This document shows positions 1 to 64,000 of a stretch of DNA of 64,000 bases, one piece after another. The notes under the pieces are model-generated. The model was given only the letters and a program-made list of their open reading frames with translations. It was not told the origin of the DNA and did not search any database. Source of the stretch: a virus. A program made the translations under genes and the position numbers. Every line of letters begins with the position of its first letter. Positions within the stretch are counted from its first letter, which is position 1. The stretch is from IMG/VR virus record IMGVR_UViG_3300007734_000753, positions 1 to 64,000 of that record; one strand, written 5' to 3'.

Positions 1-1
1 T

Positions 2-985
2 CCCACTAGAGATATAAACATACCTGATTCACAAATTGGCAGAAACGTTTGGGTAAAAAGACCAGTAAATATAGCCAACATACAATATACAACAGCTTCT
101 AATTTTATTGGCAACTATACAAAAAGCTATCAGTTTTACCAAACTAGTAATAGAAAAACAAACAACCCAGCGTTTGTACAAAGAGGCGGCTATAGTGTCC
201 AATACGTTGAATCAGTATATACTTCTGGAACTTACGACTATGCATTACCAAACCGTTCACTTCCTAACGGAACTTACGATCAATCTGTAATTGTTGAAAG
301 ATTCAGCGCCCCCGGTGGACCAGAAGTTATGTCAGAAGGCTTTTTAGATGCCGAGTCTGGACAATTTTCTGTTTACAATGCTTTGCCATATAGAAATTTA
401 TCTGTTCGTGTTCCCCTGACTAGCCTATTGAGTATTCCGATGGAAATACTTGGCGGTTATCAATCGGGTTCAACAGTTACTGCTTCTTATCACAAAACCA
501 ATCAAAACCCAAGAAGAGTCATGATTTATAGCAATGTTGTAACTCCAACATATGCTACATCTTCAGAAAAAGATAATGCCTTTATAAATCACTCGATACC
601 TAGAAGCGATTCGCAATATACTTGGATAACTGCCTCAATTGAGAAAACGAATCAAGAAATTTTATTCTTTCTAAATGTTTTGTCAATGTCAGTTACTAAC
701 GAACGAACATCATCTTATGATGGCGTAAATTCTTTTTATGGTTGGTCAACTTGGAGACAGATAAGAAACTATGAGAGAAGAAGTGCAACATATTTGAGAA
801 GAAATAATTTATTTGCTTCAAGTATTGGTAATCCTGCAACAGATACAGATGAAAATAATACAAGTCAAAATTCAAGAAATTATGTATTTACTATAAGTGA
901 TGCAAGGACTATAGTTCCTCTGACTATAAAATATAAACCAATAATTGCTACAATTGAATCTGAAGAAGGGGTGGCGAGAATATAA
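2..985 (+). CDS. Large virion structural protein, 5'-truncated by the window edge
   Basis: The frame of ORF 329..985 is open back to base 2 (PTRDINIPDSQIGRNVW...VIVERFSAPGGPEVMSEGFLD). Ser/Thr/Asn/Tyr-rich and in the structural block. Confidence 0.6.
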   Translation, partial: PTRDINIPDSQIGRNVWVKRPVNIANIQYTTASNFIGNYTKSYQFYQTSNRKTNNPAFVQRGGYSVQYVESVYTSGTYDYALPNRSLPNGTYDQSVIVERFSAPGGPEVMSEGFLDAESGQFSVYNALPYRNLSVRVPLTSLLSIPMEILGGYQSGSTVTASYHKTNQNPRRVMIYSNVVTPTYATSSEKDNAFINHSIPRSDSQYTWITASIEKTNQEILFFLNVLSMSVTNERTSSYDGVNSFYGWSTWRQIRNYERRSATYLRRNNLFASSIGNPATDTDENNTSQNSRNYVFTISDARTIVPLTIKYKPIIATIESEEGVARI

Positions 986-3720
986 TGGCTTTTGTACAAA
1001 AACAAAATACGGCTAAAAAAATATATAGATTGGTATTTTCGCACGATAACAACTATTGTTCCATGCCAACCTATCTTTACAATACTTCTAGCAATAAATT
1101 AGAAGCTTTTTCAGTCGATACAAATTTTCGCCTAAAAGATAAATCAGATTCGTTATTGTCTTATGTCGCAGAACTTGAACGACAAAAAAATGCAGGTTTG
1201 CAAAATAAAATTGATGTATTGAACATTTCTTTGCGCCAAACAATTTTTCCAAGAGAGGAAAATACATTTTTGAGCGGAACCATAAAAAGAGAAAATTATT
1301 CTTTTCCTTGGAAAGATTCTGCATCTGATAGGTATCTGAAGGTATCATCTTCACAACTTGATTCAACTACAATCAGTTATTTCAGCGCCTCTCCAAGTAC
1401 AAGACTTTTTTCTTATTGGCCAATGGATTGTAACATTGGCACGGCTCCCGCTGAAGCAAAATATGGCGAGCTTATGAATAAAGTCGAGGAAATTGTTTAT
1501 AACATTTTATACGCTAGATTCGGAAGAAATCTACTCGTCTCATCTTGTACGCCAGACAATGCCGTTCATATTCAAGCAGGAAAAGGTCCATTTCCAAATT
1601 CCTATGATGACTTCGTAAAAGATATAAAACTAATTTATAAGGACTATTCTGTTATTCCTGAATATACTTTTAGTGATAAGTTTAGAAACATTTTGGTATC
1701 TGGTTCTTCGATATATGATAACAGTTTCAATGTTTTGTCCTTACAAGGCTCTCCTTCTTATACAAATAATAATCTGTTCTTGGAAAGACATGTTCACAGC
1801 GATTATATAGAATCTTCCGGAGAAATACCAAGAGAATTTACAAACTATGATCTAAAGAAAATAAAAATTTCTGTAAATGGGGTAAAAAAGTTTTTACCCT
1901 ATGAAGGTTTATATCCACAGCAAAGAAGCTTACAATTATCAACTTTATTTTCACAATCAATAGCTCCAACCACAACTTTGAGTGGCGGTGGCACTTTTAG
2001 AACTGTTAGTAATTGGGTGTTTTCAAGAGGACTATATAACTCAATTCGTGCTGGAGTTGCTTGCGATATACCGCTTTGGAGATCTGGTGTGTTGAGCGAT
2101 ACTAGTACTTCATATGAACGTTTTCCATTTTTATCACTTATAAATCCAAATTCACAAATACAAAATGGATATGAAATTTATGACAACGAACCTTATAATG
2201 ATTCTTTTCCAAACAACATAATAGGCACAACCGCCAGCTTTGGTCAGTCAGATGGTATATATGATTTAGCAATAAACAACTTTGTAGCTGAAACTTGCAA
2301 CTTTTTTCTTGATGGCTCAAAGCTAACCACAATAAAATCAAAACCACGAAATGAGTGGAAGTTTGATTTTGGAAAGTATTCTTGTTTTGCAATGAACGTT
2401 GTTTTGAGAAAAAATTCTAACTTTACCAACCATGATGCTGTTGGATACTATGGTTATCCTTATAACTATTTTGCACCACCATATTATGGTCTTTATTCAA
2501 CCACCGCAACGACTCTATGGTCAACTGGCACAGTGGATTGTTCAATTGCACCAAGCGCTTCATGGTATGGAAATCGCGCAGTAGCAACAATTCTATTTGA
2601 TGCGTATAAGTGGTCACAAACAGTCCCTTCACAAGATAACATTCCAATTCCAACAATACAAGACATTATATCTTATAGCACCATATCTTTTGTGAATCAA
2701 AACATAAAAGATCAAGCAAGCAGCATACACTCCGCTGGTGCCTTCATGCCACTTACTGCTTCTGTAAATCTATTTGATTATTCAGAAAAGAAAGATCAAT
2801 GGAACATCCATACCATCTGGGAGTGTCCAGTACATAATTTTGTTGGTGTTTCAACATTGACCACTGCCAGCACAGATGGTGGAACGGGCGAGCGCCCCGG
2901 CAATGTACACAGGGGAACATGGCATCAATATAGCACGAACACTATTTCTGGACTAAGCTTGTCTTTGGAATACTCCAGTTCTATATCTGGCAGAGCAGAC
3001 AAGGTTGGCTCTTTGATAGAATCTTGCGGCTTTGATCTTGCTCCACAGAGAGTTGGAAACTTGGCAGACAAAAAGAGCGTCAAAGAATATGTCGTAGTTA
3101 TTCCATATATTGTTGATGATTGTGAAATTGAAAAATACTTCAAGATTCCATTGGATAAATTTGAGCAAGAATATAAAAGAGCGGATTTGACAGAAAATGA
3201 CAATTCCATTAGAGATATGATTAGAAAATCTAGGAAATGCGTATTGCCTCCTAGATTGAACTTTACTTATCACAGAGACAAGGTAAACCAAGAAATTTTG
3301 GACGAAGGAGGCTATTCAGATACATTGCCTCCGTTTGCAATGTATATATATGAATTTTCGTCTACTTTATCACGGCAAGATTTATCCAACATTTGGCAAG
3401 GAGTTTCGCCATCTTTATCAGACATCTCTGAATTTCAGAATGTAAACATAGAACATATAATAAGTGAGACTGAAGTGTTGAATCCTTCCAATTTGGAACC
3501 ATTTGGTGGTAATTTACCAGAAAATGTTAGATTCAAGGTATTCAAGGCAAAAGCACGTTCGTTGAGTTCTTATGAACAATTAGTCAAAAAAACAATCGGA
3601 GAACGATACGAGTCGGAAACTTATTCTTTCAATTGGCCATATGATTATTTTTCTTTGGTTGAAATGGCTAAAGTTGATGTGGAATTGTCTTATGAAGAAC
3701 AGACGGAAACACCACAATAA
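985..3720 (+). CDS. Large putative virion (baseplate/tail-associated) protein
   Basis: 911 aa, TAATG-coupled to the upstream ORF; S/T/Y-rich; C-terminal YSFNWPYDYFSLVEMAKVDVEL. Function inferred from context only. Confidence 0.5.
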   Translation: MAFVQKQNTAKKIYRLVFSHDNNYCSMPTYLYNTSSNKLEAFSVDTNFRLKDKSDSLLSYVAELERQKNAGLQNKIDVLNISLRQTIFPREENTFLSGTIKRENYSFPWKDSASDRYLKVSSSQLDSTTISYFSASPSTRLFSYWPMDCNIGTAPAEAKYGELMNKVEEIVYNILYARFGRNLLVSSCTPDNAVHIQAGKGPFPNSYDDFVKDIKLIYKDYSVIPEYTFSDKFRNILVSGSSIYDNSFNVLSLQGSPSYTNNNLFLERHVHSDYIESSGEIPREFTNYDLKKIKISVNGVKKFLPYEGLYPQQRSLQLSTLFSQSIAPTTTLSGGGTFRTVSNWVFSRGLYNSIRAGVACDIPLWRSGVLSDTSTSYERFPFLSLINPNSQIQNGYEIYDNEPYNDSFPNNIIGTTASFGQSDGIYDLAINNFVAETCNFFLDGSKLTTIKSKPRNEWKFDFGKYSCFAMNVVLRKNSNFTNHDAVGYYGYPYNYFAPPYYGLYSTTATTLWSTGTVDCSIAPSASWYGNRAVATILFDAYKWSQTVPSQDNIPIPTIQDIISYSTISFVNQNIKDQASSIHSAGAFMPLTASVNLFDYSEKKDQWNIHTIWECPVHNFVGVSTLTTASTDGGTGERPGNVHRGTWHQYSTNTISGLSLSLEYSSSISGRADKVGSLIESCGFDLAPQRVGNLADKKSVKEYVVVIPYIVDDCEIEKYFKIPLDKFEQEYKRADLTENDNSIRDMIRKSRKCVLPPRLNFTYHRDKVNQEILDEGGYSDTLPPFAMYIYEFSSTLSRQDLSNIWQGVSPSLSDISEFQNVNIEHIISETEVLNPSNLEPFGGNLPENVRFKVFKAKARSLSSYEQLVKKTIGERYESETYSFNWPYDYFSLVEMAKVDVELSYEEQTETPQ

Positions 3721-3744
3721 ACTAAATACTAATAGGACTTACTG

Positions 3745-4557
3745 ATGGAATTCTTCAACCAAAAAGAAGAAGTGCTTGATCTGGTGCTAACCACACGCGG
3801 CAAAGAACTTTTTACTCAAGGTAAATTCAAGCCACATGGTTATAAATTTTTTGATAACGAGACGGTTTATGAAGCCGAAAATGGCGAGCAACAAAACTCT
3901 ATAGTCTCAAGAATAAAAACAACTCCTTATCTAAAACAGGAAGTACCAAACGATTTTATTCCTAGTAAAGTAAATGTTTCAATTGTTGCACCTTATGGTT
4001 ATATCAACAATGCGGATTTATCAAATGAATTAGGGCAAAGCGATCAATTTACTGAGTATGCGCCATCATGGAATATACAATTCTTAGAATCTTCAGCGTC
4101 ATATAAAAGCGCTTTTCTGTCAGCAAGTATATCTGGCAAAACAAAATTAGACGAAAGAATTCCTCAGTTCAACATAAATGTAAATTATAAAGTTGCTTTG
4201 GTATATGCATATTATGACGAACAAAAGCAACAATACTTTTATAGTGAACAATATAAAGATAAATTCAACTATGTACAGTTAGTTTTACAAAAAGAATCTA
4301 ACGATGTTTTTGTGAAAGCACTAGAAAATAACTCTTTCTTACCAACTGAAAAACAAGAGCTTACTTTACAAATGTATCAATACAAAAATGTAAATGGTTA
4401 TCAGCAAGAACTAAAGCCAGTGAATTTAGATCCCTTACAAGAAGATTCTTATTCTAAATACTTCACAATTCTTTTTGATGATGTAGCTGAAGAATCTAGT
4501 AAGTTCAACACAAAGAATATATACGGAGAACCAGAAACAGAAAATGTTTGTGAATAA
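3745..4557 (+). CDS. Putative structural protein, N-terminal paralog of 9223..10173
   Basis: EVLDLVLTTRGKELFTQGKFK...FFDNET resembles ITLDAVLTDVGRKRLAQGNGSFKITQFALGDDE of ORF 9223. Confidence 0.55.
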   Translation: MEFFNQKEEVLDLVLTTRGKELFTQGKFKPHGYKFFDNETVYEAENGEQQNSIVSRIKTTPYLKQEVPNDFIPSKVNVSIVAPYGYINNADLSNELGQSDQFTEYAPSWNIQFLESSASYKSAFLSASISGKTKLDERIPQFNINVNYKVALVYAYYDEQKQQYFYSEQYKDKFNYVQLVLQKESNDVFVKALENNSFLPTEKQELTLQMYQYKNVNGYQQELKPVNLDPLQEDSYSKYFTILFDDVAEESSKFNTKNIYGEPETENVCE

Positions 4558-6766
4558 TCTAAAAATAGAAAATGACACTGGTTTTGCCTTATTTATTGGT
4601 AACGTATCAATAAATAAATATAGTATTCATTTGGATAGAATTTCTATTGAAGGTGTCATAAATGCAGATGAAAATCTTCTAGAAGAAAAGCCAACAATTG
4701 CCAGAATTTTATTTGCTAATAATGAGCGCGACTATGCCGACTCTCTAGCAAATGACAATATATTTGCACCATCTCAATTTTATTATAAAGATCAAGAACT
4801 AGTCGTTGATGGAAAGAACTTTTCACAAAGAACTATTAGTGGCAACAATTTTTTCTTTGAGATTCCTTATACATCAAATTTGGAAAATACAAAAATAATT
4901 ATTTCTTTTATTTCATCATTTCAAGATAGAAATGAAATAAATTATTATCAAAGTTCCGTTTCCGCTCTTCTATCCAGCGATTTGATAATCAACAAGGAGG
5001 TTTCCGATAAAACATACCTCCCAATCATGTTTGATGATAAATTTTTATTAGAACAAACCCCAGTACAGAGCACCGAGGAAAAACCTTATCTATCTGATGT
5101 GTTTTACAATTTAGACGCAAACAATAACTTCTCTGCAAATGTTTTTTATAATGTTGAAAGCTTTTTCAAGTCAAGAGTCATATTTCATAATTTGATAAAT
5201 TTCCCTGACTTTGACAATTATTTTATTGCAAATTATATTGTTTTAGTTGAGCCAAGCTTACTAAAAGATGAAAACATCTTACCACTATCTTATGAAGTTT
5301 CAGCAAACGCTTTCCTAGAAAGTGGAAAGGCAAACAAAGCTATCATTGTTTCTTCTCCAAGCATAGATACTATAAAATACGATGAAAGTTCTCTGAATAT
5401 AAAATTCACCTATAATGAGAGTAGCACTCAATATATTATAAACAATGTTATACCCTTATTTGACAATCTTACATCGGCAACAAAAGAGGGAACAAACCTT
5501 TCTAGTTTTATAAGAGCTTTAGCGCTTTATAAAATAGCTAGAGAAACAAATTCCAACAGAGAGTCAATAAATACTCTTTTGTCATTTTTAGACGCAAATA
5601 ATGCGATTGCATTAGATAAACAAAATGTACAAGAGCTATTGCATATTTTAGATGTTGCAAAACAAAAATACGTGACAGCCATTTCCGGTTTAGAAACAGG
5701 AAATTTAGCGAACACTCAATATACAATAACAAGCGAGCAGAAATTAGATCTAAAATATAATAACGCCAGAGTTAGCTTTACAGATCTTATATCAAACAAT
5801 TCTAATTTTCCAATATATTCTAGTTCAAGTTTTGCTGGTTCTTTTACAAACGAAGTATCTAGATTTTTTGGAACAAGCACTCCAACTGTTGATGAAACAA
5901 CTATAGATTTCAATTCTTTGAGAGTTTCATTTGCGGCAAATACAATAAATCTGACTGGTCAAGAAACTTATAAAAATGCCTTTGATTTCAATCTCTATGT
6001 TTCATCCTCTATCTCTGAAGATGTGCTAACAAGAAACTCTTATGATTTCACAAAAGTGTTGTCATACTTTTCTTTGGGAAGACAACAAAAAGTTGTAAAT
6101 GCGTATGATTTTAGAAATTTGCTAGTAAGCAGTTTGGCATACAACAACTTGACTGTTGAAAGAAGAACACAGAGCGCAATAGCAAAAAACTTACCAAGTT
6201 TCACAGTTTCACAAAGAGACGACGTGAATTCATATAATTCATTTCCAACAAACATGAGAAATGATGTATGTCTGGATACAACCGAAAGACAAATCCCAGA
6301 AAGCATCATCGCAAGAGAATCGGCAGAAGATATACCAGAAAATTTGCTAAATAACATTTCAACAAACTATTCAATAAAAAATAATAATTTTTACTCAAAT
6401 AGCTACAAAAATGTATCTGTAAGTTCTGAATTGCCAGTGCAAGTTTTGTATCCATATTCACAATTTGCAGAAAGAACAAATACATTATTCTCTGAGCAAG
6501 AACCAGTTGTTGCAAACAGTAAATTATTTTCTATTTTTTATACCAACTTTAGATTGTTATCATCTGTGGAGTATTTAGATGACTTGACTGACGGCATGTT
6601 TGCGACTTGGAAACCATTGACTTTTAGTACGATAAATAAGCTCGCAATCTCACAAAGAATTTTTTGCAGGTTTAGTTTTTATCGCAATTCAGAGGTTGAT
6701 ATATTAGAACAAGATTTCGATCAGTTTTCTATTTATAATAAGCATTTCTATATAGAGGCGCAATAG
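4544..6766 (+). CDS. Hypothetical protein, probably virion-associated
   Basis: 740 aa ORF overlapping the upstream gene; no recognisable motif. Confidence 0.45.
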   Translation: MFVNNLKIENDTGFALFIGNVSINKYSIHLDRISIEGVINADENLLEEKPTIARILFANNERDYADSLANDNIFAPSQFYYKDQELVVDGKNFSQRTISGNNFFFEIPYTSNLENTKIIISFISSFQDRNEINYYQSSVSALLSSDLIINKEVSDKTYLPIMFDDKFLLEQTPVQSTEEKPYLSDVFYNLDANNNFSANVFYNVESFFKSRVIFHNLINFPDFDNYFIANYIVLVEPSLLKDENILPLSYEVSANAFLESGKANKAIIVSSPSIDTIKYDESSLNIKFTYNESSTQYIINNVIPLFDNLTSATKEGTNLSSFIRALALYKIARETNSNRESINTLLSFLDANNAIALDKQNVQELLHILDVAKQKYVTAISGLETGNLANTQYTITSEQKLDLKYNNARVSFTDLISNNSNFPIYSSSSFAGSFTNEVSRFFGTSTPTVDETTIDFNSLRVSFAANTINLTGQETYKNAFDFNLYVSSSISEDVLTRNSYDFTKVLSYFSLGRQQKVVNAYDFRNLLVSSLAYNNLTVERRTQSAIAKNLPSFTVSQRDDVNSYNSFPTNMRNDVCLDTTERQIPESIIARESAEDIPENLLNNISTNYSIKNNNFYSNSYKNVSVSSELPVQVLYPYSQFAERTNTLFSEQEPVVANSKLFSIFYTNFRLLSSVEYLDDLTDGMFATWKPLTFSTINKLAISQRIFCRFSFYRNSEVDILEQDFDQFSIYNKHFYIEAQ

Positions 6767-6769
6767 TTT

Positions 6770-9172
6770 ATGGCAAAACCATCTTCAACAAATCCAACAA
6801 CAGCCACCGAACTCGGCAAACAAATAGATAAAGCGTCTCAACAAACTGTCATTGAGGCAAAAATTGAACAACTAAAAGAAAAAGCCCCGGCGTACAATAA
6901 AATTACAGTCTTTTTTGATTCTCATATTTATACTAAACCAACAGCGCAAAGCGCCTATGATGTTCCTTCGATTTATAAAGTAACAGATAACAAAAATGCT
7001 TTACTAAAACTTTCTGATTTACAAAAAGTAAGTGTAGATGAAAAAAATATATTCTTGAATTATAACAAATTTATCCTTTCTATTGGTTCTGAATTTGATA
7101 TAAAACTTGGTGTTTCTAATAGAAAATTTGATAAATTCAAGAACATTGTTGAAAAAATGTTTGAGTTCTACTATGAAAATAATCTAGAGACAACTTTTTC
7201 CATAGAGACAACACAGCAAAATTTTACTTTCGGGAATCTAATTGCTTCAGGCAATTTATCAAAAAGCCAGCTTCTTGATTGTTCTGTAGCCGCTCTTTCT
7301 TTAGAATCTGGAACTCTTTCCATAAGATTTCCAATTGGTTTTGTTATAAACAAATATAATGGAAAAAAAGATAGTCAAAGCACAATTGATGCTCCACTAC
7401 AGAAATTTTTCATATCACTAAATGACATAAATTACGCGAATTCCGTTCCAGTTACTAATGGTATTTTTTATGATGGTCAAATCGCAGTTGATGGAACATA
7501 TTCTTATTTTGTGCAAACAGTGGATTTGATTATAAATTATGTAAAAGACGTGCCTCAAAGCGTAACCTTTATAACAGAATACAAAGAGCAAAATTTTTCT
7601 TCTTATGATGCTTCCGTCCCTCCAATGCCTCCAAGCGTTGATATAAGGAATTATGCCAATGCAAATAACAAACTTCTTATACTTCTAAATGTCAACGAAG
7701 GATCAGACGCCTTCAAGGCAAAAGACATAAATCTTTTTACACAAAAACAAAAAGATCTTTTTGCCAAAATATATAAAGATAAAGGAATAAATTATCCAAA
7801 CAATGACTATATTTTTTCATATAGTCAAAACCAAGAGAGATTTTTCCTTGTTTATAGAGTGGATTCTAGACCAACTTCATATGATCAAATAATTTTAGAA
7901 AAGAACATCATAAAAAAACTAGACATACAAAAGTTAGAAAATTCTTTTGATGATAAGATTAGTCCAAACAAAAAGTATTATTACTGCTTTTTAGTGCAAG
8001 ATTCTTCTGGAATACTATCTGACGCCAGCCTTGTATACGAAACCGAAATGGTTGATCAGGGTGGAACTGTTTATCTAAAACAAAGCGCATTTATACCAGA
8101 ACTAAAAACTAATTTTATTTCAGCTAAAGATTTTCAAGATAGAGTAAGAATCTTTCCAATAGACGCACAGATAAACATACCAGATAAATTACAACAATAT
8201 GTTGAACTAATTTATGATGGGGATGATAATAAATATAATTTAGCTTATCCCGGCGTATTAGATTTTATATCTAATAAACTTGGTTTCAAGTCCAAAACAG
8301 TAAAAACTCCAGTTATTACTCAGGAATTTATTCCACCTTTGTTGCAACAAACTCCAATTGTTATTACCCAAGAATTTATCCCGCCTTTATTGCAAGCACA
8401 AGGTGCTCAATTTACTGGGCAAAGCCAAGTAACGGAATCTGAAGAGATAGCAGCACAAGCTGGACTACAAATTCAACAAAATGCCGCTAATGAATTACCA
8501 CCAAAATTTGTAACTACTTTAGATTTATTATCTGTAAATCCGGTTTTGTTAGGCTTTTCGTTGGAACTAGAACCAAGCGAAGCTGGTCAAGAAATAAATA
8601 CCATAGCAGAAACTCTAAAAAATAAAGTTCTCAAGTTCGTAACTGCCGAACAAGCGCAAGCAAATTTTGAGAAATTTTTACAAGACAATTTTGCTTTCTT
8701 TTCTAAAACAACCCAAGGTAATAATACTGTTTGGTCTGATATAGCTTCTGATAGACTCAAAAATAAAACATTAGACTCAAATAAAGAAATGGAATTTTTA
8801 TCAGAACAGATAAAACAATTATTTTCTTATATAGTAAAAAACCCCAACGAACCATTGACTATACAAAAGCAAAACTCTTTAGAGATTCTTGTGACAAAGT
8901 TTTTCGAGATAGCATCTACGCTTTTATTTATTAATATTTTGACAGTAAAATTTACTTACAACAAGAAGCTGTCAGAAGTTATTTTGCCATTAGAAACAAT
9001 GTTCAGCAATAATAATAATGTCGTTTATAAAGTAAGAGTGGAGAGCCAAAATTCCAAAAAGAAATTTGATCTAAACATTACTTATAATTTGCAAATTTCC
9101 GAAAAAATTCAACTTTTACAAAATTCTGGAATAACAAAGCAATTTGAGGTTCTAAAATCAGAACCATACTAA
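6770..9172 (+). CDS. Hypothetical protein, probably virion-associated, with an FnIII-like segment
   Basis: 800 aa; PPMPPSV...FLVYR...FDDKISPNKKYYYCF pattern is typical of FnIII-like beta-sandwiches; carries an internal tandem peptide repeat. Confidence 0.45.
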   Translation: MAKPSSTNPTTATELGKQIDKASQQTVIEAKIEQLKEKAPAYNKITVFFDSHIYTKPTAQSAYDVPSIYKVTDNKNALLKLSDLQKVSVDEKNIFLNYNKFILSIGSEFDIKLGVSNRKFDKFKNIVEKMFEFYYENNLETTFSIETTQQNFTFGNLIASGNLSKSQLLDCSVAALSLESGTLSIRFPIGFVINKYNGKKDSQSTIDAPLQKFFISLNDINYANSVPVTNGIFYDGQIAVDGTYSYFVQTVDLIINYVKDVPQSVTFITEYKEQNFSSYDASVPPMPPSVDIRNYANANNKLLILLNVNEGSDAFKAKDINLFTQKQKDLFAKIYKDKGINYPNNDYIFSYSQNQERFFLVYRVDSRPTSYDQIILEKNIIKKLDIQKLENSFDDKISPNKKYYYCFLVQDSSGILSDASLVYETEMVDQGGTVYLKQSAFIPELKTNFISAKDFQDRVRIFPIDAQINIPDKLQQYVELIYDGDDNKYNLAYPGVLDFISNKLGFKSKTVKTPVITQEFIPPLLQQTPIVITQEFIPPLLQAQGAQFTGQSQVTESEEIAAQAGLQIQQNAANELPPKFVTTLDLLSVNPVLLGFSLELEPSEAGQEINTIAETLKNKVLKFVTAEQAQANFEKFLQDNFAFFSKTTQGNNTVWSDIASDRLKNKTLDSNKEMEFLSEQIKQLFSYIVKNPNEPLTIQKQNSLEILVTKFFEIASTLLFINILTVKFTYNKKLSEVILPLETMFSNNNNVVYKVRVESQNSKKKFDLNITYNLQISEKIQLLQNSGITKQFEVLKSEPY
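8306..8395 (+). repeat. In-frame tandem duplication TP(I)VITQEFIPPLLQ x2
   Basis: The two copies match in protein but differ at third codon positions (cag gaa ttt att cca cct ttg vs caa gaa ttt atc ccg cct tta). Confidence 0.85.
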
Positions 9173-9192
9173 AAGCAAATAAATTTCAAGCT

Positions 9193-9201
9193 ACTATTTA
9201 C
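9193..9201 (+). promoter_or_regulatory. Late promoter motif ACTATTTAC
   Basis: Recurrent intergenic ACTATTTA motif, followed by an AGGAG SD and the ATG at 9223. Confidence 0.7.
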
Positions 9202-9222
9202 ATTTAGGATTAGGAGAACAAA

Positions 9223-10173
9223 ATGGCATTTTTAGATAACAATATAATCACATTGGATGCAGTTCTAACTGATGTTGGCAGAAAAAGACTTGCACAAGGC
9301 AACGGTTCTTTCAAGATTACTCAATTTGCTTTGGGCGATGATGAAATAAATTATGGTCTTTACAACCCCAACAATACAAGTGGTTCTGCTTACTATGACC
9401 TAAACATTTTGCAAACTCCAGTGTTTGAGGCAATTACAAATGCTAGTACGGCACTCAAATATAACTTAGTGACATTGAACAACAATACAACACTATATTT
9501 GCCAGTTCTAAAACTAAACACTCTTCTATCAGGTAAATCTCAATACAATGGCTCTTATGTCGTTATTGCTAATGACACCGCCTATACAACAATAGTTGGC
9601 TCAAGCAATACAAGCCCATTGACAAATCAAGTTGGATTTACTGATGGTCGCGGTATTACAACAACTAATCCATCTGGCGCTCCAACGATTGTTGTTCAAG
9701 TTGATCAAGGCATAGACAATGCTGGTGCTGGTGGTGCAAGTAGCGCTTTGCCAGTCGATCTTACTGAAACTCAATTTGCTGTTTATGTGAACAATCTATT
9801 CCTAGAGCCAGTTGACTTCTCTGGTGTTCCAGCGACTTCTATTGTAACCAACAATGTATTCAACTCTCTAGATAATACAGCGGTTTATAACTTCACAACT
9901 TCAACCGCGATTCCATATTTTACAGATGCTCCAGTTAGCAACCTTTCTCCAGTAGCAGGACCAAAAGGAACTTCTTTCCAATTTGGCGTGAAAGGTTCTT
10001 CAACTCTATTGAATAACTTGAGCTATTACTTCAACAAGTATGGTGTTTCACAAACTAACTTTGCAAGCGTTTCTGGCTTGAACGTAAAAGTTATTAGCAC
10101 TTCTGTAAAGATAAAAGGCATTTCGCTCGGCTACGAACTAAACATACCAATTCAATTGATAGCACAACTATAA
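9223..10173 (+). CDS. Virion structural protein (baseplate/tail-fibre collar-like N-terminus)
   Basis: LDAVLTDVGRKRLAQG...ITQFALGDDEINY resembles tail-collar/baseplate N-termini; preceded by the late motif and an SD. Confidence 0.6.
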   Translation: MAFLDNNIITLDAVLTDVGRKRLAQGNGSFKITQFALGDDEINYGLYNPNNTSGSAYYDLNILQTPVFEAITNASTALKYNLVTLNNNTTLYLPVLKLNTLLSGKSQYNGSYVVIANDTAYTTIVGSSNTSPLTNQVGFTDGRGITTTNPSGAPTIVVQVDQGIDNAGAGGASSALPVDLTETQFAVYVNNLFLEPVDFSGVPATSIVTNNVFNSLDNTAVYNFTTSTAIPYFTDAPVSNLSPVAGPKGTSFQFGVKGSSTLLNNLSYYFNKYGVSQTNFASVSGLNVKVISTSVKIKGISLGYELNIPIQLIAQL

Positions 10174-10192
10174 TAAGGATACGGAGTAAAAC

Positions 10193-11269
10193 ATGGCAAA
10201 CGTTTATAAATCAATTGGCGATTCTTCCCAAACAAAAACAGATTTGTATGAAAGCATTTCTATTTCTAGCTCTGTAACTTTAGGATACAGCAATAACAAT
10301 TGGAAAACCTACTCTCATGGTATGTTTACCACAGTTTATGATTATCCTTATTTGAGTTCTTCAGCTAATCAATTGTTTGATGTTACAATAGCAAACAGAG
10401 ATGGTTCATCATATGAGCCTTCTTCTAGCGCTCAATTTGCCACACAAAAACAAAATCTTTATGTGCAATACGAACAGATGTTGTTTGGTTATAATGCCAG
10501 CGGTTCTTTGATTCCAATCAATGCAAGCGGTTCACTTACACCAGCTTCTGGTGATTATATAAACAATCCCATATTCTTGAATTTCTCTAGATTGCTAACA
10601 AAAGACGAAATAAAGAAAGGTACTTTTACAATCACCGTAGATAGAACAGGCAGTTACACAAGCGTCCTCACCAGCGCAACTCCCCGTCTAACTTTATCAG
10701 ACTATGCTGCAACGGGTTCTAATCCTACTTTCTATACAAACTCCCCAGCGGGCGAGTATGGTATTCTTTATAGAACTCCAACCGCTTTAGAAACTTTACC
10801 CGGTTTGGAAAGAGGATTGATTTTTTATCAAGCTGGCGTTGTAGTATTAGATGGAAATAAGCTTTTTGATACAAGCTATGATGGCGGAACAATGAATTTT
10901 ACATCTGCTTCATCTGGTTATAGAACATACGAGCAGTCAATCGTTTCTTCTTCAATAGATCAATTAGCATCTGGCTCAATCAGAAGAATTAGCTCTGTCT
11001 CTTTCAATAATACCACTGAATTGAACTCAACAATTTATTTCTGCAGAGTAAACAATACAGATTTCAATTATAGCGCCAATCCTTCTTATTTGAGTTCAAG
11101 CCAAATTATTGTAAAAAACAATAATGCGAATAATGATCCCGCCTCTTACATCACAACAATTGGCTTGTATTCGCCAGATAATGAACTATTAGCTGTTGCT
11201 AAACTTTCACAACCAGTGAAGAAAACTCCAGCAGAAGAAGTAACATTTAGAGTTCGTTTGGATTACTAA
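10193..11269 (+). CDS. Virion structural protein with a tail-collar-like C-terminus
   Basis: C-terminal YITTIGLYSPDNELLAVAKLSQPVKK...FRVRLDY; paralog of 11302. Confidence 0.6.
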   Translation: MANVYKSIGDSSQTKTDLYESISISSSVTLGYSNNNWKTYSHGMFTTVYDYPYLSSSANQLFDVTIANRDGSSYEPSSSAQFATQKQNLYVQYEQMLFGYNASGSLIPINASGSLTPASGDYINNPIFLNFSRLLTKDEIKKGTFTITVDRTGSYTSVLTSATPRLTLSDYAATGSNPTFYTNSPAGEYGILYRTPTALETLPGLERGLIFYQAGVVVLDGNKLFDTSYDGGTMNFTSASSGYRTYEQSIVSSSIDQLASGSIRRISSVSFNNTTELNSTIYFCRVNNTDFNYSANPSYLSSSQIIVKNNNANNDPASYITTIGLYSPDNELLAVAKLSQPVKKTPAEEVTFRVRLDY

Positions 11270-11301
11270 AACAATAGTTTCAGTATTGACTACTTATTGT
11301 A

Positions 11302-12516
11302 ATGTATAAATTTACTGAAAACGATATATTTTTCAATACTGTAAAAACGTATCCAAAATACTCTTTTATGATGTATAATGATGGTCTATACATCAACAAT
11401 CAGATAAAAGAAGGCAACAACAAAACATCCAGTTCTATAAATGTTTTTGAGACAAACAATACTGTTTCAGCAGATGGTAATTGGATTATTTACGATAAAA
11501 CTTATTCTAATGGAAATGTTTCACTAACACCAATAACATTTTCCCAAGGACAAGCAACATCTTCTATCTCTAGAAGTTTTATTAGAAAAAGTGGAGATGG
11601 CTATAACACTCAATACACAACAGCAAAAGCGCCCTTCAAGCTTCTAGCTGCATCAAATGCAATAAATTATTATAGACCACTAAGCCCTTATTATAACACA
11701 AGTTATTTTCTAAATACTTTTACACAAGCTTTCAATAAACCCGTTCCAAATTACTTACCATCTGGTAGCACAAGTTCCGATTTGTTGAATCCAGCTTCCG
11801 ATGTAAATATAATAGAAATACCATCCATATTTTACAAAGAAGCAATAAACCCCGGTTCTGTTGACTTACAATTTTATTTTACGGGTTCTTTGATTGGTCG
11901 AGCGCAAGATATAAAACTAAACGGCGAACTAATCCAAACAACAGGCTCCACGACTGGAAGTGTTGTTGGTATTGTTTTATATAATGAAGGAATTTTGCTC
12001 ATATCGGGAAGTGACTACATTTCATCAGATCCTTTTGTGCAAGATTATTATATACAACCAACAGCCTCTAGCGCGATAGCCGTAACAGCCCGCGCTGCTT
12101 GGAAGTATTTTGGTTCGTACAAAAATATAGCAACAGGCTATTCAATCGCTTCATCTTCATTTATTATGAATTTTGAGGGCACGAACACCATACCAACTTT
12201 GACCATGTTAGCTCATGCAAACAAGAACGATCTGAATTGGAGCAATAATCCATCATATTTACAAAGCGGATCTTTTGCTAAATACCTAGCTGTGACAAGC
12301 TCAACAAAATATATTGAGAATAGCACACTGAACATAAAAAATACTGTTAGCTCTTCTTTTGCAAACTATTCTGCTTCTTTTTATCCTCAAACATTTATCA
12401 ACACAATTGGTGTTTATAGTGAAGATGGCGAACTTATTGCGATTGCAAAAACTGCTAATCCAGTTAGAAAAACTAATGAACAAGATTATACTTTTAAGCT
12501 TAAAATAGACCTTTAG
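11302..12516 (+). CDS. Virion structural protein, paralog of 10193
   Basis: C-terminal FINTIGVYSEDGELIAIAKTANPVRK...FKLKIDL; ACTACTTA motif ends 5 nt upstream of the ATG. Confidence 0.6.
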   Translation: MYKFTENDIFFNTVKTYPKYSFMMYNDGLYINNQIKEGNNKTSSSINVFETNNTVSADGNWIIYDKTYSNGNVSLTPITFSQGQATSSISRSFIRKSGDGYNTQYTTAKAPFKLLAASNAINYYRPLSPYYNTSYFLNTFTQAFNKPVPNYLPSGSTSSDLLNPASDVNIIEIPSIFYKEAINPGSVDLQFYFTGSLIGRAQDIKLNGELIQTTGSTTGSVVGIVLYNEGILLISGSDYISSDPFVQDYYIQPTASSAIAVTARAAWKYFGSYKNIATGYSIASSSFIMNFEGTNTIPTLTMLAHANKNDLNWSNNPSYLQSGSFAKYLAVTSSTKYIENSTLNIKNTVSSSFANYSASFYPQTFINTIGVYSEDGELIAIAKTANPVRKTNEQDYTFKLKIDL

Positions 12517-12525
12517 AGAGGTTAT

Positions 12526-13050
12526 ATGATTTTAGGTTTAGACATTAGTACAAGCATCATTGGTTATACAATTCTTGATAAAGACAATAAAATAATTGAA
12601 TGCGATTGTATTCGTTTGGAAAAGTTCAAGGATTTTTTTGTAAAAGCCAAAAACGTCAAAAACAAACTAGTTTCAATCGCCAAGCAATATGATATAAGTT
12701 CGGTTTATATTGAGGAAAGCTTACAAGCGTTCAAGCCCGGTTTCTCTTCAGCCTCAACGATTCAGTCACTTTCTAAGTTCAATGGTGTTGTTTCGTGGTT
12801 GTGCAGTGAAATTTTCGATCTTACTCCTGAATATATTTCGGCTGGCACTGCAAGAAAATTTTGCGGAATAAAAGTTCCAAAGGGAGAGAAGGCAAAAATC
12901 TTCGTCTTCAACTTTATACTTGACACGATCCCCGAGTTCAACGTAGAATATACTGCTAAAGGCAATCCTGTCCCCGGTTCTTTTGACCGAGCTGACAGTT
13001 ATGTTATTGCCAAGGCAGGAAATGTTTTATGTCAAATGAACAAAAAATAA
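12526..13050 (+). CDS. RuvC-like Holliday junction resolvase
   Basis: MILGLDIST, VYIEE and DRADSYVIA supply the RuvC catalytic D/E/D-D pattern. Confidence 0.85.
   Translation: MILGLDISTSIIGYTILDKDNKIIECDCIRLEKFKDFFVKAKNVKNKLVSIAKQYDISSVYIEESLQAFKPGFSSASTIQSLSKFNGVVSWLCSEIFDLTPEYISAGTARKFCGIKVPKGEKAKIFVFNFILDTIPEFNVEYTAKGNPVPGSFDRADSYVIAKAGNVLCQMNKK
12920..12949 (+). promoter_or_regulatory. Sigma70-like promoter for primase (TTGACA-N18-TAGAAT)
   Basis: Consensus -35/-10 embedded in the 3' end of the resolvase gene, about 80 nt before the primase ATG. Confidence 0.5.
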
Positions 13051-13967
13051 AAATAATTTCCTCAATCTTTGGTGAGTATTCCAAGTCAGGAAAAGAGTTT
13101 TTATTCTATTGCCCAGCTTGTAAACATCACAAGAAAAAACTGAGTGTCAATCTTGAGAAAGATAAGTTCAAGTGTTGGATTTGTGACTACTCTGGAAATA
13201 GTATTCGCCGTCTTGTTCGTCGCTATGGCGATGCGACTCAAAAACAAGAGTGGTACAAGATCGATAATCGGATTGAACTAGCCGATTTTGATTTAGATTT
13301 CTTTGACGAGAAGGAAGAAGAATCTCAAGAAACGATTGAGTTACCAAAACAATTTATGTCACTCTGTAACAAGGAAACTCTGGCTTCCACGGTACCGCTT
13401 TCCTATCTAAAAAATCGCAGAATAAATAAGCAAGACATTTTACAATGGAAAATTGGTTATTGTTTTGAGGGCGATTATGAAGGTCGTATTATAATTCCAT
13501 CTTTCGACATGAAAGGTGAGCCAAACTTCTTTGTGGCGAGAGCCTACTCAAAAAGTTATTATCCCAAATACAAGAATCCTCCAGCATCAAAAAACATCAT
13601 CTTCAATGAATTGTATCTTGATTTTGATGAAGATTTGATTATAACAGAGGGAGTATTTGATGCAATTGTGGCAGGAAATAATTCTGTTCCAATCCTTGGC
13701 TCCACAATCAACGAGAAAAGCCGGTTGTTTCAGAAGATTGTCACATACGACACGACAGTTTATTTGGCTCTTGATCCAGATGCGAAAGACAAAGAAAACA
13801 AAATAATTGAGAATCTTCTCAAATATGGTATTGAAATTTATAAAATCAAAGTCGATCCTTTCAAGGATGTTGGCTCAATGACCAAAGAGGACTTCCAATC
13901 CAGAAAGAAGGATGCTATACTGATCGACAACGATAACTATTTTGTTTATCAGACAATGTGTGCATAA
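13029..13967 (+). CDS. DNA primase (zinc finger + TOPRIM), gp61/DnaG-like
   Basis: CPAC...CWIC zinc finger; GRIIIP, KYKN, IITEGVFDA and LALDPDA TOPRIM motifs. Confidence 0.9.
   Translation: MSNEQKIKIISSIFGEYSKSGKEFLFYCPACKHHKKKLSVNLEKDKFKCWICDYSGNSIRRLVRRYGDATQKQEWYKIDNRIELADFDLDFFDEKEEESQETIELPKQFMSLCNKETLASTVPLSYLKNRRINKQDILQWKIGYCFEGDYEGRIIIPSFDMKGEPNFFVARAYSKSYYPKYKNPPASKNIIFNELYLDFDEDLIITEGVFDAIVAGNNSVPILGSTINEKSRLFQKIVTYDTTVYLALDPDAKDKENKIIENLLKYGIEIYKIKVDPFKDVGSMTKEDFQSRKKDAILIDNDNYFVYQTMCA
13893..13921 (+). promoter_or_regulatory. Sigma70-like promoter (TTCCAA-N17-TATACT, extended TGn) for the mre11-rad50 operon
   Basis: Lies in the primase 3' end, about 55 nt before the ATG at 13978. 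Confidence 0.45.
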
Positions 13968-13977
13968 CGGAGAATAG

Positions 13978-16900
13978 ATGAAATTTAGTCATATCAGCGA
14001 TATTCATATTCATAATCTAAAGTATCACAAAGAGCAGAAACAAGTCTTTGAGAAAGTTTATGAACACCTGAAAGCCAATAAAGTTGACATAAACATCCTT
14101 ACTGGCGATCTATTTCATATCAAAGGAAATGTTACGCCAGAAGCATATCAAGCCGCTGCTGACTTTCTAAAAAACTTGGCAGACATTGCACCAACGCATA
14201 TTATTCTTGGCAATCACGATCTAATCTTATCAAACAAGAATCGACTTGACAGCGTATCGCCAGTTGTTGATGCGTTGAATCATCCGCTTTTGTTTTTACA
14301 TAAGAATTCAGCAGAGATTACGATTGGCGATGGCAAGTTTGCTCTAAACGTAATGTCTATTGTTGATGAACAAGAGGACTGGATTCCAGTATCAAATCCA
14401 AACGCTGTGAACATTGGTTTGTATCATGGTTCAGTTGCTGGAGTTCTAACTGATCAAAATTGGGTTATGACTCATGGCGAAATAGACGTTGAGAAGTTTG
14501 CTGATTTTGATTATGTTTTGCTTGGCGATATTCACAAAGCAAATCAAATTTTAGACACAGAAGGTCGTGTTCGTTATGCAGGAAGCCTGTGTCAAAACAA
14601 CTTTGGGGATCTAGACGATAAAGGCTTTTTGATCTGGGATATAAAAGATAAAAACAACTTTACCGTTGAACATATTCATATTCCAAATCCAAAACCATTT
14701 ATAAATCTAGATCTTGAAAGCGATGGAACTGTTCCAGCTAAATTTGCTTGCCCAATTGGTTCGCGTATTCGTGCAATTGGTCACACTGATTTATCATCTG
14801 ATAAAATTAAAAAAACTCTTGAGCTTATTAGAAAAAAATACAAACCAGAAAGTTTGTCGTTTCAGAATAAATCAAAAACAAGTGACACTCGTTTGCTTTT
14901 GTCTGACTCATTGAAAAATACAAATTTACGAGACGAAGACACACAAAAGAAACTAATCAAAGAATATCTAAAAGAACACACCGTTACTGATGATGTGTTT
15001 GATGAAATTTATACTCTCAATGCTAAATATAATAGAGAGGCAGAAGCCAATGAAGAGGTATCGCGCAATGTTCAATGGAAGCTGAAGAAGCTAACATGGG
15101 ATAACCTTTTCAATTATGGGGAGGGAAACGAAATTGACTTCACCAAAATTAAAGGCACTGTGGGTATTTTTGGTAAAAACTTCTCTGGTAAGTCTAGCAT
15201 TATTGATAGCTTACTATTCGCGATTTATAATAACACTTCTAAAAATATACGAAAAAATCTCTTTGTCATCAACCAAAACAAAAAGACTGCAAGTTGCTGT
15301 GTGGAAATCGAGGTTGATAGCAAAGTATACAAGATTGAGCGCAACTTATCCAGATACACCAAAAAGCTCAAAGGAGAGGTCACGGAAGAGGCGAAGGCGA
15401 CGGTAGACTTTTCTTATTTTGATATGCTCTCAAATGAAACTGTTAGCCTAAATGGTGTTGACGGCAACGAAACAAATAAAAATATACGCAAACTATTTGG
15501 CACCATTGAAGACTTTTTTGCTACTTCAATGTCATCACAGACTGGCGCACTTGATTTTATCAACGAAGGTTCGACTCGGCGCAAAGAAATATTTGCCAAG
15601 TTCCTTGATTTAGAAATATTTGAGACAAAATTCAAGCTTGCCAAAGATCAATCTTCTGTTATCAAGGCGGCATTGCGTCGTCTTGAAAATAAGAATTTTG
15701 ATTCTGAAGCCTCTGAAATCAGGCAACTTGTTATTGATAACGAAGAGAAAACAAAGAATAAAGTTGACGAGATAGAAAAAAACAAAGTTATTATCTCTGA
15801 CCTATCAAAAGAGATTCAATCGCTTGAAGATAAAATCTCAAAGATTGATTCTGAAAACATTGATATTGTATCAGTAAAATCAGAGATAAAGAGTCTAGAG
15901 GAGACTAGAGATACTTTATTACAAGACAATTTTGCTAAAAACAAGAAAATCGAAGAGTCAGAAGCCTTCATCCAGAAAGCACAAGCCTTTTTATCTGAGT
16001 TTAATATTGACGATGTAAAGAGCAAAAAACAAAATCTAGCTTCTCTAATAAACCAACTTGACGCTCTAAACGCTTCAACTGCCGAACAAAAGAATCTTTT
16101 ATCAATTTATAAAACCCACACCGATGGGCTAAACAATCTTCCTTGTGGTAAAACTTATCTTGATTCATGTTCTTTTATCAAAGAAGCAAATGAGTATTTG
16201 AGTAAAGTTGATGTTGTCGAGCTGGCTATTCAACAGGGCGAAACAAATGGTCAGCAGCTTGCTGCCCAAATTGCAGAAATAGATGAAAACAAACTCAACA
16301 ACTATATTGAAAAATTCGAGAAGCTTCGGCTAAAGAAAAACGACGAAGAAAAAAATATCATCAATTTCAATCTTGTGATTGAGAAAAACAAAAATATAAT
16401 CACAGGTCTATCAGAAAAATTACGTCTTTTTTCTGAAAAGTTAAAGTTTTACGAAGAGCACAAAGATGCAATAGAAAACAAGAAAAACCTACTTGTTGAA
16501 CTTACAACCAAAAAAGTTGCAGTAGAAAATACTAAAGTTCTTGTAAAAAGTCTTGAGCTTGAGTTAGCATCTTTATATAAAGAACATGGTTCGCTTGAGC
16601 AAAAGATTGAGACAATAAAACAAAATGAAAAAGAAAAAGTATCCCTTGAAAAACAATATGCAGCTTATGAACTATTCATGCGTTGTATGCATAGCAACGG
16701 AATTGCATTTGATTTGATCAAAAAGAATTTACCAGTTATTAATCAAGAGATCGCCAAAGTTCTATCAAACATTGTAGAATTTGAGATATTCTTCGAGAAT
16801 ACGGATAATAAACTTGATATCTTTATCAAACACCCAAAATATGATGCTCGTCCTCTAGAAAACGGTTCCGGCGCAGAAAAAACATTAGCTGCAATGGCTA

Positions 16901-17136
16901 TTCGCATTGCTTTGATCAATATTACAAATATGCCAAAGCCAAATATTTTTATTCTTGACGAACCGGGAACTGCCCTTGATAATGATAATATGGAGGGTTT
17001 TATCCGTATTCTAGATTTGGTCAAGAACTATTTTGATATCACGGTGCTAATTAGTCATATAGATCAATTGAAAGATGCAGTTGATACAAACATTGAAATT
17101 TCGCGAAACGAAGGTTTCGCATTTGTAAAATGCTAA
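13978..17136 (+). CDS. Fused Mre11/SbcD nuclease + Rad50/SbcC ATPase (gp47-gp46)
   Basis: Metallophosphoesterase motifs SDIH, GDLFH, GNHD, LGDIH, YAGS; then Walker A GKNFSGKSS, a coiled coil, signature GSGAEK, Walker B FILDEP and ISH. Confidence 0.92.
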   Translation: MKFSHISDIHIHNLKYHKEQKQVFEKVYEHLKANKVDINILTGDLFHIKGNVTPEAYQAAADFLKNLADIAPTHIILGNHDLILSNKNRLDSVSPVVDALNHPLLFLHKNSAEITIGDGKFALNVMSIVDEQEDWIPVSNPNAVNIGLYHGSVAGVLTDQNWVMTHGEIDVEKFADFDYVLLGDIHKANQILDTEGRVRYAGSLCQNNFGDLDDKGFLIWDIKDKNNFTVEHIHIPNPKPFINLDLESDGTVPAKFACPIGSRIRAIGHTDLSSDKIKKTLELIRKKYKPESLSFQNKSKTSDTRLLLSDSLKNTNLRDEDTQKKLIKEYLKEHTVTDDVFDEIYTLNAKYNREAEANEEVSRNVQWKLKKLTWDNLFNYGEGNEIDFTKIKGTVGIFGKNFSGKSSIIDSLLFAIYNNTSKNIRKNLFVINQNKKTASCCVEIEVDSKVYKIERNLSRYTKKLKGEVTEEAKATVDFSYFDMLSNETVSLNGVDGNETNKNIRKLFGTIEDFFATSMSSQTGALDFINEGSTRRKEIFAKFLDLEIFETKFKLAKDQSSVIKAALRRLENKNFDSEASEIRQLVIDNEEKTKNKVDEIEKNKVIISDLSKEIQSLEDKISKIDSENIDIVSVKSEIKSLEETRDTLLQDNFAKNKKIEESEAFIQKAQAFLSEFNIDDVKSKKQNLASLINQLDALNASTAEQKNLLSIYKTHTDGLNNLPCGKTYLDSCSFIKEANEYLSKVDVVELAIQQGETNGQQLAAQIAEIDENKLNNYIEKFEKLRLKKNDEEKNIINFNLVIEKNKNIITGLSEKLRLFSEKLKFYEEHKDAIENKKNLLVELTTKKVAVENTKVLVKSLELELASLYKEHGSLEQKIETIKQNEKEKVSLEKQYAAYELFMRCMHSNGIAFDLIKKNLPVINQEIAKVLSNIVEFEIFFENTDNKLDIFIKHPKYDARPLENGSGAEKTLAAMAIRIALINITNMPKPNIFILDEPGTALDNDNMEGFIRILDLVKNYFDITVLISHIDQLKDAVDTNIEISRNEGFAFVKC

Positions 17137-17145
17137 AGGAGTAAA

Positions 17146-19020
17146 ATGAAAAAGTATTTATTATTAATGCCGCTTCTAATAATTGGTTGTGGTGACGATC
17201 TTGGCTGGAAAGAAAAGAAAACCGACCATGATTGTGCAGATTCAATGGTAGCCGACGCTGGTTCTTCCGACGTTGCACAACCACAAGATGTAAGTGAGGT
17301 GAACGATGTTCAATCAGACACAAATCAAGTTGTTGAAGATTCTGTTGACGCCACCGAAACTGATATATCCGATAGCAGTGGGAGCGACGACACTAGCGTT
17401 TCCGTCCCTGATAGCGTTACAGGAGAAGATGCAGGAGATTCACAAGACGCAGCGGAAGACGTAACACAAGACGTTGCACCACCACCAGAGTGCGTGACTT
17501 CAACAGATTGCGCCGCCGCCGCACTCCCTTGCATCGCTCCTGATTGTGAAGCGGGTAAATGTGTAACAGTTCCAGCGGATACACCATGCTCAGACAACGA
17601 TGAGTGTACTGTTGGCGATCAATGCCAAGTTGGTCAATGTGTTGGAGGCGCTCAGGCAAACTGTGACGATCTAAATCCATGCACAGATGATTCATGTGAT
17701 CCAGCTAAAGGCTGCGTTCATTTACCAAATCAAGTAACCTGTGTAGATGGAAATGGTTGCACTACTGATGATATTTGCAAAGATGGAGCTTGCGTAGCTG
17801 GTGTTCCATTCAATTGCGACGATGGAAATGTTTGCACAGATGATAGCTGTGAATCTATTGGTAAAAGCGAAATGCATGTTTGCAAGCATTTACCAAATCA
17901 AGCAACTTGCACTGATGACAATGTTTGCTCTTTAGACGATGCCTGTGAAGGTATGTCTTGCAAATCAAAATCAGCTGCTATTTGTGATGATAGTAACATT
18001 TGCACAAACGATTCTTGTGATCCTGTAGCTGGTTGTGTATTTTTACCAAATGAAGTAACTTGCACCGATAATGATGCTTGCACCTCAGATGATAAATGTG
18101 CCGATAAAGTTTGTAAATCTGGTGCTCCGCTAAATTGTGCAGACACAAATGATTGCACAACTGACTTATGTAAGCCAGAAACGGGCTGTTATTTTGATAA
18201 TAATCAAAATGTTTGCAGTGATAATAATGTTTGTAGCGTAGATGATAAGTGTGAAGCTGGTGTTTGTGTCGCTGGTCTTCCAAAAGTTTGCGATGATGCA
18301 AATATATGCACGGTTGATTCTTGCGATCCTGTAAATGGATGCAAAGCTGTAAATGCTGCTGATGGGACAAAGTGTGCTGAAGGTATTTGCCAAAATGGCG
18401 CTTGTGCTTGCGTAAGCGGATTTGGCTGTGCTTCACCTAGCTTCTCATACGCCTCAGAAACAAATGCAGGCATGTTAGGCGGCATGGGTGGGCAAGTTGG
18501 ACCAAAGATGGGTTGCAACGCTACTGATGTAATTATTGGTATCGGTTTTGATTTCAGTAATGGTCAAAAGAATGCAACAAAAACAACTGTCGTTTGTGGT
18601 AAAGTTTCTGTAGCACAAGACAGCACAGTTTCAACTGTTCAGACAACAACACAAAAGAACGGTGGTTCTGGCTGCTTTGGTTGGGATCCATCAACTCCAA
18701 CTCCGCTTGTTGTTTGTCCAAATGGCTGGGCTGTGGTTGGTATTGAAGGAACAAAAGCGGGTTCAACATTGTTCAATAATGTTAAGCTTGTTTGTGGTAA
18801 GTTGGGAATTAATGGTAAATCAACAGGAGAGACACAAACTCTAACTGTTAATGGAACCACTGGTCCCGGCACCCAAGCACAAGTTGTTGCTTGTGCCGCT
18901 GGAACAATCGCTCGTTATTTTGAGACGAGAGCTGGTTGTGGTCAAGATGCTTTGACTTTGTATTGTGCTACACCTTCACCAGATTGCACTGGTCAAGAAT
19001 TAATTTGTAAGGATCTATAA
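17146..19020 (+). CDS. Surface lipoprotein: acidic linker + Cys-rich (CDDxNxCTxDxC) repeat stalk + C-terminal beta-prism lectin-like domain
   Basis: Lipobox LIIG|C; about 10 CDDxNxCTxDSC-type repeats (Dictyostelium/myxobacterial type); C-terminal three-fold repeat GG..C...V.G......L.C like jacalin/VMO-I beta-prism I. Confidence 0.75.
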   Translation: MKKYLLLMPLLIIGCGDDLGWKEKKTDHDCADSMVADAGSSDVAQPQDVSEVNDVQSDTNQVVEDSVDATETDISDSSGSDDTSVSVPDSVTGEDAGDSQDAAEDVTQDVAPPPECVTSTDCAAAALPCIAPDCEAGKCVTVPADTPCSDNDECTVGDQCQVGQCVGGAQANCDDLNPCTDDSCDPAKGCVHLPNQVTCVDGNGCTTDDICKDGACVAGVPFNCDDGNVCTDDSCESIGKSEMHVCKHLPNQATCTDDNVCSLDDACEGMSCKSKSAAICDDSNICTNDSCDPVAGCVFLPNEVTCTDNDACTSDDKCADKVCKSGAPLNCADTNDCTTDLCKPETGCYFDNNQNVCSDNNVCSVDDKCEAGVCVAGLPKVCDDANICTVDSCDPVNGCKAVNAADGTKCAEGICQNGACACVSGFGCASPSFSYASETNAGMLGGMGGQVGPKMGCNATDVIIGIGFDFSNGQKNATKTTVVCGKVSVAQDSTVSTVQTTTQKNGGSGCFGWDPSTPTPLVVCPNGWAVVGIEGTKAGSTLFNNVKLVCGKLGINGKSTGETQTLTVNGTTGPGTQAQVVACAAGTIARYFETRAGCGQDALTLYCATPSPDCTGQELICKDL

Positions 19021-19022
19021 TC

Positions 19023-20036
19023 ATGAAAAAGCTGCTGATACTTTTATTATTATTTATTCCAAAAGTTGCTGACGCTTGGGAATCAACTATAGGCGTTGGT
19101 GCTTATGCGAGAAGATTTAATGAAAAGGATCAGCTTGGTGCTCTTTCTAAAGATGAAGGTCTAAAACCAGAGAGTTCGGCTGGGTTGGCACTGAACGGTT
19201 CATTTCTGTTCAATGTCAGCCCTTCCCTATTATTTGGTCCAGATTTAACAATAACTTATTCTTGGTTATCTGCGCCACAACAAGACAATTTACAAACTCA
19301 AAGTCTTATCGCTGCTGGTAATTTACAATATAATGATAACGGCTTTAGTTTGGCTCTAAAATCCGGTTTTATTCTAAACTCACTTACTACTGAATATGAT
19401 ATAAAGATTGATTTTGATACAGGTTTTATAACTTCTGTGAAGGTTGGTTCAGAGGTTATGGATTCCGCAAGATTTTATTTTGAGCCACAGCTAATCATAA
19501 CTCCATCAACTGAGGCGAAGAATGTTTTTGTAAATTCATTTGCTTTGGTTATTGGTATTGAAAATGTATTTAGACCAAAGAAAAAGATTGAGGTTGTGAA
19601 AGTTGTAGAGGCTATTGTTGAACCTCCTAAAGAAATAACTCCCGTAAAATTACCAGAAGTTATTACACCAGTTGCCGCTCCACCTATTATTGTTGTAGCT
19701 CCAATCGTCGTTGAGCCACCAAAAGAAATAACGCCAGTAAAATTGCCAGAACCTCCAACGCCAGTTCAGCCTGTCGAAAAACCAAAGCCATTAGTTCTAA
19801 AATTTGATGGAAATGAACTATCACCAGAATCTATTGGCTTTTTAGAGAATATTGTAAAAATTCATAATAGTGTTGCCTCTGTTATCAAAGTCAATCACAG
19901 CAGAGGAAATAATGCTAAAAAGAAAGCAGAAATATTATACACTTGGTTTACTAATCATGGAGCGAAGAAAAAAGAGGTATTGGTAGTTCCCGGTCTAAAA
20001 GGCAAGGAAATAAGAATCGAAGTCGTTCCAAAGTAG
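19023..20036 (+). CDS. Outer-membrane beta-barrel protein with a Pro-rich linker and a degenerate OmpA C-terminal domain
   Basis: Signal peptide (VADA|W); amphipathic beta strands ending FALVIGIENVF; Pro/Val linker; LKFDGNELSPESIGFLENI...KAEILYTWFTNHG...RIEVV follows the OmpA-C layout. Confidence 0.65.
   Translation: MKKLLILLLLFIPKVADAWESTIGVGAYARRFNEKDQLGALSKDEGLKPESSAGLALNGSFLFNVSPSLLFGPDLTITYSWLSAPQQDNLQTQSLIAAGNLQYNDNGFSLALKSGFILNSLTTEYDIKIDFDTGFITSVKVGSEVMDSARFYFEPQLIITPSTEAKNVFVNSFALVIGIENVFRPKKKIEVVKVVEAIVEPPKEITPVKLPEVITPVAAPPIIVVAPIVVEPPKEITPVKLPEPPTPVQPVEKPKPLVLKFDGNELSPESIGFLENIVKIHNSVASVIKVNHSRGNNAKKKAEILYTWFTNHGAKKKEVLVVPGLKGKEIRIEVVPK
19617..19751 (+). repeat. Duplicated linker peptide VEPPKEITPVKLPE (19617-19658 and 19710-19751)
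   Basis: Identical 14-aa repeat with synonymous nucleotide differences. Confidence 0.85.
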
Positions 20037-20042
20037 GGCAAA

Positions 20043-22127
20043 ATGAAAAAATTATCTTTATTATTATTGTTGGTGGCTTGTTCTAACGCCGATCCAACAA
20101 CTCAATCTTCTTTATCTATTGGCGGTAGTTTTATATTTGATGCCGGAACTCAAACGGAAAAAGACGCCGAAGAAGATACCAAAGAACAAACTTTTGATAC
20201 TGTATCGTCTGAAGATATACAGGATATAGTTGAGGACATACAACAAGATATAACAGAAGATTCACAGACAGATGTAGTAGAACAAATAGACACTATAAAA
20301 GATACCAAACCAATTTGCGTCGATGAAGATGGTGATGGATATGGTGAAAATTGCTCTAAGGGCAGCGACTGCGATGATGCCAATCCAAATTTCACAACGT
20401 ATTGCCCAGACTGTAAAAAAGGCAATTATCCCGGCTGTATTTGCTCTGGTAAATCCGCTCCATGCTATTCAGCAGATCCAACAACAAAAGCCGTTGGTCA
20501 ATGTAAAGCAGGAACGCAAGCTTGCAAATCTGGTATTTGGCAAGTTTGTATTGGTGAGATAACACCTTCACCAGAAGTTTGTGATAACATTGATAATGAC
20601 TGTGATGGTCAAATCGACGAAGGCGTAAAATCTTCTTGCGGAACTTGTGATCTTACTTGCGTAAAACAATCAGTCGGAGTCAATGAACCTATTATTCTCA
20701 ACTCCGAGAACTCTTCTGGTGTCGGTATTGATCCAAATACAGGCTTTATAAAGATTGATTCAAGCCAAATCTCATTGAAGCTCAAGTTCTTGTGGGCTTC
20801 TAATTCAAGTGAAAATACTGTATCAAAAGTTGATTGTAAGACAATAAAAGAATCTGGTCGTTATCAAGTATGTAATAATCCCTCAAGAACATCTGTAGAT
20901 CTTGATGGAAATGTATTTGCTGCCTGTCGTGGTGATGGTAAGGTAGCAAAAATTATTGCGGATAAAAAGAACTGTATTGATAAAAATGGAAATGGTGTTA
21001 TTGAGACAAGCGAAGATCTAAATGGTGATGGCAATATATCTGGTAATGAAATGGCGAATAATGATGAATGTATCCAATTTATCGTTCAGCCATTAGGCAA
21101 TCAATCCTCTTATCCCGGCTCAAGAGGTGCGGCAGTTGATAAGTTCAATAATGTTTATATTGGTTATTGGAATGAAGCCAAAGTTGCCTATGTTGATGGA
21201 AAAACAGGGGCAACGATAAAAATAATTGATTGGCAATGCCCGACTTATGGTCTAGTTGTTGATCAAAAAGGAACTCTATGGGGTCAAGGTAATGGCTGCG
21301 GTTGGCTAATGTCCTACAATCCAACCAGCGGTCAATGGGCAAAAGCTTCCTCATATGGGGCAAATGGAATTAGTGCTTATGGAATCAATGTTGATGGTAA
21401 AGGTCGTATTTGGGTTGGAGGAAGTTTGGCTCGCTATAATCCAGCAGATGGAAGCTGGATGAAATGTAATATAGGTTGTGCTGGTATTGCTACGGCAAAC
21501 GACGGCATGGTTTGGCTAGCAAAAGATGGAAGCGGTATTGGAAAAGTTGATGGTGAAAATTGTGCTCAACTTGGAACTGTGAATAGTGGTGGCGCTCCGC
21601 ATGGTTGTGCTGTTGATTTTGATGGTTATGTTTGGGGTGTGAATCTTGGCGGAAACTCCGTTGATAAAATTGAACCCGGCAAGACAGGGCAACAAATAGG
21701 ACCATTATTAGGCTCTAGAAAAATAGGAAGCGGTCCATACACATATTCAGACATGACTGGATATACACTCAATTATTTTACCGCTCCAAAGGGCTTATTT
21801 ACAACAACCTTCTTCGCTGGTGGAAATGGTAATCCCATTTCGCAGATGAAGCCAAAGGCTGTATGGCAAGAACTAAATGTCGAAGCTATGTTGCCCCCTG
21901 CCACAAAAGTCCATATTCGTGTTCGTGCGGGCGATACAAAAGATCAATTAGATAATGGAAACTGGATAGACATTATGGATTTGACAGATATGGCGCAAAT
22001 GCCAGTTGATTTATCACAGAAAAACATTATTGGAATAATGCTTCAGATAGAGATAAACCTCATCACAGAAGATAAAAAGGTAAGTCCTTCTGTTGGCTCA
22101 ATAACAGCTAAGGCAAAACTACAATAA
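20043..22127 (+). CDS. Surface lipoprotein with MopE-like Cys/Asp metal-binding repeats and a Vgb-like beta-propeller
   Basis: Lipobox LVA|C; CVDEDGDGYG..DCDDANP and EVCDNIDNDCDGQIDEG; propeller blades SRTSVDLDGNVF, GAAVDKFNNVY, GLVVDQKGTLW, GINVDGKGRIW, GCAVDFDGYVW; PYTYSDMTG. Confidence 0.75.
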   Translation: MKKLSLLLLLVACSNADPTTQSSLSIGGSFIFDAGTQTEKDAEEDTKEQTFDTVSSEDIQDIVEDIQQDITEDSQTDVVEQIDTIKDTKPICVDEDGDGYGENCSKGSDCDDANPNFTTYCPDCKKGNYPGCICSGKSAPCYSADPTTKAVGQCKAGTQACKSGIWQVCIGEITPSPEVCDNIDNDCDGQIDEGVKSSCGTCDLTCVKQSVGVNEPIILNSENSSGVGIDPNTGFIKIDSSQISLKLKFLWASNSSENTVSKVDCKTIKESGRYQVCNNPSRTSVDLDGNVFAACRGDGKVAKIIADKKNCIDKNGNGVIETSEDLNGDGNISGNEMANNDECIQFIVQPLGNQSSYPGSRGAAVDKFNNVYIGYWNEAKVAYVDGKTGATIKIIDWQCPTYGLVVDQKGTLWGQGNGCGWLMSYNPTSGQWAKASSYGANGISAYGINVDGKGRIWVGGSLARYNPADGSWMKCNIGCAGIATANDGMVWLAKDGSGIGKVDGENCAQLGTVNSGGAPHGCAVDFDGYVWGVNLGGNSVDKIEPGKTGQQIGPLLGSRKIGSGPYTYSDMTGYTLNYFTAPKGLFTTTFFAGGNGNPISQMKPKAVWQELNVEAMLPPATKVHIRVRAGDTKDQLDNGNWIDIMDLTDMAQMPVDLSQKNIIGIMLQIEINLITEDKKVSPSVGSITAKAKLQ

Positions 22128-22131
22128 GCAA

Positions 22132-22141
22132 ACTACTTATA
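22132..22141 (+). promoter_or_regulatory. Late promoter motif ACTACTTATA for the lysis block
   Basis: One-mismatch copy of the motif, followed by a GGAGG SD and the endolysin ATG. Confidence 0.65.
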
Positions 22142-22161
22142 GTACAAACGGAGGATAAACA

Positions 22162-23100
22162 ATGCTAATAAAAAGAGGTATGACAGGTCCATTAGTTGCT
22201 GCTCTACAGCAAAACTTGGAAGATCTAGGATATGAACTAGGAAATGTTGATGGTGCTTTTGGTAAGAACACCGAAGCTGCTGTAAAAGATTTTCAAGGTA
22301 AAAAAGGACTTGGTGCCGATGGCGTTGTTGGTCCAAAAACATTACAAGCAATTGATGCTGCCCTAAAAGCTGCTGGCAAAGAAGGCGCTGAATTTGATGA
22401 TCAACCAGAAGAAGCCCCAGCAGTTATTCAAGAAGTAAATGTAAAAATGGGTTGGGTCACTTGCCCTGCTGATAAATATCCCGGCAAAGACGGCTATGGC
22501 TCAACAATTTTGAGAACTGATGCTGCGGCAGCATATAAAGAACTAAAAGCCGAAGTAAATGCTCTCGGTGGCGTTGTAACTTCTGCTGGTGGTCGTCGTG
22601 CTCTAAGCTCTGGTGCCGGTCCAGCAAGATCAAAAACCTCAATGCATTATACAGGTTTAGCTTTTGATATGTCATTAGCAACTGGTATGCAAAGCACAGA
22701 AAGAGATCCTTTCTTATGTGTGAGAGTTCCAGATAGCCGCAAATGGACTGTTTGGTGTAAATCAGACAAAGCCTCAGAAGTAGAATTAGATGTTGTAACT
22801 TGCTCAACTGTAAAAGGCAAGACACAACTAAAAACAACCAAAATAAAAGTAAAAGCTTTCAACTTTACCGAAGTTGCTGAAAAACATGGCTTCTACAGCA
22901 TTTCAGCTCGCAAGTCCTTCTTTGAGGGTGGTGCTTATGGTGGAGCCGAGTGGTGGCACTTCCAATACAACAAGGCTCTTACAAAGGGTCAAAGCAAGTT
23001 CGGTGAAGAACTATTAAAAGTTTATTCTCTAAATGAGGCTCAAAAGTTCGTTTATTGGAACGAAGTAAAAGACAATGTTTACGGCGTAAACTGGTTCTAA
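22162..23100 (+). CDS. Endolysin: PG-binding domain + M15 (D-Ala-D-Ala/L-Ala-D-Glu) peptidase
   Basis: N-terminal LQQNL..LGY..G.VDG.FG..TE.AVK.FQ...GL.ADGVVGPKT; SMHYTGLAFD and EWWHFQY zinc-peptidase motifs. Confidence 0.9.
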   Translation: MLIKRGMTGPLVAALQQNLEDLGYELGNVDGAFGKNTEAAVKDFQGKKGLGADGVVGPKTLQAIDAALKAAGKEGAEFDDQPEEAPAVIQEVNVKMGWVTCPADKYPGKDGYGSTILRTDAAAAYKELKAEVNALGGVVTSAGGRRALSSGAGPARSKTSMHYTGLAFDMSLATGMQSTERDPFLCVRVPDSRKWTVWCKSDKASEVELDVVTCSTVKGKTQLKTTKIKVKAFNFTEVAEKHGFYSISARKSFFEGGAYGGAEWWHFQYNKALTKGQSKFGEELLKVYSLNEAQKFVYWNEVKDNVYGVNWF

Positions 23101-23111
23101 GGAGTAAAAAT

Positions 23112-23456
23112 ATGGATAACAAGTTATTAAAAAAATTAATCATGGAAGAATTAAAAGTATTATTGAAAGAGGAAGTAGGAGGTTCTACCGCAAATCATCC
23201 TTGCGTAAAAGGCGATCCTATTCGTCCCGGCTATAGAAGTGTAAATGATGATACAAGCTCTCTTCAGCCAGCAGAAGCACAATTATCAAAAGCAAGATGC
23301 TTTAGAGCCGCAATCAATCTTACAGAACAAGCAAAAAAAACAACACCAACTGGCGGCGGGGCAGATCGTGGCGCGTATGTGCCAACCCCACAGGGAGAAA
23401 AACTTCTCAACATGGCGAAGCAAGCAATTGAAACTTATTTCCAACTGCAGAAATAA
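23112..23456 (+). CDS. Hypothetical protein with an N-terminal LKKLIMEELK motif (putative internal head protein)
   Basis: The likely true start is ATG 23112 after an AGGAG SD; shares an N-terminal motif with other late ORFs. Confidence 0.55.
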   Translation: MDNKLLKKLIMEELKVLLKEEVGGSTANHPCVKGDPIRPGYRSVNDDTSSLQPAEAQLSKARCFRAAINLTEQAKKTTPTGGGADRGAYVPTPQGEKLLNMAKQAIETYFQLQK

Positions 23457-23466
23457 AGGGTAAATC

Positions 23467-23880
23467 ATGACTAACTGGCTAAAAAACAATTGGGCTACTT
23501 TGCTTGTGTTTGTTGTTGTATTATCCGCTGCTTTATGGATCAAAGGTAAATTTGATGAAAGCAATACAGAGGAAGTAAAGCAACAATATATAAAGCAAAT
23601 GGAAGATCAAAGAAAGTCTTTTGATTCTCAAATAAAAGAGATAAATAAGATTAATGAAGAAGCTTTATCAAAACAAAAAGAGTTGGCTTTACAACATCAA
23701 CAAACTTTAGAGAACCTACAACAGCAATTTGATGAAAAAGTATCTGAACTTGAAGAGTTGAAAAAACTAAAAGTAAAAGAACTTACAAAGCAGCTTACTG
23801 ATGATCCAGAAGTTGCTGTTCATGAAATGGCTCATAAGTTTGGTTTTGATGTTGTCGTTGTTCCCGAGGAAGAACCATGA
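23467..23880 (+). CDS. i-spanin-like protein (N-terminal TM + coiled coil)
   Basis: WATLLVFVVVLSAALWI TM followed by a Q/E/K coiled coil; located in the lysis block. Confidence 0.55.
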   Translation: MTNWLKNNWATLLVFVVVLSAALWIKGKFDESNTEEVKQQYIKQMEDQRKSFDSQIKEINKINEEALSKQKELALQHQQTLENLQQQFDEKVSELEELKKLKVKELTKQLTDDPEVAVHEMAHKFGFDVVVVPEEEP

Positions 23881-24308
23881 ATAAAATAATAGCATTTATA
23901 TTATGTTTCTTGTTTCCTCTATCAGCGTTCGCAGATAACGGCAAAGTTGCTTCAATTAGAGAAAGCCAGAAAGCTCCATTTACAGGCTTTCTTTTTGATG
24001 CCGCAGCATTTGCTAAGATAGAAGTTGATAAACAAACCATTATTGAGAAATATGAACTTGAGAAAAAGTTATTAATTGAAAAATGCGAGGCAGAGAAAAA
24101 GTTTCTAAATGAAACTTGTATCAACGAAAAAGATGTTTTAGTCAAAACAAACGACGTTGTTCTCAAAGGAAAAGATGAAGAAATAACAAGGCTAAATAAA
24201 ATTATTGCTGATATGGCTCCACCAAATAGAGGCTTATGGCTTGGGCTTGGTGCGGCAGCAGGAATAGCAATTAGTCTTACAACAGTCTATTTAGTAAAGA
24301 ACTTATAG
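23877..24308 (+). CDS. Exported coiled-coil protein with a C-terminal hydrophobic helix (spanin partner-like)
   Basis: ATGA overlap with the upstream gene; signal peptide SAFA|D; C-terminal GLWLGLGAAAGIAISLTTVYLV. Confidence 0.45.
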   Translation: MNKIIAFILCFLFPLSAFADNGKVASIRESQKAPFTGFLFDAAAFAKIEVDKQTIIEKYELEKKLLIEKCEAEKKFLNETCINEKDVLVKTNDVVLKGKDEEITRLNKIIADMAPPNRGLWLGLGAAAGIAISLTTVYLVKNL

Positions 24309-24320
24309 GAGTGCTAATGT

Positions 24321-24773
24321 ATGGGAATCAAAGAAACAATTTCAGACGCAATAAAGAAAGAGGGTCAAGTGCAAGTCCCAGAAGATAAACAAAATCGTTT
24401 TAATGTAATCTTCCAAAAAATGATGAGTGTGAGATGGTATATCACATTTATCACAATGATTACTTTACTTGCTATTCTCTGCGGTATTGTGCTTTCTATT
24501 ATGGTAAAAGCTGATATGGCTCAAGAGTGGAAAGAGATTTTATTGCTTATTCTTGGCGCTTTTATTGGTTCTTATAACAGAGTTATTGACTTTTGGTTTA
24601 ATAATTCACAAAGAGATCAGATAATGCTACAGAAGATTGATGAAGAAGACGATCCACCGGGAACTCCAAAATCAGATACACTTACTGTCTCCCCAGCGCA
24701 AGACGCAATTGAAGTTAAAATGCCCGAACCTACACCAGTAAAATCAAAGGAAGAAAAAAATGAAGATAAGTGA
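24321..24773 (+). CDS. Holin-like two-TM membrane protein
   Basis: Two TM helices, EILLLILGAFIGSYNRVIDFWF, and a charged C-terminal tail; in the lysis block. Confidence 0.5.
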   Translation: MGIKETISDAIKKEGQVQVPEDKQNRFNVIFQKMMSVRWYITFITMITLLAILCGIVLSIMVKADMAQEWKEILLLILGAFIGSYNRVIDFWFNNSQRDQIMLQKIDEEDDPPGTPKSDTLTVSPAQDAIEVKMPEPTPVKSKEEKNEDK

Positions 24774-25098
24774 ACTCAAACAAATAATAAAAGAAGAACT
24801 ACAAAAAGCCCTAGCGGAAGAAAAAGAACTAACAGCAAGAGAAAAGAAACTAGCAGCGATGCGTCCACCAGAGGATAAAATTACTAGAGGTGATGTTATT
24901 GCAGCCGCACAAAAAAAGAAAGCTGGTCAACTAGATGAAGAAGAAGCACAACATCTTTCTAAAGCTGAAAAGAAAGAAAAAGAAAAAATTGTAAAAGGCA
25001 TGAAAGACAAGAAGTCAGATTTTGAGAAAAGATACCCCGGTCGTGGTGAAGAAGTAATGTATGCAACTGCTACAAAAAAAGCTAAAGAAATGAAATAA
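24760..25098 (+). CDS. Putative internal head protein (MKISELKQIIKEEL motif)
   Basis: Shared N-terminal motif; K/E-rich; modules PPEDKITRGDVIAAA and FEKRY..RGEEVMYATATKKAK recall T4-like head-associated proteins. Confidence 0.55.
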   Translation: MKISELKQIIKEELQKALAEEKELTAREKKLAAMRPPEDKITRGDVIAAAQKKKAGQLDEEEAQHLSKAEKKEKEKIVKGMKDKKSDFEKRYPGRGEEVMYATATKKAKEMK

Positions 25099-25134
25099 AA
25101 ACTATATAATATACACAAAGGAGGTGATGACAAT

Positions 25135-25236
25135 ATGGCTACTAAACCAAGCAAAATTCCAGTAAAGAATCCCGGTCCAAATGAGAAATCAGGCGGCAAG
25201 CTCAAGCCACTCGGCGGCGGCAAGAAAGGCAAATAA
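25135..25236 (+). CDS. Small basic 33-aa peptide MATKPSKIPVKNPGPNEKSGGKLKPLGGGKKGK (not in the ORF track)
   Basis: Perfect AAGGAGGTGA SD, ACTATATA motif at 25101, and a downstream hairpin terminator. Confidence 0.65.
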   Translation: MATKPSKIPVKNPGPNEKSGGKLKPLGGGKKGK

Positions 25237-25251
25237 TCTAGAAATAGATTG

Positions 25252-25290
25252 AATCCCCTGCAAGTTACTATTTACTTGCAGGGGATTTTT
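25252..25290 (+). terminator. Intrinsic terminator with the late promoter motif in its loop
   Basis: aatcccctgcaagt-tactattt-acttgcaggggatt followed by a T run. Confidence 0.75.
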
Positions 25291-25298
25291 GTATATAA

Positions 25299-25559
25299 AT
25301 GAAACTAGAGATTCTGATAGAAATGTGTAAAGCAATGGGCGTATCATACGCATATCCACTTCCTCTTTCTTATACAGAAGATGAGCCAAGCGATGATGAA
25401 CAATGTGATACAAAACATGCTACAATTTCTGTAAAAGAAGTGCCATATGATAATGTGCCAGATGGTGCTGCATATCTAATGAACTACCAAATTTTTGAGA
25501 AAAATGAAAAACAAAGACCCAAACTTCGTACCAAAATTAGAAAAAGCCATAGAAAATAA
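25299..25559 (+). CDS. Hypothetical protein
   Basis: 86 aa ORF downstream of the late motif. Confidence 0.45.
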   Translation: MKLEILIEMCKAMGVSYAYPLPLSYTEDEPSDDEQCDTKHATISVKEVPYDNVPDGAAYLMNYQIFEKNEKQRPKLRTKIRKSHRK

Positions 25560-25866
25560 ATATGGCGAGATTGCTACGAGAAATCCTTCTTACTTCTGGG
25601 ATGAAGAAAAAGAGAAGGCGTATATTGAACAACTCAAAGAAGAGACAGAAAAACCACCAGAATATACAACTATTCAATCAGATGGTTTTTTTATCAAAAA
25701 GAAACTATTTATGAAAGCGAATCAAAGAACATGCTCGCAATGCGAAAAATACTCTTTTGATTCCAAGGACGACTTATACATAAACAAATTTGAGACTTGT
25801 TTCAAGTGTTATGTAATTTACATTGAAGGCAGAGAAGAAAAATGGCTGAAAAAGAAAACTCCGTAA
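25504..25866 (+). CDS. Hypothetical protein with a CxxC...CxxC zinc-binding C-terminus
   Basis: CSQC and CFKC; likely start MKNKDPNF. Confidence 0.6.
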   Translation: MKNKDPNFVPKLEKAIENKYGEIATRNPSYFWDEEKEKAYIEQLKEETEKPPEYTTIQSDGFFIKKKLFMKANQRTCSQCEKYSFDSKDDLYINKFETCFKCYVIYIEGREEKWLKKKTP

Positions 25867-26405
25867 CCACTTATGATATAGTAAAAGCGCTATCACAAGC
25901 TGCCTCTGTATATGATGGTGCTCATGATAAAGATGGCGAACCAGTAAAAGCTGGTCTTTCCAGAGAAGAAGGAAACCCTCTTCTTGACAAAAGATGCATT
26001 GATGGCTTCAAGGTAAAGTTTGGCGGTCAACACATGATCCTAACCTATCATACTGAATGCCTTCTCTCTGATATACACAAGATGGGCATTGAAAAGTACG
26101 AAAATGAGATCGAAGGTCACATAAAAGACATTATAAATTTTATCAAGAAAGATTATAAGAATCATGCCAAAGGTTCAGTCTCCCTTACTCAAGAAGGCGA
26201 GACAGACATTTTGATCGAGCCAGTATCAAGAATTCGCACCACGGTTAGAGCAGTTGCTAAATTCAAGATCGGCTCTATAAAAGATATGGATGAAATGCCC
26301 GGTAAAAGAGATGATAGAAAAGATGTAAAGTCTCACAACGAATTAGGCGGGCTTGGTGGTAAAAGACCATCAAATGATACAAGAAAGAAAACAGATGAAG
26401 ATTAA
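25842..26405 (+). CDS. Hypothetical protein immediately upstream of the terminase
   Basis: 187 aa; ACTATTTAT at 25704 upstream; TAATG-coupled to the terminase. Confidence 0.55.
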   Translation: MAEKENSVTTYDIVKALSQAASVYDGAHDKDGEPVKAGLSREEGNPLLDKRCIDGFKVKFGGQHMILTYHTECLLSDIHKMGIEKYENEIEGHIKDIINFIKKDYKNHAKGSVSLTQEGETDILIEPVSRIRTTVRAVAKFKIGSIKDMDEMPGKRDDRKDVKSHNELGGLGGKRPSNDTRKKTDED

Positions 26406-27982
26406 TGGATACAATTTTTACCAAAGAAGATATAAAGAGAGAGATTGTTCGCTGCGGTAAAGATCCAGTTTACTTCATTAGTAATTTTGCACGTATTTCA
26501 CACCCAATAAAAGGCACCATCCAATTCAACCTGTATCCCTTTCAACAACAAGTTGTAAGAGATTTCGTATCTCATCGTTTCGTTGTTGTCAACAAAGGTC
26601 GTCAGCTTGGTCTTTCAACCACAACAGCAGCTTATGTTGCTTGGATGATGCTTTTTTATAGAGAAAAAAGTATTCTTGTTGTTGCAACAAAATTGGCAAC
26701 TGCTGCCAACTTGGTTAGAAAAGTAAAATCTATTATAAAGAACTTGCCACCTTGGTTGGCTGTATCAAAGATAAAATTTGACAATAAGAATTCATTTGAG
26801 TTAGAAAATGGCTCATGGGTAAAGGCTTCTTCTACTTCTGGCGATGCTGGTCGTTCTGAAGCTCTTTCTTTGCTAATCGTTGACGAAGCTGCACACATTG
26901 AAAACATGGATGAAATGTGGGCTGCTATGTATCCAACGCTTTCTACTGGTGGTCGTTGTATTGCCATTTCAACACCGTATGGCGTTGGTAACTGGTTCCA
27001 TAAAACTTATACAGATGCAGAATCTGGAAAGAACGATTTCTATCCAGTAAAACTATTTTGGAATGTTCATCCCGACAGAGATCAAGCATGGTTTGAGAAA
27101 GAAACCAAAAACATGCCAGAACGTCAAATTGCTCAAGAACTTGAGTGTTCTTTCAACGCATCTGGTGGAACGGTTGTATCTGGCAGAGATTTGGAAAGAT
27201 TAGAAAAACTTACCAAAGAACCAAAATATAAAACAGGTTTTGATAGAAACTTCTGGATTTGGGAAAACTACGATCCCAGCAAAAAATATATGTTAGTAGC
27301 AGACGTTGCCCGAGGTGACGGAACAGACTATTCAACTTTCCATATATTTGATATAGAGTCAATGGAGCAAGTTGCTGAATACCAAGGCAAACTTCCACTA
27401 GATGAATTTTCTAGACTAATAAATGATTGTGGTAGAGAATATGGTTCTTGTTTGGCAGTTGTAGAAAACAATTCATTTGGCGTTGGCGTAGCCAATAAAA
27501 TAAAGGAACTTGGTTATCCTAATATATTCTACTCAAATAAAAATTTTGAATTTATAGACCAAATGACAGCGGAAGGATTATCAATCAATTCCCCCGGCGT
27601 CTATGTTTCAATGAAAACAAGACCGCTCATTATTGCAAAATTTGAGGAATTTATTAGAAACAATTATCTAAAAATAAACTCAAAAAGATTGATGAACGAA
27701 TTGACAACATTTATTTGGAATCACGGCAGAGCAGAAGCGCAAAGAAGCTATAATGACGACTTGGTTATGCCTTGCGCTATCGCATGTTGGATAAGAGATA
27801 CTGCTATACAAACAGGCATAAAAGATTTACAATATAGAACTGCAATGATAAACTCAATTTCAGTTGGTTCTTCTTTTATAAATACAAAAATTGCAGGTAT
27901 GCAAGGATATAGACAGCCAAAAACTGATCTGATGAATAAGTACTTAGAGTACCAACAACACTCTTGGATTATAAAGGCGTAA
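26405..27982 (+). CDS. Terminase large subunit (gp17-like)
   Basis: KGRQLGLST, Walker B LLIVDEAAH, ISTPYG, and nuclease motifs ADVARGDGTDYS and NDDLVM. Confidence 0.95.
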   Translation: MDTIFTKEDIKREIVRCGKDPVYFISNFARISHPIKGTIQFNLYPFQQQVVRDFVSHRFVVVNKGRQLGLSTTTAAYVAWMMLFYREKSILVVATKLATAANLVRKVKSIIKNLPPWLAVSKIKFDNKNSFELENGSWVKASSTSGDAGRSEALSLLIVDEAAHIENMDEMWAAMYPTLSTGGRCIAISTPYGVGNWFHKTYTDAESGKNDFYPVKLFWNVHPDRDQAWFEKETKNMPERQIAQELECSFNASGGTVVSGRDLERLEKLTKEPKYKTGFDRNFWIWENYDPSKKYMLVADVARGDGTDYSTFHIFDIESMEQVAEYQGKLPLDEFSRLINDCGREYGSCLAVVENNSFGVGVANKIKELGYPNIFYSNKNFEFIDQMTAEGLSINSPGVYVSMKTRPLIIAKFEEFIRNNYLKINSKRLMNELTTFIWNHGRAEAQRSYNDDLVMPCAIACWIRDTAIQTGIKDLQYRTAMINSISVGSSFINTKIAGMQGYRQPKTDLMNKYLEYQQHSWIIKA

Positions 27983-27986
27983 AAAA

Positions 27987-30044
27987 ATGGCAAGAAATAT
28001 AGCTGGTGATAATAATACTAAAAATAGTCTTTCGCCTTTATTCAAGAAGCTTACAAAGCTTTTTTCGGGTCCAATTGTAAATTATAACCAACAATACCAA
28101 AGAGCATTTAGAAGAAACCAATTAGATAAATTTGCTTCTAAATTCAATTCAATGGCTGGATTTGAGTTGCGAAAGACAACTTATAATCCTTTTGATGCAA
28201 TGAGAACAAATCTCATGGCAAATCAAAACCGTGGTGAAAGATATAGTGATTTTGATCAAATGGAATTTTACCCAATACTTGCCTCTGCACTAGATGTTTA
28301 TGCAGACGAAATGACGACTCACAGTGAATTGTCGCCATTGTTGAATATAAAATGTCCAAACGATGAAATAAAAGAAATTATTAAAATCTTGTTCCATGAT
28401 GTTCTGAACATTGATTCCAATCTATTCGGTTGGTGCAGAACAATGTGCAAATACGGCGATTTCTTTCTTTATTTAGATGTTGATGAAACCGTAGGCATAA
28501 AATCTGTAATTGGTTTGCCTCCTGAAGAAATTGAAAGATTAGAAGGTGAGGACGAAACAAATCCAAATTATGTTCAATTTCAATGGAACTCTGGTGGTAT
28601 GACATTTGAGAATTGGCAAATGGCTCACTTCAGAATTCTTGGTAATGATAAGTTTGCTCCTTATGGCACTTCTGTCCTTGATCCTGCTAGAAGAATTTGG
28701 CGTCAGTTGTCCATGATGGAAGACGCAATGATGAGCTTCCGTATTATTCGTGCTCCAGACAGAAGATTGTTCAAGATTGACGTTTCTGGTATTCCTCCGG
28801 AAGATGTTGAACAATACATGCAAAAAGTTATTACTCAACTAAAACGCCATCAAGTTGTCGATCCAGATACAGGTCGTGTTGATTTGCGTTATAACCCAAT
28901 GAGCGTGGAAGAAGATTATTATATTCCAGTTCGTGCTGGTTCTTTGTCTGACATTTCAAGTGTTGCTGGTCAATCAAACGCAATGAACGTTGATGACATT
29001 AATTATCTAAAAGAAAACCTATATGCCGCAATCAAGATTCCTAAATCTTATCTTACAAGAGGTGAAGGTGGCGATGCAAAAACGAATCTTTCTCAATTAG
29101 ATGTTAGATTTGCTAGAACAGTTTTGCGCCTCCAAAGGGCAATTGTTGCTGAATTAGAAAAGATCGCAATGATTCACCTATATGTTCTTGGCTATAGAGG
29201 CGAGGACATTTTATCTTTCAAGCTTGAACTAAACAATCCATCCAAGATTGCACAAATGCAAGAGCTTGAATTCTGGAAAGTCAAATTTGAGACAAACAAT
29301 GCCGCCAAAGAAGCTGGATTTAGCAGCAGATGGTCAGCTAAACACGTTCTCAATCTTACTGAAGAAGAATTTGTCAGAAATATTTATGATAAGTTCTATG
29401 ATAAGAAGATAAATGCTGCATTAGAAGGTGAATCAGGTGCAGGCGAAGGCGAAGTTCCCGGTGCAGCCTCAACTGGCGCTGGCGGCACATTAGGTGGTTT
29501 AGGTGGTCTAGGCGAACTTGGCGGTGAGGGCGAAGTACCCGCAGAAACTCCAGCGGGTCCAACACCAGAGGGAACCCCACCAGCAGGCGAAACAGAAGCC
29601 CCAGCAGCCCCAGAAGCTCCAGAGGCACCAGAAGCTCCAGCCGCTCCAGCAGGCGGCGGCGAAGAATCGCCACTTCTAATAACTCCAGCAGGCAGAAGAG
29701 GTTATAATTGGGATGCCATAATGAATTTTGATTCAGGTGTCAAATATGAAAATAGTAAAGGTCAAACAACAACCACAGCCTCAAAAGGTAAAATATACAC
29801 ACCAGTAAAAAATGATCAAAGAGGTGGTTCTGGTCCAAGAAAGAAAAACATGTCAAGCGCTGGTGGCAAAATTGAAACTTCCAGCAGAGCCATGAACCCA
29901 AGCGCTTCTGAAGAGAGAAGAGTGGCAAGAGGTTTAATGGAATCTGATTCTAGAGAAACATTATATATGCTGTTAGAACAACGCATGAATAAAATAAATC
30001 AAGAAGTGAAAGAGATTTCTAAAAAAGTAGATCCCGAAGATTAG
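27987..30044 (+). CDS. Portal vertex protein (gp20-like) with a long G/P/A/E-rich C-terminal tail
   Basis: ALDVYADE, PYGTSVLDPARRIWRQLSMMEDAMMSFRIIRAPDRRLFKIDV, EEDYYIPVR, AAIKIPKSYL. Confidence 0.95.
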   Translation: MARNIAGDNNTKNSLSPLFKKLTKLFSGPIVNYNQQYQRAFRRNQLDKFASKFNSMAGFELRKTTYNPFDAMRTNLMANQNRGERYSDFDQMEFYPILASALDVYADEMTTHSELSPLLNIKCPNDEIKEIIKILFHDVLNIDSNLFGWCRTMCKYGDFFLYLDVDETVGIKSVIGLPPEEIERLEGEDETNPNYVQFQWNSGGMTFENWQMAHFRILGNDKFAPYGTSVLDPARRIWRQLSMMEDAMMSFRIIRAPDRRLFKIDVSGIPPEDVEQYMQKVITQLKRHQVVDPDTGRVDLRYNPMSVEEDYYIPVRAGSLSDISSVAGQSNAMNVDDINYLKENLYAAIKIPKSYLTRGEGGDAKTNLSQLDVRFARTVLRLQRAIVAELEKIAMIHLYVLGYRGEDILSFKLELNNPSKIAQMQELEFWKVKFETNNAAKEAGFSSRWSAKHVLNLTEEEFVRNIYDKFYDKKINAALEGESGAGEGEVPGAASTGAGGTLGGLGGLGELGGEGEVPAETPAGPTPEGTPPAGETEAPAAPEAPEAPEAPAAPAGGGEESPLLITPAGRRGYNWDAIMNFDSGVKYENSKGQTTTTASKGKIYTPVKNDQRGGSGPRKKNMSSAGGKIETSSRAMNPSASEERRVARGLMESDSRETLYMLLEQRMNKINQEVKEISKKVDPED

Positions 30045-30049
30045 GATAC

Positions 30050-30059
30050 ACTATTTATA
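30050..30059 (+). promoter_or_regulatory. Late promoter motif ACTATTTATA
   Basis: Intergenic consensus copy followed by a GGAG SD. Confidence 0.75.
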
Positions 30060-30076
30060 GTAGCGGAGTTTATTAG

Positions 30077-30907
30077 ATGAAATTCAAGCATAATAAAAGA
30101 AGAAATAGTGCCTTTTTGTATGAAGCTCTTGTAAGAGAGCTTGTAAAGAGCGCCATGAAAAAAGATGATAACAGAAAGCAAATCACAATTGATTTGATGA
30201 AGAAGTATTTTCATGCTGATTCTCCGCTTGGTAAAGAGCTAAAAGTTTATAAAGCACTTTATGAAACAACCAATCTTTCTCCAGAAGATGCCGAAAGATT
30301 ACTTTATGAAGCTAAAAGAACATTTTTTGGTGTTGGTTTCGCTAGCCCGCAAGAAATATATGACGAACAAAGCCAGTTGATTGCTGCCGTAAACAAAAAA
30401 CTATCTCCTTCAGTATTTTCTAATTTTGTTCCGAACTATAAAAGTATTGCCACAATCCAACAAATCTTCTCAAAAGAAGTTTCTATTCCAAATAGAATAA
30501 TGCTTGAAAGAAAAATTCTCGATGATCTTTGCTCTAAGAAACTAATTGTTGAAAAGAAAGAAGAAAAGCTAAAGATAAACGATCTTGTTATGAAAACAGC
30601 CATAAAGTCTTTCAATAAAAAATATGATAAACTCAATGAAAATCAAAAGAAACTAATTTCCAAGTTTCTTGTAAAGAGCGAAGAAACGGAAGCAGATTTA
30701 CGCTTGTTTGTTTCAGAAGAGTTATCAAGAATAAAGAATAAATTATCTTCGTCTCTTACAATAAAAGAATTTGCTGAAGATAATATAATGAAACAAAAAG
30801 CTCAAAAGACTTTATTATTGATTGAAGAAACATTAAAAAGCGAAATAGATGAAGAAGAAGTTTCTTTGGTATTGAAACTTCAAGAACTAGAAAAGGAACT
30901 AGGCTAA
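30077..30907 (+). CDS. Conserved head-region protein (prohead core-associated?)
   Basis: MKFKHNKRRNSAFLYEALVRE start; lies between portal and protease. Confidence 0.55.
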   Translation: MKFKHNKRRNSAFLYEALVRELVKSAMKKDDNRKQITIDLMKKYFHADSPLGKELKVYKALYETTNLSPEDAERLLYEAKRTFFGVGFASPQEIYDEQSQLIAAVNKKLSPSVFSNFVPNYKSIATIQQIFSKEVSIPNRIMLERKILDDLCSKKLIVEKKEEKLKINDLVMKTAIKSFNKKYDKLNENQKKLISKFLVKSEETEADLRLFVSEELSRIKNKLSSSLTIKEFAEDNIMKQKAQKTLLLIEETLKSEIDEEEVSLVLKLQELEKELG

Positions 30908-31527
30908 TGGCTATAGAGATTGTTGTCGGTAATAAAGAAATAGAGGCAACAAAAATGCCACCAGATTCTTTGGGGCTAAACCCTATCCAGCCGGATGCAC
31001 CAGTTGCTGATGGTGGAAAAGGTATAAAACTTATACTTAATGGGTATTTCTTTTCTATAAAACTAAACGCCAGAAAAACCTTAGATGGCAACATCATGGT
31101 CTATGATCATCCAAACATAGACATTGTTATCATGCCAACAAAAAATAAAATAATCTCAATGCCAAAGAAAAGCTATTATCACGACACTTATCCAGTGCAA
31201 AAGCGTTTCTTTGACTTTCTTGAAAGCAGAGGTGCAACCGTTTTAGGTTCGACTAGAGGCGGCGTTGTTTATAACTCTTTAGAAACATATTATCCAACCA
31301 ACGAAGAGTTGGATGTTTTACAAGTTATATTATTATTAACAAAGAAGTTTCTCGAAGAAGAAACAGAAAATTCCATGACTGAAAGAGAATACGAAGAAGA
31401 GGTCGAACAACTTTATACAAATCCAGATGATGATGACTCTACTGAATTAGGCGAAGTTCCTCAAGCCAAAAAGAAGGGCGCAATCGATCCAAATTACAAA
31501 CCATACAACTTGTTATACAGGTTCTAA
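30907..31527 (+). CDS. Hypothetical head-region protein
   Basis: 206 aa; translationally coupled; acidic C-terminus. Confidence 0.5.
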   Translation: MAIEIVVGNKEIEATKMPPDSLGLNPIQPDAPVADGGKGIKLILNGYFFSIKLNARKTLDGNIMVYDHPNIDIVIMPTKNKIISMPKKSYYHDTYPVQKRFFDFLESRGATVLGSTRGGVVYNSLETYYPTNEELDVLQVILLLTKKFLEEETENSMTEREYEEEVEQLYTNPDDDDSTELGEVPQAKKKGAIDPNYKPYNLLYRF

Positions 31528-31829
31528 TGCAATTATTATATTTTATTCTGATCTGCTATGGTCTTACGCAGATAATTTGTTATGGTAAGATTTTTGATAA
31601 CATAAGACCAAAAGCAGAAAGTTATAATGGACTAGGCTTATTGTTTCACTGTTCAATGTGCATGGGATTCCATGTCGGACTTTTTGTATATCTATTTTCA
31701 GTTTTTAGCAAACTATTTACTTTTGATTTCAGTTTTATAGACATGTTTTTTATGGCATGTATTAGTTCTGGAACTAGTTATATTTTAGACAAACTCATAG
31801 ATGATAATGGATTGAGGATAAACAAATGA
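31527..31829 (+). CDS. Small membrane protein with CxxC (DUF1360-like)
   Basis: Hydrophobic helices with FHCSMCMGFHVG. Confidence 0.5.
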   Translation: MQLLYFILICYGLTQIICYGKIFDNIRPKAESYNGLGLLFHCSMCMGFHVGLFVYLFSVFSKLFTFDFSFIDMFFMACISSGTSYILDKLIDDNGLRINK

Positions 31830-31909
31830 ATATAAGAAAAAAAGGTTTCAATCTTTGGGTACAAAAGTGGATGAAAAGACCACCAACTAATTGCAAGGGC
31901 GGGTGCTGA
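31826..31909 (+). CDS. Putative 27-aa peptide MNIRKKGFNLWVQKWMKRPPTNCKGGC
   Basis: ATGA overlap with the upstream stop, GAGG SD; fills the gap exactly to the ATG at 31912. Confidence 0.4.
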   Translation: MNIRKKGFNLWVQKWMKRPPTNCKGGC

Positions 31910-31911
31910 CT

Positions 31912-32169
31912 ATGAATAACAAGATAAAAATTCCTGTTGCTCGTTTGAGACAAATAATCCAAGAAGAAGTTTCTAGATTTTATGAATTAGATGAAGAGGA
32001 ACAACAAGAAAACGAAAGTCTTCTTGAGGAAGATGAATTAGAAGAACAAGTTTCTTCAACTGAATTGACCAATAGACAAGTAGGAGCAGAAATCAGCACC
32101 GCATTACAAAAACTAAATTCAATGCCAGCTGATCAAGCAAGAGCAAAATTAAAAGGTCTAGGATTATAA
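31912..32169 (+). CDS. Small acidic prohead-core-like protein (RLRQIIQEEV motif)
   Basis: Directly before the protease; shared N-terminal motif; poly-Glu. Confidence 0.55.
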   Translation: MNNKIKIPVARLRQIIQEEVSRFYELDEEEQQENESLLEEDELEEQVSSTELTNRQVGAEISTALQKLNSMPADQARAKLKGLGL

Positions 32170-32170
32170 C

Positions 32171-32761
32171 ATGTCAGAGAAATTTGTACTAACAGAGTTT
32201 CTAGAACTATCAAATGATTCTTCACTATTGACTGAAGCTGAAAAGCAAAAAGTTAATGAAGGCGAAGAATTTATTCTTGCTGGTGTAATGCAAAGAGCTG
32301 ACGCCGAAAATGGCAATGGTCGTATCTATCCTCTTGATATATTAGAAAGAGAAGTTGAAAATTACAAGAAACTTGTAAGAGACAGCCGTGCTCTTGGCGA
32401 ATTAGACCACCCAGACTCGCCCGTAATTGAGCTAAAAAATGCCTCCCATATGGTTACATACATTGAGATGCGTGGTAGAGATGTTGTAGGTAAAATTAGA
32501 GTTCTTGATACTCCAGCAGGGAAAGTTGCAAAAGAACTTCTAAAAGGTGGCGTAAAGCTAGGAATTTCTTCTAGAGGTCTTGGTTCAACAAAACAACAAA
32601 ATGGTAAGACAATGGTTCAAGAAGACTTTCAATTGGTCTGCTTTGATCTTGTATCTGAACCATCAACAACTGGTGCCTTCATGTTGAAAGAAGGTATGCA
32701 ACCCAATCTTTTCACAAAAGCAGATAGAATCAATAGAATACTAAACAGTATAATAAAGTAA
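32171..32761 (+). CDS. Prohead core protease (gp21-like)
   Basis: NGNGRIYP, ALGELDHP, TPAG, GISSRGLGS, FDLVSEPST. Confidence 0.95.
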   Translation: MSEKFVLTEFLELSNDSSLLTEAEKQKVNEGEEFILAGVMQRADAENGNGRIYPLDILEREVENYKKLVRDSRALGELDHPDSPVIELKNASHMVTYIEMRGRDVVGKIRVLDTPAGKVAKELLKGGVKLGISSRGLGSTKQQNGKTMVQEDFQLVCFDLVSEPSTTGAFMLKEGMQPNLFTKADRINRILNSIIK

Positions 32762-32765
32762 TAAA

Positions 32766-33218
32766 ATGAAAAAAGAAGAACTCAAAAAAGTACTGAAGCC
32801 CGTTATTGAAGAGTGCCTGAAAGAGCTAATCTTTGAGAAAGGCGTTCTTTCTTCTATTATAAGCGAAGTGCAAGGCTCTCCTGCACAAGTTGTAACAGAA
32901 AACAAACAAGTTGCAAAACAATCATATCAGGAAAATGAACAAGAATTCATTAGAAAGAAATCAGCTGAAGCTCATAATAAACTTTATGAGCACAAAAAGA
33001 AGCTAATGGATGCTGTTGGCAAACAAGCATACGGTGGCGTGAACATTTTTGAGGGAGTTCAGCCAATTGATGAACCACCCGCCCCATCTCAAAGAAGCAC
33101 CCCAAGCGCAATTGAAGTATTAGATCCCGGCAATACTGGTGGTATAAATTTAGGAAACATTCCCGGTATGGGCAAGTGGGGAAAAATTTTACAAAAAGTA
33201 AATGAATTGAAAGATTAG
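32766..33218 (+). CDS. Hypothetical head-region protein (MKKEELKKVLKPVIEECLKE)
   Basis: Shares the N-terminal amphipathic motif; head operon context. Confidence 0.5.
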   Translation: MKKEELKKVLKPVIEECLKELIFEKGVLSSIISEVQGSPAQVVTENKQVAKQSYQENEQEFIRKKSAEAHNKLYEHKKKLMDAVGKQAYGGVNIFEGVQPIDEPPAPSQRSTPSAIEVLDPGNTGGINLGNIPGMGKWGKILQKVNELKD

Positions 33219-33241
33219 TCTATTTATAAGAAGAGGTTTTT

Positions 33242-33478
33242 ATGAAGAAAGGTCATGTACAAGTTAGTTTGGCAGAGTGTCATGGCGATACAAATCGTAT
33301 GATCAAGAAGTTTATGAAGAAAGTCAAAAACGAAAAAATCATTGAAGATTATCGCAGAAAAGATTTCTTTGAGAAACCTTCAATTACAAACGCTAGAAAG
33401 CGCAAAAGAAGAAAGAAAGTCATGCAAAAACTAAATATGCAAAGACTTGCTTTAGATAACAGAACGGAGAAAAAGTAA
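33242..33478 (+). CDS. rpsU: Phage-encoded ribosomal protein bS21
   Basis: MIKKFMKKVKNEKIIEDYRRKDFFEKPSITNARKRKRRKK matches the bS21 LkrFKrk...e.rrre.yEKPS..r.rk pattern; GTCTATTTATA late motif upstream. Confidence 0.85.
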   Translation: MKKGHVQVSLAECHGDTNRMIKKFMKKVKNEKIIEDYRRKDFFEKPSITNARKRKRRKKVMQKLNMQRLALDNRTEKK

Positions 33479-33479
33479 A

Positions 33480-33923
33480 ATGCCCGGAAAAGTATTTCAA
33501 AATGATACAGGCATGTTGATGCACCAACCCGGTTTATCCAGCGTTGGCTCTTACCAAATGAGTGCAATTCCGTTTGCAACTTCTAGCTTGACTGTACCAG
33601 TAAATTCAGCTGCTCCATTGAAAATTCAATTTCCTTATGTGACAAAATTTGTGACCGTGGTAAATGAAAATACTGGAACCAACGTCAATATGAGAGTGGG
33701 GTTCAGTGTGCTTGGTATTTCAGGATCAGGCACTAATTTCTTCTTATTAGACAATGGCGAATCATATACTGGAGAATGGAGAGTTGAAGACATATTTTTA
33801 ATCTCTAATTCAACATCACAAACATCAGCATCTGTTATTGCCGGTTTGACTCCAATCCCAAGAGGTATTCCCTCTTTTGTTTCCACTGGTAATAACTGGT
33901 CTGGTTCTGCTGGAGTGGGATAA
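33480..33923 (+). CDS. Putative virion structural protein
   Basis: PGLSSVGSYQMSAIPFATSS...FPYVTKFVTV; S/T/G-rich beta protein. Confidence 0.55.
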   Translation: MPGKVFQNDTGMLMHQPGLSSVGSYQMSAIPFATSSLTVPVNSAAPLKIQFPYVTKFVTVVNENTGTNVNMRVGFSVLGISGSGTNFFLLDNGESYTGEWRVEDIFLISNSTSQTSASVIAGLTPIPRGIPSFVSTGNNWSGSAGVG

Positions 33924-33926
33924 TGT

Positions 33927-34913
33927 ATGAGAAGTGGATTTGGTGGATTTAATAAATTATCTCCTTCTGTTGGTAAATCAATAGCAATTGATTCTTACGG
34001 TAATCTTGAAACCGCATTACAATCAATTCTTGGCAATACAAATATACAAGTATTCACAACTGCTGTTCCAAGTTCAATAACTACAATAATAAGCGGCTCG
34101 ACAACCGTTGTTAGTCGTTGGGATTCAATAACCAATCCAACGGCAAATTGTCATCTAACTCAATCTACTTTGGCAAGTATGCCAACCTTTGATTCAAGTA
34201 AGCAATTAGGAAAGTATAATGGAGTTAGATCTGTCGTAGATGATTCTTTAGCTCAATCAGCCACAACGGTGAATTCGGCGACACACACTTATATAATTTA
34301 TGGTGTACATACATCTTATGCTGTATCAGGCGAAGATTATATATCATCTTATTGGATTGAGCCAGCAGCCCCATCACAAGTTATTTATGGTACGCCAAAA
34401 ATTAGCAGTTATAATGCTGCTGCTGGTAATGCGAATATCGCACTCGCAACAAAAACTGTCGCATTAAATTTAGGCTATAGAGCATATTCAGGTTTTGCTG
34501 GCAGCGCAGCAACAACCATTTTACCTAAAACTAATTATTATAGAGTATTTGAATCAAGAATATTACCAAACAGAACTGGATCTATGGGAATATATGATTC
34601 TAATATGAATACCATAAATATAACAAATATGGGAATTGTTTTTCCAGCTGGCAGTGCAACTCTTTTAACTTCAAATAAATCATATGTTACTTTTTCACCT
34701 TCTTCTTATTCGGCTTCATTGGCTGTAAATCTCTTTACTAATGCTGATTGGGATAATTCTTTTGCTGGCGACACCTTCAGAGCAACAAGGCTTGGATTTT
34801 TACAAAGCTGTGTAGATGCTTCATTATTTACAGCTATTTTTATTCCAGCAGTTATTACAGCAAATCAATCGGCAACAATAAAAACTCTACTAGATAAAGT
34901 ATATGGTGCATAA
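33927..34913 (+). CDS. Putative virion decoration/fibre protein (ConA/LamG-like)
   Basis: VVSRWDSITNPTANCHLTQSTLASMPTF resembles the VSxWxDxSG...TQ....PT start of phage LamG-like domains. Confidence 0.4.
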   Translation: MRSGFGGFNKLSPSVGKSIAIDSYGNLETALQSILGNTNIQVFTTAVPSSITTIISGSTTVVSRWDSITNPTANCHLTQSTLASMPTFDSSKQLGKYNGVRSVVDDSLAQSATTVNSATHTYIIYGVHTSYAVSGEDYISSYWIEPAAPSQVIYGTPKISSYNAAAGNANIALATKTVALNLGYRAYSGFAGSAATTILPKTNYYRVFESRILPNRTGSMGIYDSNMNTINITNMGIVFPAGSATLLTSNKSYVTFSPSSYSASLAVNLFTNADWDNSFAGDTFRATRLGFLQSCVDASLFTAIFIPAVITANQSATIKTLLDKVYGA

Positions 34914-35143
34914 TGGAAATAACTTATTTTATAAGAGACAATAATAATGAATATCCAGAACTTTGTTCTAAAGCTACTATAAAATTACAAAAAAACAATC
35001 AGATATATTATGGCGGCGTACAGTGGGGAAGTATACAACCATCAAATTGTGTCATTTATATATCAACTTTATTGGATAGTTTATCTTTTGATGATTGGAT
35101 TGAAACAAACGGTTACAAAAGAGTTATAGAAGAACCAATGTAA
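34913..35143 (+). CDS. Small hypothetical protein coupled to 33927
   Basis: TAATG overlap; 76 aa. Confidence 0.45.
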   Translation: MEITYFIRDNNNEYPELCSKATIKLQKNNQIYYGGVQWGSIQPSNCVIYISTLLDSLSFDDWIETNGYKRVIEEPM

Positions 35144-35159
35144 TTTACAAAAACAACAT

Positions 35160-35168
35160 ACTATTTAT
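35160..35168 (+). promoter_or_regulatory. Late promoter motif ACTATTTAT
   Basis: Consensus copy before the scaffold and capsid genes. Confidence 0.75.
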
Positions 35169-35197
35169 TATGTTATTTTATACGTGGAGATTAGTAC

Positions 35198-36487
35198 ATG
35201 AGTTCATTGATCGAACAAGCTATTCTAGATGCCAAAGAATTAAAAGAGGCTGCCATTAAAAATGCGGAGCAACTTATCATTGAGAAATATGCCAATGAAA
35301 TAAAAAGCAATTTAGAGCAGCTTCTTGAGCAAGATTTAGGCGCAATGCCAGCGATGCCCGCTGCACCAGCAATGCCGGGAACTGTTGCACCATCTCCACC
35401 ACCAGTTGATCCAGCCAAAGCAAAAGCAGACAAAGATAAGATTCCAAATCAATTGGAATATGCTGCTTTTGATGGTATGACAATTGGTAAAACAAAATAT
35501 GCAGATCTAAATGAAGAAGTTGAAATTGATCTAACTTCTCTAACAGAATATGAATTGAATCCAGAAAAAGGTCCAACCAAAAGAAATCTTCAAGAATCTT
35601 TTGACATATCAGAAGAAGCACTACAAGAAATGCTTTCTGATTTAGACGCAGGTGGTGCAGATTATATGCACGAAGAAGAAGAGCTAGAAGAAGAAATGAC
35701 TGGCATGGAAGATACAACCATGCCTATGTACGAAGAAGAGGAAGAAATCTCAACAGATGATGACATGGATTTAATGTCGGCTGACGATTCTATGGATGAT
35801 TTAGGCACCGATGAAGGTGCAGAGAGTGATAGTTTATTGGCTTCTTTGTCCTCTGAAGAACCAGAAGAAGAAGAAATGGGAGACATTTCTGCTGAAATAG
35901 CCGAAGCTCTAAAGATTGATTACAACGAGAACTATATCGCTGGTCGTGATTATGGGCTAGGCGCAAATACAGCCGAAGATACACATACTCTTATGCTTTC
36001 TAATCTCTATGATGAAGTTCAAGAGAAAGAAAAAGAAAATAAAGAACTAAAAGAACAAAATGAATTATTGAAGAAGAAACTTGCAGAAGCCGGTAAACTT
36101 ATTGCTGAAGCTCACAAACAGCACTCTTCAATCAAAGAATCCTTTCACTCGATGAAAGGTAAATTGGCAGAAGTTCAGCTTATGAACGCTAAACTTCTAT
36201 ATTCTAATAAGGTATTGACAGATGCCTCCTTGAATGAGCGACAGAAAAATAAGATTGTCGAGTCATTGTCAACTGCCGATTCATTAGAAAAAGTAAAAAT
36301 CGTTTATGAAACCCTTCAGAGCGCAGTGGAGGACAACACCTCTTGGGCACCTAAATCACTGAGCGAAGCTGTATCAAAACGTTCTTCTTCTCTATTGATC
36401 AAAGCCAATAGAAAAGAAGATAAGGATGCAAATCCTGTAAGTGAAACACTTTCTAGAATGAAGATTCTAGCAGGTATTAATAAATAA
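35198..36487 (+). CDS. Prohead scaffolding protein (gp22-like)
   Basis: Very acidic with a coiled coil; LMNAKLLYSNKVL and RMKILAGI; directly upstream of the capsid gene. Confidence 0.8.
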   Translation: MSSLIEQAILDAKELKEAAIKNAEQLIIEKYANEIKSNLEQLLEQDLGAMPAMPAAPAMPGTVAPSPPPVDPAKAKADKDKIPNQLEYAAFDGMTIGKTKYADLNEEVEIDLTSLTEYELNPEKGPTKRNLQESFDISEEALQEMLSDLDAGGADYMHEEEELEEEMTGMEDTTMPMYEEEEEISTDDDMDLMSADDSMDDLGTDEGAESDSLLASLSSEEPEEEEMGDISAEIAEALKIDYNENYIAGRDYGLGANTAEDTHTLMLSNLYDEVQEKEKENKELKEQNELLKKKLAEAGKLIAEAHKQHSSIKESFHSMKGKLAEVQLMNAKLLYSNKVLTDASLNERQKNKIVESLSTADSLEKVKIVYETLQSAVEDNTSWAPKSLSEAVSKRSSSLLIKANRKEDKDANPVSETLSRMKILAGINK

Positions 36488-36512
36488 CCATTATTTTAAG
36501 GAGTAAATCAAA

Positions 36513-38336
36513 ATGGCTACTATTGTTGAAAGTTTAACAAGAGATATAGTCGATCGCGATCTCCGTAAAGAAGGTGCCAATCTCATTAAGAAATGGGAAA
36601 AGACTGGTCTTCTTGAAGGTTTGAGCGACGACAGAGTAAAAAATACAATGTCGGTTCTATTAGAGAACCAAGCAAAAGAACTACTACGTGAAGCTTCTTC
36701 AATGTCCGCTGGTGACGTTGAAGGTTTCGCCGCTGTAGCATTTCCAATTGTACGTCGTGTATTCGGCGGTCTAATTGCAAATGAATTAGTTTCTGTACAA
36801 CCAATGTCATTACCATCAGGTCTAATCTTCTTCCTAGATTTTACCTTCTCGGCTGACACTGGCGCTAGAACTCAATCAGGGTTTACTGCTGTAACTGCTT
36901 CTTCAGTATACGGTGGCGGCGTTGTTGGTCAACAAATCACTGGCGGTGTAAGCCTAACTGGTGCTAATGCCGAAACGAGCTTCTATGCTCTAAATAACGG
37001 CTACTCAAGCGCCACTGGCTCTGCGGCAACAACTGTTGCTGCTGCAACCCCAGATGACCTTTTTGGTAGTGGTGATACAACATCACTACAAAATAGAACA
37101 CTTGCTGTTATTACAGCAAGCGATGTTTTATATTCTGCCATTCTAGGTTATGATGCCGATGAAGCTGCTCTAAATTCCGGAACAATCTATTCTGTTGTAA
37201 GCATTCCATTATCAAACCTAACTGGTTCTGGTGGTAATCCTTTTGACACCAACAACTTGATCGCACTCAATGTTGCCTCTTCTTCTAATGGTTTGATTAC
37301 AAACCAAGCTGCTGGCACAACTCACAGCGTTGTAAGAAGATTGACAAGACTCAGTGCAGACAAGACCAAGGTTATTCTAACTGTAAAAAGCGCTGGTACC
37401 ACACCAGCCAATCCAGTAAATACTTCTGGTACTCCTGCATGTACTTTTGCAGTCAAAGATAAGTTCACCGCTGATACAACTAGATTCTCAATTTCTGAGC
37501 TTCTAGCTGCTGAAGGCGCTGGTTCTGGCTCTGTTGGTCCCGGCTTAGGTCAATCCTCTGGTGCAAATGCAACAATCCCCGAGATCGACATTAAGGTGGA
37601 TTCAATTGCTGTAACTGCTCAAACCAAGAAACTAAAAGCAAAATGGACTCCTGAGCTAGCTCAAGATCTAAATGCTTATCACAACTTGGATGCAGAAGTA
37701 GAATTGACTGGTATTCTCTCAGAGCAAATTGCTCTAGAAATCGACCAAGAGATTCTAAACGATCTAGTTAAGGGTGCCACCGCTGGTACACTTTACTGGT
37801 CACGTCGCCCCGGTAAGTTCGTAAACCGTGAAACTGGCGCATCAATTGCTTCAGCAGTTGCTCCTCCAGACTTCACTGGTAACGTGTCCGAATGGTACGA
37901 AACACTTGTAGAAACTCTAAACGACGTTTCTGCTCGTATTCACCGTAAGACACTACGCGGTGGTGCAAACTTCATGGTTTGCTCACCAGAAGTTGCTAAC
38001 ATCCTAGAGTTCACCTCTGGTTTCCGCGCTTCTGTATCTGCTGAAGAACTCAAAGGTAATTCAGTGGGTGCCGTAAAGGTTGGCTCAATGAGCAAGAAGT
38101 GGGACGTATATGTTGATCCATATTTCCCACGTAACGTAGTACTAATCGGTCGTAGAGGCAAGGCGTTCTTAGAGAGCGGCTATGTCTACGCTCCTTATGT
38201 ACCACTACAAGTTACCCCCACCATCTTTGGTGTCGAGGACTTCGTACCACGTAAAGGCGTAATGACTCGTTATGCCAAGAAGATGGTGCGCCCCGATATG
38301 TACGGTTTAGTAATCTGCGAAGATCTATTAGGCTAG
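36513..38336 (+). CDS. Major capsid protein (gp23-like)
   Basis: KWEKTGLLEGL, LLENQ, VQPMSLPSGLIF, KLKAKWTPELAQDLNAYH, EIDQEIL, YAPYVPL, PRKGVMTRY. Confidence 0.97.
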   Translation: MATIVESLTRDIVDRDLRKEGANLIKKWEKTGLLEGLSDDRVKNTMSVLLENQAKELLREASSMSAGDVEGFAAVAFPIVRRVFGGLIANELVSVQPMSLPSGLIFFLDFTFSADTGARTQSGFTAVTASSVYGGGVVGQQITGGVSLTGANAETSFYALNNGYSSATGSAATTVAAATPDDLFGSGDTTSLQNRTLAVITASDVLYSAILGYDADEAALNSGTIYSVVSIPLSNLTGSGGNPFDTNNLIALNVASSSNGLITNQAAGTTHSVVRRLTRLSADKTKVILTVKSAGTTPANPVNTSGTPACTFAVKDKFTADTTRFSISELLAAEGAGSGSVGPGLGQSSGANATIPEIDIKVDSIAVTAQTKKLKAKWTPELAQDLNAYHNLDAEVELTGILSEQIALEIDQEILNDLVKGATAGTLYWSRRPGKFVNRETGASIASAVAPPDFTGNVSEWYETLVETLNDVSARIHRKTLRGGANFMVCSPEVANILEFTSGFRASVSAEELKGNSVGAVKVGSMSKKWDVYVDPYFPRNVVLIGRRGKAFLESGYVYAPYVPLQVTPTIFGVEDFVPRKGVMTRYAKKMVRPDMYGLVICEDLLG

Positions 38337-38360
38337 TCTACAGGGTAAATGAGTAATGGG

Positions 38361-38400
38361 TGAGGCACCGAGGGAAACTTCGGTGCCTTATCTATTTTTA
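38361..38400 (+). terminator. Intrinsic terminator after the major capsid gene
   Basis: tgaggcaccgagg-GAAA-cttcggtgcctta stem with a GNRA loop, then a T-rich tail. Confidence 0.85.
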
Positions 38401-38410
38401 TAATAAAGAA

Positions 38411-38419
38411 ACTATTTAC
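38411..38419 (+). promoter_or_regulatory. Late promoter motif ACTATTTAC
   Basis: Restarts transcription after the capsid terminator, before the neck gene. Confidence 0.75.
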
Positions 38420-38434
38420 CTTGAGGGTCTATAA

Positions 38435-39679
38435 ATGTCAGCATTTCCTTTATTAACTCCAGTAAGCAATACAAACATATCTGCTTTATCTTCCTCTGCA
38501 ACTCCAGCAAATGCAGCATCTTTTACATATCCAATGGGAGTCTATACGACTAATGCTGCTTTCTTGAGTGGTGCTGCTGCTCAAGTTGCATTTGTATATC
38601 AAAGACTCGGTGGTGACATATTAGATATAGAATTGAAGAATGAAATGGTTTATTCTTCTTATGAAGAAGCAACTCTTGAGTATTCTTATCTTGTAAACCT
38701 TCACCAAGCAAAGAATTCATTACCCAGCCTATTGGGCAACACAACTGCCTCTTTCAATCAATTGGGCGAAGTTACAACTGCTGGTTTGACGAATACACAC
38801 GTTGAACTAAAATACCCCAATTTCCAAATACAAATGGCTCGCAAAATTGCGAGAGGCTTAGAAACAAGTATTGGCATAGGCGGAACAACAACAATTTATA
38901 CAGCCTCTTTTAACATTACCAATGGTCAACAACAATATGATTTACAAAGTGTAATGTCGGCTTCTTATCCAAGCGTTGTTGGTAATAAAAGAGCAATTGT
39001 TACAAAAGTATATTACAAGACGGCAGTCAACATCTGGAGATTCTTTGGTTATTATGGTGCCCTCAATGTTATTGGCAACTTATCAAATTACGGCATGTTT
39101 TCAGATAACACAACATTTGAGGTTGTTCCAACTTGGCAAAATAAACTTCAAGCCATAATGTATGAGGATTCAATCAATACCAGAATCTCCCATTATTCTT
39201 ATGATATAAGAAACAATATGATTCGTTTATATCCAACACCAGATACATTTAGCCCCGGAAAATTCTACTTTGAGTTTTATGTTCCACCAGAAGGCTGGGA
39301 TGAAGACGAAACAAGAGTTGATGGTGTATCTGGTATAAACAATATGAATACTTTGCCATTTGCAAATATACCATATGAAAGTATCAACTCGATTGGTAAG
39401 CATTGGATTCGTCGTTATTCATTGGCAATTTGTAAAGAAATGCTTGGTCAAGTTCGTGGTAAATTCCAAGGAGTTATTCCAATTCCCGGTGACAAGATCA
39501 CAATGAATGCTTCAGATTTATTAGGTCAAGCCAAAGAAGAAAAGCAAGCTTTGCGTGATGAACTTATGAAGATTCTTGATGAATTGACTTACGCAAAGAT
39601 TGGTGAAACAACAGCCAAGATGATTGAGGATACAAACAAAACTCTCAATGGTGTTCCATTGGGCATATTTGTAGGATAA
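38435..39679 (+). CDS. Neck/head-tail adaptor protein (gp13-like)
   Basis: RLGGDILDIEL and WIRRYSLAICKEMLGQVRGKF...IPG...MNASDL; position after the capsid gene. Confidence 0.8.
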   Translation: MSAFPLLTPVSNTNISALSSSATPANAASFTYPMGVYTTNAAFLSGAAAQVAFVYQRLGGDILDIELKNEMVYSSYEEATLEYSYLVNLHQAKNSLPSLLGNTTASFNQLGEVTTAGLTNTHVELKYPNFQIQMARKIARGLETSIGIGGTTTIYTASFNITNGQQQYDLQSVMSASYPSVVGNKRAIVTKVYYKTAVNIWRFFGYYGALNVIGNLSNYGMFSDNTTFEVVPTWQNKLQAIMYEDSINTRISHYSYDIRNNMIRLYPTPDTFSPGKFYFEFYVPPEGWDEDETRVDGVSGINNMNTLPFANIPYESINSIGKHWIRRYSLAICKEMLGQVRGKFQGVIPIPGDKITMNASDLLGQAKEEKQALRDELMKILDELTYAKIGETTAKMIEDTNKTLNGVPLGIFVG

Positions 39680-39684
39680 AATAG

Positions 39685-40173
39685 ATGGCAAACAACAAAT
39701 GGACAAGACCAGATGTTCGACCACCGAGGCTTTTTGCGGGGCAAAAAGAGAAAGATCTTGTCAAACAAGTCAACGACGAAGTTCTTGAAAGAGTTGTTGG
39801 ACAGCCAATTCTTTATTATCCGCTGGATCTAACAACTTCTAATTATCATCCTTTGTATGGTGAGGCAATTGTAAAAAACTTTTTACCACCAATTAGGGTT
39901 TATGCTCTAGTTGATTATGAAAACTATATCACTGAAATGACAGATTTTGGTCCAGATAAAAAGGTATCAATAACTGTGCGCTTCCAATATAGAAGACTCA
40001 CTGAAGATCAAGACCTATTTGTTAGAGAAGGTGATATGGTTCTATACGACGGCTATTTCTTTGAGATTGTTTCATTAGATCAAAAAACAGTTCTTTATGG
40101 TGATTCTTATCCTCCATTTGATACCATTGCTAAATGCGTTCTAGCAAGAAAGGGAACTTTCAATGCAAGCTAA
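39685..40173 (+). CDS. Neck/head closure protein (gp14-like)
   Basis: GQPILYYP, PLYGEA, REGDMVLYDGYFFEI; synteny. Confidence 0.7.
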   Translation: MANNKWTRPDVRPPRLFAGQKEKDLVKQVNDEVLERVVGQPILYYPLDLTTSNYHPLYGEAIVKNFLPPIRVYALVDYENYITEMTDFGPDKKVSITVRFQYRRLTEDQDLFVREGDMVLYDGYFFEIVSLDQKTVLYGDSYPPFDTIAKCVLARKGTFNAS

Positions 40174-40993
40174 TATACTTACACCCTCAACGCTTGAAAC
40201 AGTTGATATGGCTTTTTATAACTTTATCAACGATAAAATAAATGTATTTGCGACAACAAATGAAGGCTTCAAAAAAGTTCCAATTATTTGGATAACAGCC
40301 GAGAGAGCTTTTCATATAAAAAATGAAAAAGAGATTAGAGAGATTGATTCACAGACTTTGGTTTATCCACTTATATCCATAGAAAGAATCTCAACAACAA
40401 AAACAAAACCAAACGACAGACCTTTACCGGGAAATAAATTTCCATATCCCGATTATAAAAAAGGCGTTGTCACAATTGCCAGACAGATAAATGCTGAAAA
40501 ATCAAGAAACTTTACTAATGCTTTATCAAAACAAATAAATGGTCAGCAAAATTCTAAAAATGTCCCACCAAGAACTGTGTATCAATATATCTCAATTCCA
40601 TTACCAGTTTATGCAACAATGAATTATGAGGTCAAAATTCGCTCACAATACCAGCAACAAATGAACGAAATGATGTTGCCGTTCATAAACTACTCATCTG
40701 GTTGGAATTATTTTATGATTGATTATGAGGGTTTCAAGTATGAAACGTTTTATGATTCGGAGAGTGAATTCAAGTCAAATTCTTCTAATCAAGCAAACGA
40801 TGAAAAGAAATATGATGCCAAGTTCAAGTTCAAGGTTATGGGGTATACAACAACTATAGGTGAGAATCAGCAGACTCCAACAAATGTGTATAGAGAAAAT
40901 GCTGTTGTTGTTAGATTCCCAAGAGAAAGAGTTGTTCTAAACGAAACAAATGAATTTGTCAGCAATCCTCAAAACAAATCTTTTCGCCCCTAG
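40163..40993 (+). CDS. Tail terminator/sheath stabiliser (gp15-like)
   Basis: KVPIIW..AER, PLISIER, PLPVYATMNYEV; synteny. Confidence 0.7.
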   Translation: MQANILTPSTLETVDMAFYNFINDKINVFATTNEGFKKVPIIWITAERAFHIKNEKEIREIDSQTLVYPLISIERISTTKTKPNDRPLPGNKFPYPDYKKGVVTIARQINAEKSRNFTNALSKQINGQQNSKNVPPRTVYQYISIPLPVYATMNYEVKIRSQYQQQMNEMMLPFINYSSGWNYFMIDYEGFKYETFYDSESEFKSNSSNQANDEKKYDAKFKFKVMGYTTTIGENQQTPTNVYRENAVVVRFPRERVVLNETNEFVSNPQNKSFRP

Positions 40994-41011
40994 TATTTAG
41001 CCTAATAATAA

Positions 41012-41021
41012 ACTATTTATA
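41012..41021 (+). promoter_or_regulatory. Late promoter motif ACTATTTATA
   Basis: Consensus copy upstream of the tail sheath gene. Confidence 0.75.
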
Positions 41022-41059
41022 AAAGCAAATAAGCTTCTATAAAAGGGAGATCTTCTAAT

Positions 41060-44008
41060 ATGGCAGTGTCAGCAAAAAATTATCGTTTCGTATCCCCCGG
41101 CATCGTGACTCAAGAAATTGATCGTTCGCGTATTCCAAACGCCCCCGCTCCAATCGGACCAGTTGTGATTGGTCGTGCAGAGAGAGGTCCAGCTTTTACA
41201 CCAGTAACAGTTACTTCTTTTGATGAATTTACAAGCACATTTGGTAATCCAGTTCCCGGTGGTGTTGGTGGCGATGTTTGGAGAGATGGAAATAAAACCT
41301 CTCCAATGTATGGTACATATGCTGCACAAGCTTGGTTGAAAAATGGTCAAGCATTGACTTATGTTAGAGTACTCGGTGATCAGTCTGATTCGGCTACAAC
41401 GAACGGTAAAGCAGGTTGGAGCTTTGATGCGCCAACAACTACTAATTTCAAGGGTGCTTATGGTTTATTCGTTGCCCCTTCTGGTGCTGCCCCCGTAACT
41501 GGTGCTTTGGCAGCGGTTTGGTATTGTGGTACTGGCAATGGCTCTACCGACAGAGTTCCTGTTTTAGTGGGGACAACCCCCGGTTTGGCAGCCAATGTAG
41601 CTGGCACTTGTGGTTTTGTATCTACAACCGATGGAACATTTACTGCTTACTTGTCTGGTTCTAGTGGCGCTGCTTTAGGACCATATAAATTCAGTTTAGA
41701 TAAAACAAAGCCAAATTATATTAGAAAAGTATTCAACACCGATCCAACTCTTGTTGGTAAGTCTACTGCGTTTGGTGGAACTTCATACTTCTTAGGTGAA
41801 ACCTTTGAGGACGTATATACTAACAATACAAATACAGCTGGTTGGTCTTCAACTACAAATTACTATGCTGTAATTTTACCATTGACTGATGGTACTACAA
41901 ATTTTGCAAATCGTAAGTTTGCATATCAGCCAGCAAAATCTGGTTGGATTATTAGCCAAGATACCAGCGCCGATACCAGCTCATTTACAATAACTGGTGC
42001 AAATGGCACAGTAACAGGCTCTTTCTTCAATAGCGGAAGAGTAAAGAAGCTATTTAGATTTGCTGCTCTAAACTCTGGCGAGTGGATACAAAACAATCTA
42101 AAAATTGCCATTACAAACATTACTGCTCCAACCAACATCAATGTAAATCCTTATGCTACATTTGATGTAGAATTGAGACTATTATTCGATCAAGATACAA
42201 ATAAGAAAGTAGTTGAATCATTTAGTGGTTGTACTCTAAACGCTAATTCTGATTCATTTATTGCCAAAGTAATAGGTGATAAGTATGTAGACTATGATGA
42301 AACAAACGGCAGATTAGTTGAATATGGAAGCAATGAAAACAAATCAAGATATGTTCGCGTTGAAATGAATGACGAATTTATCAATGGTACATCCGATTAT
42401 GTTCCATTTGGTACAACTTTCCCCGTTGTTTACAAAAGCGCAACTATATCTGCGGCGAATGTCGGTGGCGCAGGCACACTAGCTGGAAATAAATACTTTG
42501 GTGACAAAACATATGCAGCAGCTTCTGCTTCCGCAACTGTTGCAATAACTGGTGCCATTTCTTCACAATGGGACTATCCAATTCCTTTATATAGAACTAC
42601 AACCTCTGGTTTGAGTTCTCTAAAGTTTGCCTATTTCGGCGCTCAACCAGTTTCTGATTCTGGCGTTGTTGCAGGTTCTGTGATTGATGTTCTAAGAATG
42701 AATGCGGCGTTAGCGGGTGCGGCTTCTTATGACCCCGATGATACTAATACTGCTTATTCTGCAATTATCACTTTAGATAATGTCAAATATAGCACAACCT
42801 TGGGGTCTAATAGCAACCCATATTCTGATTTATCTTACGCTAACAATGCAAGATCGAGTGGCGTTTCTTTGACCGCAACTGGCTCTTTACCAAGCACGTT
42901 ACCACAAGCAGCAACTGTTTCTGGAACATACAAAGCCCCGTTGGCTCTTGGTATAAATAAATTCTGTTCATATTTCTATAATGGTTCTGATGGTTTTGAC
43001 ATAATAGAGTCAAATCCTCTAAGAAATGGTTTGATTGCAACAAATGCAACTGCTCAAAATGATTACAGATTTTTCTCATATCAAAGAGCAATTGACACTG
43101 TAAAGAACCCTGAAATTGCACAATACAACGCAATTACTGTTCCCGGCTTAACAATTCAATCATTGCACAACCGTCTAATCAATAATACAGAAACAAGAGC
43201 AGATGCCTTGGCAATCGTTGATGTTCCTAAAGGTTACAATCCAGAAGCCGAATGGCAATGGTTTACCCAAACAAACACAACCGATGTACCAACCAAGGGC
43301 ACTGCGTATATGGGCAATGTAAACGATGCTGTATCCTTATGGACAACTCGCGCTTATAATAGCAATTATGCCTGCGCCTACTATCCATGGGTACAAATTA
43401 GAGATGCTGTAAATGGCACAAATGTATGGGTTCCACCTTCAGTTGTTGCTTTCGGCGCAATGGCTTATACAGACGCAGTTCAAGCTCCTTGGTTTGCTCC
43501 TGCTGGTTTCAACCGTGGTGGTTTATCAAGTGGTATTGCTGGCTTACCAGTAATCAATACTGCTCTCAAGCTATTCCAAACTGATAGAGATACTCTTTAT
43601 AACATCAACATCAATCCAATTGCTTCGTTCCCCAATGAAGGCGTTGTGATCTTTGGTCAAAAGACTCTACAGGTTGAGAGAAGTGCTCTCGATAGAATCA
43701 ATGTCCGCAGACTATTGATTTACGTCAAGAGCGGTATTTCTCAAATTGCTTCAAGAATTCTATTTGAGCAAAACATCCAAGACACTTGGAATAGATTTAT
43801 TGGTCAAGCAGAACCCTTCTTGGCTGATGTGAAATCAAGATTCGGCTTGGTTGATTACAAGTTCCTATTAGATCAAACAACAACCACACCAGATTTGATT
43901 GACCAAAATACTCTATATGCTAAAGTATACTTGAAGCCAGCCAGAGCAATTGAATTTATTGCACTTGACTTCATCATCACAAATACTGGCGCTTCTTTTG
44001 AGGACTAA
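41060..44008 (+). CDS. Contractile tail sheath protein (gp18-like)
   Basis: FVSPGIVTQEIDRS, WFAPAGFNRG, NINPI, GQKTL, DRINVRRLL, LKPARAIEFI. Confidence 0.95.
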   Translation: MAVSAKNYRFVSPGIVTQEIDRSRIPNAPAPIGPVVIGRAERGPAFTPVTVTSFDEFTSTFGNPVPGGVGGDVWRDGNKTSPMYGTYAAQAWLKNGQALTYVRVLGDQSDSATTNGKAGWSFDAPTTTNFKGAYGLFVAPSGAAPVTGALAAVWYCGTGNGSTDRVPVLVGTTPGLAANVAGTCGFVSTTDGTFTAYLSGSSGAALGPYKFSLDKTKPNYIRKVFNTDPTLVGKSTAFGGTSYFLGETFEDVYTNNTNTAGWSSTTNYYAVILPLTDGTTNFANRKFAYQPAKSGWIISQDTSADTSSFTITGANGTVTGSFFNSGRVKKLFRFAALNSGEWIQNNLKIAITNITAPTNINVNPYATFDVELRLLFDQDTNKKVVESFSGCTLNANSDSFIAKVIGDKYVDYDETNGRLVEYGSNENKSRYVRVEMNDEFINGTSDYVPFGTTFPVVYKSATISAANVGGAGTLAGNKYFGDKTYAAASASATVAITGAISSQWDYPIPLYRTTTSGLSSLKFAYFGAQPVSDSGVVAGSVIDVLRMNAALAGAASYDPDDTNTAYSAIITLDNVKYSTTLGSNSNPYSDLSYANNARSSGVSLTATGSLPSTLPQAATVSGTYKAPLALGINKFCSYFYNGSDGFDIIESNPLRNGLIATNATAQNDYRFFSYQRAIDTVKNPEIAQYNAITVPGLTIQSLHNRLINNTETRADALAIVDVPKGYNPEAEWQWFTQTNTTDVPTKGTAYMGNVNDAVSLWTTRAYNSNYACAYYPWVQIRDAVNGTNVWVPPSVVAFGAMAYTDAVQAPWFAPAGFNRGGLSSGIAGLPVINTALKLFQTDRDTLYNININPIASFPNEGVVIFGQKTLQVERSALDRINVRRLLIYVKSGISQIASRILFEQNIQDTWNRFIGQAEPFLADVKSRFGLVDYKFLLDQTTTTPDLIDQNTLYAKVYLKPARAIEFIALDFIITNTGASFED

Positions 44009-44060
44009 ATAAATTTGTCAGGGAACTATATATTTTATAAAGTAAGGAGAAAGTAAAAAC

Positions 44061-44648
44061 ATGGCAAGCCCCCTAACACCTTGGACTCCCGGCTTTGAGC
44101 CAAAAAGAGAACATAAGTTTATATTGGAACTACAAAACATCAGCGCATATTTTATTACTGATGTTACTATTCCAAAAGCAACTATCACAGATACAGCGAA
44201 GCATAATTTTCTTTCTCATACTTTCAAGTTCCCCGGCAAATTATCTTGGGGTGATTCAACATTTACTCTTGTAGATCCAATCGATCTCAATGCAGTGGAT
44301 TTATTTATGAGACACCTAAAAGCTTCTGGCTACGTATTTCCAAGCAGCTTTGAGATAAACGACCCAACAAATTCAACTTATTACCTAAAAACAATAAAGA
44401 AGAGTTTTGTTAGCGCAAATAATCAGATTCAAGGTATGACAATAAAATCCATAGACTCTGATGGCAATCCAATCGAAGCTTGGACTCTAAAAAATGCTTT
44501 CATAAAAGATTTAGATTTTGGTAATTACAAGTATGACACAGAAGGTCTAAAGAACGTGAAAACAATTGTTTCATGTGATTGGGTTGATTACGAGAGCTTC
44601 CGTTCTATTGATGGTGTCCTCATAAATACCAAAACTATAGGTGGGTAA
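44061..44648 (+). CDS. Tail tube protein (gp19-like)
   Basis: FEPKREHKFI, KFPGKLSW, EAWTLKNAF; follows the sheath gene. Confidence 0.85.
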   Translation: MASPLTPWTPGFEPKREHKFILELQNISAYFITDVTIPKATITDTAKHNFLSHTFKFPGKLSWGDSTFTLVDPIDLNAVDLFMRHLKASGYVFPSSFEINDPTNSTYYLKTIKKSFVSANNQIQGMTIKSIDSDGNPIEAWTLKNAFIKDLDFGNYKYDTEGLKNVKTIVSCDWVDYESFRSIDGVLINTKTIGG

Positions 44649-44651
44649 TAG

Positions 44652-45278
44652 ATGGCTGAAATAAAGCCCGAAAAAGTTGTTTCCAGCTTATTTGGTGCTT
44701 ATCTTGATGCTCCATTAGTTCCAGAATATGCTTTCAAGAGCGCTCAACAATCTCACAGATTTATACTTGAAGTTCAAGGTCTAAATGTTGCATTTGTTAA
44801 AGAGGTAAAGCGCCCATCTTTTTCAATAGAGTATCAAGAATTTGATCATTTAGGATATATAACCAAATTTCCTAAAAAAATAAAATGGGATAACATTTCG
44901 TTTACAGTTATTGAAACCTATGATTATAGAGCCTTGGGTACTGTTTTGGGCAATATGATACATAAAGCACAAACAACGGCATATAGATACCCAACAAACA
45001 TCATATCATCTCAATTTTTTAACTTATCAAAGAAAAATCTGATAAACGATTTTGGTAATATAAATATAAAAACTATTGATCCAGATGGCAATGTTGTCGA
45101 TACGTGGCGCATATACAATCCAATGGTATCAAAAATTACACCATCACAGTTGAGTTATGCTTCTGATGACTTAACAAATACACAAGTTGAGCTAACATAT
45201 GATTGGGCAGAATACTATCTATCTAGCGACATTAGACCCGGTAAATTAGCTCAAGTAGGCATAGATAGAATTTTTTAA
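44652..45278 (+). CDS. Second tail tube-like protein
   Basis: Paralogous pattern HRFILE..VKRPS..KWDNISFT..DTWRIYN..LSY...VELTYDW. Confidence 0.75.
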   Translation: MAEIKPEKVVSSLFGAYLDAPLVPEYAFKSAQQSHRFILEVQGLNVAFVKEVKRPSFSIEYQEFDHLGYITKFPKKIKWDNISFTVIETYDYRALGTVLGNMIHKAQTTAYRYPTNIISSQFFNLSKKNLINDFGNINIKTIDPDGNVVDTWRIYNPMVSKITPSQLSYASDDLTNTQVELTYDWAEYYLSSDIRPGKLAQVGIDRIF

Positions 45279-45290
45279 TAAGAGGTTATA

Positions 45291-46148
45291 ATGAGTAGCA
45301 GAAATAACGGGAGCAGATTTTCTGCTCCTTTGATGCCAGAAGATTTGAGAAGTCAAATGATGGCAGCCAGTGTTCATCAACAAAATCAAGCATCATATCA
45401 AACACCAACGGAAGTTGTTGAATTACCATCAAAAGGATTGTTTTATCCAGAAGGGCATCCTTTGCATAATGCAGAAACAGTTGAAATAAAGTTCATGACA
45501 ACCAAAGAGGAAGACATTTTGACTTCACCAACATTGGTGGAAAAAGGTATTGTCTTTGATAAACTTATTGAGAGTATTTTGGTTGATAAAAGAATTGATG
45601 TTTCCAGCCTAATAACTGGTGACAGAAATGCGATTTTATCAAGAGCAAGAATTTCAGCATATGGTCCCGAGTATTCATTTGCAGCATCGTGCCCTTCCTG
45701 CTCTACAATACAAAAAGTTGATCATTTATTTACAGAGCTAAAGAATAAAGAAATTTCCTACGATGAACTTGAAATAGAAAATGGTCTTTTCAAGCTTACT
45801 CTTCCAAAAAGCGGTGCAGTTGTGCATATGAAACTTTTGACAGGTAGAGATGAAAAAGAGATTGCCGAAGAACAAAAAAGAAGAATAAAAGCAAACCTTC
45901 CAGAAGAGCAGCTTGTTTTGACTTATAGAAAAATGATTGTGAAAGTAAATGGTAATGATGATATATTTGCAATTGCTAATTTCGTCACTTCAATGCCAAT
46001 TTTGGACTCAAGATATATACGTAAGACTTATGCAGAAATAAAACCAGATCTAGATTTGACATATCGCTTTCAGTGCCAAAAATGTGGTCATGTCGATGAT
46101 GGAGGTGTTGTCTCTATTACTGGAGACTTTTTTTGGCCTCAACTCTGA
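45291..46148 (+). CDS. Baseplate hub/tape-measure assembly chaperone (gp26/gp51-like)
   Basis: VELPSKGLFYP, MTTKEEDIL, RISAYGPEY, CPSC, CQKC, and terminal FFWP. Confidence 0.75.
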   Translation: MSSRNNGSRFSAPLMPEDLRSQMMAASVHQQNQASYQTPTEVVELPSKGLFYPEGHPLHNAETVEIKFMTTKEEDILTSPTLVEKGIVFDKLIESILVDKRIDVSSLITGDRNAILSRARISAYGPEYSFAASCPSCSTIQKVDHLFTELKNKEISYDELEIENGLFKLTLPKSGAVVHMKLLTGRDEKEIAEEQKRRIKANLPEEQLVLTYRKMIVKVNGNDDIFAIANFVTSMPILDSRYIRKTYAEIKPDLDLTYRFQCQKCGHVDDGGVVSITGDFFWPQL

Positions 46149-46302
46149 TTATATTCATAGTGTTTATGACAAGATTTTTTATATGATTCAATTGGGTAAT
46201 TGGCGCTTTTTTGAGGTTCACGCTATTCCTGTTACCTTGAGAAACTGGTTTTTTGATAAATTGCTTGAATATATGCAGAAGCAAAATACAACAAATAATT
46301 AG
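46128..46302 (+). CDS. Probable frameshift extension of the tail chaperone
   Basis: Overlapping +1-frame ORF (FFGLNSDYIHSVYDKIFYMIQLGNWRFFEVHAIPVTLRNWFFDKL) begins at a T7 run, has no SD-led start, and sits just before the tape measure. Confidence 0.6.
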
Positions 46303-46309
46303 TTTCTCT

Positions 46310-46318
46310 ACTATTTAG
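46310..46318 (+). promoter_or_regulatory. Late promoter motif ACTATTTAG
   Basis: Intergenic, upstream of the tape measure gene. Confidence 0.7.
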
Positions 46319-46336
46319 GTATTGAAGGGATAAAAA

Positions 46337-47908
46337 ATGGCTGAAATTAGTGCGGAAGAAAAAGTACTTTCATCAAGTAAAGCTCTTTTTGATTTAGCCA
46401 AAGGCACCAAAGACGCTTTTTCTGATATTGTAACCAAAATTGATGATTCAACAACTGCAGCAAATGGTCTAAGAATACAATTTCAGCAAGCGTTTGGCAT
46501 ATTTGATGCCCAACAGGGCAGAGATTTGGTAAAAAGATTTGCCGATATAAGCAGTGAACTAATGTCACAAGGTATATCCGCAGAAAAATTAGGAGAAGCT
46601 TATAAAGTAGTAGGCACTGGAATCAATAATTTTATTATTAATAGAAGCAGTGAAGCTGTTGAGTCTTTTTCTAAATTAGCTGCCATAAACAGTAAATTTG
46701 GCGTGGATATGCAAAGCACAGTTGGTGTAATTAATTATTTATCAACTGGGTTTAACAAAAGCACCGAAGATATAACTAAATTCTCAAATAAACTGATGCA
46801 GTTTTCTAGAGAAACTGGTCAAGAATTTCGAAAAGTTTTTCAAGACTTTAATGAATCTATTAGAAGTTTCTATACAATTTTAGATCCAGACAAAGCAGCG
46901 ACTCAATTTATGTCTTTTCAACAAATGGCAAAAGGCTTTGGAAGCACTATTGATAAGTTGATGGATACCGCTGCAAAATTCGACAACATTGAAGAAGGTG
47001 TGGAATTTGGCGCAAAACTAAACAATGTTTTATCAGCCGTTGGCGGTTCATTTGATGCAATGTATGCATCAACAGCAAACTATGATGATAGAATAAAACT
47101 TATTATTCAAAGTATCGCCAATTCTAGAGATCAAATAACTGCAATGTCCGAAGTTTCTCAAAGAGCGTATGTCAGGCAGCTAGAGCAGACAACTGGTCTT
47201 GGTGGGCAAACAATTCAAGCGATCCTGAGAAACGATAAATTGGTTGAAAGTATGGATCAACTTACCAGCAAACAGTTTGACCAAATAAAAGAAGCACCGG
47301 TTGATCAAATGGCTGATAATTTTACAACGTTTCAAGATCGTGCAAACTTATTTATGAATCAGTATTTGAAAGTTGGTGCGCGCCTAGAAGGCTTCTTTGA
47401 CCAATCAAGTAAAAATGTTAGAGATACACAAAAGAAAATACTAGATACAACAACAGCAATGGTTACCTCCGCAAGAACCGCACAAGAATTACTATTAAAT
47501 TTAAAATCCGCTTTCTCTAAAGATAAATTAGAAGATCTTTATAATAAAGCAGTATCAGAAGTTGAAAAAAATGCAGAAAGTTTAAGAAAATCTATTAAAA
47601 GCTCTCTAGGCGAAGGTTCTTCGGGGGGCGTAGAATATAAAGTAAAACAACCCGGCAAACCAGAATCGCCCGCTGGGGGCGGAAAGATTCCAGTATATAA
47701 TCCAAATACAATGAGAGAAGATGTAAAGCAAGGAGCCACTGATGGTATTGCTGCGGGCACAAAACAAGCACTAATAGATATATCAAAAGCAGCTATTGCC
47801 AAACATGAAATTGTTGTTCATGTCAAGCCAACAGATGTAATGATAGCACTAATACAAGGCGGAACAGCCTCTAGAGCATTAGGTGCCGCCATAGGTCAAA
47901 CGCCATAG
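46337..47908 (+). CDS. Tape measure protein
   Basis: Helical A/S/Q/K-rich 523 aa protein following the tube and chaperone genes. Confidence 0.7.
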   Translation: MAEISAEEKVLSSSKALFDLAKGTKDAFSDIVTKIDDSTTAANGLRIQFQQAFGIFDAQQGRDLVKRFADISSELMSQGISAEKLGEAYKVVGTGINNFIINRSSEAVESFSKLAAINSKFGVDMQSTVGVINYLSTGFNKSTEDITKFSNKLMQFSRETGQEFRKVFQDFNESIRSFYTILDPDKAATQFMSFQQMAKGFGSTIDKLMDTAAKFDNIEEGVEFGAKLNNVLSAVGGSFDAMYASTANYDDRIKLIIQSIANSRDQITAMSEVSQRAYVRQLEQTTGLGGQTIQAILRNDKLVESMDQLTSKQFDQIKEAPVDQMADNFTTFQDRANLFMNQYLKVGARLEGFFDQSSKNVRDTQKKILDTTTAMVTSARTAQELLLNLKSAFSKDKLEDLYNKAVSEVEKNAESLRKSIKSSLGEGSSGGVEYKVKQPGKPESPAGGGKIPVYNPNTMREDVKQGATDGIAAGTKQALIDISKAAIAKHEIVVHVKPTDVMIALIQGGTASRALGAAIGQTP

Positions 47909-47932
47909 GTAAATAACGAAGGAAATAAATAA

Positions 47933-48697
47933 ATGTCTGTTCTTTCAGATCCAAAACTTCAATATGCTCTGCCAATGGAAAACGAGATTCGTCTCACTTA
48001 TCCATTTGCAAATCTATATTTTACATTTCCAACAAAGCCATATGATGGCAATGAAATTTACTTTGCATCTTATCTAAAAAAAATAACCGATACAGTATCT
48101 CCCGAATACACTCCAACGCATGTATTTGGTCGTTCAGATCCTGTTGCAACTTATAAAAAGACAAGCAGAAAAATTTCTGTAGAGTTTGACATTCCAGCAT
48201 ATACAGAATTCGATGCTAACGAAATAATGAAAAAGCTAAACATTCTGATCAAAAATTTGTATCCCGGTTATTTAGAAAACCGAGGGCAATCAATAATAAA
48301 TTCCCCTCCTTTGGTTAGACTAAAATATGCAAATATAATAAACAATCCTTTCAATGGCGATTCTGGGCTTCTTGGCTATCCAGATAATGTTGCTATTTCT
48401 CATGCGTTCGATACTGCTGGTGTATTTGTATTTGCAAATGAAAATACAAAAGACGGTTTCTTGTTTGCAAAATCATATTCTCTTACTTTTGGTTTTACAG
48501 TGCTGCATGAAGAAGTTGTTGGGTGGGATGATAAAAATCAGAAATTCAAGACTGATAATTATCCTTATAAAACAGTTCAGCAAGAACTAATACCAGCATC
48601 TGCTAAAATTGGTACAGCAATCTCTAATTTGAGAGGCTCTTTAGTACAAAGTCCAGCGGCTGCAAAAGGTCTTACATTGGTTTTCGGGGCGGGCTAA
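47933..48697 (+). CDS. Baseplate/tail-tube initiator protein
   Basis: TDTVSPEY..VFGRSDPVATYKKTSRKISVEF, LYP.Y, PPLVRL. Confidence 0.65.
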   Translation: MSVLSDPKLQYALPMENEIRLTYPFANLYFTFPTKPYDGNEIYFASYLKKITDTVSPEYTPTHVFGRSDPVATYKKTSRKISVEFDIPAYTEFDANEIMKKLNILIKNLYPGYLENRGQSIINSPPLVRLKYANIINNPFNGDSGLLGYPDNVAISHAFDTAGVFVFANENTKDGFLFAKSYSLTFGFTVLHEEVVGWDDKNQKFKTDNYPYKTVQQELIPASAKIGTAISNLRGSLVQSPAAAKGLTLVFGAG

Positions 48698-48700
48698 CAC

Positions 48701-49048
48701 ATGGCTGATTCAAGATATAGAAAAGTATTTCCTGTTTATAACGTTGATGAAGGCTATCAAAAGCTTTATACATATTCTAGGTTTAGCCCAAAAGGTATCA
48801 AACAGTTACCAACGTTGAACCTAAAATACCCATCACAAAAACAAATTTTATCTTACACAATTCAATCAGAAATTTGGTCTGTTGGTCAAAGACTATACAA
48901 GCTAGCTGATAAGTATTATGGTGATCCGCAATACTGGTGGGTTATTTCATTTTTCAACAAGAAGCCAACAGAACAACATTTTGCTCTTGGCGATGCTGTG
49001 CAAATACCTCTTCCTTTGAGTCAAGTTTTGAGTGATTTAGGATTATAA
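48701..49048 (+). CDS. LysM/tail-X-like baseplate wedge protein (gp53-like)
   Basis: GQRLYKLADKYYGDPQYWWVISFFN...GDAVQIP. Confidence 0.8.
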   Translation: MADSRYRKVFPVYNVDEGYQKLYTYSRFSPKGIKQLPTLNLKYPSQKQILSYTIQSEIWSVGQRLYKLADKYYGDPQYWWVISFFNKKPTEQHFALGDAVQIPLPLSQVLSDLGL

Positions 49049-49049
49049 A

Positions 49050-51746
49050 ATGTCAACTTTCAAGTTAGATCCTTTCTTTCCAGACAAAAATCTAAATCCA
49101 CAAGGTTGGGTTACTGATTTTATTACAAGTCGCCTCCAAAGAGTTGGTCAGCAAAGAAGTGACTTGGCAAGCTTGTTATATGACGAAGTATTGTCGGAAG
49201 ATGCTAAAAAGCTTGTAAAAAATGATGCACTTGTAAAAGATATAGAAACTGCAAGAAAAAAGAATCCGAAAGATAAAACAATATATCTGAATCCTTTGTA
49301 TTATGATGCTGTTGAGAGAAACACAGCAATTTCATCACAGGTTGTAGAAGATGAAAGAGCTTTGAGAGATTATTTCAATTACATGATCAATATAAAGCCA
49401 AATGAACTTTCTTCTTTTGTTCCATACGTAAAGATGAAATTTGGTTACAAAGAACCGAATGAAAAGAAATATGAGGAAGTAGAAATCCCTTTTGTGCAAA
49501 ATCTAAAAACAGAAGTTAGTTCAATACTGGCTGATAAATTCTCCAGAGGTCAAGGTGCAGGTATAACTGGAATAACAGCAGACAGGTCTTTTCCCGGTCT
49601 TGGTTTGACACTAAATGTTAGTGTAAATGTGAAATACTTCTTTAGCAGTATCTCTATCATCACTAAAAAAATCTCAAGTGCATTTATTCCGGACGATCTA
49701 AACTTTACTTATACTAAATTATTTTCTTTTTTACCATCCAGAAAACAAAAATTGTTTCTAGAATATGGTTATCATGCGAATCCGCAAGATGAAAATTTGC
49801 GATTTGCGGGCAATAAAACAACATCAATTTCTACAATAAATGATATATTGAAAGCAGAAACCAAAAGAGTGCCACTCGCTTATAAAAGTCATAAGCTAAA
49901 TATACAAGAGGACGGTACAATTACAGTTGATGTAACTTATCTAGCAGAATCTGAAGCTAAATACTTCCAAAAAAACGATGTTACATCTCCGAGTTTGGAT
50001 TATATAAGTAAAATAAAAAATGAATCTTTGAGATCTGTTTTCAAGAATTATGCGGAATTGAATCAAAAGTATTATAAGATTCAAGATCAGCTAAAAGATT
50101 ATACAGAGCAAGAAGTTGAGCTTCAGCAAATTGGAAGTAACAAGAAAAAACTTGATTCAATCCGTAAAAAGAAAGAGGCAAAACAGAAAGAAAGTGTGCA
50201 AATCTCTAAAAATTTAACGATTGTAAAAGAAAAAATTGCGCCATTTGTCAAAGATTTATTTATAGACGCTCTAATAAAAAGAAATCAAGTATTTTCTGTT
50301 TCTTTTACTTCTGAAAGAAAACAAGATGAATTCAACATCACAAGTTATTTGAGCTTGATAAAATTCAATAAAGACACTAACAAGCAAGAATTTGTTGATG
50401 TTGCTCCACCCTTTGTGACAAAAAAGAATCTAAGCGATTATAAAAAGTTTGATATAGGTGTTCTTGAAAATAATACAGTGGGTCTAACAAAAGAAAATTT
50501 ATTTCAACAAATCTTAGTCAATCTCTTTGATGGAGTAGAAAGAGCAAAAGGCTCCAACAGATTTGGTTATATTACATTCTTTCCACTAAAAGCATTATTA
50601 TCAATAATGTATGAATTTTTACCAGATGAAAAAGATCCATCAATAAAGCAATCAATTCCATATATTTGTATTGGAAATGCAGTTGCTAGAAGCCTTGGAA
50701 AAGAATACTCAATAAACATTGGCGACATACTTGTTGAGATGGAAACCTTTAGAACTTGGCTTCATAAAAATTATGTGCAGAAGAATAGAACTGAATACTC
50801 TTTCTCCTCATTTATGATTGATGTTGTTGAAGATTTAGTACCGGAAATTTTATATAGAAGGAATACTGGCTTTTACAGACAAAATGCTTTAGGTACAATA
50901 AGACACCTAAATTATTTCAAGAAGCCAAACATTAGCCAAGAAACATTTGATAAGGTTTATAAAAATAATGTTGATTTTACAACACTAAAGAGTATCTTCT
51001 CATCAGAAAAAGAAAAAGATGCAGAAGCGATGATTTATTATACACAAATGCTAAATCCTCTAAATGACTATACTTCTCCTTATCATAAAAAATATATTGC
51101 CAAAAGAGTTCTTCAACAAGATTCATATGATTTAGCCCAAGATAGCGCATTAGGCATTCCTCACGTAAGTATTGGTGCTTCTAGAGGTCTAATAAAGAAA
51201 ATAAATTTCAGTGCAATTGAGCAACCATTTTTAGCTACTTCTCTTATCACTCAAGCCATGGTTGATGGGAATACTAGACTTCCAAGATATGCCTATAACA
51301 TAAGTGTTGATATGTTTGGAAATAACCTTTTCAACCAAGCTGGATTCCTAGCCGTGCCTCCTTTTGGCGTGGAAGGGGATACAGATGTTATACTAGGATT
51401 GACTGGTTATTATGTCGTTACAAAAGTTTCCGATTCGTTGTCTATTGATGGTGGATATAGCACAAGCATAAATGCAATATGGCATGAAGATCCTTTGAGA
51501 AACAAACTAAAGGGTGAAGTGGCAACAACCAAAGATGCCAAACAATTTCCAGATCTGTTAGAATATATACAGTTTTCTGTTGATAATTATATAAAAGATT
51601 TGCTGGAACTAGATCCAAATACTCTAAAAGCTCTAGGTATAACAGCCAATCCAGTCAAACAAGATAAGAAAACTGATGCAGAGAAGAAGCAAGATTCCAA
51701 AAAGCAGCCAAAGAGAGATAGAAAAGAAAACGTGGGAGCTAAATAA
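49050..51746 (+). CDS. Baseplate hub-like protein (gp27/VgrG-type)
   Basis: LFLEYGY; C-terminal YNISVDMFGNNLF...LTGYYVVTKVSDSLSIDGGYSTSINA. Confidence 0.55.
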   Translation: MSTFKLDPFFPDKNLNPQGWVTDFITSRLQRVGQQRSDLASLLYDEVLSEDAKKLVKNDALVKDIETARKKNPKDKTIYLNPLYYDAVERNTAISSQVVEDERALRDYFNYMINIKPNELSSFVPYVKMKFGYKEPNEKKYEEVEIPFVQNLKTEVSSILADKFSRGQGAGITGITADRSFPGLGLTLNVSVNVKYFFSSISIITKKISSAFIPDDLNFTYTKLFSFLPSRKQKLFLEYGYHANPQDENLRFAGNKTTSISTINDILKAETKRVPLAYKSHKLNIQEDGTITVDVTYLAESEAKYFQKNDVTSPSLDYISKIKNESLRSVFKNYAELNQKYYKIQDQLKDYTEQEVELQQIGSNKKKLDSIRKKKEAKQKESVQISKNLTIVKEKIAPFVKDLFIDALIKRNQVFSVSFTSERKQDEFNITSYLSLIKFNKDTNKQEFVDVAPPFVTKKNLSDYKKFDIGVLENNTVGLTKENLFQQILVNLFDGVERAKGSNRFGYITFFPLKALLSIMYEFLPDEKDPSIKQSIPYICIGNAVARSLGKEYSINIGDILVEMETFRTWLHKNYVQKNRTEYSFSSFMIDVVEDLVPEILYRRNTGFYRQNALGTIRHLNYFKKPNISQETFDKVYKNNVDFTTLKSIFSSEKEKDAEAMIYYTQMLNPLNDYTSPYHKKYIAKRVLQQDSYDLAQDSALGIPHVSIGASRGLIKKINFSAIEQPFLATSLITQAMVDGNTRLPRYAYNISVDMFGNNLFNQAGFLAVPPFGVEGDTDVILGLTGYYVVTKVSDSLSIDGGYSTSINAIWHEDPLRNKLKGEVATTKDAKQFPDLLEYIQFSVDNYIKDLLELDPNTLKALGITANPVKQDKKTDAEKKQDSKKQPKRDRKENVGAK

Positions 51747-53011
51747 TGGCAGTATCTAATGCGACAAATCTATCAAATGCAAAAGATATGTATGAGGGTA
51801 GATCTGCCTATAAAGAAGAGTTTCCTAAAACCGATATACAATTCGATTCAGGTTACACAAATAGACTTTTTGGTAGAGTGGATACGCTTGGAAACGTAAT
51901 ACAGGTCAATGAGTCTTTTCTTTCCTTCTTTGCAACAGCAATAGACAAAAGCAATGCTTCTTGCATACATTTTGTGGCTGATGCCTTTTTAGATTGTAGA
52001 AAACAATATAATATACAAGCTGCAAAAGGCAATATAAACACAGCATCTCCTTTCTTTCAGGATACCTTTCCTGTTTATCAAGGCTGGAAAAAACAGGAGT
52101 CCTTATTCGGCACAAACAACAACAACGTTTATACGTCTTTTACAAATTATATTTTTAATAATTCCTATAAAGTTTCTAAATTTGAGAATTACACGGAGTT
52201 ATTGTTGAAATTTCTGAAAGAAGCGGATTTGCCATTGACAAGAGTTGGGTTTTATGAAAGCCCTTTCAATCCACCATATACAAGCGGAATTGTTTTGGAC
52301 GTTTTTGAGGGAGATGCAGGCGACGATTCGACAAGAGAGCAGTTTATTTCAGATCCAAATTATCCTTTAGTTTCTGAATTGCTTGCTGATAGAGGTTTGA
52401 GATTTGATGCTCAAGTTCCTTGGAGAATTATTGCAAACATACAATCTGGCAATCTACAGCCTTATATCCAAAAGAGGCTAAATAAATCTAATTTTGTTCT
52501 TCAAGACATATTTGATAGATTTTATTTCAAGTCTTTTGAGGGAGTTGAGTTTACATCATTTCAAGAGTTCAAGAACACAATAAAAGCCTTTTATAATGCT
52601 TATAAAGTTGTCTTTCCAAAATTCAATCAGTTTGTTTATCACCCTTCTCCAATACAGCAAACATTTGCAAAAGGAGCTTACGCCAACACTAACTCTTGCA
52701 GCGGCGTAAAGAACGTATTTGTTTACGCTGAAGATATAAAACTTGTCCCTGATTCTAAAGAAGATGATTTATTCTTCCTTGACTTGTATTATCAAACAAG
52801 ATTATTGGAAACCAAAACAATTCTGAAAGATTCTGTTCAAGAATTTCATAGAGGTAATTATCGTGGATTTTATCTCAACGATAAAAATAGACAAAATGGT
52901 ATAAAAAAGGCTGTGAGCTATATCAACTATAATTTGGGTACCCTAGCTTTCAGAAGTCCAAGCGTGGACGAAATAAACTTGACGAGAACTGGCAACGCTG
53001 TTACCATGTAG
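51746..53011 (+). CDS. Hypothetical baseplate-region protein
   Basis: LFGRVD, FVADAF, FDAQVPWRIIANI; coupled to the hub gene. Confidence 0.5.
   Translation: MAVSNATNLSNAKDMYEGRSAYKEEFPKTDIQFDSGYTNRLFGRVDTLGNVIQVNESFLSFFATAIDKSNASCIHFVADAFLDCRKQYNIQAAKGNINTASPFFQDTFPVYQGWKKQESLFGTNNNNVYTSFTNYIFNNSYKVSKFENYTELLLKFLKEADLPLTRVGFYESPFNPPYTSGIVLDVFEGDAGDDSTREQFISDPNYPLVSELLADRGLRFDAQVPWRIIANIQSGNLQPYIQKRLNKSNFVLQDIFDRFYFKSFEGVEFTSFQEFKNTIKAFYNAYKVVFPKFNQFVYHPSPIQQTFAKGAYANTNSCSGVKNVFVYAEDIKLVPDSKEDDLFFLDLYYQTRLLETKTILKDSVQEFHRGNYRGFYLNDKNRQNGIKKAVSYINYNLGTLAFRSPSVDEINLTRTGNAVTM
52979..53007 (+). promoter_or_regulatory. Sigma70-like promoter TTGACG-N17-TACCAT
   Basis: Marks the switch from structural to replication genes; the -10 ends 9 nt before the polymerase ATG. 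Confidence 0.6.
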
Positions 53012-53016
53012 CTGCC

Positions 53017-54189
53017 ATGTACTTCCAAACTATTGAACGTAACAAAAACTGCTTTGGTTTTTATGCGGATGGATCAATCAAAATCGATCTGCTGCCATCG
53101 CATCCATCAAAAACTTGGGATTACACACACCTATGCGATGACAGCACAGAACTTGCCAAGATCTATTGTGGTGGCAAGACACTTCTTGAGGTGTGTCCCG
53201 AGGAACTAAAGGACGAAGCCGTACAAAGTTTTGATAAACTGAAGGCTTTTATGCGTAGTATGGTTCACGCCAAGATAGATTTTGATGTGAATTGTTTTTA
53301 TGATCTGCTTCCAGAAAAGTTCTTGTTAGAACACTTTGAGATACGTAATAAAATCACTAAATATGTGCTTGAAAATTACGAAAAGCCAAAGAACTATGAA
53401 ACTCTACGTGACGCCTCAGAGCTAATTTATAACATCGAACAACACAAGCTAAACATCGACCTAGAATCGGTCAAGAAAAAGCTGCCAAATCCAAAAGCGC
53501 AAAGATTTATAAAAAACAAGTATCCAAATCGTATCAAATATAATGTATTTGGTGCAGTTACGGGTCGTCTGACGCTAGGCAAAGACAGTTTTCCAATTCT
53601 GAATCTCGATAAAGAGCTTCGTGATTGTATCAAACCGAACAATCATCGTTTTGTTGAGCTAGATTATAATTCAGCAGAGCTTCGTGTTTTGCTTGCCATA
53701 TGCAATAAAGAGCAGCCAACCATTGATTTGCATGAGTGGAACTCAATAAACATCTTTGGTGGTAAGTTAGACCGCTCAAAAGCCAAACAGAAGATCTTTT
53801 CATGGCTTTATGACAAGAAAACTAACGATTTGGCTGAAAAAGTTTATGATAAACAGATAATTATAGATAAATTCTATGATGGAAATAAAGTGAAAACTGT
53901 TTATAATCGAGAGATTGAGTGCGACCAAGAACATGCTGTAAATTATGTCATTCAGAGCACAGCAACTGATTTGGTCGTGGAACAAGCACACAAGATTCAG
54001 AAGATTTTGCAAGGCAAGAAGTCTTTTATCGCATTTTATCTATATGATTCTGTTGTATTGGACTTCCACAAGGAAGATATGCATCTGCTGAAACAAATTG
54101 CAAATACATTTTCTAATACTCGGTTTGGAAACTTTTTGACCAATGTTTCTGTTGGCAAGAACTTTGGCGAAATGGAGAAGAACAAATGA
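53017..54189 (+). CDS. Compact family A DNA polymerase-like protein
   Basis: TGRL; motif A ELDYNSAELRVL; motif B RSKAKQKIFSWLY; AVNYVIQSTATD; motif C LYDSVVLD. Confidence 0.8.
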   Translation: MYFQTIERNKNCFGFYADGSIKIDLLPSHPSKTWDYTHLCDDSTELAKIYCGGKTLLEVCPEELKDEAVQSFDKLKAFMRSMVHAKIDFDVNCFYDLLPEKFLLEHFEIRNKITKYVLENYEKPKNYETLRDASELIYNIEQHKLNIDLESVKKKLPNPKAQRFIKNKYPNRIKYNVFGAVTGRLTLGKDSFPILNLDKELRDCIKPNNHRFVELDYNSAELRVLLAICNKEQPTIDLHEWNSINIFGGKLDRSKAKQKIFSWLYDKKTNDLAEKVYDKQIIIDKFYDGNKVKTVYNREIECDQEHAVNYVIQSTATDLVVEQAHKIQKILQGKKSFIAFYLYDSVVLDFHKEDMHLLKQIANTFSNTRFGNFLTNVSVGKNFGEMEKNK

Positions 54190-55022
54190 TTTTTATGGGG
54201 CTTGGCGGTGGTGGTTGCTCGTTGGCAAAAAGATTTTATGAAGTTGCCGAGGAAGGCAATCAACTATTTCTTTTCGACACAAATGAAAAATATAAGCTTC
54301 CCAAAACCAAGTCAATGGAGGAAGCGGAACAAAAAACGCCAGACTTCAAGCTCAACATAAAAGATGAAGACATATTGTTTATTCTTTGTGGGGGTGGAAA
54401 TACATCTGGTCATGCTTTGAGAATTCTTGAGCAGATAAAAGATAATAACATTGACATTATTTATGTGCGCCCAGATCTTTCTTTGGCAAATTCAGAAGAG
54501 AAGCTTCGTGAAAAAGTTGTTTTCAATATATTTCAGGAAATGACTCGTTCTGGATTGTTCAACAAGATGATTCTGGTTTCCAATGAGCATATTGCAAAGT
54601 CAAACGAAGATATAGCTCTTGACAATTATTACGATAAAATCAATGAAACGGTTGAATATGTTTATGGTCACATCAACTTCTTTCTTTCTAAGAAAGCAAT
54701 TAGAAGCAACTTGACAAGCCCGAAAGAAGCATGTAGGCTTGTCACTATCGGCATGGTAGATTACGAATCTGGTGAAGAGCAGATGTTATTCCCGATGGAA
54801 AATATAAGAGAAAAACAGTTTCTTTTCGGCTTGTCGCCTGAATCTGTAAAAAATCGTAAATCGTTACAAAAAATTCAAGACCACTTGACAAAAATTGAAA
54901 AGCAGGGTATCATCTGTTCCCATAAGATTCTTTCACTAGAAATAAGTGACAATCTCGTTTTTACTATTAATTACACTAATTTTATACAAAACCAACTTAT
55001 ACTAAACAACGGAGAAAACTAA
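54186..55022 (+). CDS. Tubulin/FtsZ-family (PhuZ/TubZ-like) protein
   Basis: N-terminal GLGGGGCSLA, a variant tubulin signature LCGGGNTSG, VRPD, LVSNE and IN. Confidence 0.7.
   Translation: MIFMGLGGGGCSLAKRFYEVAEEGNQLFLFDTNEKYKLPKTKSMEEAEQKTPDFKLNIKDEDILFILCGGGNTSGHALRILEQIKDNNIDIIYVRPDLSLANSEEKLREKVVFNIFQEMTRSGLFNKMILVSNEHIAKSNEDIALDNYYDKINETVEYVYGHINFFLSKKAIRSNLTSPKEACRLVTIGMVDYESGEEQMLFPMENIREKQFLFGLSPESVKNRKSLQKIQDHLTKIEKQGIICSHKILSLEISDNLVFTINYTNFIQNQLILNNGEN
54885..54913 (+). promoter_or_regulatory. Sigma70-like promoter TTGACA-N17-TATCAT for gp32 (second candidate TTGACA-N17-TAGGCT at 54711-54739)
   Basis: Consensus elements with 17-nt spacers inside the tubulin gene. Confidence 0.6.
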
Positions 55023-55023
55023 A

Positions 55024-55761
55024 ATGGCTATTGATCTAAAAGCAATGCGTGCAAAACTATCACAACTAAACTCAAAAGGTGCAAATTCGGCTGGTCCGAA
55101 GTTCTGGAAGATTCCCGATGGCGAGAGCGTGATTCGCGTCCTGCCTGCTAAGGATGGAGATCCTTTTAAGGAATTCCATTTCCACTATAATGTCGGTAAA
55201 GAGAACGGCTTTCTCTGTCCCAAGAAGAACTTTGGTGAGAAATGCGCCGTTTGTGATTTCGTATCGAAACTCTACAAAGAGGGTGACGATGAAAGCCGGG
55301 CAATGGCGAAAAACTTCTCAAGCCGTCAACGCTTTGTAACACCAATCATTGTGCGTGGCGAGGAAAAGGAAGGAACTAAGCTTTGGTCTTACAGCAAAAA
55401 GGTTTATGAGAGTCTGTTACAGCTTGTTCTGAACCCAGACTATGGCGATATTGCTGACGAAAAAGAGGGTATTGATCTTGTCATAGCTTATGGTAAAGCA
55501 CCCGGCATGTTATTCCCTGCTACCAGCGTCACGCCTCGTCGTAAAAGCTCACCACTAACAACCGATCGAGAACTTCTCGATGAGCTTCTTGAGGCTAACG
55601 TAGATTTTGCTACATTGTTTGAGCGTAAAACCTCAGAGCAAGTTGAACAAATTCTTGACCGTCACCTACTTGGTGATGATAAAGAAGAGGTTGTGAAAGG
55701 TGGAAAGGCTGATGACAGCGAAGATGATATCGACCGTAAATTCAGCGAGATGCTTTCATAA
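55024..55761 (+). CDS. Single-stranded DNA-binding protein (gp32-like)
   Basis: FWK, IRVLP, FHYN, CPKKNFGEKCAVC, YGDIAD..EGIDL, and an acidic tail. Confidence 0.88.
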   Translation: MAIDLKAMRAKLSQLNSKGANSAGPKFWKIPDGESVIRVLPAKDGDPFKEFHFHYNVGKENGFLCPKKNFGEKCAVCDFVSKLYKEGDDESRAMAKNFSSRQRFVTPIIVRGEEKEGTKLWSYSKKVYESLLQLVLNPDYGDIADEKEGIDLVIAYGKAPGMLFPATSVTPRRKSSPLTTDRELLDELLEANVDFATLFERKTSEQVEQILDRHLLGDDKEEVVKGGKADDSEDDIDRKFSEMLS

Positions 55762-55786
55762 AGCCTTCTAAAAATTAAGATAATTG

Positions 55787-55828
55787 GAAAGCCCATCCGA
55801 GGAAACTTTGGTGGGCTTTCTGTTTTTT
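55787..55828 (+). terminator. Intrinsic terminator after gp32
   Basis: gaaagcccatccgag-gaaa-ctttggtgggctttc followed by tgtttttt. Confidence 0.85.
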
Positions 55829-55863
55829 GCGACTATTTATTGTTGTTGAGGAGTTTTTATAAT

Positions 55864-56880
55864 ATGAATATTCGCAAGTTAATTGAAGAAGAGTTGAATA
55901 AAGTTTTGAAAGAAGCAGAAGTCCCTCCCTCGGTCACTCCAACAGAAAAAGGTTTTTCTGCTCAAAATCCTTTTGATTCCGTTCAAGAACTTCAAGCTTA
56001 TTATGCAAAACCTGAAAACAAAAAAGAACAACAAGAAATAGCCTTTTATAAAACCGATAAAGGTGGGATAGTCAAAGCGTATGTTGTTGATGGTAACATT
56101 ATAGAAACATCCTCGGCACAACTAAAATACCCAAGCCCATTAGATTATGCCGATCAACAAACGCTAGCTAAACAAAGTCTTACAAGAAGATTCGGAGCAA
56201 AATGTGAATTTGCTTCTTTTGTTCAGAATCTAATAAGAGAAAAAATTAAATTTGACGATCCAATTCTCGTTAAAAAATTATCTGATGGCAAAATGGGTTT
56301 TGTAACAGCGACAGCTATAAATTATATGATAAATTATGCGACCAAAGCCGGTATACAAACAAATATAAAGCCGATCGCTTATAATAAACAGGCATATATG
56401 AACGCCTGCAAAACAGATAAAGCTACTATGCAAGAATTTCAGAAGTTATTTTATGCTGTACCAGCAGAAGAAATAAAAAAAGTGATACAACAAGCTGCGG
56501 CGCAACCAGCGGCGCAACAAGCTGATACCAATGATGTAACCCTTGAATTGTCTATGATTAGACAAATTATAGCAAAAAGATTAAGTTTATTACTAAAAAA
56601 TCCTTCTGACATTAAAAGAGTTTCTGATACAATATATACACAGTATTTACCAAATGAGATATATAAGAGCCGTATGAAACCTGAAGGCATTACAACAGAT
56701 GAAATGTATCGAATTGTAGGTGTTGTACTTGATCGATTTGACGCTGATTTTCCCGGCGCACTAGAAGATAAACCCAGCGCAACAGGCGCAGGAGCACCAG
56801 TGGGTAGTTTCGGGGGTGTGCAAGAATCCAAATCCCTCCGAAGTATGATCCTCAAAGAGATCCTTGCTGCTCTAAAATAA
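55864..56880 (+). CDS. Late-expressed hypothetical protein inserted among replication genes (MNIRKLIEEELNKVLKE motif)
   Basis: Own ACTATTTAT motif at 55832 and GAGGAG SD; shared motif at both termini. Confidence 0.6.
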   Translation: MNIRKLIEEELNKVLKEAEVPPSVTPTEKGFSAQNPFDSVQELQAYYAKPENKKEQQEIAFYKTDKGGIVKAYVVDGNIIETSSAQLKYPSPLDYADQQTLAKQSLTRRFGAKCEFASFVQNLIREKIKFDDPILVKKLSDGKMGFVTATAINYMINYATKAGIQTNIKPIAYNKQAYMNACKTDKATMQEFQKLFYAVPAEEIKKVIQQAAAQPAAQQADTNDVTLELSMIRQIIAKRLSLLLKNPSDIKRVSDTIYTQYLPNEIYKSRMKPEGITTDEMYRIVGVVLDRFDADFPGALEDKPSATGAGAPVGSFGGVQESKSLRSMILKEILAALK

Positions 56881-56885
56881 GTTTC

Positions 56886-56939
56886 TTGACATTATAGACA
56901 ATAAGCCCTATACTTGTGCAAAACTTGTATAGGGTTTTT
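56886..56939 (+). promoter_or_regulatory. Sigma70 promoter TTGACA-N17-TATACT overlapping a terminator-like inverted repeat
   Basis: aagccctatac (56903-56913) / gtatagggttt (56927-56937). Confidence 0.7.
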
Positions 56940-56954
56940 GTTTATAGGAGAAAT

Positions 56955-58109
56955 ATGGCTAGAGCTACAAAACAAAAAGAAGAAAAAGGTCGCATTGGTA
57001 TATCTCAATTGCGCGAGATGATAAATAAAAAAGCAGGCGCAAATGTTGCGTTTGATTTGACACAAGACAATCCATCAGATGTTACAGAGTGGATTAGTAC
57101 TGGTTCTCATGTTCTAGATTCTATTATTTGTCGTGGTAAAAAAGCAGGTATTCCTGCTGGTCGTATTACAGAATTAGCTGGTCTAGAAGCCTCTGGCAAG
57201 TCTTATCTTGCAGCACAAATTGCAGCAAATGCACAGAAACAAGGTTTTGACGTTGTTTATTTTGATTCAGAATCTTCACTTGATTCAGACTTCCTTGCGA
57301 AAGCAGGCTGTGATGTAAGCAACATTATTTATGCTCAAGCAACTTCAATCGAGTTTGTTCTTGAAACCATTGAAGAGCTTTTGGGTAGCAATCAGAATAA
57401 GATGTTGTTTATTCTAGATTCATTTGCTTTTACACCTTGCCTTGCAGATCTAAATGGTGATTTCAATCCACAGTCTAGTATGGCGATGAAGCCTCGTATC
57501 ATGTCAAAAGGTTTGACGAAGCTTATTCAGCCAATTGCTAACTCTGGTTCTGCATTTTTGGTATTGAATCAGCTAAAACAAAACATCGTGACAGGTCCAA
57601 CTGCTCACGTTGAAATGATGATTAATCCATATATCGTTCCCGGTGGTAAAGCTCTTGCTTATGCTTATTCATTGCGTATCTGGTTGACTGGTCGCAAGAG
57701 TAAATCAAGCTATGTTATTTCAGAAAATGGCTTTCGTATTGGCAGCGAAACAAAATGTACACTAAAGAAGAGCCGTTTTGGTACAGAAGGTCGTGAGTGT
57801 TCTGTAAAACTTCTATGGGGTGGTGAACAAATTCACGTTCAAGATGAAGATGCTTGGATGGAAATTCTAAAGAATTCTGAGCATGTAACTGTCGGACCTT
57901 GGTGGACATTAAAGTACGCCGATGGTTCTACTGTTAAATTCCGTTCAGCCGATTTTATGCAAGAGCTATCCAATGCCAAATTCCGTAATCGTGTTGTCGA
58001 GATCGTAGAGGAAGAGCTTATTACAAAATTTGATCAACAAAAAGGAAATGCAGCTAATTATTATAATGTTGATGGCTCTTTAGACGGCATCACAGAAGAA
58101 GAGGAATGA
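56955..58109 (+). CDS. uvsX: RecA/UvsX recombinase
   Basis: WISTGS..LD, GRITELAGLEASGKS, YFDSE, ILDS, LNQL, PGGKAL...SLRI; ATG 56955 after an AGGAG SD. Confidence 0.93.
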   Translation: MARATKQKEEKGRIGISQLREMINKKAGANVAFDLTQDNPSDVTEWISTGSHVLDSIICRGKKAGIPAGRITELAGLEASGKSYLAAQIAANAQKQGFDVVYFDSESSLDSDFLAKAGCDVSNIIYAQATSIEFVLETIEELLGSNQNKMLFILDSFAFTPCLADLNGDFNPQSSMAMKPRIMSKGLTKLIQPIANSGSAFLVLNQLKQNIVTGPTAHVEMMINPYIVPGGKALAYAYSLRIWLTGRKSKSSYVISENGFRIGSETKCTLKKSRFGTEGRECSVKLLWGGEQIHVQDEDAWMEILKNSEHVTVGPWWTLKYADGSTVKFRSADFMQELSNAKFRNRVVEIVEEELITKFDQQKGNAANYYNVDGSLDGITEEEE

Positions 58110-58110
58110 T

Positions 58111-58269
58111 ATGGCAAAGACAGAAGCTTCACTTTCTAAGAATAGCAAACGTGGACGCACAAAACCCAAAAAGACTCGTCAAGGGCGTAGCTGCAATACC
58201 AAGTATGCATTACATAAGAACTCAAAGCTTTATAAGAAAAAGTATCGCGGTCAAGGTAGAAAAAGATAA
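58111..58269 (+). CDS. Small highly basic 52-aa protein ending KKKYRGQGRKR (not in the ORF track)
   Basis: MAKTEASLSKNSKRGRTKPKKTRQGRSCNTKYALHKNSKLYKKKYRGQGRKR; GAGG SD; the KKTRQG...KY...YRGQG pattern is recalled from small T4-like phage proteins. Confidence 0.7.
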   Translation: MAKTEASLSKNSKRGRTKPKKTRQGRSCNTKYALHKNSKLYKKKYRGQGRKR

Positions 58270-58271
58270 AG

Positions 58272-58345
58272 ACTATTTATAGTACTTGACTCGATGAAGA
58301 AGATCCCCTATAATGAACTCAACATTTGTTATAGGGGATTTTTTT
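58272..58345 (+). promoter_or_regulatory. Late motif + sigma70 promoter (TTGACT-N17-TATAAT) overlapping a terminator hairpin
   Basis: ACTATTTATA at 58272; -35 at 58286; -10 at 58309; atcccctataa / ttataggggat followed by a T run. Confidence 0.7.
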
Positions 58346-58349
58346 ATGA

Positions 58350-58850
58350 GTGAAGAACAGAAAGAGAAGCAGTGTCTGCAAAATATGCAAAACCCTGACT
58401 TTTTATGGGAGATTCCTAAAAATGGTTCAGAGCAACATCTTGTACAGCAAGTGCAAGAAGTCGGAAGATCCGGAGAGGATACAACAAGTAATAAGGATCT
58501 TGAGAAGTGAATTGAATATAAGTGAAAGCGGTGTTGGTCTTTCGGCAAATCAAATTGGTATCAACGAAAGTATTTGTATCGTAAATGCCATTAGAGAAAT
58601 AGTGTTTGTAAATCCAGAGATTGTTGAGGCATCTGAAGAAATGTTTACATTTCATGAAGGATGCCTTTCTTTTCCAAATACTTTTGTAAAGACTATAAGA
58701 CATAAAAGAATTGTGGTAAAATCAGACAACAATGAACTTATGGAATTTGTTTATCATGATTTTGATGATAAAAACAACTTGGAGCTTGTCTGTGTTCAAC
58801 ACGAAATAGATCACCTAAACGGTATAACAATGTTTGATAGGAAACAATGA
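58350..58850 (+). CDS. def: Peptide deformylase
   Basis: GVGLSANQIG, EGCLS, QHEIDHLNG. The start may be ATG 58422. Confidence 0.93.
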   Translation: MKNRKRSSVCKICKTLTFYGRFLKMVQSNILYSKCKKSEDPERIQQVIRILRSELNISESGVGLSANQIGINESICIVNAIREIVFVNPEIVEASEEMFTFHEGCLSFPNTFVKTIRHKRIVVKSDNNELMEFVYHDFDDKNNLELVCVQHEIDHLNGITMFDRKQ

Positions 58851-59785
58851 GATACATGATCGTAGACAGCCTCAATCAATTTTTGAGGTCACTTGTCGTC
58901 AATCCAACTTTATCGCCAAACGGTCAGCGAATTGGTGGCATCGTTGGATATATGAAAACATTGCAGAAACTCTGCCGCGAAATCAAACCAGACCGTGTTA
59001 TCATCTGTTGGGATGGTCAAGGCGGCTCTCAACGACGACGTTCGGAAAACAAAAACTATAAAGAAGGGCGCAAACCTTTGCGTCTAAATTGGAATAACGA
59101 TCTAAACGAGGAAGATACCCTCAAGAATAAACTTTGGCAAACAAGCCGCTTGATGGAGTATATGAACAACCTTCCAGTTTGCCAGCTTATGTATGCTGCT
59201 ACAGAAGCAGACGACATTGTTTCTATGGTTTGTAAAGAATTGCCAGAAGATCAAAAGATTATTATTTCATCAGATAAAGACTTTTATCAATTATTGGACG
59301 ACAAAACAATAATCTTTCGTCCCGTGCAAAATGAGTTTGTAAATCGCAAAAAAGTCTTGGAAGAGTTTGGCATTCATCCAAACAATTTCGCAATTTCTAG
59401 AGCCATTTGCGGTGATAATTCAGACAATCTTTCTGGCATCAAAGGAGCCGGTCTGGCAACTGTTGCAAAGCGCCTGCCTTTCTTGAAAGAAGACAAATCA
59501 GCCACTTTCCAAGACATTTATGATTATTGTGAAGGTCAAGATAAGATCAAACTATATGACAATATATTAGAATCAAAACAAGTTATTGAAAACAATTATA
59601 AACTGATGCAGCTTTATGCGCCTTCGGCTGCACCATACATAAAACAAGGAATTCGGGACTCTTTAGAGAATTATCCAAAGAGCCTAAATAAGACAGAAGT
59701 GCGTAAAATGTTCATGATTGATGGGATAGGGGAGCTAGATTGGAGCGATCTTTTTTCAGTAATGACAAAGATTTCTTTCTCCTAA
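58847..59785 (+). CDS. 5'-3' exonuclease / RNase H (T4 Rnh/FEN family)
   Basis: IVDS, CWDG, YKEGR, EADD, SSDKDFYQL, GDNSDNLSGIKGAG. Confidence 0.92.
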   Translation: MRYMIVDSLNQFLRSLVVNPTLSPNGQRIGGIVGYMKTLQKLCREIKPDRVIICWDGQGGSQRRRSENKNYKEGRKPLRLNWNNDLNEEDTLKNKLWQTSRLMEYMNNLPVCQLMYAATEADDIVSMVCKELPEDQKIIISSDKDFYQLLDDKTIIFRPVQNEFVNRKKVLEEFGIHPNNFAISRAICGDNSDNLSGIKGAGLATVAKRLPFLKEDKSATFQDIYDYCEGQDKIKLYDNILESKQVIENNYKLMQLYAPSAAPYIKQGIRDSLENYPKSLNKTEVRKMFMIDGIGELDWSDLFSVMTKISFS

Positions 59786-59800
59786 AAGCTAATTATATAC

Positions 59801-59877
59801 AAATCCACCATTTGATAGTTCTCTATTGAGTGGTGGATTTTTTTTACCTTGATCAATCTAGGACAGTGTGTTACGAT
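59801..59877 (+). terminator. Terminator hairpin followed by sigma70-like promoter TTGATC-N17-TACGAT
   Basis: aaatccacca...tggtggattt plus a T run; -35 at 59849; extended -10 at 59872. Confidence 0.7.
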
Positions 59878-59902
59878 GCCAACATCATTTGCAGGAGAAT
59901 TT

Positions 59903-61303
59903 ATGACAGCCCAAAATGAAAAAGTGGACTTTTCCAAATTCGGTAAAAATTTTCAAGAAAAACTAGTACATATCATGTTTCGTGACCGATTATTCTGCGA
60001 CCAAATGCGCGAAGTAATCGATCTAAATTTCCTAGAAAACGCTTATACTCGCGTCTTTGTTGAGAAGATGTTCGATTATAAGGATAAGTTTCAATCGCAT
60101 CCAGCTGAAGCTACAGTCGCAACTATTTTGCGTTCAGACTTGGATAATGAAAATGAGGCAACACAAAAGCAAGTACGTGAGTATTTTGCTCGTATTGTTG
60201 CGGATAAAGAAGTTGAAGATGCAGACTTCGTAAAGACAACTGCCCTAGACTTCTGCAAAAAGCAGAAGCTCAAGGAAGCTATTATCAAGTCAGCAAAACT
60301 GCTGCAAAAATCTGCATCTTATGATGAAATCAAAAATGTTGTCGATTCCGCTCTTCGTTTGGGCAGCGACAATAACTTTGGTTATGATTATGAAAAAGAC
60401 TTTGACAAACGCTTTGAGCATCACTCTCGCAAAGCCATTTCAACTGGCTGGTCTGAGATTGATGAAATCACCCAAGGCGGTCTTGGTCGTGGCGAAATGG
60501 GCGTTGTAATTGCAGGAACTGGCGGTGGTAAATCGTTTAGTCTTGTTCATATCGGCGCTAATGCAATTTTATCAGGTAAAACTGTTGTTCACTATACGCT
60601 TGAGCTTTCTGATGTAAGTGTCGGTAAACGCTATGATAGTTGCATTACTGGTATCGAGCTAAATGAACTTACTAAAAACAAGCTAAAAGTTTTTGATACA
60701 CTAAAAGAGGTTGTGAAAGGCAAGCTTATCATCAAAGAATACCCAACTCGTACAGCTAGCGTTCTTACGTTGCGTAATCACTTGATGAAGCTAAAAAATT
60801 CTGGTAATGATCCCGATGTTATTATCGTGGATTATGGCGATCTTTTGGTAACAAAAAATGGTTCTGGTCAGAAATGGATTGACATGGAGACTATTTACGA
60901 AGAGTTGCGTGGTCTAGCACAGGAGTTTCAGTGCCCCATCTGGACAGCCTCTCAAGTAAACCGTAGTGCCTCGGAATCAGAGGTCATTACAATGGACGGT
61001 ATCGCTTCGGCGTTCAGTAAGTGCTTCGTGGCAGACTTTATTTGTTCAATGGCTCGTAATTCTAGTGCCCGCAATGGCAATTCTGCTCGTATGTATATTG
61101 CTAAAAATCGTAACGGTCCAGATGGCGGCATCTTCCCGATGTATATCGACTTATCCCGCGCCAAGCTAGAGGTATTACCAAAAGCTACGGAGACAGTTGA
61201 TTCTGTTCGTGAAGAGTCTGCCAAACGTCAAGCTGATTCACTGAAAGAAAAGTATAAGAAATTCAAGAAGTCCATGGATATGGACGATGACGACGAGGAA
61301 TAA
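59903..61303 (+). CDS. Replicative helicase (gp41/DnaB-like)
   Basis: Walker A AGTGGGKS, TLEL, IIVDY, WTASQVNR, AKNRNG; ATG 59903 after an AGGAG SD. Confidence 0.93.
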   Translation: MTAQNEKVDFSKFGKNFQEKLVHIMFRDRLFCDQMREVIDLNFLENAYTRVFVEKMFDYKDKFQSHPAEATVATILRSDLDNENEATQKQVREYFARIVADKEVEDADFVKTTALDFCKKQKLKEAIIKSAKLLQKSASYDEIKNVVDSALRLGSDNNFGYDYEKDFDKRFEHHSRKAISTGWSEIDEITQGGLGRGEMGVVIAGTGGGKSFSLVHIGANAILSGKTVVHYTLELSDVSVGKRYDSCITGIELNELTKNKLKVFDTLKEVVKGKLIIKEYPTRTASVLTLRNHLMKLKNSGNDPDVIIVDYGDLLVTKNGSGQKWIDMETIYEELRGLAQEFQCPIWTASQVNRSASESEVITMDGIASAFSKCFVADFICSMARNSSARNGNSARMYIAKNRNGPDGGIFPMYIDLSRAKLEVLPKATETVDSVREESAKRQADSLKEKYKKFKKSMDMDDDDEE

Positions 61304-61304
61304 A

Positions 61305-63164
61305 ATGGATATATCACAAAAAATACTTAGCGACATTACTCATCACATGAAGTATGCTCGCTATATCAAGCAAGAACTACGCAGAGAAAGTTATGAAGAT
61401 ACTGTAACTCGTAATATGTTAATGCATATTGCTAAGTTCCCACAGTTAGAACAAGAAATCCGGGATGCTTATAAATTTGTACTTGATCGCAAGGTTTTAC
61501 CTTCAATGCGTTCAATGCAATTTGGCGGGCGTCCCATTGAAGTAAATCCAGTTCGTATATTTAATTGTGCGTTCTTGGCTCTTGATGATGTTCGTGCTTT
61601 TAATGAGATCATGTTCCTTCTTCTTGGCGGAACTGGTGTCGGTTATTCAGTACAAAAACATCATGTAGAAAAGCTACCAGAGATTCGTAAGCCAAATCCA
61701 AAACGTACTCGTCGTTTTCTAGTTGGCGATAGCATTGAAGGTTGGGCTGATTCTGTAAAAGCCCTGATGCGTTCTTATTTTGATGGTGGATCAAAAGTTA
61801 TATTTGATTTTAGAGACATTCGTCCAAAAGGTGCTCGTCTTGTAACTGCTGGTGGCAAAGCCCCCGGTCCACAACCATTAAAAGAGTGCCTAATCAAACT
61901 AGAAGGCATTTTGGAGGGTAAAGAAGATGGTGACAAGCTTGAACCAATTGAAGTACATGACATTGTATGCCATATCGCAGATGCCGTATTGGCTGGTGGA
62001 ATTAGACGTTCTGCTCTTATTTGTCTCTTTAGCGCAGACGATGATGAAATGATCGCCTGCAAATCAGGTGCTTGGTGGGAAACCAACCCTCAACGTGGTC
62101 GTGCCAATAACTCCGCTGTTATTTTGCGTCACAGAATAACAAAAGAGTATTTTATGGATTTGTGGGCACGCATCAAAGCCTCTGGTGCTGGTGAACCCGG
62201 TATTTTCTTTACAAACGATAAAGAATGGGGCACAAACCCATGTGCAGAGATTGCTCTTCGCAGTAATCAGTTCTGCAATTTATGTGAAGTAAACGTAAGC
62301 GACCTAGAATCACAGGAGGATTATGAAGCAAGAGTCAAAGCGGCAGCGTTTATTGGTACGCTTCAAGCATCGTATACTGATTTTCACTACCTACGCGATG
62401 TATGGCGTAGAACAACTGAAAAAGAGGCTCTTCTTGGGATTGGAATGACAGGTATTGCTTCTAACAAAGTGCAAAAGCTTGATATGAAAAAGGCTGCGAA
62501 AGTTGCAGTTGAAGAAAATAAAAGAGTTGCTGCTTTGTTAGGTATCAATCCTGCTGCCCGCGTCACCACTGTAAAGCCTTCAGGCACAACTAGTTTGATT
62601 CTTGGTACTTCTAGCGGCGTTCATGCTTGGCATAATGATTATTATGTTCGCCGCATTCGTGTTGGTAAGAACGAAGCCATTTACAAGTATCTACTAGATA
62701 ATCATCCAGAGTTAGTTGAAGACGAATACTTCCGCCCACATGATACGGCTGTTATTTCGGTTCCACAAAAGGCTCCAGAAGGTGCTACTATGAGAACGGA
62801 AAGTGCCCTAGAAATGCTTGAGCGAGTAAAGGACATTCATAGCCGCTGGGTAAAGCCGGGACATATTAGAGGACAAAACACTCATAATGTTTCAGCTACA
62901 GTCTCAATCAAAGAAGATGAGTGGGAACAAGTTGGTGAATGGATGTGGGAAAACCGCGATTCATACACTGGCTTGAGTGTATTGCCTTTTGATACAGGAA
63001 CATATAAACAGACCCCTTTCCAAGACTGTACAAAAGAAGAATTTGAAAGACTTTTTAATGAACTAAAAAATGTGGAACTAACTCATGTTCTTGAAGTAGA
63101 AGATAATACCGATCTTCAGAATGAATTAGCGTGTACGGGACCAAATGGATGTGAGATAAAATAA
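61305..63164 (+). CDS. nrdJ: Class II (adenosylcobalamin) ribonucleotide reductase
   Basis: FNCA, GTGVG, GGIRRSA, GEPG, TNPCAEI, CNL, TTVKPSGT; C-terminal CTGPNGCEIK redox pair; no C-terminal YY pair of class I. Confidence 0.88.
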   Translation: MDISQKILSDITHHMKYARYIKQELRRESYEDTVTRNMLMHIAKFPQLEQEIRDAYKFVLDRKVLPSMRSMQFGGRPIEVNPVRIFNCAFLALDDVRAFNEIMFLLLGGTGVGYSVQKHHVEKLPEIRKPNPKRTRRFLVGDSIEGWADSVKALMRSYFDGGSKVIFDFRDIRPKGARLVTAGGKAPGPQPLKECLIKLEGILEGKEDGDKLEPIEVHDIVCHIADAVLAGGIRRSALICLFSADDDEMIACKSGAWWETNPQRGRANNSAVILRHRITKEYFMDLWARIKASGAGEPGIFFTNDKEWGTNPCAEIALRSNQFCNLCEVNVSDLESQEDYEARVKAAAFIGTLQASYTDFHYLRDVWRRTTEKEALLGIGMTGIASNKVQKLDMKKAAKVAVEENKRVAALLGINPAARVTTVKPSGTTSLILGTSSGVHAWHNDYYVRRIRVGKNEAIYKYLLDNHPELVEDEYFRPHDTAVISVPQKAPEGATMRTESALEMLERVKDIHSRWVKPGHIRGQNTHNVSATVSIKEDEWEQVGEWMWENRDSYTGLSVLPFDTGTYKQTPFQDCTKEEFERLFNELKNVELTHVLEVEDNTDLQNELACTGPNGCEIK

Positions 63165-63182
63165 TCCTCTAATAATGGTGTT

Positions 63183-63240
63183 TATTTTTACCACCTCTTT
63201 TTGTAGATATAACTATTTATATTAAGAGGTGGTAAAGATG
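63183..63240 (+). promoter_or_regulatory. RBS/AUG-sequestering hairpin with the late promoter in its loop
   Basis: tttaccacctctt (63187-63199) pairs with aagaggtggtaaa (63224-63236); ACTATTTATA at 63212. Confidence 0.8.
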
Positions 63241-63819
63241 AAAAGCAAGTTTGATAATACCTATGAAATAGGACATTTATTTGGTGAATGGAAACTATTA
63301 AATAATATTCCATTACGAATTCCAAAAAAGTCATCTACAACTAAAGATAAACATACGTTGAAATTTTTATGTTTATGTACAAGCTGCAATACAGAACATT
63401 TAGTTGATTGTTATAATCTAGAAAAAAGCATAAGTAAAAGGTGCTATAAATGCTCTATGAAAAATACTAAAGGGTGTAATAATCCATTTTGGAAAGGATA
63501 TGGAAAAATTGGTGCAAAGTTTTTAAGTCGTGCTAAACACGGTGCTTCTTTAAGAAAAATAAATTTTAATCTAACTTTGGAAGAGCTGGACAGAAAATGG
63601 CATGAACAAAAAGAAATTTGTGCTTTATCTGGTAAGCTCTTAACTTTAGAAGAAGCATCTATAGATAGAATTGATAGCGACGGAATATACGAATATAATA
63701 ATATTCAATGGGTCCACAAAGACATTAATCTTATGAAAAACCACTTAAATCAAGAATATTTTATTGAGATGTGTAGACTAGTTTCTGGCTATGCGGGCGG
63801 CGCTTGTGAAATCAAATAA
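63238..63819 (+). mobile_element. Free-standing HNH-family homing endonuclease gene
   Basis: N-terminal GHLFGEW..LCLCTSC..C..C..NPFWKG; CALSG; ASIDRIDSDGIYEYNNIQWVHKDINLMK; inserted at the nrdJ 3' end. Confidence 0.8.
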
Positions 63820-63830
63820 CTATTTACGGT

Positions 63831-64000
63831 ATGCCTCTTCCGTTTAGAATACCAAAAACAGACAATACAATAACTAGCCCTCTAACTTCTTTCAACGAGG
63901 TCAGCGTTGCTGAATTATATCCGGCAGCTCAAGGAGACTTTATTTATGGTATAAATAATGTTGTATTTATATCCAGCTCGTATTCTGGCGGTTCAATTTC
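63831..64000 (+). CDS. Start of a late, probably structural, protein truncated by the window edge
   Basis: MPLPFRIPKTDNTITSPLTSFNEVSVAELYPAAQGDFIYG...; ACTATTTAC ends 3-4 nt upstream; no SD. Confidence 0.55.
   Translation, partial: MPLPFRIPKTDNTITSPLTSFNEVSVAELYPAAQGDFIYGINNVVFISSSYSGGSI

Follow-up and report, generated by a model that had tools for sequence, protein, structure and literature searches.

Results

Gene layout and flanking genes

The DNA analysed here (a 64-kb stretch, referred to as the window) comes from an uncultured T4-like freshwater phage, which is apparently virulent. Three closely packed open reading frames, named p1, p2 and p3, occupy 17146–22127 on the plus strand, separated from one another by 2 and 6 nt. 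Next to them is a lysis cassette, whose holin-like and spanin-like labels were read from the sequence alone, with spanins judged by eye. The features are as follows.

11289–11296, +, ACTAYTTA copy nearest upstream of the trio
13978–17136, fused SbcD/SbcC (Mre11-Rad50-like) ORF, 5' neighbour of p1
17146–19020, +, p1, 624 aa (ORF, Dicty_CTDC match, homologue alignment)
17146–17235, +, p1 signal peptide, lipobox LIIG↓C15 and membrane-proximal peptide CGDDLGW..DxDC, residues 15–30 (alignment)
17236–17472, +, p1 acidic low-complexity linker, poorly conserved, residues 31–109 (alignment)
17473–18420, +, p1 disulfide-rich stalk of Dicty_CTDC-type repeats, residues 110–425, 49 Cys (PF00526)
18421–19017, +, predicted p1 C-terminal β-prism I (jacalin/VMO-I-like) lectin domain, residues 426–624 (AF2, Foldseek)
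19023–20036, +, p2, 337 aa (ORF, AF2 model, Foldseek)
p2 residues 1–18, signal peptide (..KVADA↓WE)
19077–19571, +, predicted p2 8-stranded outer-membrane β-barrel of OmpA/OmpX type, residues 19–183 (AF2, Foldseek)
p2 residues 184–253, Pro-rich linker
19782–20033, +, p2 small α/β C-terminal domain, residues 254–337 (hhalign)
20043–22127, +, p3, 694 aa (ORF, homologue alignment, tree and AU test)
p3 lipobox LVA↓C13, then acidic linker, residues 14–90
20313–20672, +, p3 Cys-rich MopE-like domain, residues about 91–210
p3 residues 211–694, β-propeller and conserved C-terminal part
22132–22139, +, promoter-like motif ACTACTTA 5' of the endolysin
22162–24773, +, lysis cassette adjoining p3 (ORFs and domain matches)
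22162–23100, +, PG_binding_1 endolysin, 3' neighbour of p3
23467–23880, +, lysis-cassette protein with TM segment and coiled coil
23877–24308, +, lysis-cassette protein with signal, coiled coil and C-terminal TM segment
24321–24773, +, 2-TM holin-like protein of the lysis cassette

A sequence-only reading of this DNA had proposed three tightly packed exported proteins with two lipoboxes and one signal peptide, and this description holds: the reading frames and their narrow gaps are as stated, and LIIG↓C of p1, LVA↓C of p3 and the p2 signal peptide are all readable. The genes had also been regarded as long-resident, which is supported by their fully phage-like codon usage. GC3 is 0.24–0.26 in the trio versus 0.28 ± 0.05 in the remaining genes, and Pro-Gly is encoded as CCC-GG in 5 of 5 cases, compared with 29 CCC and 5 CCG elsewhere; the window contains no CCWGG site. 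A PHROGs search gave no match for p1, p2 or p3.

Domain structure of the proteins

The CDDxNxCTxDxC repeats of p1 correspond to Pfam Dicty_CTDC (PF00526) in five stretches (72.7 bits, cut-off 27; E = 1.9e-20), and Cys-repeat lipoproteins encoded in Myxococcota MAGs share 41–46% identity with the stalk. Homologues have stalks of 160 to 415 residues; what they conserve is the tip and the membrane-proximal peptide. When 14 homologues were aligned, C15, G16, D17, D18, L19, G20, D29 and C30 were invariant and W21 nearly so, giving this peptide a mean pairwise identity of 0.66 versus 0.26 for the adjoining linker. Conservation peaks in the tip (0.69), which has an invariant GGMGG loop, G597-x-x-x-D601 and many invariant cysteines. 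Its AF2 model (pLDDT 82, pTM 0.83) matched jacalin-related lectins with a Foldseek probability of 1.0, and VIA-align gave Z = 14.5 to VMO-I, the best structural match, and 13.3 to ZG16; the tip had no match to Pfam Jacalin. The predicted fold is shared, at Z = 8.7–14.5, with β-prism I lectins, including jacalin-related lectins, ZG16, VMO-I and the β-prism domains of Vibrio cholerae RbmC/Bap1 and cytolysin. This family is typically sugar-binding, and RbmC and Bap1 are biofilm matrix proteins according to their PDB titles. The p1 tip differs from them in its invariant cysteines and its mounting on a lipoprotein stalk, and its sugar binding is putative. Conservation of the tip, in contrast to the polymorphic variable domain of TraA, points to a glycan ligand that is itself conserved, and away from the role in kin discrimination that had been suggested.

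Fold prediction also agreed with the guess of a lectin tip accompanied by an OmpA-like barrel, since the p2 model matched OmpA, OmpX, OmpW and Ail in Foldseek. The C-terminal domain of p2 aligned with an OmpA_C lipoprotein (hhalign probability 93%, E = 2.8e-7) with a deletion of 11 residues, which falls at the loop preceding the "LSxxRA" segment of the aligned canonical domain. The lost loop is presumably the wall-binding one, and the domain appears to be a shortened OmpA_C-like remnant. BFVD contains phage proteins folded in the same way overall, with an OmpA-like C-terminal domain after a small barrel (Foldseek E = 1e-11 to 1e-7), such as R9ZWT8 of Cellulophaga phage phi17:2 and those of several uncultured viruses. 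Their sequence identity to p2 is just 12–15%, and in this comparison of fold and sequence a paired lectin lipoprotein is unreported for them, unlike for p2.

The third protein belongs to a large multi-copy Myxococcota family. Its lipobox cysteine C13 is invariant in the homologue alignment, and its MopE-like motif is a sub-threshold match (PF11617, 22.9 bits versus 27).

The p1–p2 pair and its genomic contexts

In all of the approximately 18 phage loci in which downstream DNA is present, p2 lies directly 3' of p1, on contigs with a GC content of 0.35–0.63. The junction is a 2-nt gap or an overlap throughout, with lectin identities down to 59%. Order, adjacency and tight coupling persist at p2 identities down to about 25% and at three different genomic positions. 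In contrast, p3 is missing from most lineages; it is absent 3' of p2 in L120, L124, L130, L133/134 and L139. The tree indicates that p3 was swapped between phages and hosts at least two times (AU p = 2e-5), and neither p2 nor p1-tip homologues occurred near any of 78 bacterial p3 loci. Judged by these relationships, p3 is an accessory gene of host origin. The conserved unit is the p1–p2 pair, so that the three-gene module originally proposed stands for its first two members and fails for the third.

The pair usually lies in or adjoining a lysis cassette, and homologues of the endolysin and of the 24321–24773 protein flank it in other phages. In L120, L133/134 and L139 it has the endolysin on one side and a 2-TM holin-like gene on the other, and it adjoins the endolysin in L124 and the window lineage, the latter with p3 included. 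In the sister phage L103, the capsid gene and a terminator hairpin precede the cassette, and no recognised lysis gene is nearby.

Promoter motif and timing

The motif ACTAYTTA occurs in 16 copies, all on the plus strand, versus 6.4 expected by chance, and none of 100 shuffles reached 16. No copy lies between 11289 and 22132, as had been noted for the trio in this phage. The motif-free block (11302–22127) comprises an unknown gene, a RuvC-like resolvase, a primase, SbcCD and p1–p2–p3. The corollary that infected cells are decorated before lysis by genes that are not late does not generalise, considering the lysis-cassette placement elsewhere and L103, where a late-type motif, ACTATTTA, stands 17 nt 5' of the p1 start codon. 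Pre-late expression is unsupported because this motif lies directly 5' of p1 in that phage.

Relatives in Myxococcota

The suspected connection with Myxococcota was confirmed, as the p3 family and relatives of both the p1 stalk and tip occur in their genomes, and the host is probably a Myxococcota cell judging from these homologies. Two observations count against such a host: the GC content of the phage is 0.36 versus 0.57–0.73 for the putative hosts, and the cultured phages closest to it in capsid infect Flavobacterium and Microcystis. Tip relatives, 44–55% identical, were found in Myxococcota proteins that carry myxo_disulf_rpt repeats and MYXO-CTERM, a cell-surface sorting tag (PMC11980579). 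In two genomes (L114 and L117), a MYXO-CTERM Cys-repeat gene with a p1-type lectin lies directly 3' of a TraB-like gene, which it overlaps in L114. The TraB-like proteins of the two consist of a barrel, TSP3 and OmpA, and are 64% identical to each other. Like p1–p2, these pairs combine a stalk protein rich in Cys with a protein of barrel/OmpA type, and their lectin domain is 48–49% identical to the p1 tip. They differ in the opposite gene order, in much larger proteins (1441 aa and 621 aa), and in an internal lectin with myxo_disulf_rpt repeats, whereas p1 has a C-terminal lectin and Dicty_CTDC repeats. Between p2 and the TraB-like protein, homology was not detectable beyond a weak OmpA_C signal.

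Discussion

Comparison with TraA/TraB

TraA and TraB are the outer-membrane exchange receptor pair of Myxococcus xanthus, of which the architecture and 1:1 complex have been published (PMC3325183; PMC12045341). Both systems consist of two adjacent, tightly coupled genes. TraA and p1 share a lipid anchor, a cysteine-rich stalk and a β-rich lectin-like head, with surface exposure presumed for p1, while TraB and p2 share a signal peptide, an outer-membrane β-barrel, a linker and an OmpA-type domain. Relatives of the p1 head moreover occur in bacterial TraA-like proteins coupled to TraB-like genes. However, p1 and p2 matched none of PA14, TIGR04201, MYXO-CTERM and Pfam OmpA, and formal membership in the TraA/TraB families was rejected, as both fail the sequence definitions. 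The anchor of p1 is an N-terminal lipobox instead of MYXO-CTERM, which is why its head is C-terminal; the head is a conserved β-prism I fold instead of a polymorphic PA14-like domain, and the repeats are Dicty_CTDC (PF00526) instead of TIGR04201. [quoted passage not shown] In addition, p1–p2 is phage-encoded and linked to lysis genes. The likeness is one of shared design, not family membership, so that the label "TraAB-reminiscent" is apt for the construction logic and for the tip relatives beside TraB-like genes. On these two counts the analogy is stronger for p1–p2 than could be told from this DNA by itself, and the caveat originally attached to it (lipoprotein anchor, C-terminal lectin, no MYXO-CTERM) agrees with the differences listed here.

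Possible function of the pair

We tentatively regard p1–p2 as a two-part outer-membrane adhesion module of the infected cell, built on a TraA/TraB-like logic (probability roughly 0.35). From the sequences, our best guess is that a glycan-binding adhesin is displayed late on the cell surface. The pair would be transcribed together with late, lysis or structural genes; p1, after export, would carry its lipid anchor at Cys15 and be routed to the outer membrane, where the flexible acidic tether and rigid disulfide-rich stalk would hold the lectin off the membrane. Its outward orientation is suggested by analogy with the bacterial MYXO-CTERM relatives, the sole indication of it. The p2 barrel may insert beside p1, with the Pro-rich linker and OmpA_C-like domain reaching into the periplasm, thereby acting as its membrane and cell-wall-side partner. 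The lectin could then bind a conserved surface glycan of host-type cells, and thereby attach the infected cell and the debris of its envelope to host cells nearby, by adhesion and possibly membrane contact. Against this reading, late expression leaves little pre-lysis time for cell–cell adhesion to matter, and a role related to lysis or debris would account no less well for the recurrent lysis-cassette placement.

A somewhat less probable explanation, though one to be taken seriously, is receptor masking in cis, where the lectin binds a glycan (O-antigen, EPS or LPS core) of the infected cell itself and of its debris, blocking superinfection and preventing progeny from adsorbing to dead envelopes. 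Receptor blocking by phage outer-membrane lipoproteins is well established; lambda Lom (an 8-strand Ail/OmpX-type barrel) and the lipoproteins Bor, T5 Llp and Cor alter the surface of infected or lysogenic cells. As phage genes for outer-membrane barrels or lipoproteins with moron-like placement near lysis or tail genes, they resemble p1–p2, and masking by a lectin would parallel Llp and Cor. It also accords with the late, lysis-cassette-linked position in several lineages and with the conserved ligand implied by the tip, and stalk length could follow the thickness of the surface polysaccharide layer. However, PHROGs and Pfam searches of the three proteins revealed no likeness to Lom, Bor, Llp or Cor, which are small, single-domain and act alone, whereas p1–p2 is an obligate pair of barrel and lectin lipoprotein. 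Simple masking would require neither a long rigid stalk nor a barrel partner.

It is unlikely that p1 and/or p2 are outer-membrane-side lysis parts, either an o-spanin analogue or a fusogen that destabilises the outer membrane, and that they cooperate with the cassette's inner-membrane coiled-coil proteins after the endolysin removes the wall. The locations next to or between lysis genes described above would fit, as would the apparent lack, by eye, of a small o-spanin-type lipoprotein in the window and L120 cassettes. Two-component spanins (Rz/Rz1) likewise place an outer-membrane lipoprotein in the lysis cassette, and o-spanins are Pro-rich, as is the periplasmic segment of p2. TraAB has also been proposed as a membrane fusogen (PMC12045341). 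On the other hand, the L103 cassette is remote from recognised lysis genes, and morons often settle beside such genes without a role in lysis. A 620-aa lectin lipoprotein resembles no known spanin; Rz/Rz1 differ in size, domains and the barrel of p2, and an inner-membrane partner is hypothetical for p1–p2.

An inward-facing arrangement is improbable, in which stalk and lectin bind a periplasmic glycan, either the glycan strands of peptidoglycan or a different one, and, together with the wall-directed domain of p2, change envelope mechanics during infection. Lipoproteins are sorted by default to the inner leaflet of the outer membrane, the tip structurally matches VMO-I, a β-prism, best, and p2 has kept its OmpA_C-like remnant. 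These points are countered by the cell-surface tag of the bacterial tip relatives (PMC11980579), by the 11 residues lost before "LSxxRA", and by a tether and stalk of about 400 residues, which seems long for the periplasm.

That the three genes are independent morons merely travelling together is very improbable given the adjacency, order and coupling of p1–p2 in every locus and at three genomic positions, although p3 is dispensable and replaceable. Within the adhesion module favoured here, p3 would be an optional host-derived surface lipoprotein riding in the same cassette as p1–p2.

The Cassette and Its Phage

The cassette is composed of three ORFs that are separated by gaps of 2 and 6 nt:

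17146–19020, + strand: p1, lipoprotein with a Cys-repeat stalk and a predicted C-terminal lectin tip (residues 426–624)
19023–20036, + strand: p2, predicted small outer-membrane (OM) barrel protein
20043–22127, + strand: p3, Cys-domain/propeller lipoprotein

These are flanked by a fused SbcD/SbcC ORF on one side and a PG_binding_1 endolysin on the other. The IMG/VR record is 76.7 kb long and approximately 42% complete according to CheckV, and the window is its first 64 kb, where GC is approximately 0.36 and all large ORFs share one strand. It encodes a terminase, a portal, a T4-type major head protein, and a tail sheath. The nearest cultured relatives of the capsid are distant T4-like phages of Microcystis, Flavobacterium, and Rhodothermus (≤48% identity), and near-identical DNA is present in viral-fraction, freshwater, and estuary metagenomes. 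Among 50,697 GenBank phage records, no DNA match to the region and no protein match to p1, p2, or p3 was obtained. PHROGs gave no family for the three proteins, the small lysis-cassette proteins, or the neighbors in the high-GC loci, and NCBIfam contained nothing meaningful for p1, p2, or p3.

Several features were also observed around the cassette. The SbcD–SbcC ORF (13978–17136, 1052 aa) comprises SbcD, an Mre11-like nuclease, at residues 1–339 and SbcC, a Rad50-like ATPase, at residues 214–1047, and this fusion is kept in three relatives (L121, L125, and L126; 73–99% identity). In contigs of other samples position 23104 is joined to 23462, skipping 357 nt, and in the related contig L122 the endolysin is directly followed by the homolog of the gene at 23467, which marks the small gene that separates the endolysin from the TM/coiled-coil gene as an indel polymorphism. 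The T4-type major head protein (36513–38336, 607 aa) is alignable to cultured relatives over approximately 59% of its length in two pieces, a pattern that suggests a large inserted domain.

Conservation of the p1–p2 Pair

The sequence-only reading had treated the three genes as one TraAB-reminiscent surface module. The comparison of loci narrowed this unit to p1–p2, since p3 was found after p2 only in the window lineage (L121, L122, and L127) and in the sister phage L103. By contrast, p2 directly follows p1, overlapping it or separated from it by 2 nt, in every one of the approximately 18 loci having downstream DNA (L121–131, L133/134, L138/139, L103, L120, and the window). In L103, p1, p2, and p3 occur in the same order with 71, 45, and 48% identity, respectively, and lie directly behind the capsid gene; its capsid is 64% identical to that of the window and its structural module is syntenic. 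In the close relatives of the window phage represented by L124, two unrelated small genes replace p3. Contig L120 (GC 0.49) carries an endolysin, a small ORF, p1, p2, and then a homolog of the 2-TM protein located at 24321 in the window, with p3 absent. The pair is followed by a holin-like gene in the high-GC contigs (0.61–0.63), and it is preceded by an Ntn-hydrolase-type gene in L133. Around the 78 bacterial p3 genes, no homolog of p2 or of the p1 tip was detected within 10 kb. The GC content of the phage-like contigs carrying the pair spans 0.35–0.63.

Anchor, Stalk, and Tip of p1

The lipoboxes of p1 (LIIG↓C15) and p3 (LVA↓C13) were read from the sequence and, together with the signal peptide of p2, are as previously described; both lipobox cysteines are invariant in the homolog alignments of p1 (A4) and p3 (A1). 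In p1 the lipobox is followed by a near-invariant CGDDLGW..DxDC segment, a poorly conserved acidic linker, the stalk, and the C-terminal domain. The stalk was identified by the Pfam scan as Dicty_CTDC (PF00526), a 24-residue Cys repeat, in five stretches with a score of 72.7 bits against a gathering cut-off of 27. This was the only Pfam family at E ≤ 0.1, and no NCBIfam family was found for p1 at the same threshold. Stalk length varies from 160 to 415 residues among the homologs. The stalk is 41–46% identical to Dicty_CTDC lipoproteins neighboring p3 genes in 23 bacterial loci, which suggests that p1 may be a chimera of host parts.

The tip is the best-conserved region of p1, with a mean pairwise identity of 0.69 and no gaps. 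Its model, built from an 18-row alignment (pLDDT 82, pTM 0.83), exhibits a β-prism I fold, in which three four-stranded Greek-key sheets are predicted to assemble as a prism. Foldseek matched this model to jacalin-related lectins (E = 1e-5, probability 1.0). VIA-align gave Z-scores of 11–14.5 over approximately 140 residues, namely 14.5 for VMO-I, 13.3 for ZG16, and 11–13 for plant and archaeal jacalin-type lectins, and of 8.7–9.3 for the β-prism domains of Vibrio cholerae cytolysin, RbmC, and Bap1. No Pfam Jacalin match was found for the tip, and PDB sequence-profile searches with the p1 and p2 alignments yielded only noise. A4 shows a Gly-rich loop and a G-x-x-x-D, both invariant, which may be equivalent to the sugar site of jacalin. 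A literature search for jacalin-type phage lipoproteins retrieved nothing relevant.

The Barrel Protein p2

Relatives of p2 are few, numbering 18 among 1.84 billion representatives. The model of this protein is composed of a signal peptide, eight long strands (residues 19–183), a disordered Pro-rich linker, and a small β-α-β-α-β-β domain. The barrel of approximately 165 aa was modeled by AF2 with a mean pLDDT above 90 in most 10-residue blocks, and it resembles OmpA, OmpX, OmpW, Ail, and NspA with a Foldseek probability of 1.0 and a per-target TM of up to 0.68. It is thus predicted to be an 8-stranded antiparallel transmembrane barrel of the OmpA/OmpX/OmpW type located behind a signal peptide. 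Searched with the whole protein, the viral structure library yielded phage "OmpA-like" barrel proteins, and small barrels are commonly encoded by phages.

For the C-terminal domain, no Pfam OmpA match (PF00691) was found at E ≤ 0.1, nor was one obtained in the PDB profile search. The p2 profile weakly matched OmpA_C lipoproteins in three Myxococcota genomes, and the domain aligned with a canonical OmpA_C lipoprotein by hhalign (probability 93%, E = 2.8e-7); in this alignment, 11 residues of the loop before the "LSxxRA" segment are deleted. The barrel, the linker, and this alignment with its deletion together suggest an OmpA architecture with a reduced C-terminal domain. Beyond this weak OmpA_C signal, a search of 401 Myxococcota genomes revealed no p2, which also exhibited no similarity to the OmpA-family protein encoded near the closest bacterial p3.

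A Promoter-Like Motif and the Timing of Expression

The motif ACTAYTTA occurs 16 times in the window, against 6.4 copies expected by chance, entirely on the coding strand and mostly just 5' of genes. Its positions are as follows:

ACTAYTTA(T), copies 1–8, coding strand: 9193, 11289, 22132, 25267, 25704, 30050, 31712, 35160
ACTAYTTA(T), copies 9–16, coding strand: 38411, 41012, 46310, 55832, 58272, 60890, 63212, 63819

It is typically positioned 5–50 nt 5' of the start codons of genes for structural proteins, the endolysin, and some proteins of DNA metabolism, and it is also enriched in L103 (10 copies against 2.1 expected). No copy lies between 11289 and 22132 in the window, where the cassette forms the tail of a motif-free block that begins with the 11289 motif and contains a RuvC-like resolvase, a primase, and SbcCD. 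In L103, a GC-rich hairpin with a T-run comes after the capsid gene, the motif ACTATTTA then lies 17 nt before the ATG of p1, and another copy of the motif follows p3. Judged by this layout, the L103 cassette is a putative self-contained, moron-like unit under the motif that precedes structural genes. The motif directly 5' of p1 in L103 and the placements in lysis cassettes argue for late expression of p1–p2, so that the earlier assignment of these genes to a phase before the late genes was not borne out.

The Probably Host-Derived Lipoprotein p3

Downstream of its lipobox, p3 carries an acidic linker and a Cys-rich domain, which contains a sub-threshold MopE-like motif; a putative propeller and a conserved C-terminal part complete the protein. 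The propeller gave a generic signal below the gathering cut-offs of the Vgb_lyase/SGL Pfam families (18.4 bits versus 50, and 15.7 versus 26.3). At full length, including the invariant PYTYSDMTGYTL motif, p3 matches a family of Myxococcota Cys-domain and propeller lipoproteins with more than 777 homologs, whose alignment has a mean column identity of 51% and which often has multiple paralogs per genome. A genomic scan using one genome per species gave 571 matches, of which the best 80 were kept, corresponding to 78 distinct loci. The titles of these best 80 are mostly Myxococcota, Myxococcales, or Deltaproteobacteria MAGs, the remainder being labeled Enterobacteriaceae, Klebsiella, Pseudomonadota, or unclassified, and the GC of their loci is 0.53–0.73. 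A language-model atlas also pointed to Myxococcota for this family.

In a tree of 121 sequences, the clade of the window p3 is sister to one bacterial clade (L025, L027, and L047) with a support of 100, and p3 of L103 is sister to another bacterial clade. Forcing the phage-type rows together cost 214 log-likelihood units (AU p = 2.4e-5), where the tested group was chosen after the tree was seen and unnamed database rows in both clades were taken as viral. The two separate sister clades and the AU test indicate that p3 was exchanged with Myxococcota at least twice. These exchanges and the occurrence of p1 stalk and tip relatives in Myxococcota are the main evidence for a Myxococcota host.

The closest bacterial p3 genes form a tandem pair (L025:3740–19509), one of which precedes an OprB-family porin gene; genes for a Dicty_CTDC lipoprotein (1001 aa) and an OmpA-family protein, as well as two DUF4349 genes, are located near this pair. 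A Cys-repeat protein occurs within 6 kb of p3 in 23 bacterial loci. The CDxxDNDCDGxxDE-type motif is widespread in phage proteins, and 23 other viral contigs (L002–L024) match this Cys-rich segment of p3 alone, with a GC of 0.37–0.52 in the thirteen present in the GC output. The phage GC is 0.36 as compared with 0.57–0.73 in the genomes containing the closest p3 relatives (L025–L102), and this gap is unusually large if Myxococcota are the hosts.

Comparison with TraA/TraB

TraA and TraB constitute the receptor pair for OM exchange in Myxococcus xanthus. TraA combines a lectin-like variable domain and a Cys-rich stalk with a signal peptide and a lipidated MYXO-CTERM, whereas TraB has an OM barrel behind its signal peptide, along with TSP3 repeats and an OmpA domain; their genes form an operon, and the proteins are predicted to assemble into a 1:1 complex (PMC3325183, PMC12045341). 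The p1–p2 pair is similar in that a stalked-receptor gene is coupled with a gene for a barrel plus a possible OmpA-like domain. The details differ: the head of TraA is an N-terminal PA14-like variable domain that is polymorphic and sets specificity, whereas p1 has no PA14 and carries a conserved C-terminal β-prism I tip. TraA repeats are TIGR04201, whereas those of p1 are PF00526, which has been noted to resemble TIGR04201 (PMC3325183). The sorting tag of TraA is MYXO-CTERM (TIGR03901), whereas p1 is anchored by its N-terminal lipobox and ends in ..LICKDL with no NCBIfam match. TraB has an N-terminal barrel of approximately 400 aa and a TSP3 linker, as compared with the 8-strand barrel of approximately 165 aa and the Pro-rich linker of p2. 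Judged by the absence of PA14, TIGR04201, MYXO-CTERM, a Pfam OmpA match, and TSP3, p1–p2 is not assigned to the TraA/TraB family.

Relatives of the tip were matched in 10 of the 401 Myxococcota genomes, four of them strongly (44–55% identity), and the strongly matching proteins carry DUF4215/myxo_disulf_rpt repeats. A word-indexed search for longer tip relatives gave none, which reflects its limited sensitivity because the genome search did find such proteins. The relative in L115 has a scored MYXO-CTERM domain, and the C terminus of the L114 relative (P0165) is a hydrophobic, Arg-rich tail of the MYXO-CTERM type that contains Cys. The P0165 gene is overlapped from upstream by the gene of a 621-aa protein that combines an OM-barrel signal with a TSP3 repeat and an OmpA domain; a 64% identical copy of this protein is encoded at the same position in L117. 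The matching order of parts and the homology of the tip to these bacterial TraA-like heads indicate that p1–p2 reproduces the TraA/TraB design. The p2 profile showed no significant similarity to the TraB-like protein of L114 (hhalign probability 8.7%).

In both loci (L114:6218–12405 and L117:7664–11248), the TraB-like gene is immediately followed by that of a giant Cys-repeat surface protein with an internal β-prism lectin domain; the lectin gene of L117 seems to be split over two frames. These pairs are a putative TraAB-like paralog system not previously characterized. The three phage proteins were also considered as a split version of one bacterial protein, but the p3 profile exhibited no significant match to the N-terminal domain of P0165, which leaves this idea without support.

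Possible Functions of p1–p2

Remodeling of the host surface by phage genes is known, mostly from small proteins of model coliphages that act singly; phage-encoded surface lipoproteins are an established category, and TraAB is well studied. New here is a conserved phage pair of a lectin-stalk and a barrel protein, accompanied by an optional passenger of host origin. Its export signals, folds, gene pairing, late-type contexts, and host relatives are established; we infer an outward-facing p1, its contact with p2, glycan binding by the tip, and the resulting effect. The pair would then be a late-displayed, TraAB-like adhesin that binds a conserved host-surface glycan, for which we estimate a probability of roughly one third. 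The same tip might mask a receptor glycan in cis, leading to exclusion and progeny protection, which is possible, if rather unlikely. An OM role in lysis, where the endolysin and holin-like neighbors would place the pair, is unlikely: an o-spanin is a small OM lipoprotein accompanied by an i-spanin gene, whereas p1 has 624 aa and is paired with a barrel gene rather than with one for an inner-membrane coiled-coil protein, and PHROGs gave no spanin match.

A broader form of the TraAB comparison regards p1–p2 as a phage-encoded, TraAB-type membrane fusogen or adhesin made at lysis, which would join the OM of the infected cell to that of neighboring host cells or rupture the OM in place of spanins. 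In this way the phage would take advantage of how social or gliding Myxococcota make contact, either to spread or to be released, and p3, an exchangeable host mimic, would adjust the module to the lineage of the host. Taken jointly, all these parts are very unlikely to hold. A periplasm-facing binder of glycan or wall is highly improbable, and the reduced C-terminal domain of p2 is possibly non-wall-binding. That p1 and p2 are unrelated neighbors is barely credible for two genes so consistently adjacent. Some of the probability is given to none of these readings.

The p1–p2 pair is a conserved two-protein module having the plan of the myxobacterial kin-contact machine, found only in uncultured phages and repeatedly among lysis genes. 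If it is surface-displayed, these phages would use a lectin adhesin on the infected cell, and the module would provide a handle on both a large, unstudied Myxococcota family of Cys-domain/propeller lipoproteins and the TraAB-like paralog pairs with β-prism heads. The exchanges also supply gene-transfer-based host evidence for a T4-like phage lineage of 36% GC, whose putative hosts have 57–73% GC.

Codon Usage and Restriction Sites

The three genes had been described as AT-rich and as sharing the CCC-GG coding of Pro-Gly with the rest of the phage. This holds, as their GC3 is 0.24–0.26 against 0.28 ± 0.05 elsewhere and Pro-Gly is encoded by CCC-GG. Throughout the window, Pro before Gly is encoded by CCC or CCG and never by CCA or CCT, despite CCA being the commonest Pro codon. 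The 64-kb window contains 0 CCWGG, 3 GGCC, and 50 CCSGG sites, and this pattern of codons and sites looks like avoidance of a Dcm/EcoRII-type site.

Follow-up and report, generated by a model that had tools for sequence, protein, structure and literature searches.

Introduction

Phage endonuclease genes enter essential genes via introns, inteins, split inteins or gene splitting. Replacement of the gene end is a strategy that is not new in principle, being known from the fungal mitochondrial mORFs (PMC3630166) and from the yeast WHO elements (PMC7282813). The mORFs are found in atp6 of Allomyces macrogynus and in atp6, atp9, cox2, and nad3 of Glomus (PMC3630166 and works cited there). In these loci an inserted, divergent C-terminal piece completes the gene and is followed by the endonuclease and then by the displaced native piece; in some of them the insert and the ORF are in phase with the gene (PMC3630166). 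In Torulaspora/Lachancea yeasts, the homing target of the WHO elements is FBA1 (Coughlan et al. 2020, PMC7282813). The mobile unit consists of a resistance-conferring 3′ gene end and an endonuclease gene, the old downstream 3′ fragment provides the repair homology, and repeated homing has led to fast evolution of the 3′ end of the gene (PMC7282813). Two further systems concern ribonucleotide reductase (RNR) genes. Aeromonas phage Aeh1 carries a free-standing HNH endonuclease, mobE, within nrdA, and intronless homing is known from T4 (PMC2988022; PMC3653736). Fractured genes, in which a split intein is combined with a free-standing endonuclease, occur in metagenomic NrdA/NrdJ (Dassa et al. 2009, PMC2677866).

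The locus described here lies within a 64,000-nucleotide stretch of viral DNA (IMG/VR record IMGVR_UViG_3300007734_000753, positions 1 to 64,000), referred to below as the window. The functional 3′ end of its nrdJ gene differs from that of empty alleles and shares one indel with an endonuclease gene. The locus comprises the following features.

61287..63164, plus strand: nrdJ, encoding a monomeric class II-type ribonucleotide reductase; complete, with the substitute tail as its end
63135..63164, plus strand: substitute tail TGPNGCEIK* (C-x5-C), found only together with the nuclease gene
63135..63794, plus strand: insertion, 660 bases replacing 'CA', defined by the endonuclease-free allele
63183..63240, plus strand: RNA hairpin (from folding), with an anti-SD arm paired with the nuclease SD (63224-63232) and AUG (63238-63240)
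63212..63219, plus strand: ACTATTTA, a promoter-like motif (from motif counts) in the apical part of the hairpin
63238..63819, plus strand: ORF of a free-standing HNH-like homing endonuclease, 193 aa (from PHROG matches and predicted fold)
63790..63819, plus strand: remnant of the native nrdJ tail, (C>Y)AGGACEIK*, forming the in-frame C-terminus of the nuclease ORF
63819..63826, plus strand: second copy of ACTATTTA, overlapping the stop codon of the remnant, 5 bases before the downstream gene (ATG 63831)

Comparison with described systems

As in the mORFs, an endonuclease gene occupies the 3′ end of an essential gene, with a new C-terminal piece before it and the native piece after it. The mORF enzymes, however, are of the LAGLIDADG or GIY-YIG type and belong to organelle hosts, whereas the present protein is HNH-like and the host gene is that of a phage. 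Moreover, the replaced piece here amounts to just 9 codons, the remnant forms the C-terminus of the nuclease itself, and the cassette includes an RBS-hiding hairpin with a promoter-like motif. Analogously to the WHO elements, a putatively resistance-conferring end and an endonuclease gene form the unit, and the functional tails adjoining the nuclease are diverse, whereas the remnants are of a common type, mostly (A)GGA. Unlike the present protein, WHO proteins are intein-derived, act in diploid meiosis, and exchange some 400 bases; an open frame is not required of WHO fragments, whereas the remnant here would be translated. Allele-specific cleavage has been shown for WHO6 and is a prediction for the present system. 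The nrdJ cassette would work like mORF and WHO elements but, with its HNH-like protein, is not a member of either by descent.

The locus resembles that of Aeh1 mobE in that a reductase gene has been entered by a free-standing HNH-type gene, with neither intron nor intein involved. Expression in Aeh1 mobE and T4 is held down by an RBS-sequestering hairpin and a late promoter; here there is a hairpin with a promoter-like motif. In Aeh1, nrdA is split into two reassembling polypeptides, whereas nrdJ is not divided, its new end being provided by the cassette. The protein also differs from mobE in lacking a Pfam HNH_3 match and in having a four-Cys finger at its N-terminus. The fractured genes share with this locus an endonuclease inside a phage-like nrdJ coding sequence from environmental DNA and hairpin control elements brought along with it, but here there are no intein halves, protein splicing is unneeded, and the insertion point is the very 3′ end of the gene, not the active site. 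No report of the end-replacing layout for phage nrdJ was found in the literature.

The empty allele and the insertion unit

DNA contigs from three metagenome studies (runs X1, X5, and X8) contain an allele in which position 63134 is joined directly to 63795 with CA between them. The nrdJ gene of this empty allele ends LACQGGACEIK*, and the endonuclease is absent. The filled allele is present in the same runs and thus in the same water samples, the empty allele coexisting with it at depths of 18.5 vs 63.3, 3.6 vs 6.65, and 5.0 vs 3.6. Presence or absence at this fixed site also varies between close relatives: L001 is empty, and L030 is empty where L038 is filled. L001 is the closest endonuclease-free relative, and its nrdJ end runs on into the same downstream gene as in the window.

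The join sets the left edge of the insertion just after the LAC codons, which is where the preliminary description had put it, and it makes the TGPNGCEIK* tail and the nuclease gene a single insertion/deletion unit. Positions 63135 to 63794 thus hold the substitute tail, the spacer, the hairpin, and the nuclease ORF as far as the remnant. The letters beside the right junction are CA in the empty allele and GC in the window; for this reason, the window is not a simple insertion into that exact empty allele. There may be a GGG or NNGGG target-site duplication at the junction, of a length too short to judge.

NrdJ, its tail, and the remnant

The reductase is identified by its barrel and class II insertion domain, both of which exceed Pfam cut-offs (PF02867 and PF21995; matches to Ribonuc_red_lgC at 3.6e-12 and RNR-II_ins_dom at 2.4e-07), and by the match of residues 3-624 to PHROG 367 (1.9e-133). 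It is 89% identical in amino acids to NrdJ of L001. In the phage collection searched, the only long match was Microcystis phage Mel-JY01 (67.7% over part of nrdJ), and no isolate phage carrying the cassette was found. The product of 61287-63164 ends ELACTGPNGCEIK (the fuller C-terminal stretch reads ...NELACTGPNGCEIK), and its own stop at 63162-63164 ends the reading frame without splicing. This ending and that of the downstream ORF, GYAGGACEIK* (fuller stretch ...VSGYAGGACEIK*), were both found in the sequence at the positions given for them in the preliminary description.

The C-terminal Cys pair is retained in NrdJ with a spacing of x5, as compared with x4 in all 50 distinct endonuclease-free tails. 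This uniformity bears out the view of LACAGGACE as a typical class II tail, as does the commonest ending among the 80 viral relatives, ELACAGGACEIK* (23/80). LACAGGACEIK, which had been expected to appear directly in endonuclease-free relatives, does so in these 23 of 80, and none of the 80 ends in TGPNG, an ending that, in relatives lacking the endonuclease, would have counted against the preliminary interpretation. The substitute tail is present, but the term "recoded" that had been applied to it proved too mild, as the amino acids change and the tail is one residue longer. The inner peptide AGGA occurs in 34 of the 50 endonuclease-free tails vs 1 of the 34 endonuclease-adjacent tails, a contrast between two differently sampled sets of non-independent relatives. 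Spacings other than x4 are found in 3/34 endonuclease-adjacent vs 0/50 other tails, a difference that is not significant (p = 0.06). The last 40 residues of NrdJ are 61.5% identical to those of L001, a value that falls at the 5th percentile when set against 432 endonuclease-free pairs with comparable overall identity; as a sign of co-conversion this comparison is weak, part of the divergence being the tail itself. L147 has the same final 28 bases in its functional tail as in its remnant, so that any protection of the L147 allele must come from something other than their recoding.

The displaced native 3′ end is kept downstream of the endonuclease gene, at 63790-63819, where it is fused in frame as the nuclease C-terminus, as had been proposed. 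Positions 63792-63819 match the nrdJ end of L001 at 25/28 bases, and diverged endonuclease-free contigs from public runs resume their alignment exactly at 63792 (the empty-allele join resumes at 63795), which together indicate that the resemblance to a reductase tail is more than chance. The remnant probably includes the first Cys codon too, mutated to TAT, and is likely to be the 3′ homology arm. Sister alleles have remnants reading SCA-GGACEIK and SCV-GGACEIK, and remnants of other lengths, longer or shorter, are seen in L083, L061, L088, L141, and L147. The empty allele, the tails of relatives, and the in-frame remnant all support the overall interpretation of an insertion with a replacement tail.

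The nuclease

The ORF that stops at 63819 has two candidate starts, GTG 63229 and ATG 63238. Its homologues start MKSKFDN; thus, ATG 63238 is the start. A four-Cys zinc-finger module is located at the N-terminus and a beta-beta-alpha core at the C-terminus (residues about 140-168). The protein matches PHROG 1035, 3322, and 3118, which are HNH and endonuclease VII families, at 2.3e-15 to 7.6e-10. In the AF2 model (pLDDT 86), strands 140-144 and 156-160 and helix 161-168 form the predicted beta-beta-alpha metal-finger fold. The best Foldseek matches of the model are Gme HNH (probability 1.0, E 2.4e-3), the Cas9 HNH, and PacI. VIA comparisons gave middling Z-scores, 6.7 with PacI (rmsd 6.8, 104 aligned), 5.8 with Gme HNH (rmsd 3.4, 74 aligned), and 5.5 with TasH (rmsd 2.2, 54 aligned). 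Pfam returned no family for the window protein at E<=0.1 and no HNH or other nuclease family for 25 family members at E<=1; PDB searches by sequence, with the single protein and with a profile, returned nothing relevant. The designation of the ORF as HNH, made in the preliminary description, is thus upheld as HNH-like by the PHROG matches and the predicted fold, on which it rests, but not by Pfam.

Among 51 homologues, residues C47, C50, C69, C72, D143, R144, N155, N164, and K167 are invariant, and H160 is present in at least 90%. When the motifs are aligned by eye, the canonical Asp-His position of HNH enzymes is occupied by the invariant Asp143-Arg144; the near-invariant His160 lies in the second strand and the invariant Asn164 in the helix. 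With Asp-Arg in place of the canonical Asp-His, catalysis by the family is putative.

The hairpin and the promoter-like motif

The SD and AUG of the nuclease gene are sequestered by a stable RNA structure, as in I-TevI, segB, and Aeh1 mobE. The window hairpin has an MFE of -29.3 kcal/mol (z -10.5), and 0 of 200 shuffles were as stable. Equivalent hairpins with different stem sequences occur in the 11 other related loci tested (z -4.4 to -10.8), and the ACTATTTA motif is kept in the hairpins of related loci. This evidence consists of single-sequence folds with compensatory changes judged by eye and uncounted; RNAalifold on a MAFFT alignment of the hairpins, in which the arms were misaligned, gave no consensus structure. 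The window contains 14 copies of ACTATTTA, all on the plus strand, vs 4.07 expected on both strands, and by our reading of their positions most are just upstream of gene starts. By analogy with T4 I-TevI, translation of the nuclease is probably limited to transcripts initiated within the hairpin. No RNA runs containing the stretch are listed among public runs.

The nuclease family

The ORF belongs to an uncharacterised HNH-like family, the predicted fold of which is closest to HNH nucleases. The viral collection contains at least 500 loci of the family, for which there is no curated model. Of 77 family loci, 44 have the nuclease gene immediately downstream of an NrdJ-like gene, and a reductase-type tail forms the C-terminus of 11 of the 51 homologous proteins. 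The position of the remnant varies, being in frame, just after the stop (L061), or a 45-codon piece (L083). The L083 piece is 71% identical in nucleotides to the functional copy, with 20 synonymous and 12 non-synonymous codon differences. Many members behind nrdJ lack a remnant, and some overlap with the stop codon of nrdJ. Nuclease genes with remnants are spread over at least 6 supported clades. Copies with identical nuclease bodies differ in their remnants (GYA-, SCA-, SCV-, and FYK-GGACEIK), and in L164 the nuclease end and the remnant are the same as in the window while the downstream DNA is unrelated. These differing remnants and L164 appear to be signs of repeated, recent spread.

Proposed homing cycle and alternative explanations

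In our opinion, it is very probable that a free-standing homing-endonuclease cassette entered the last codons of nrdJ and is propagated by homing. The mobile unit would comprise, in order, the substitute redox tail TGPNGCEIK*, the spacer with the motif in its hairpin, the nuclease gene, and the recipient-type remnant AGGACEIK*. In a mixed infection, the nuclease would cut an endonuclease-free nrdJ within or beside the conserved tail codons for C-AGGA-C. The broken left end would pair with the donor nrdJ body and the right end with the remnant, which functional constraint on the tail would keep conserved in phages that otherwise differ. Repair would then copy the substitute tail and the nuclease gene. 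The filled allele would escape further cutting, presumably on account of its split site and different functional tail, and the nuclease ORF would run on into the remnant and use its stop codon.

Could the nuclease gene instead lie in a self-splicing intron, with splicing from about 63134 to about 63795 restoring LAC-AGGACEIK and the TGPNGCEIK* ending being incidental? Group I introns with HNH genes are frequent in phage reductase genes (PMC3653736), and the coordinates of the observed join equal those that a splice would need. The join was seen, however, in runs not recorded as RNA, and it carries a CA that is not encoded by the window, which makes it an allele rather than a splice product; the join is thus not the spliced nrdJ mRNA that the preliminary description had named as contrary evidence. 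Moreover, no Rfam intron family was found at E<=10 over 62800-64000, where the only matches were chance microRNA-like ones on the hairpin. Only about 73 non-coding bases precede the ORF and none follow it, the nrdJ frame terminates in a Cys-containing tail with the ending CEIK*, and an RBS hairpin, not an intron core, is found in 12 related loci. An intron is therefore extremely improbable. It is also quite unlikely, albeit less so than an intron, that the nuclease first entered the spacer behind an intact nrdJ, with TGPNG a later escape mutation and the tail-like C-terminus a local duplication. Such an origin would suit the many remnant-free members behind nrdJ and those overlapping its stop codon. 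The last codons of the functional tail with two post-stop bases are slightly closer to L001 than the remnant is (16/17), and L001 has in its own spacer a motif similar to the spacer that precedes the nuclease gene. Against it, neither the TGPNG tail nor the nuclease gene occurs in the empty allele, whose own tail runs on into what in the window is the remnant; the remnants on identical bodies differ and match the natural tails CAGGAC and CVGGAC; and L083 retains 45 native-type codons behind its nuclease gene.

The strongest competing view, which we still consider improbable, accepts the cassette as real but takes the nuclease as dead or domesticated (a DNA-binding regulator), the polymorphism arising from deletion or ordinary recombination and not from homing. 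All family members have Arg at the position of the canonical catalytic His, there is no Pfam HNH match, and T4 reportedly carries defunct endonucleases that are moved in trans. On the other hand, Asp-Arg, Asn, and Asn are invariant, and His160 nearly so, in 25 sequences that are 31-79% identical to the window protein, which argues for conserved activity. One precise kind of site is used across many unrelated phage backbones, and the fresh, variable remnants on identical bodies are hard to account for without site-specific breaks. Finally, the CA allele is not producible by simple deletion between repeats.

Implications

A homing cassette at the nrdJ terminus would make gene-end replacement a fifth entry into coding sequence, found here in a phage reductase with the empty allele from the same populations. 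The replaced piece is nine codons and the probable target is some 30 bases around the Cys-x4-Cys codons, so that the locus offers a compact test case for target recognition, immunity, and minimal repair homology. Such homing would also explain the variation of reductase tails next to these nuclease genes. Unusual gene ends, and 'fused' C-termini of nuclease ORFs, can be homing scars, which matter for annotation and for the use of RNR as a viral marker gene.

Whether the HNH-like family as a whole is a phage-wide homing element specialised on the RNR redox tail, currently spreading, acting as the main diversifier of that tail, and also established at another gene end, is in our view evenly balanced. 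If it is, the conserved tail codons would be both the target and a portable 3′ homology arm fused to the nuclease frame, enabling hops between unrelated phage backbones. A second gene end may be used as well, that of a small gene ending KIKW* beside a gene with terminase-like C-terminal motifs. The family would now be spreading in freshwater and estuarine viral communities and would drive the diversification of reductase tails from AGGA to many variants, including C-x5-C and C-x3-C.

Filled and empty alleles of the nrdJ tail

The preliminary description held that an endonuclease had entered the nrdJ tail, bringing a substitute tail and keeping the ancestral one as its own C-terminus. The two peptide endings on which it was built are both present in the sequence, which confirms the underlying observation:

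61287-63164, + strand: nrdJ reductase, 625 aa, C-terminal end NELACTGPNGCEIK*
63238 (ATG) to 63819, + strand: nuclease ORF, C-terminal end VSGYAGGACEIK*

The nrdJ stop and the nuclease ATG are 73 bases apart. The reductase has Pfam matches to the RNR barrel and the class II insertion domain, and a PHROG 367 match spans it entirely. The source record, a 76.7-kb viral contig that is ~42% complete (CheckV), contains a single copy of the nuclease family.

NrdJ proteins at 71-89% identity are encoded on 80 viral contigs. Their tails are nearly all C-x4-C, the most frequent being ELACAGGACEIK* (23/80), and the TGPNG tail was found in none of the 80, as had been expected of relatives lacking the endonuclease. 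In the closest relative, the insert-free contig L001 (89% identity), the nrdJ end shares 25 of 28 bases with window positions 63792-63819, in support of an ancestral tail serving as the nuclease C-terminus; from 63906 on, the window matches the gene downstream of nrdJ in L001.

Logan contigs from four public runs were aligned to positions 61800-64000. In three of these runs, belonging to three studies, a contig joins 63134 to 63795 via the letters CA (depth 18.5, 3.6, and 5.0), and insert-spanning contigs are present in the same runs (depth 63.3, 6.65, and 3.6, respectively). A spliced message with this join is ruled out because CA is not encoded by the window there; moreover, none of the runs is registered as RNA. 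The join is therefore an allele, with the predicted protein end LACQGGACEIK*. In more diverged endonuclease-free contigs the alignment stops earlier and restarts at 63792, the third base of a TAT codon in the window, where the first Cys codon of those contigs is expected. Thus, positions 63135-63794 (660 bases) are a single indel consisting of the TGPNG tail, a spacer, and the nuclease gene; the native nrdJ tail comprises the bases from about 63790 onward. The presence of the empty allele in the same runs supports the first reading of the preliminary description, in which the substitute tail and endonuclease are an insertion; cleavage and immunity are putative, and the C-x5-C tail is a predicted substitute redox tail.

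The nuclease protein

A Pfam search with the nuclease found no family, and PHROGs annotated as endonuclease VII or HNH endonuclease match it at 2.3e-15 to 7.6e-10. Common to 51 homologues are a four-Cys finger (C47, C50, C69, C72) and a second motif, S-x-D-R-I ... N ... H ... N-x-M-K. The AlphaFold model contains a beta-beta-alpha unit at residues 140-168 (pLDDT 86). HNH nucleases (Gme HNH, Cas9 HNH, PacI) occupy the top Foldseek ranks, and VIA-align, in a list made up mostly of HNH domains, gives middling values (PacI, Z 6.7; Gme HNH, Z 5.8; TasH, Z 5.5). Because an invariant Asp-Arg stands where the canonical Asp-His is expected, we call the protein HNH-like and regard catalysis as only putative.

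In the model, the N-terminal module (window 63238-63440, residues 8-67) shows a weak match to small beta barrels of the CarD/Tudor type (Z 4.4-4.6); this module and the four-Cys finger may jointly recognise DNA. Two homologous nucleases, P0007 and P0002, differ in the N-terminal zinc-finger module and are identical over the last ~50 residues, tail remnant included, which suggests shuffling of modules between endonuclease genes.

A habit of the nuclease family

Searching the viral collection with a family profile gave at least 500 loci, the best 80 of which were analysed. Among the 77 of these 80 that have an upstream ORF, this ORF is NrdJ-like with a Cys pair at its end in 44. A reductase-type tail forms the nuclease C-terminus in 11/51 homologues (AGGACEIK, AGGACEVK, CAGGACTIV, GGSCGV, and others), and both a functional tail and an in-frame remnant are visible in L088, L111/112, L114, L122, L141, L147, and L153, among other loci. 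The remnant varies: it lies 17 bases beyond the nuclease stop in L061/L066 and is at most 9 bases long in the filled locus L038, judged against its empty partner L030. In L083 (3270-4200) a second copy of the last 45 nrdJ codons, of native type, begins immediately behind the nuclease stop, and its reading frame is still open; it shares 71% DNA identity with the functional copy (synonymous differences at 20 codons, non-synonymous at 12), and over its last 14 residues the protein is the same and the DNA differences are silent only. Remnant-bearing genes occur in at least six supported clades of the nuclease-core tree (tails removed). The cassette behind nrdJ is a habit of the nuclease family, not a lone accident.

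In L128 and L132 (~3400-4031) the swap recurs on another tail type: behind NrdJ-like genes with the unusual end ...GGTCGA* lie family members whose C-termini read ...GKGGSCGV* or ...GKGGTCGG*.

A separate nuclease clade (L134-L136, L139, L144, L157, L160; e.g., L135:3360-3880) targets a small conserved gene ending in ...SNKIKW*, whose neighbour may be terminase-like, judging from its C-terminal motifs. Here, the nuclease ATG lies within the last codons of the new gene end (AAATGGTGA) and the nuclease itself ends in ...KVKW*; the gene end is therefore repeated directly, over ~12 bases, on the two sides of the ORF. L123:3276-4606 holds a tandem pair of family members outside a reductase context. 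In L022:4870-5440, nrdJ is followed by a different, more canonical nuclease gene (CxxC...DR..D...CxxCN); endonucleases of more than one lineage are thus drawn to the 3' end of nrdJ.

Signs of repeated recent movement, and the proposed target and immunity

Within one 90% cluster, nuclease bodies are identical or one residue apart, and yet the junctions read GYA- (window), SCA-, SCV-, and FYK-GGACEIK. CAGGAC and CVGGAC tails exist in endonuclease-free relatives. On the simplest reading of these sequences, one and the same nuclease gene would have been inserted into several distinct recipient tails. A filled allele at 97.5% identity is present in L163. L164 has the nuclease end and remnant of the window (1 mismatch in 123 bases), and beyond the remnant its DNA bears no relation to the 1.5 kb that follow in the window genome, a pattern that fits the model for yeast WHO elements, in which repair relies on homology to the gene fragment downstream (PMC7282813).

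The inner peptide AGGA occurs in 1/34 nuclease-adjacent functional tails vs 34/50 endonuclease-free tails, in sets that were sampled differently and whose members are not independent, so that a p-value for this contrast should not be read literally; remnants are mostly (A)GGA. The direction fits AGGA-type tails being sensitive and nuclease-linked tails resistant, as we infer. In L147, functional tail and remnant are identical over the last 28 bases; therefore, protection cannot always reside in this stretch. The more general explanation would be that a site extending across the first Cys codon is split.

Expression control

The 58 bases up to and including the nuclease AUG form a predicted hairpin (-29.3 kcal/mol, z -10.5; 0 of 200 shuffled sequences reach this stability), whose upstream arm pairs with the SD and AUG of the nuclease gene. 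Comparable hairpins built from other stem sequences are predicted at each of the 11 further related loci that were tested (z -4.4 to -10.8). The apical part carries ACTATTTA or a near variant. This motif has 14 copies in the window, all on the + strand, vs 4.07 expected on both strands, most of them 10-50 bases upstream of a gene start, and occurs in related contigs as well. The copies include the following:

9193, 30050, 35160, 38411, 41012, 46310, 55832, 63212, 63819, + strand: ACTATTTA

This candidate promoter is probably a promoter box of the window's phage group. Hairpin and apical motif would together reproduce the expression-control arrangement described for T4 I-TevI, segB, and Aeh1 mobE (PMC2988022), and by analogy the nuclease may be timed as in the I-TevI type.

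In one sub-clade (L095, L101, L102, L105, L117, L118, L125, L148, L149, L155, L156) the nuclease ORF and the nrdJ stop share bases (e.g., TAATG), the hairpin is absent, and a remnant is not detectable; translational coupling appears to replace the hairpin lock.

Relation to known systems

Endonuclease ORFs that replace gene ends are known from fungal mitochondria (Allomyces atp6; Glomus atp6, atp9, cox2, and nad3; PMC3630166), and gene-end replacement has also been described for WHO elements (PMC7282813). Phage reductase genes are known to harbour introns and inteins, and to occur as the split nrdA of Aeh1 and as split-intein "fractured" genes (PMC3653736, PMC2677866, PMC10448857); for these genes, we found no description of the gene-end-replacement layout in the open-access literature. 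The window cassette is a variant form of the gene-end replacement already described; its additions are the brevity of the swap, a remnant that stays in frame, an empty allele found in the same samples, and an association with one target across the nuclease family.
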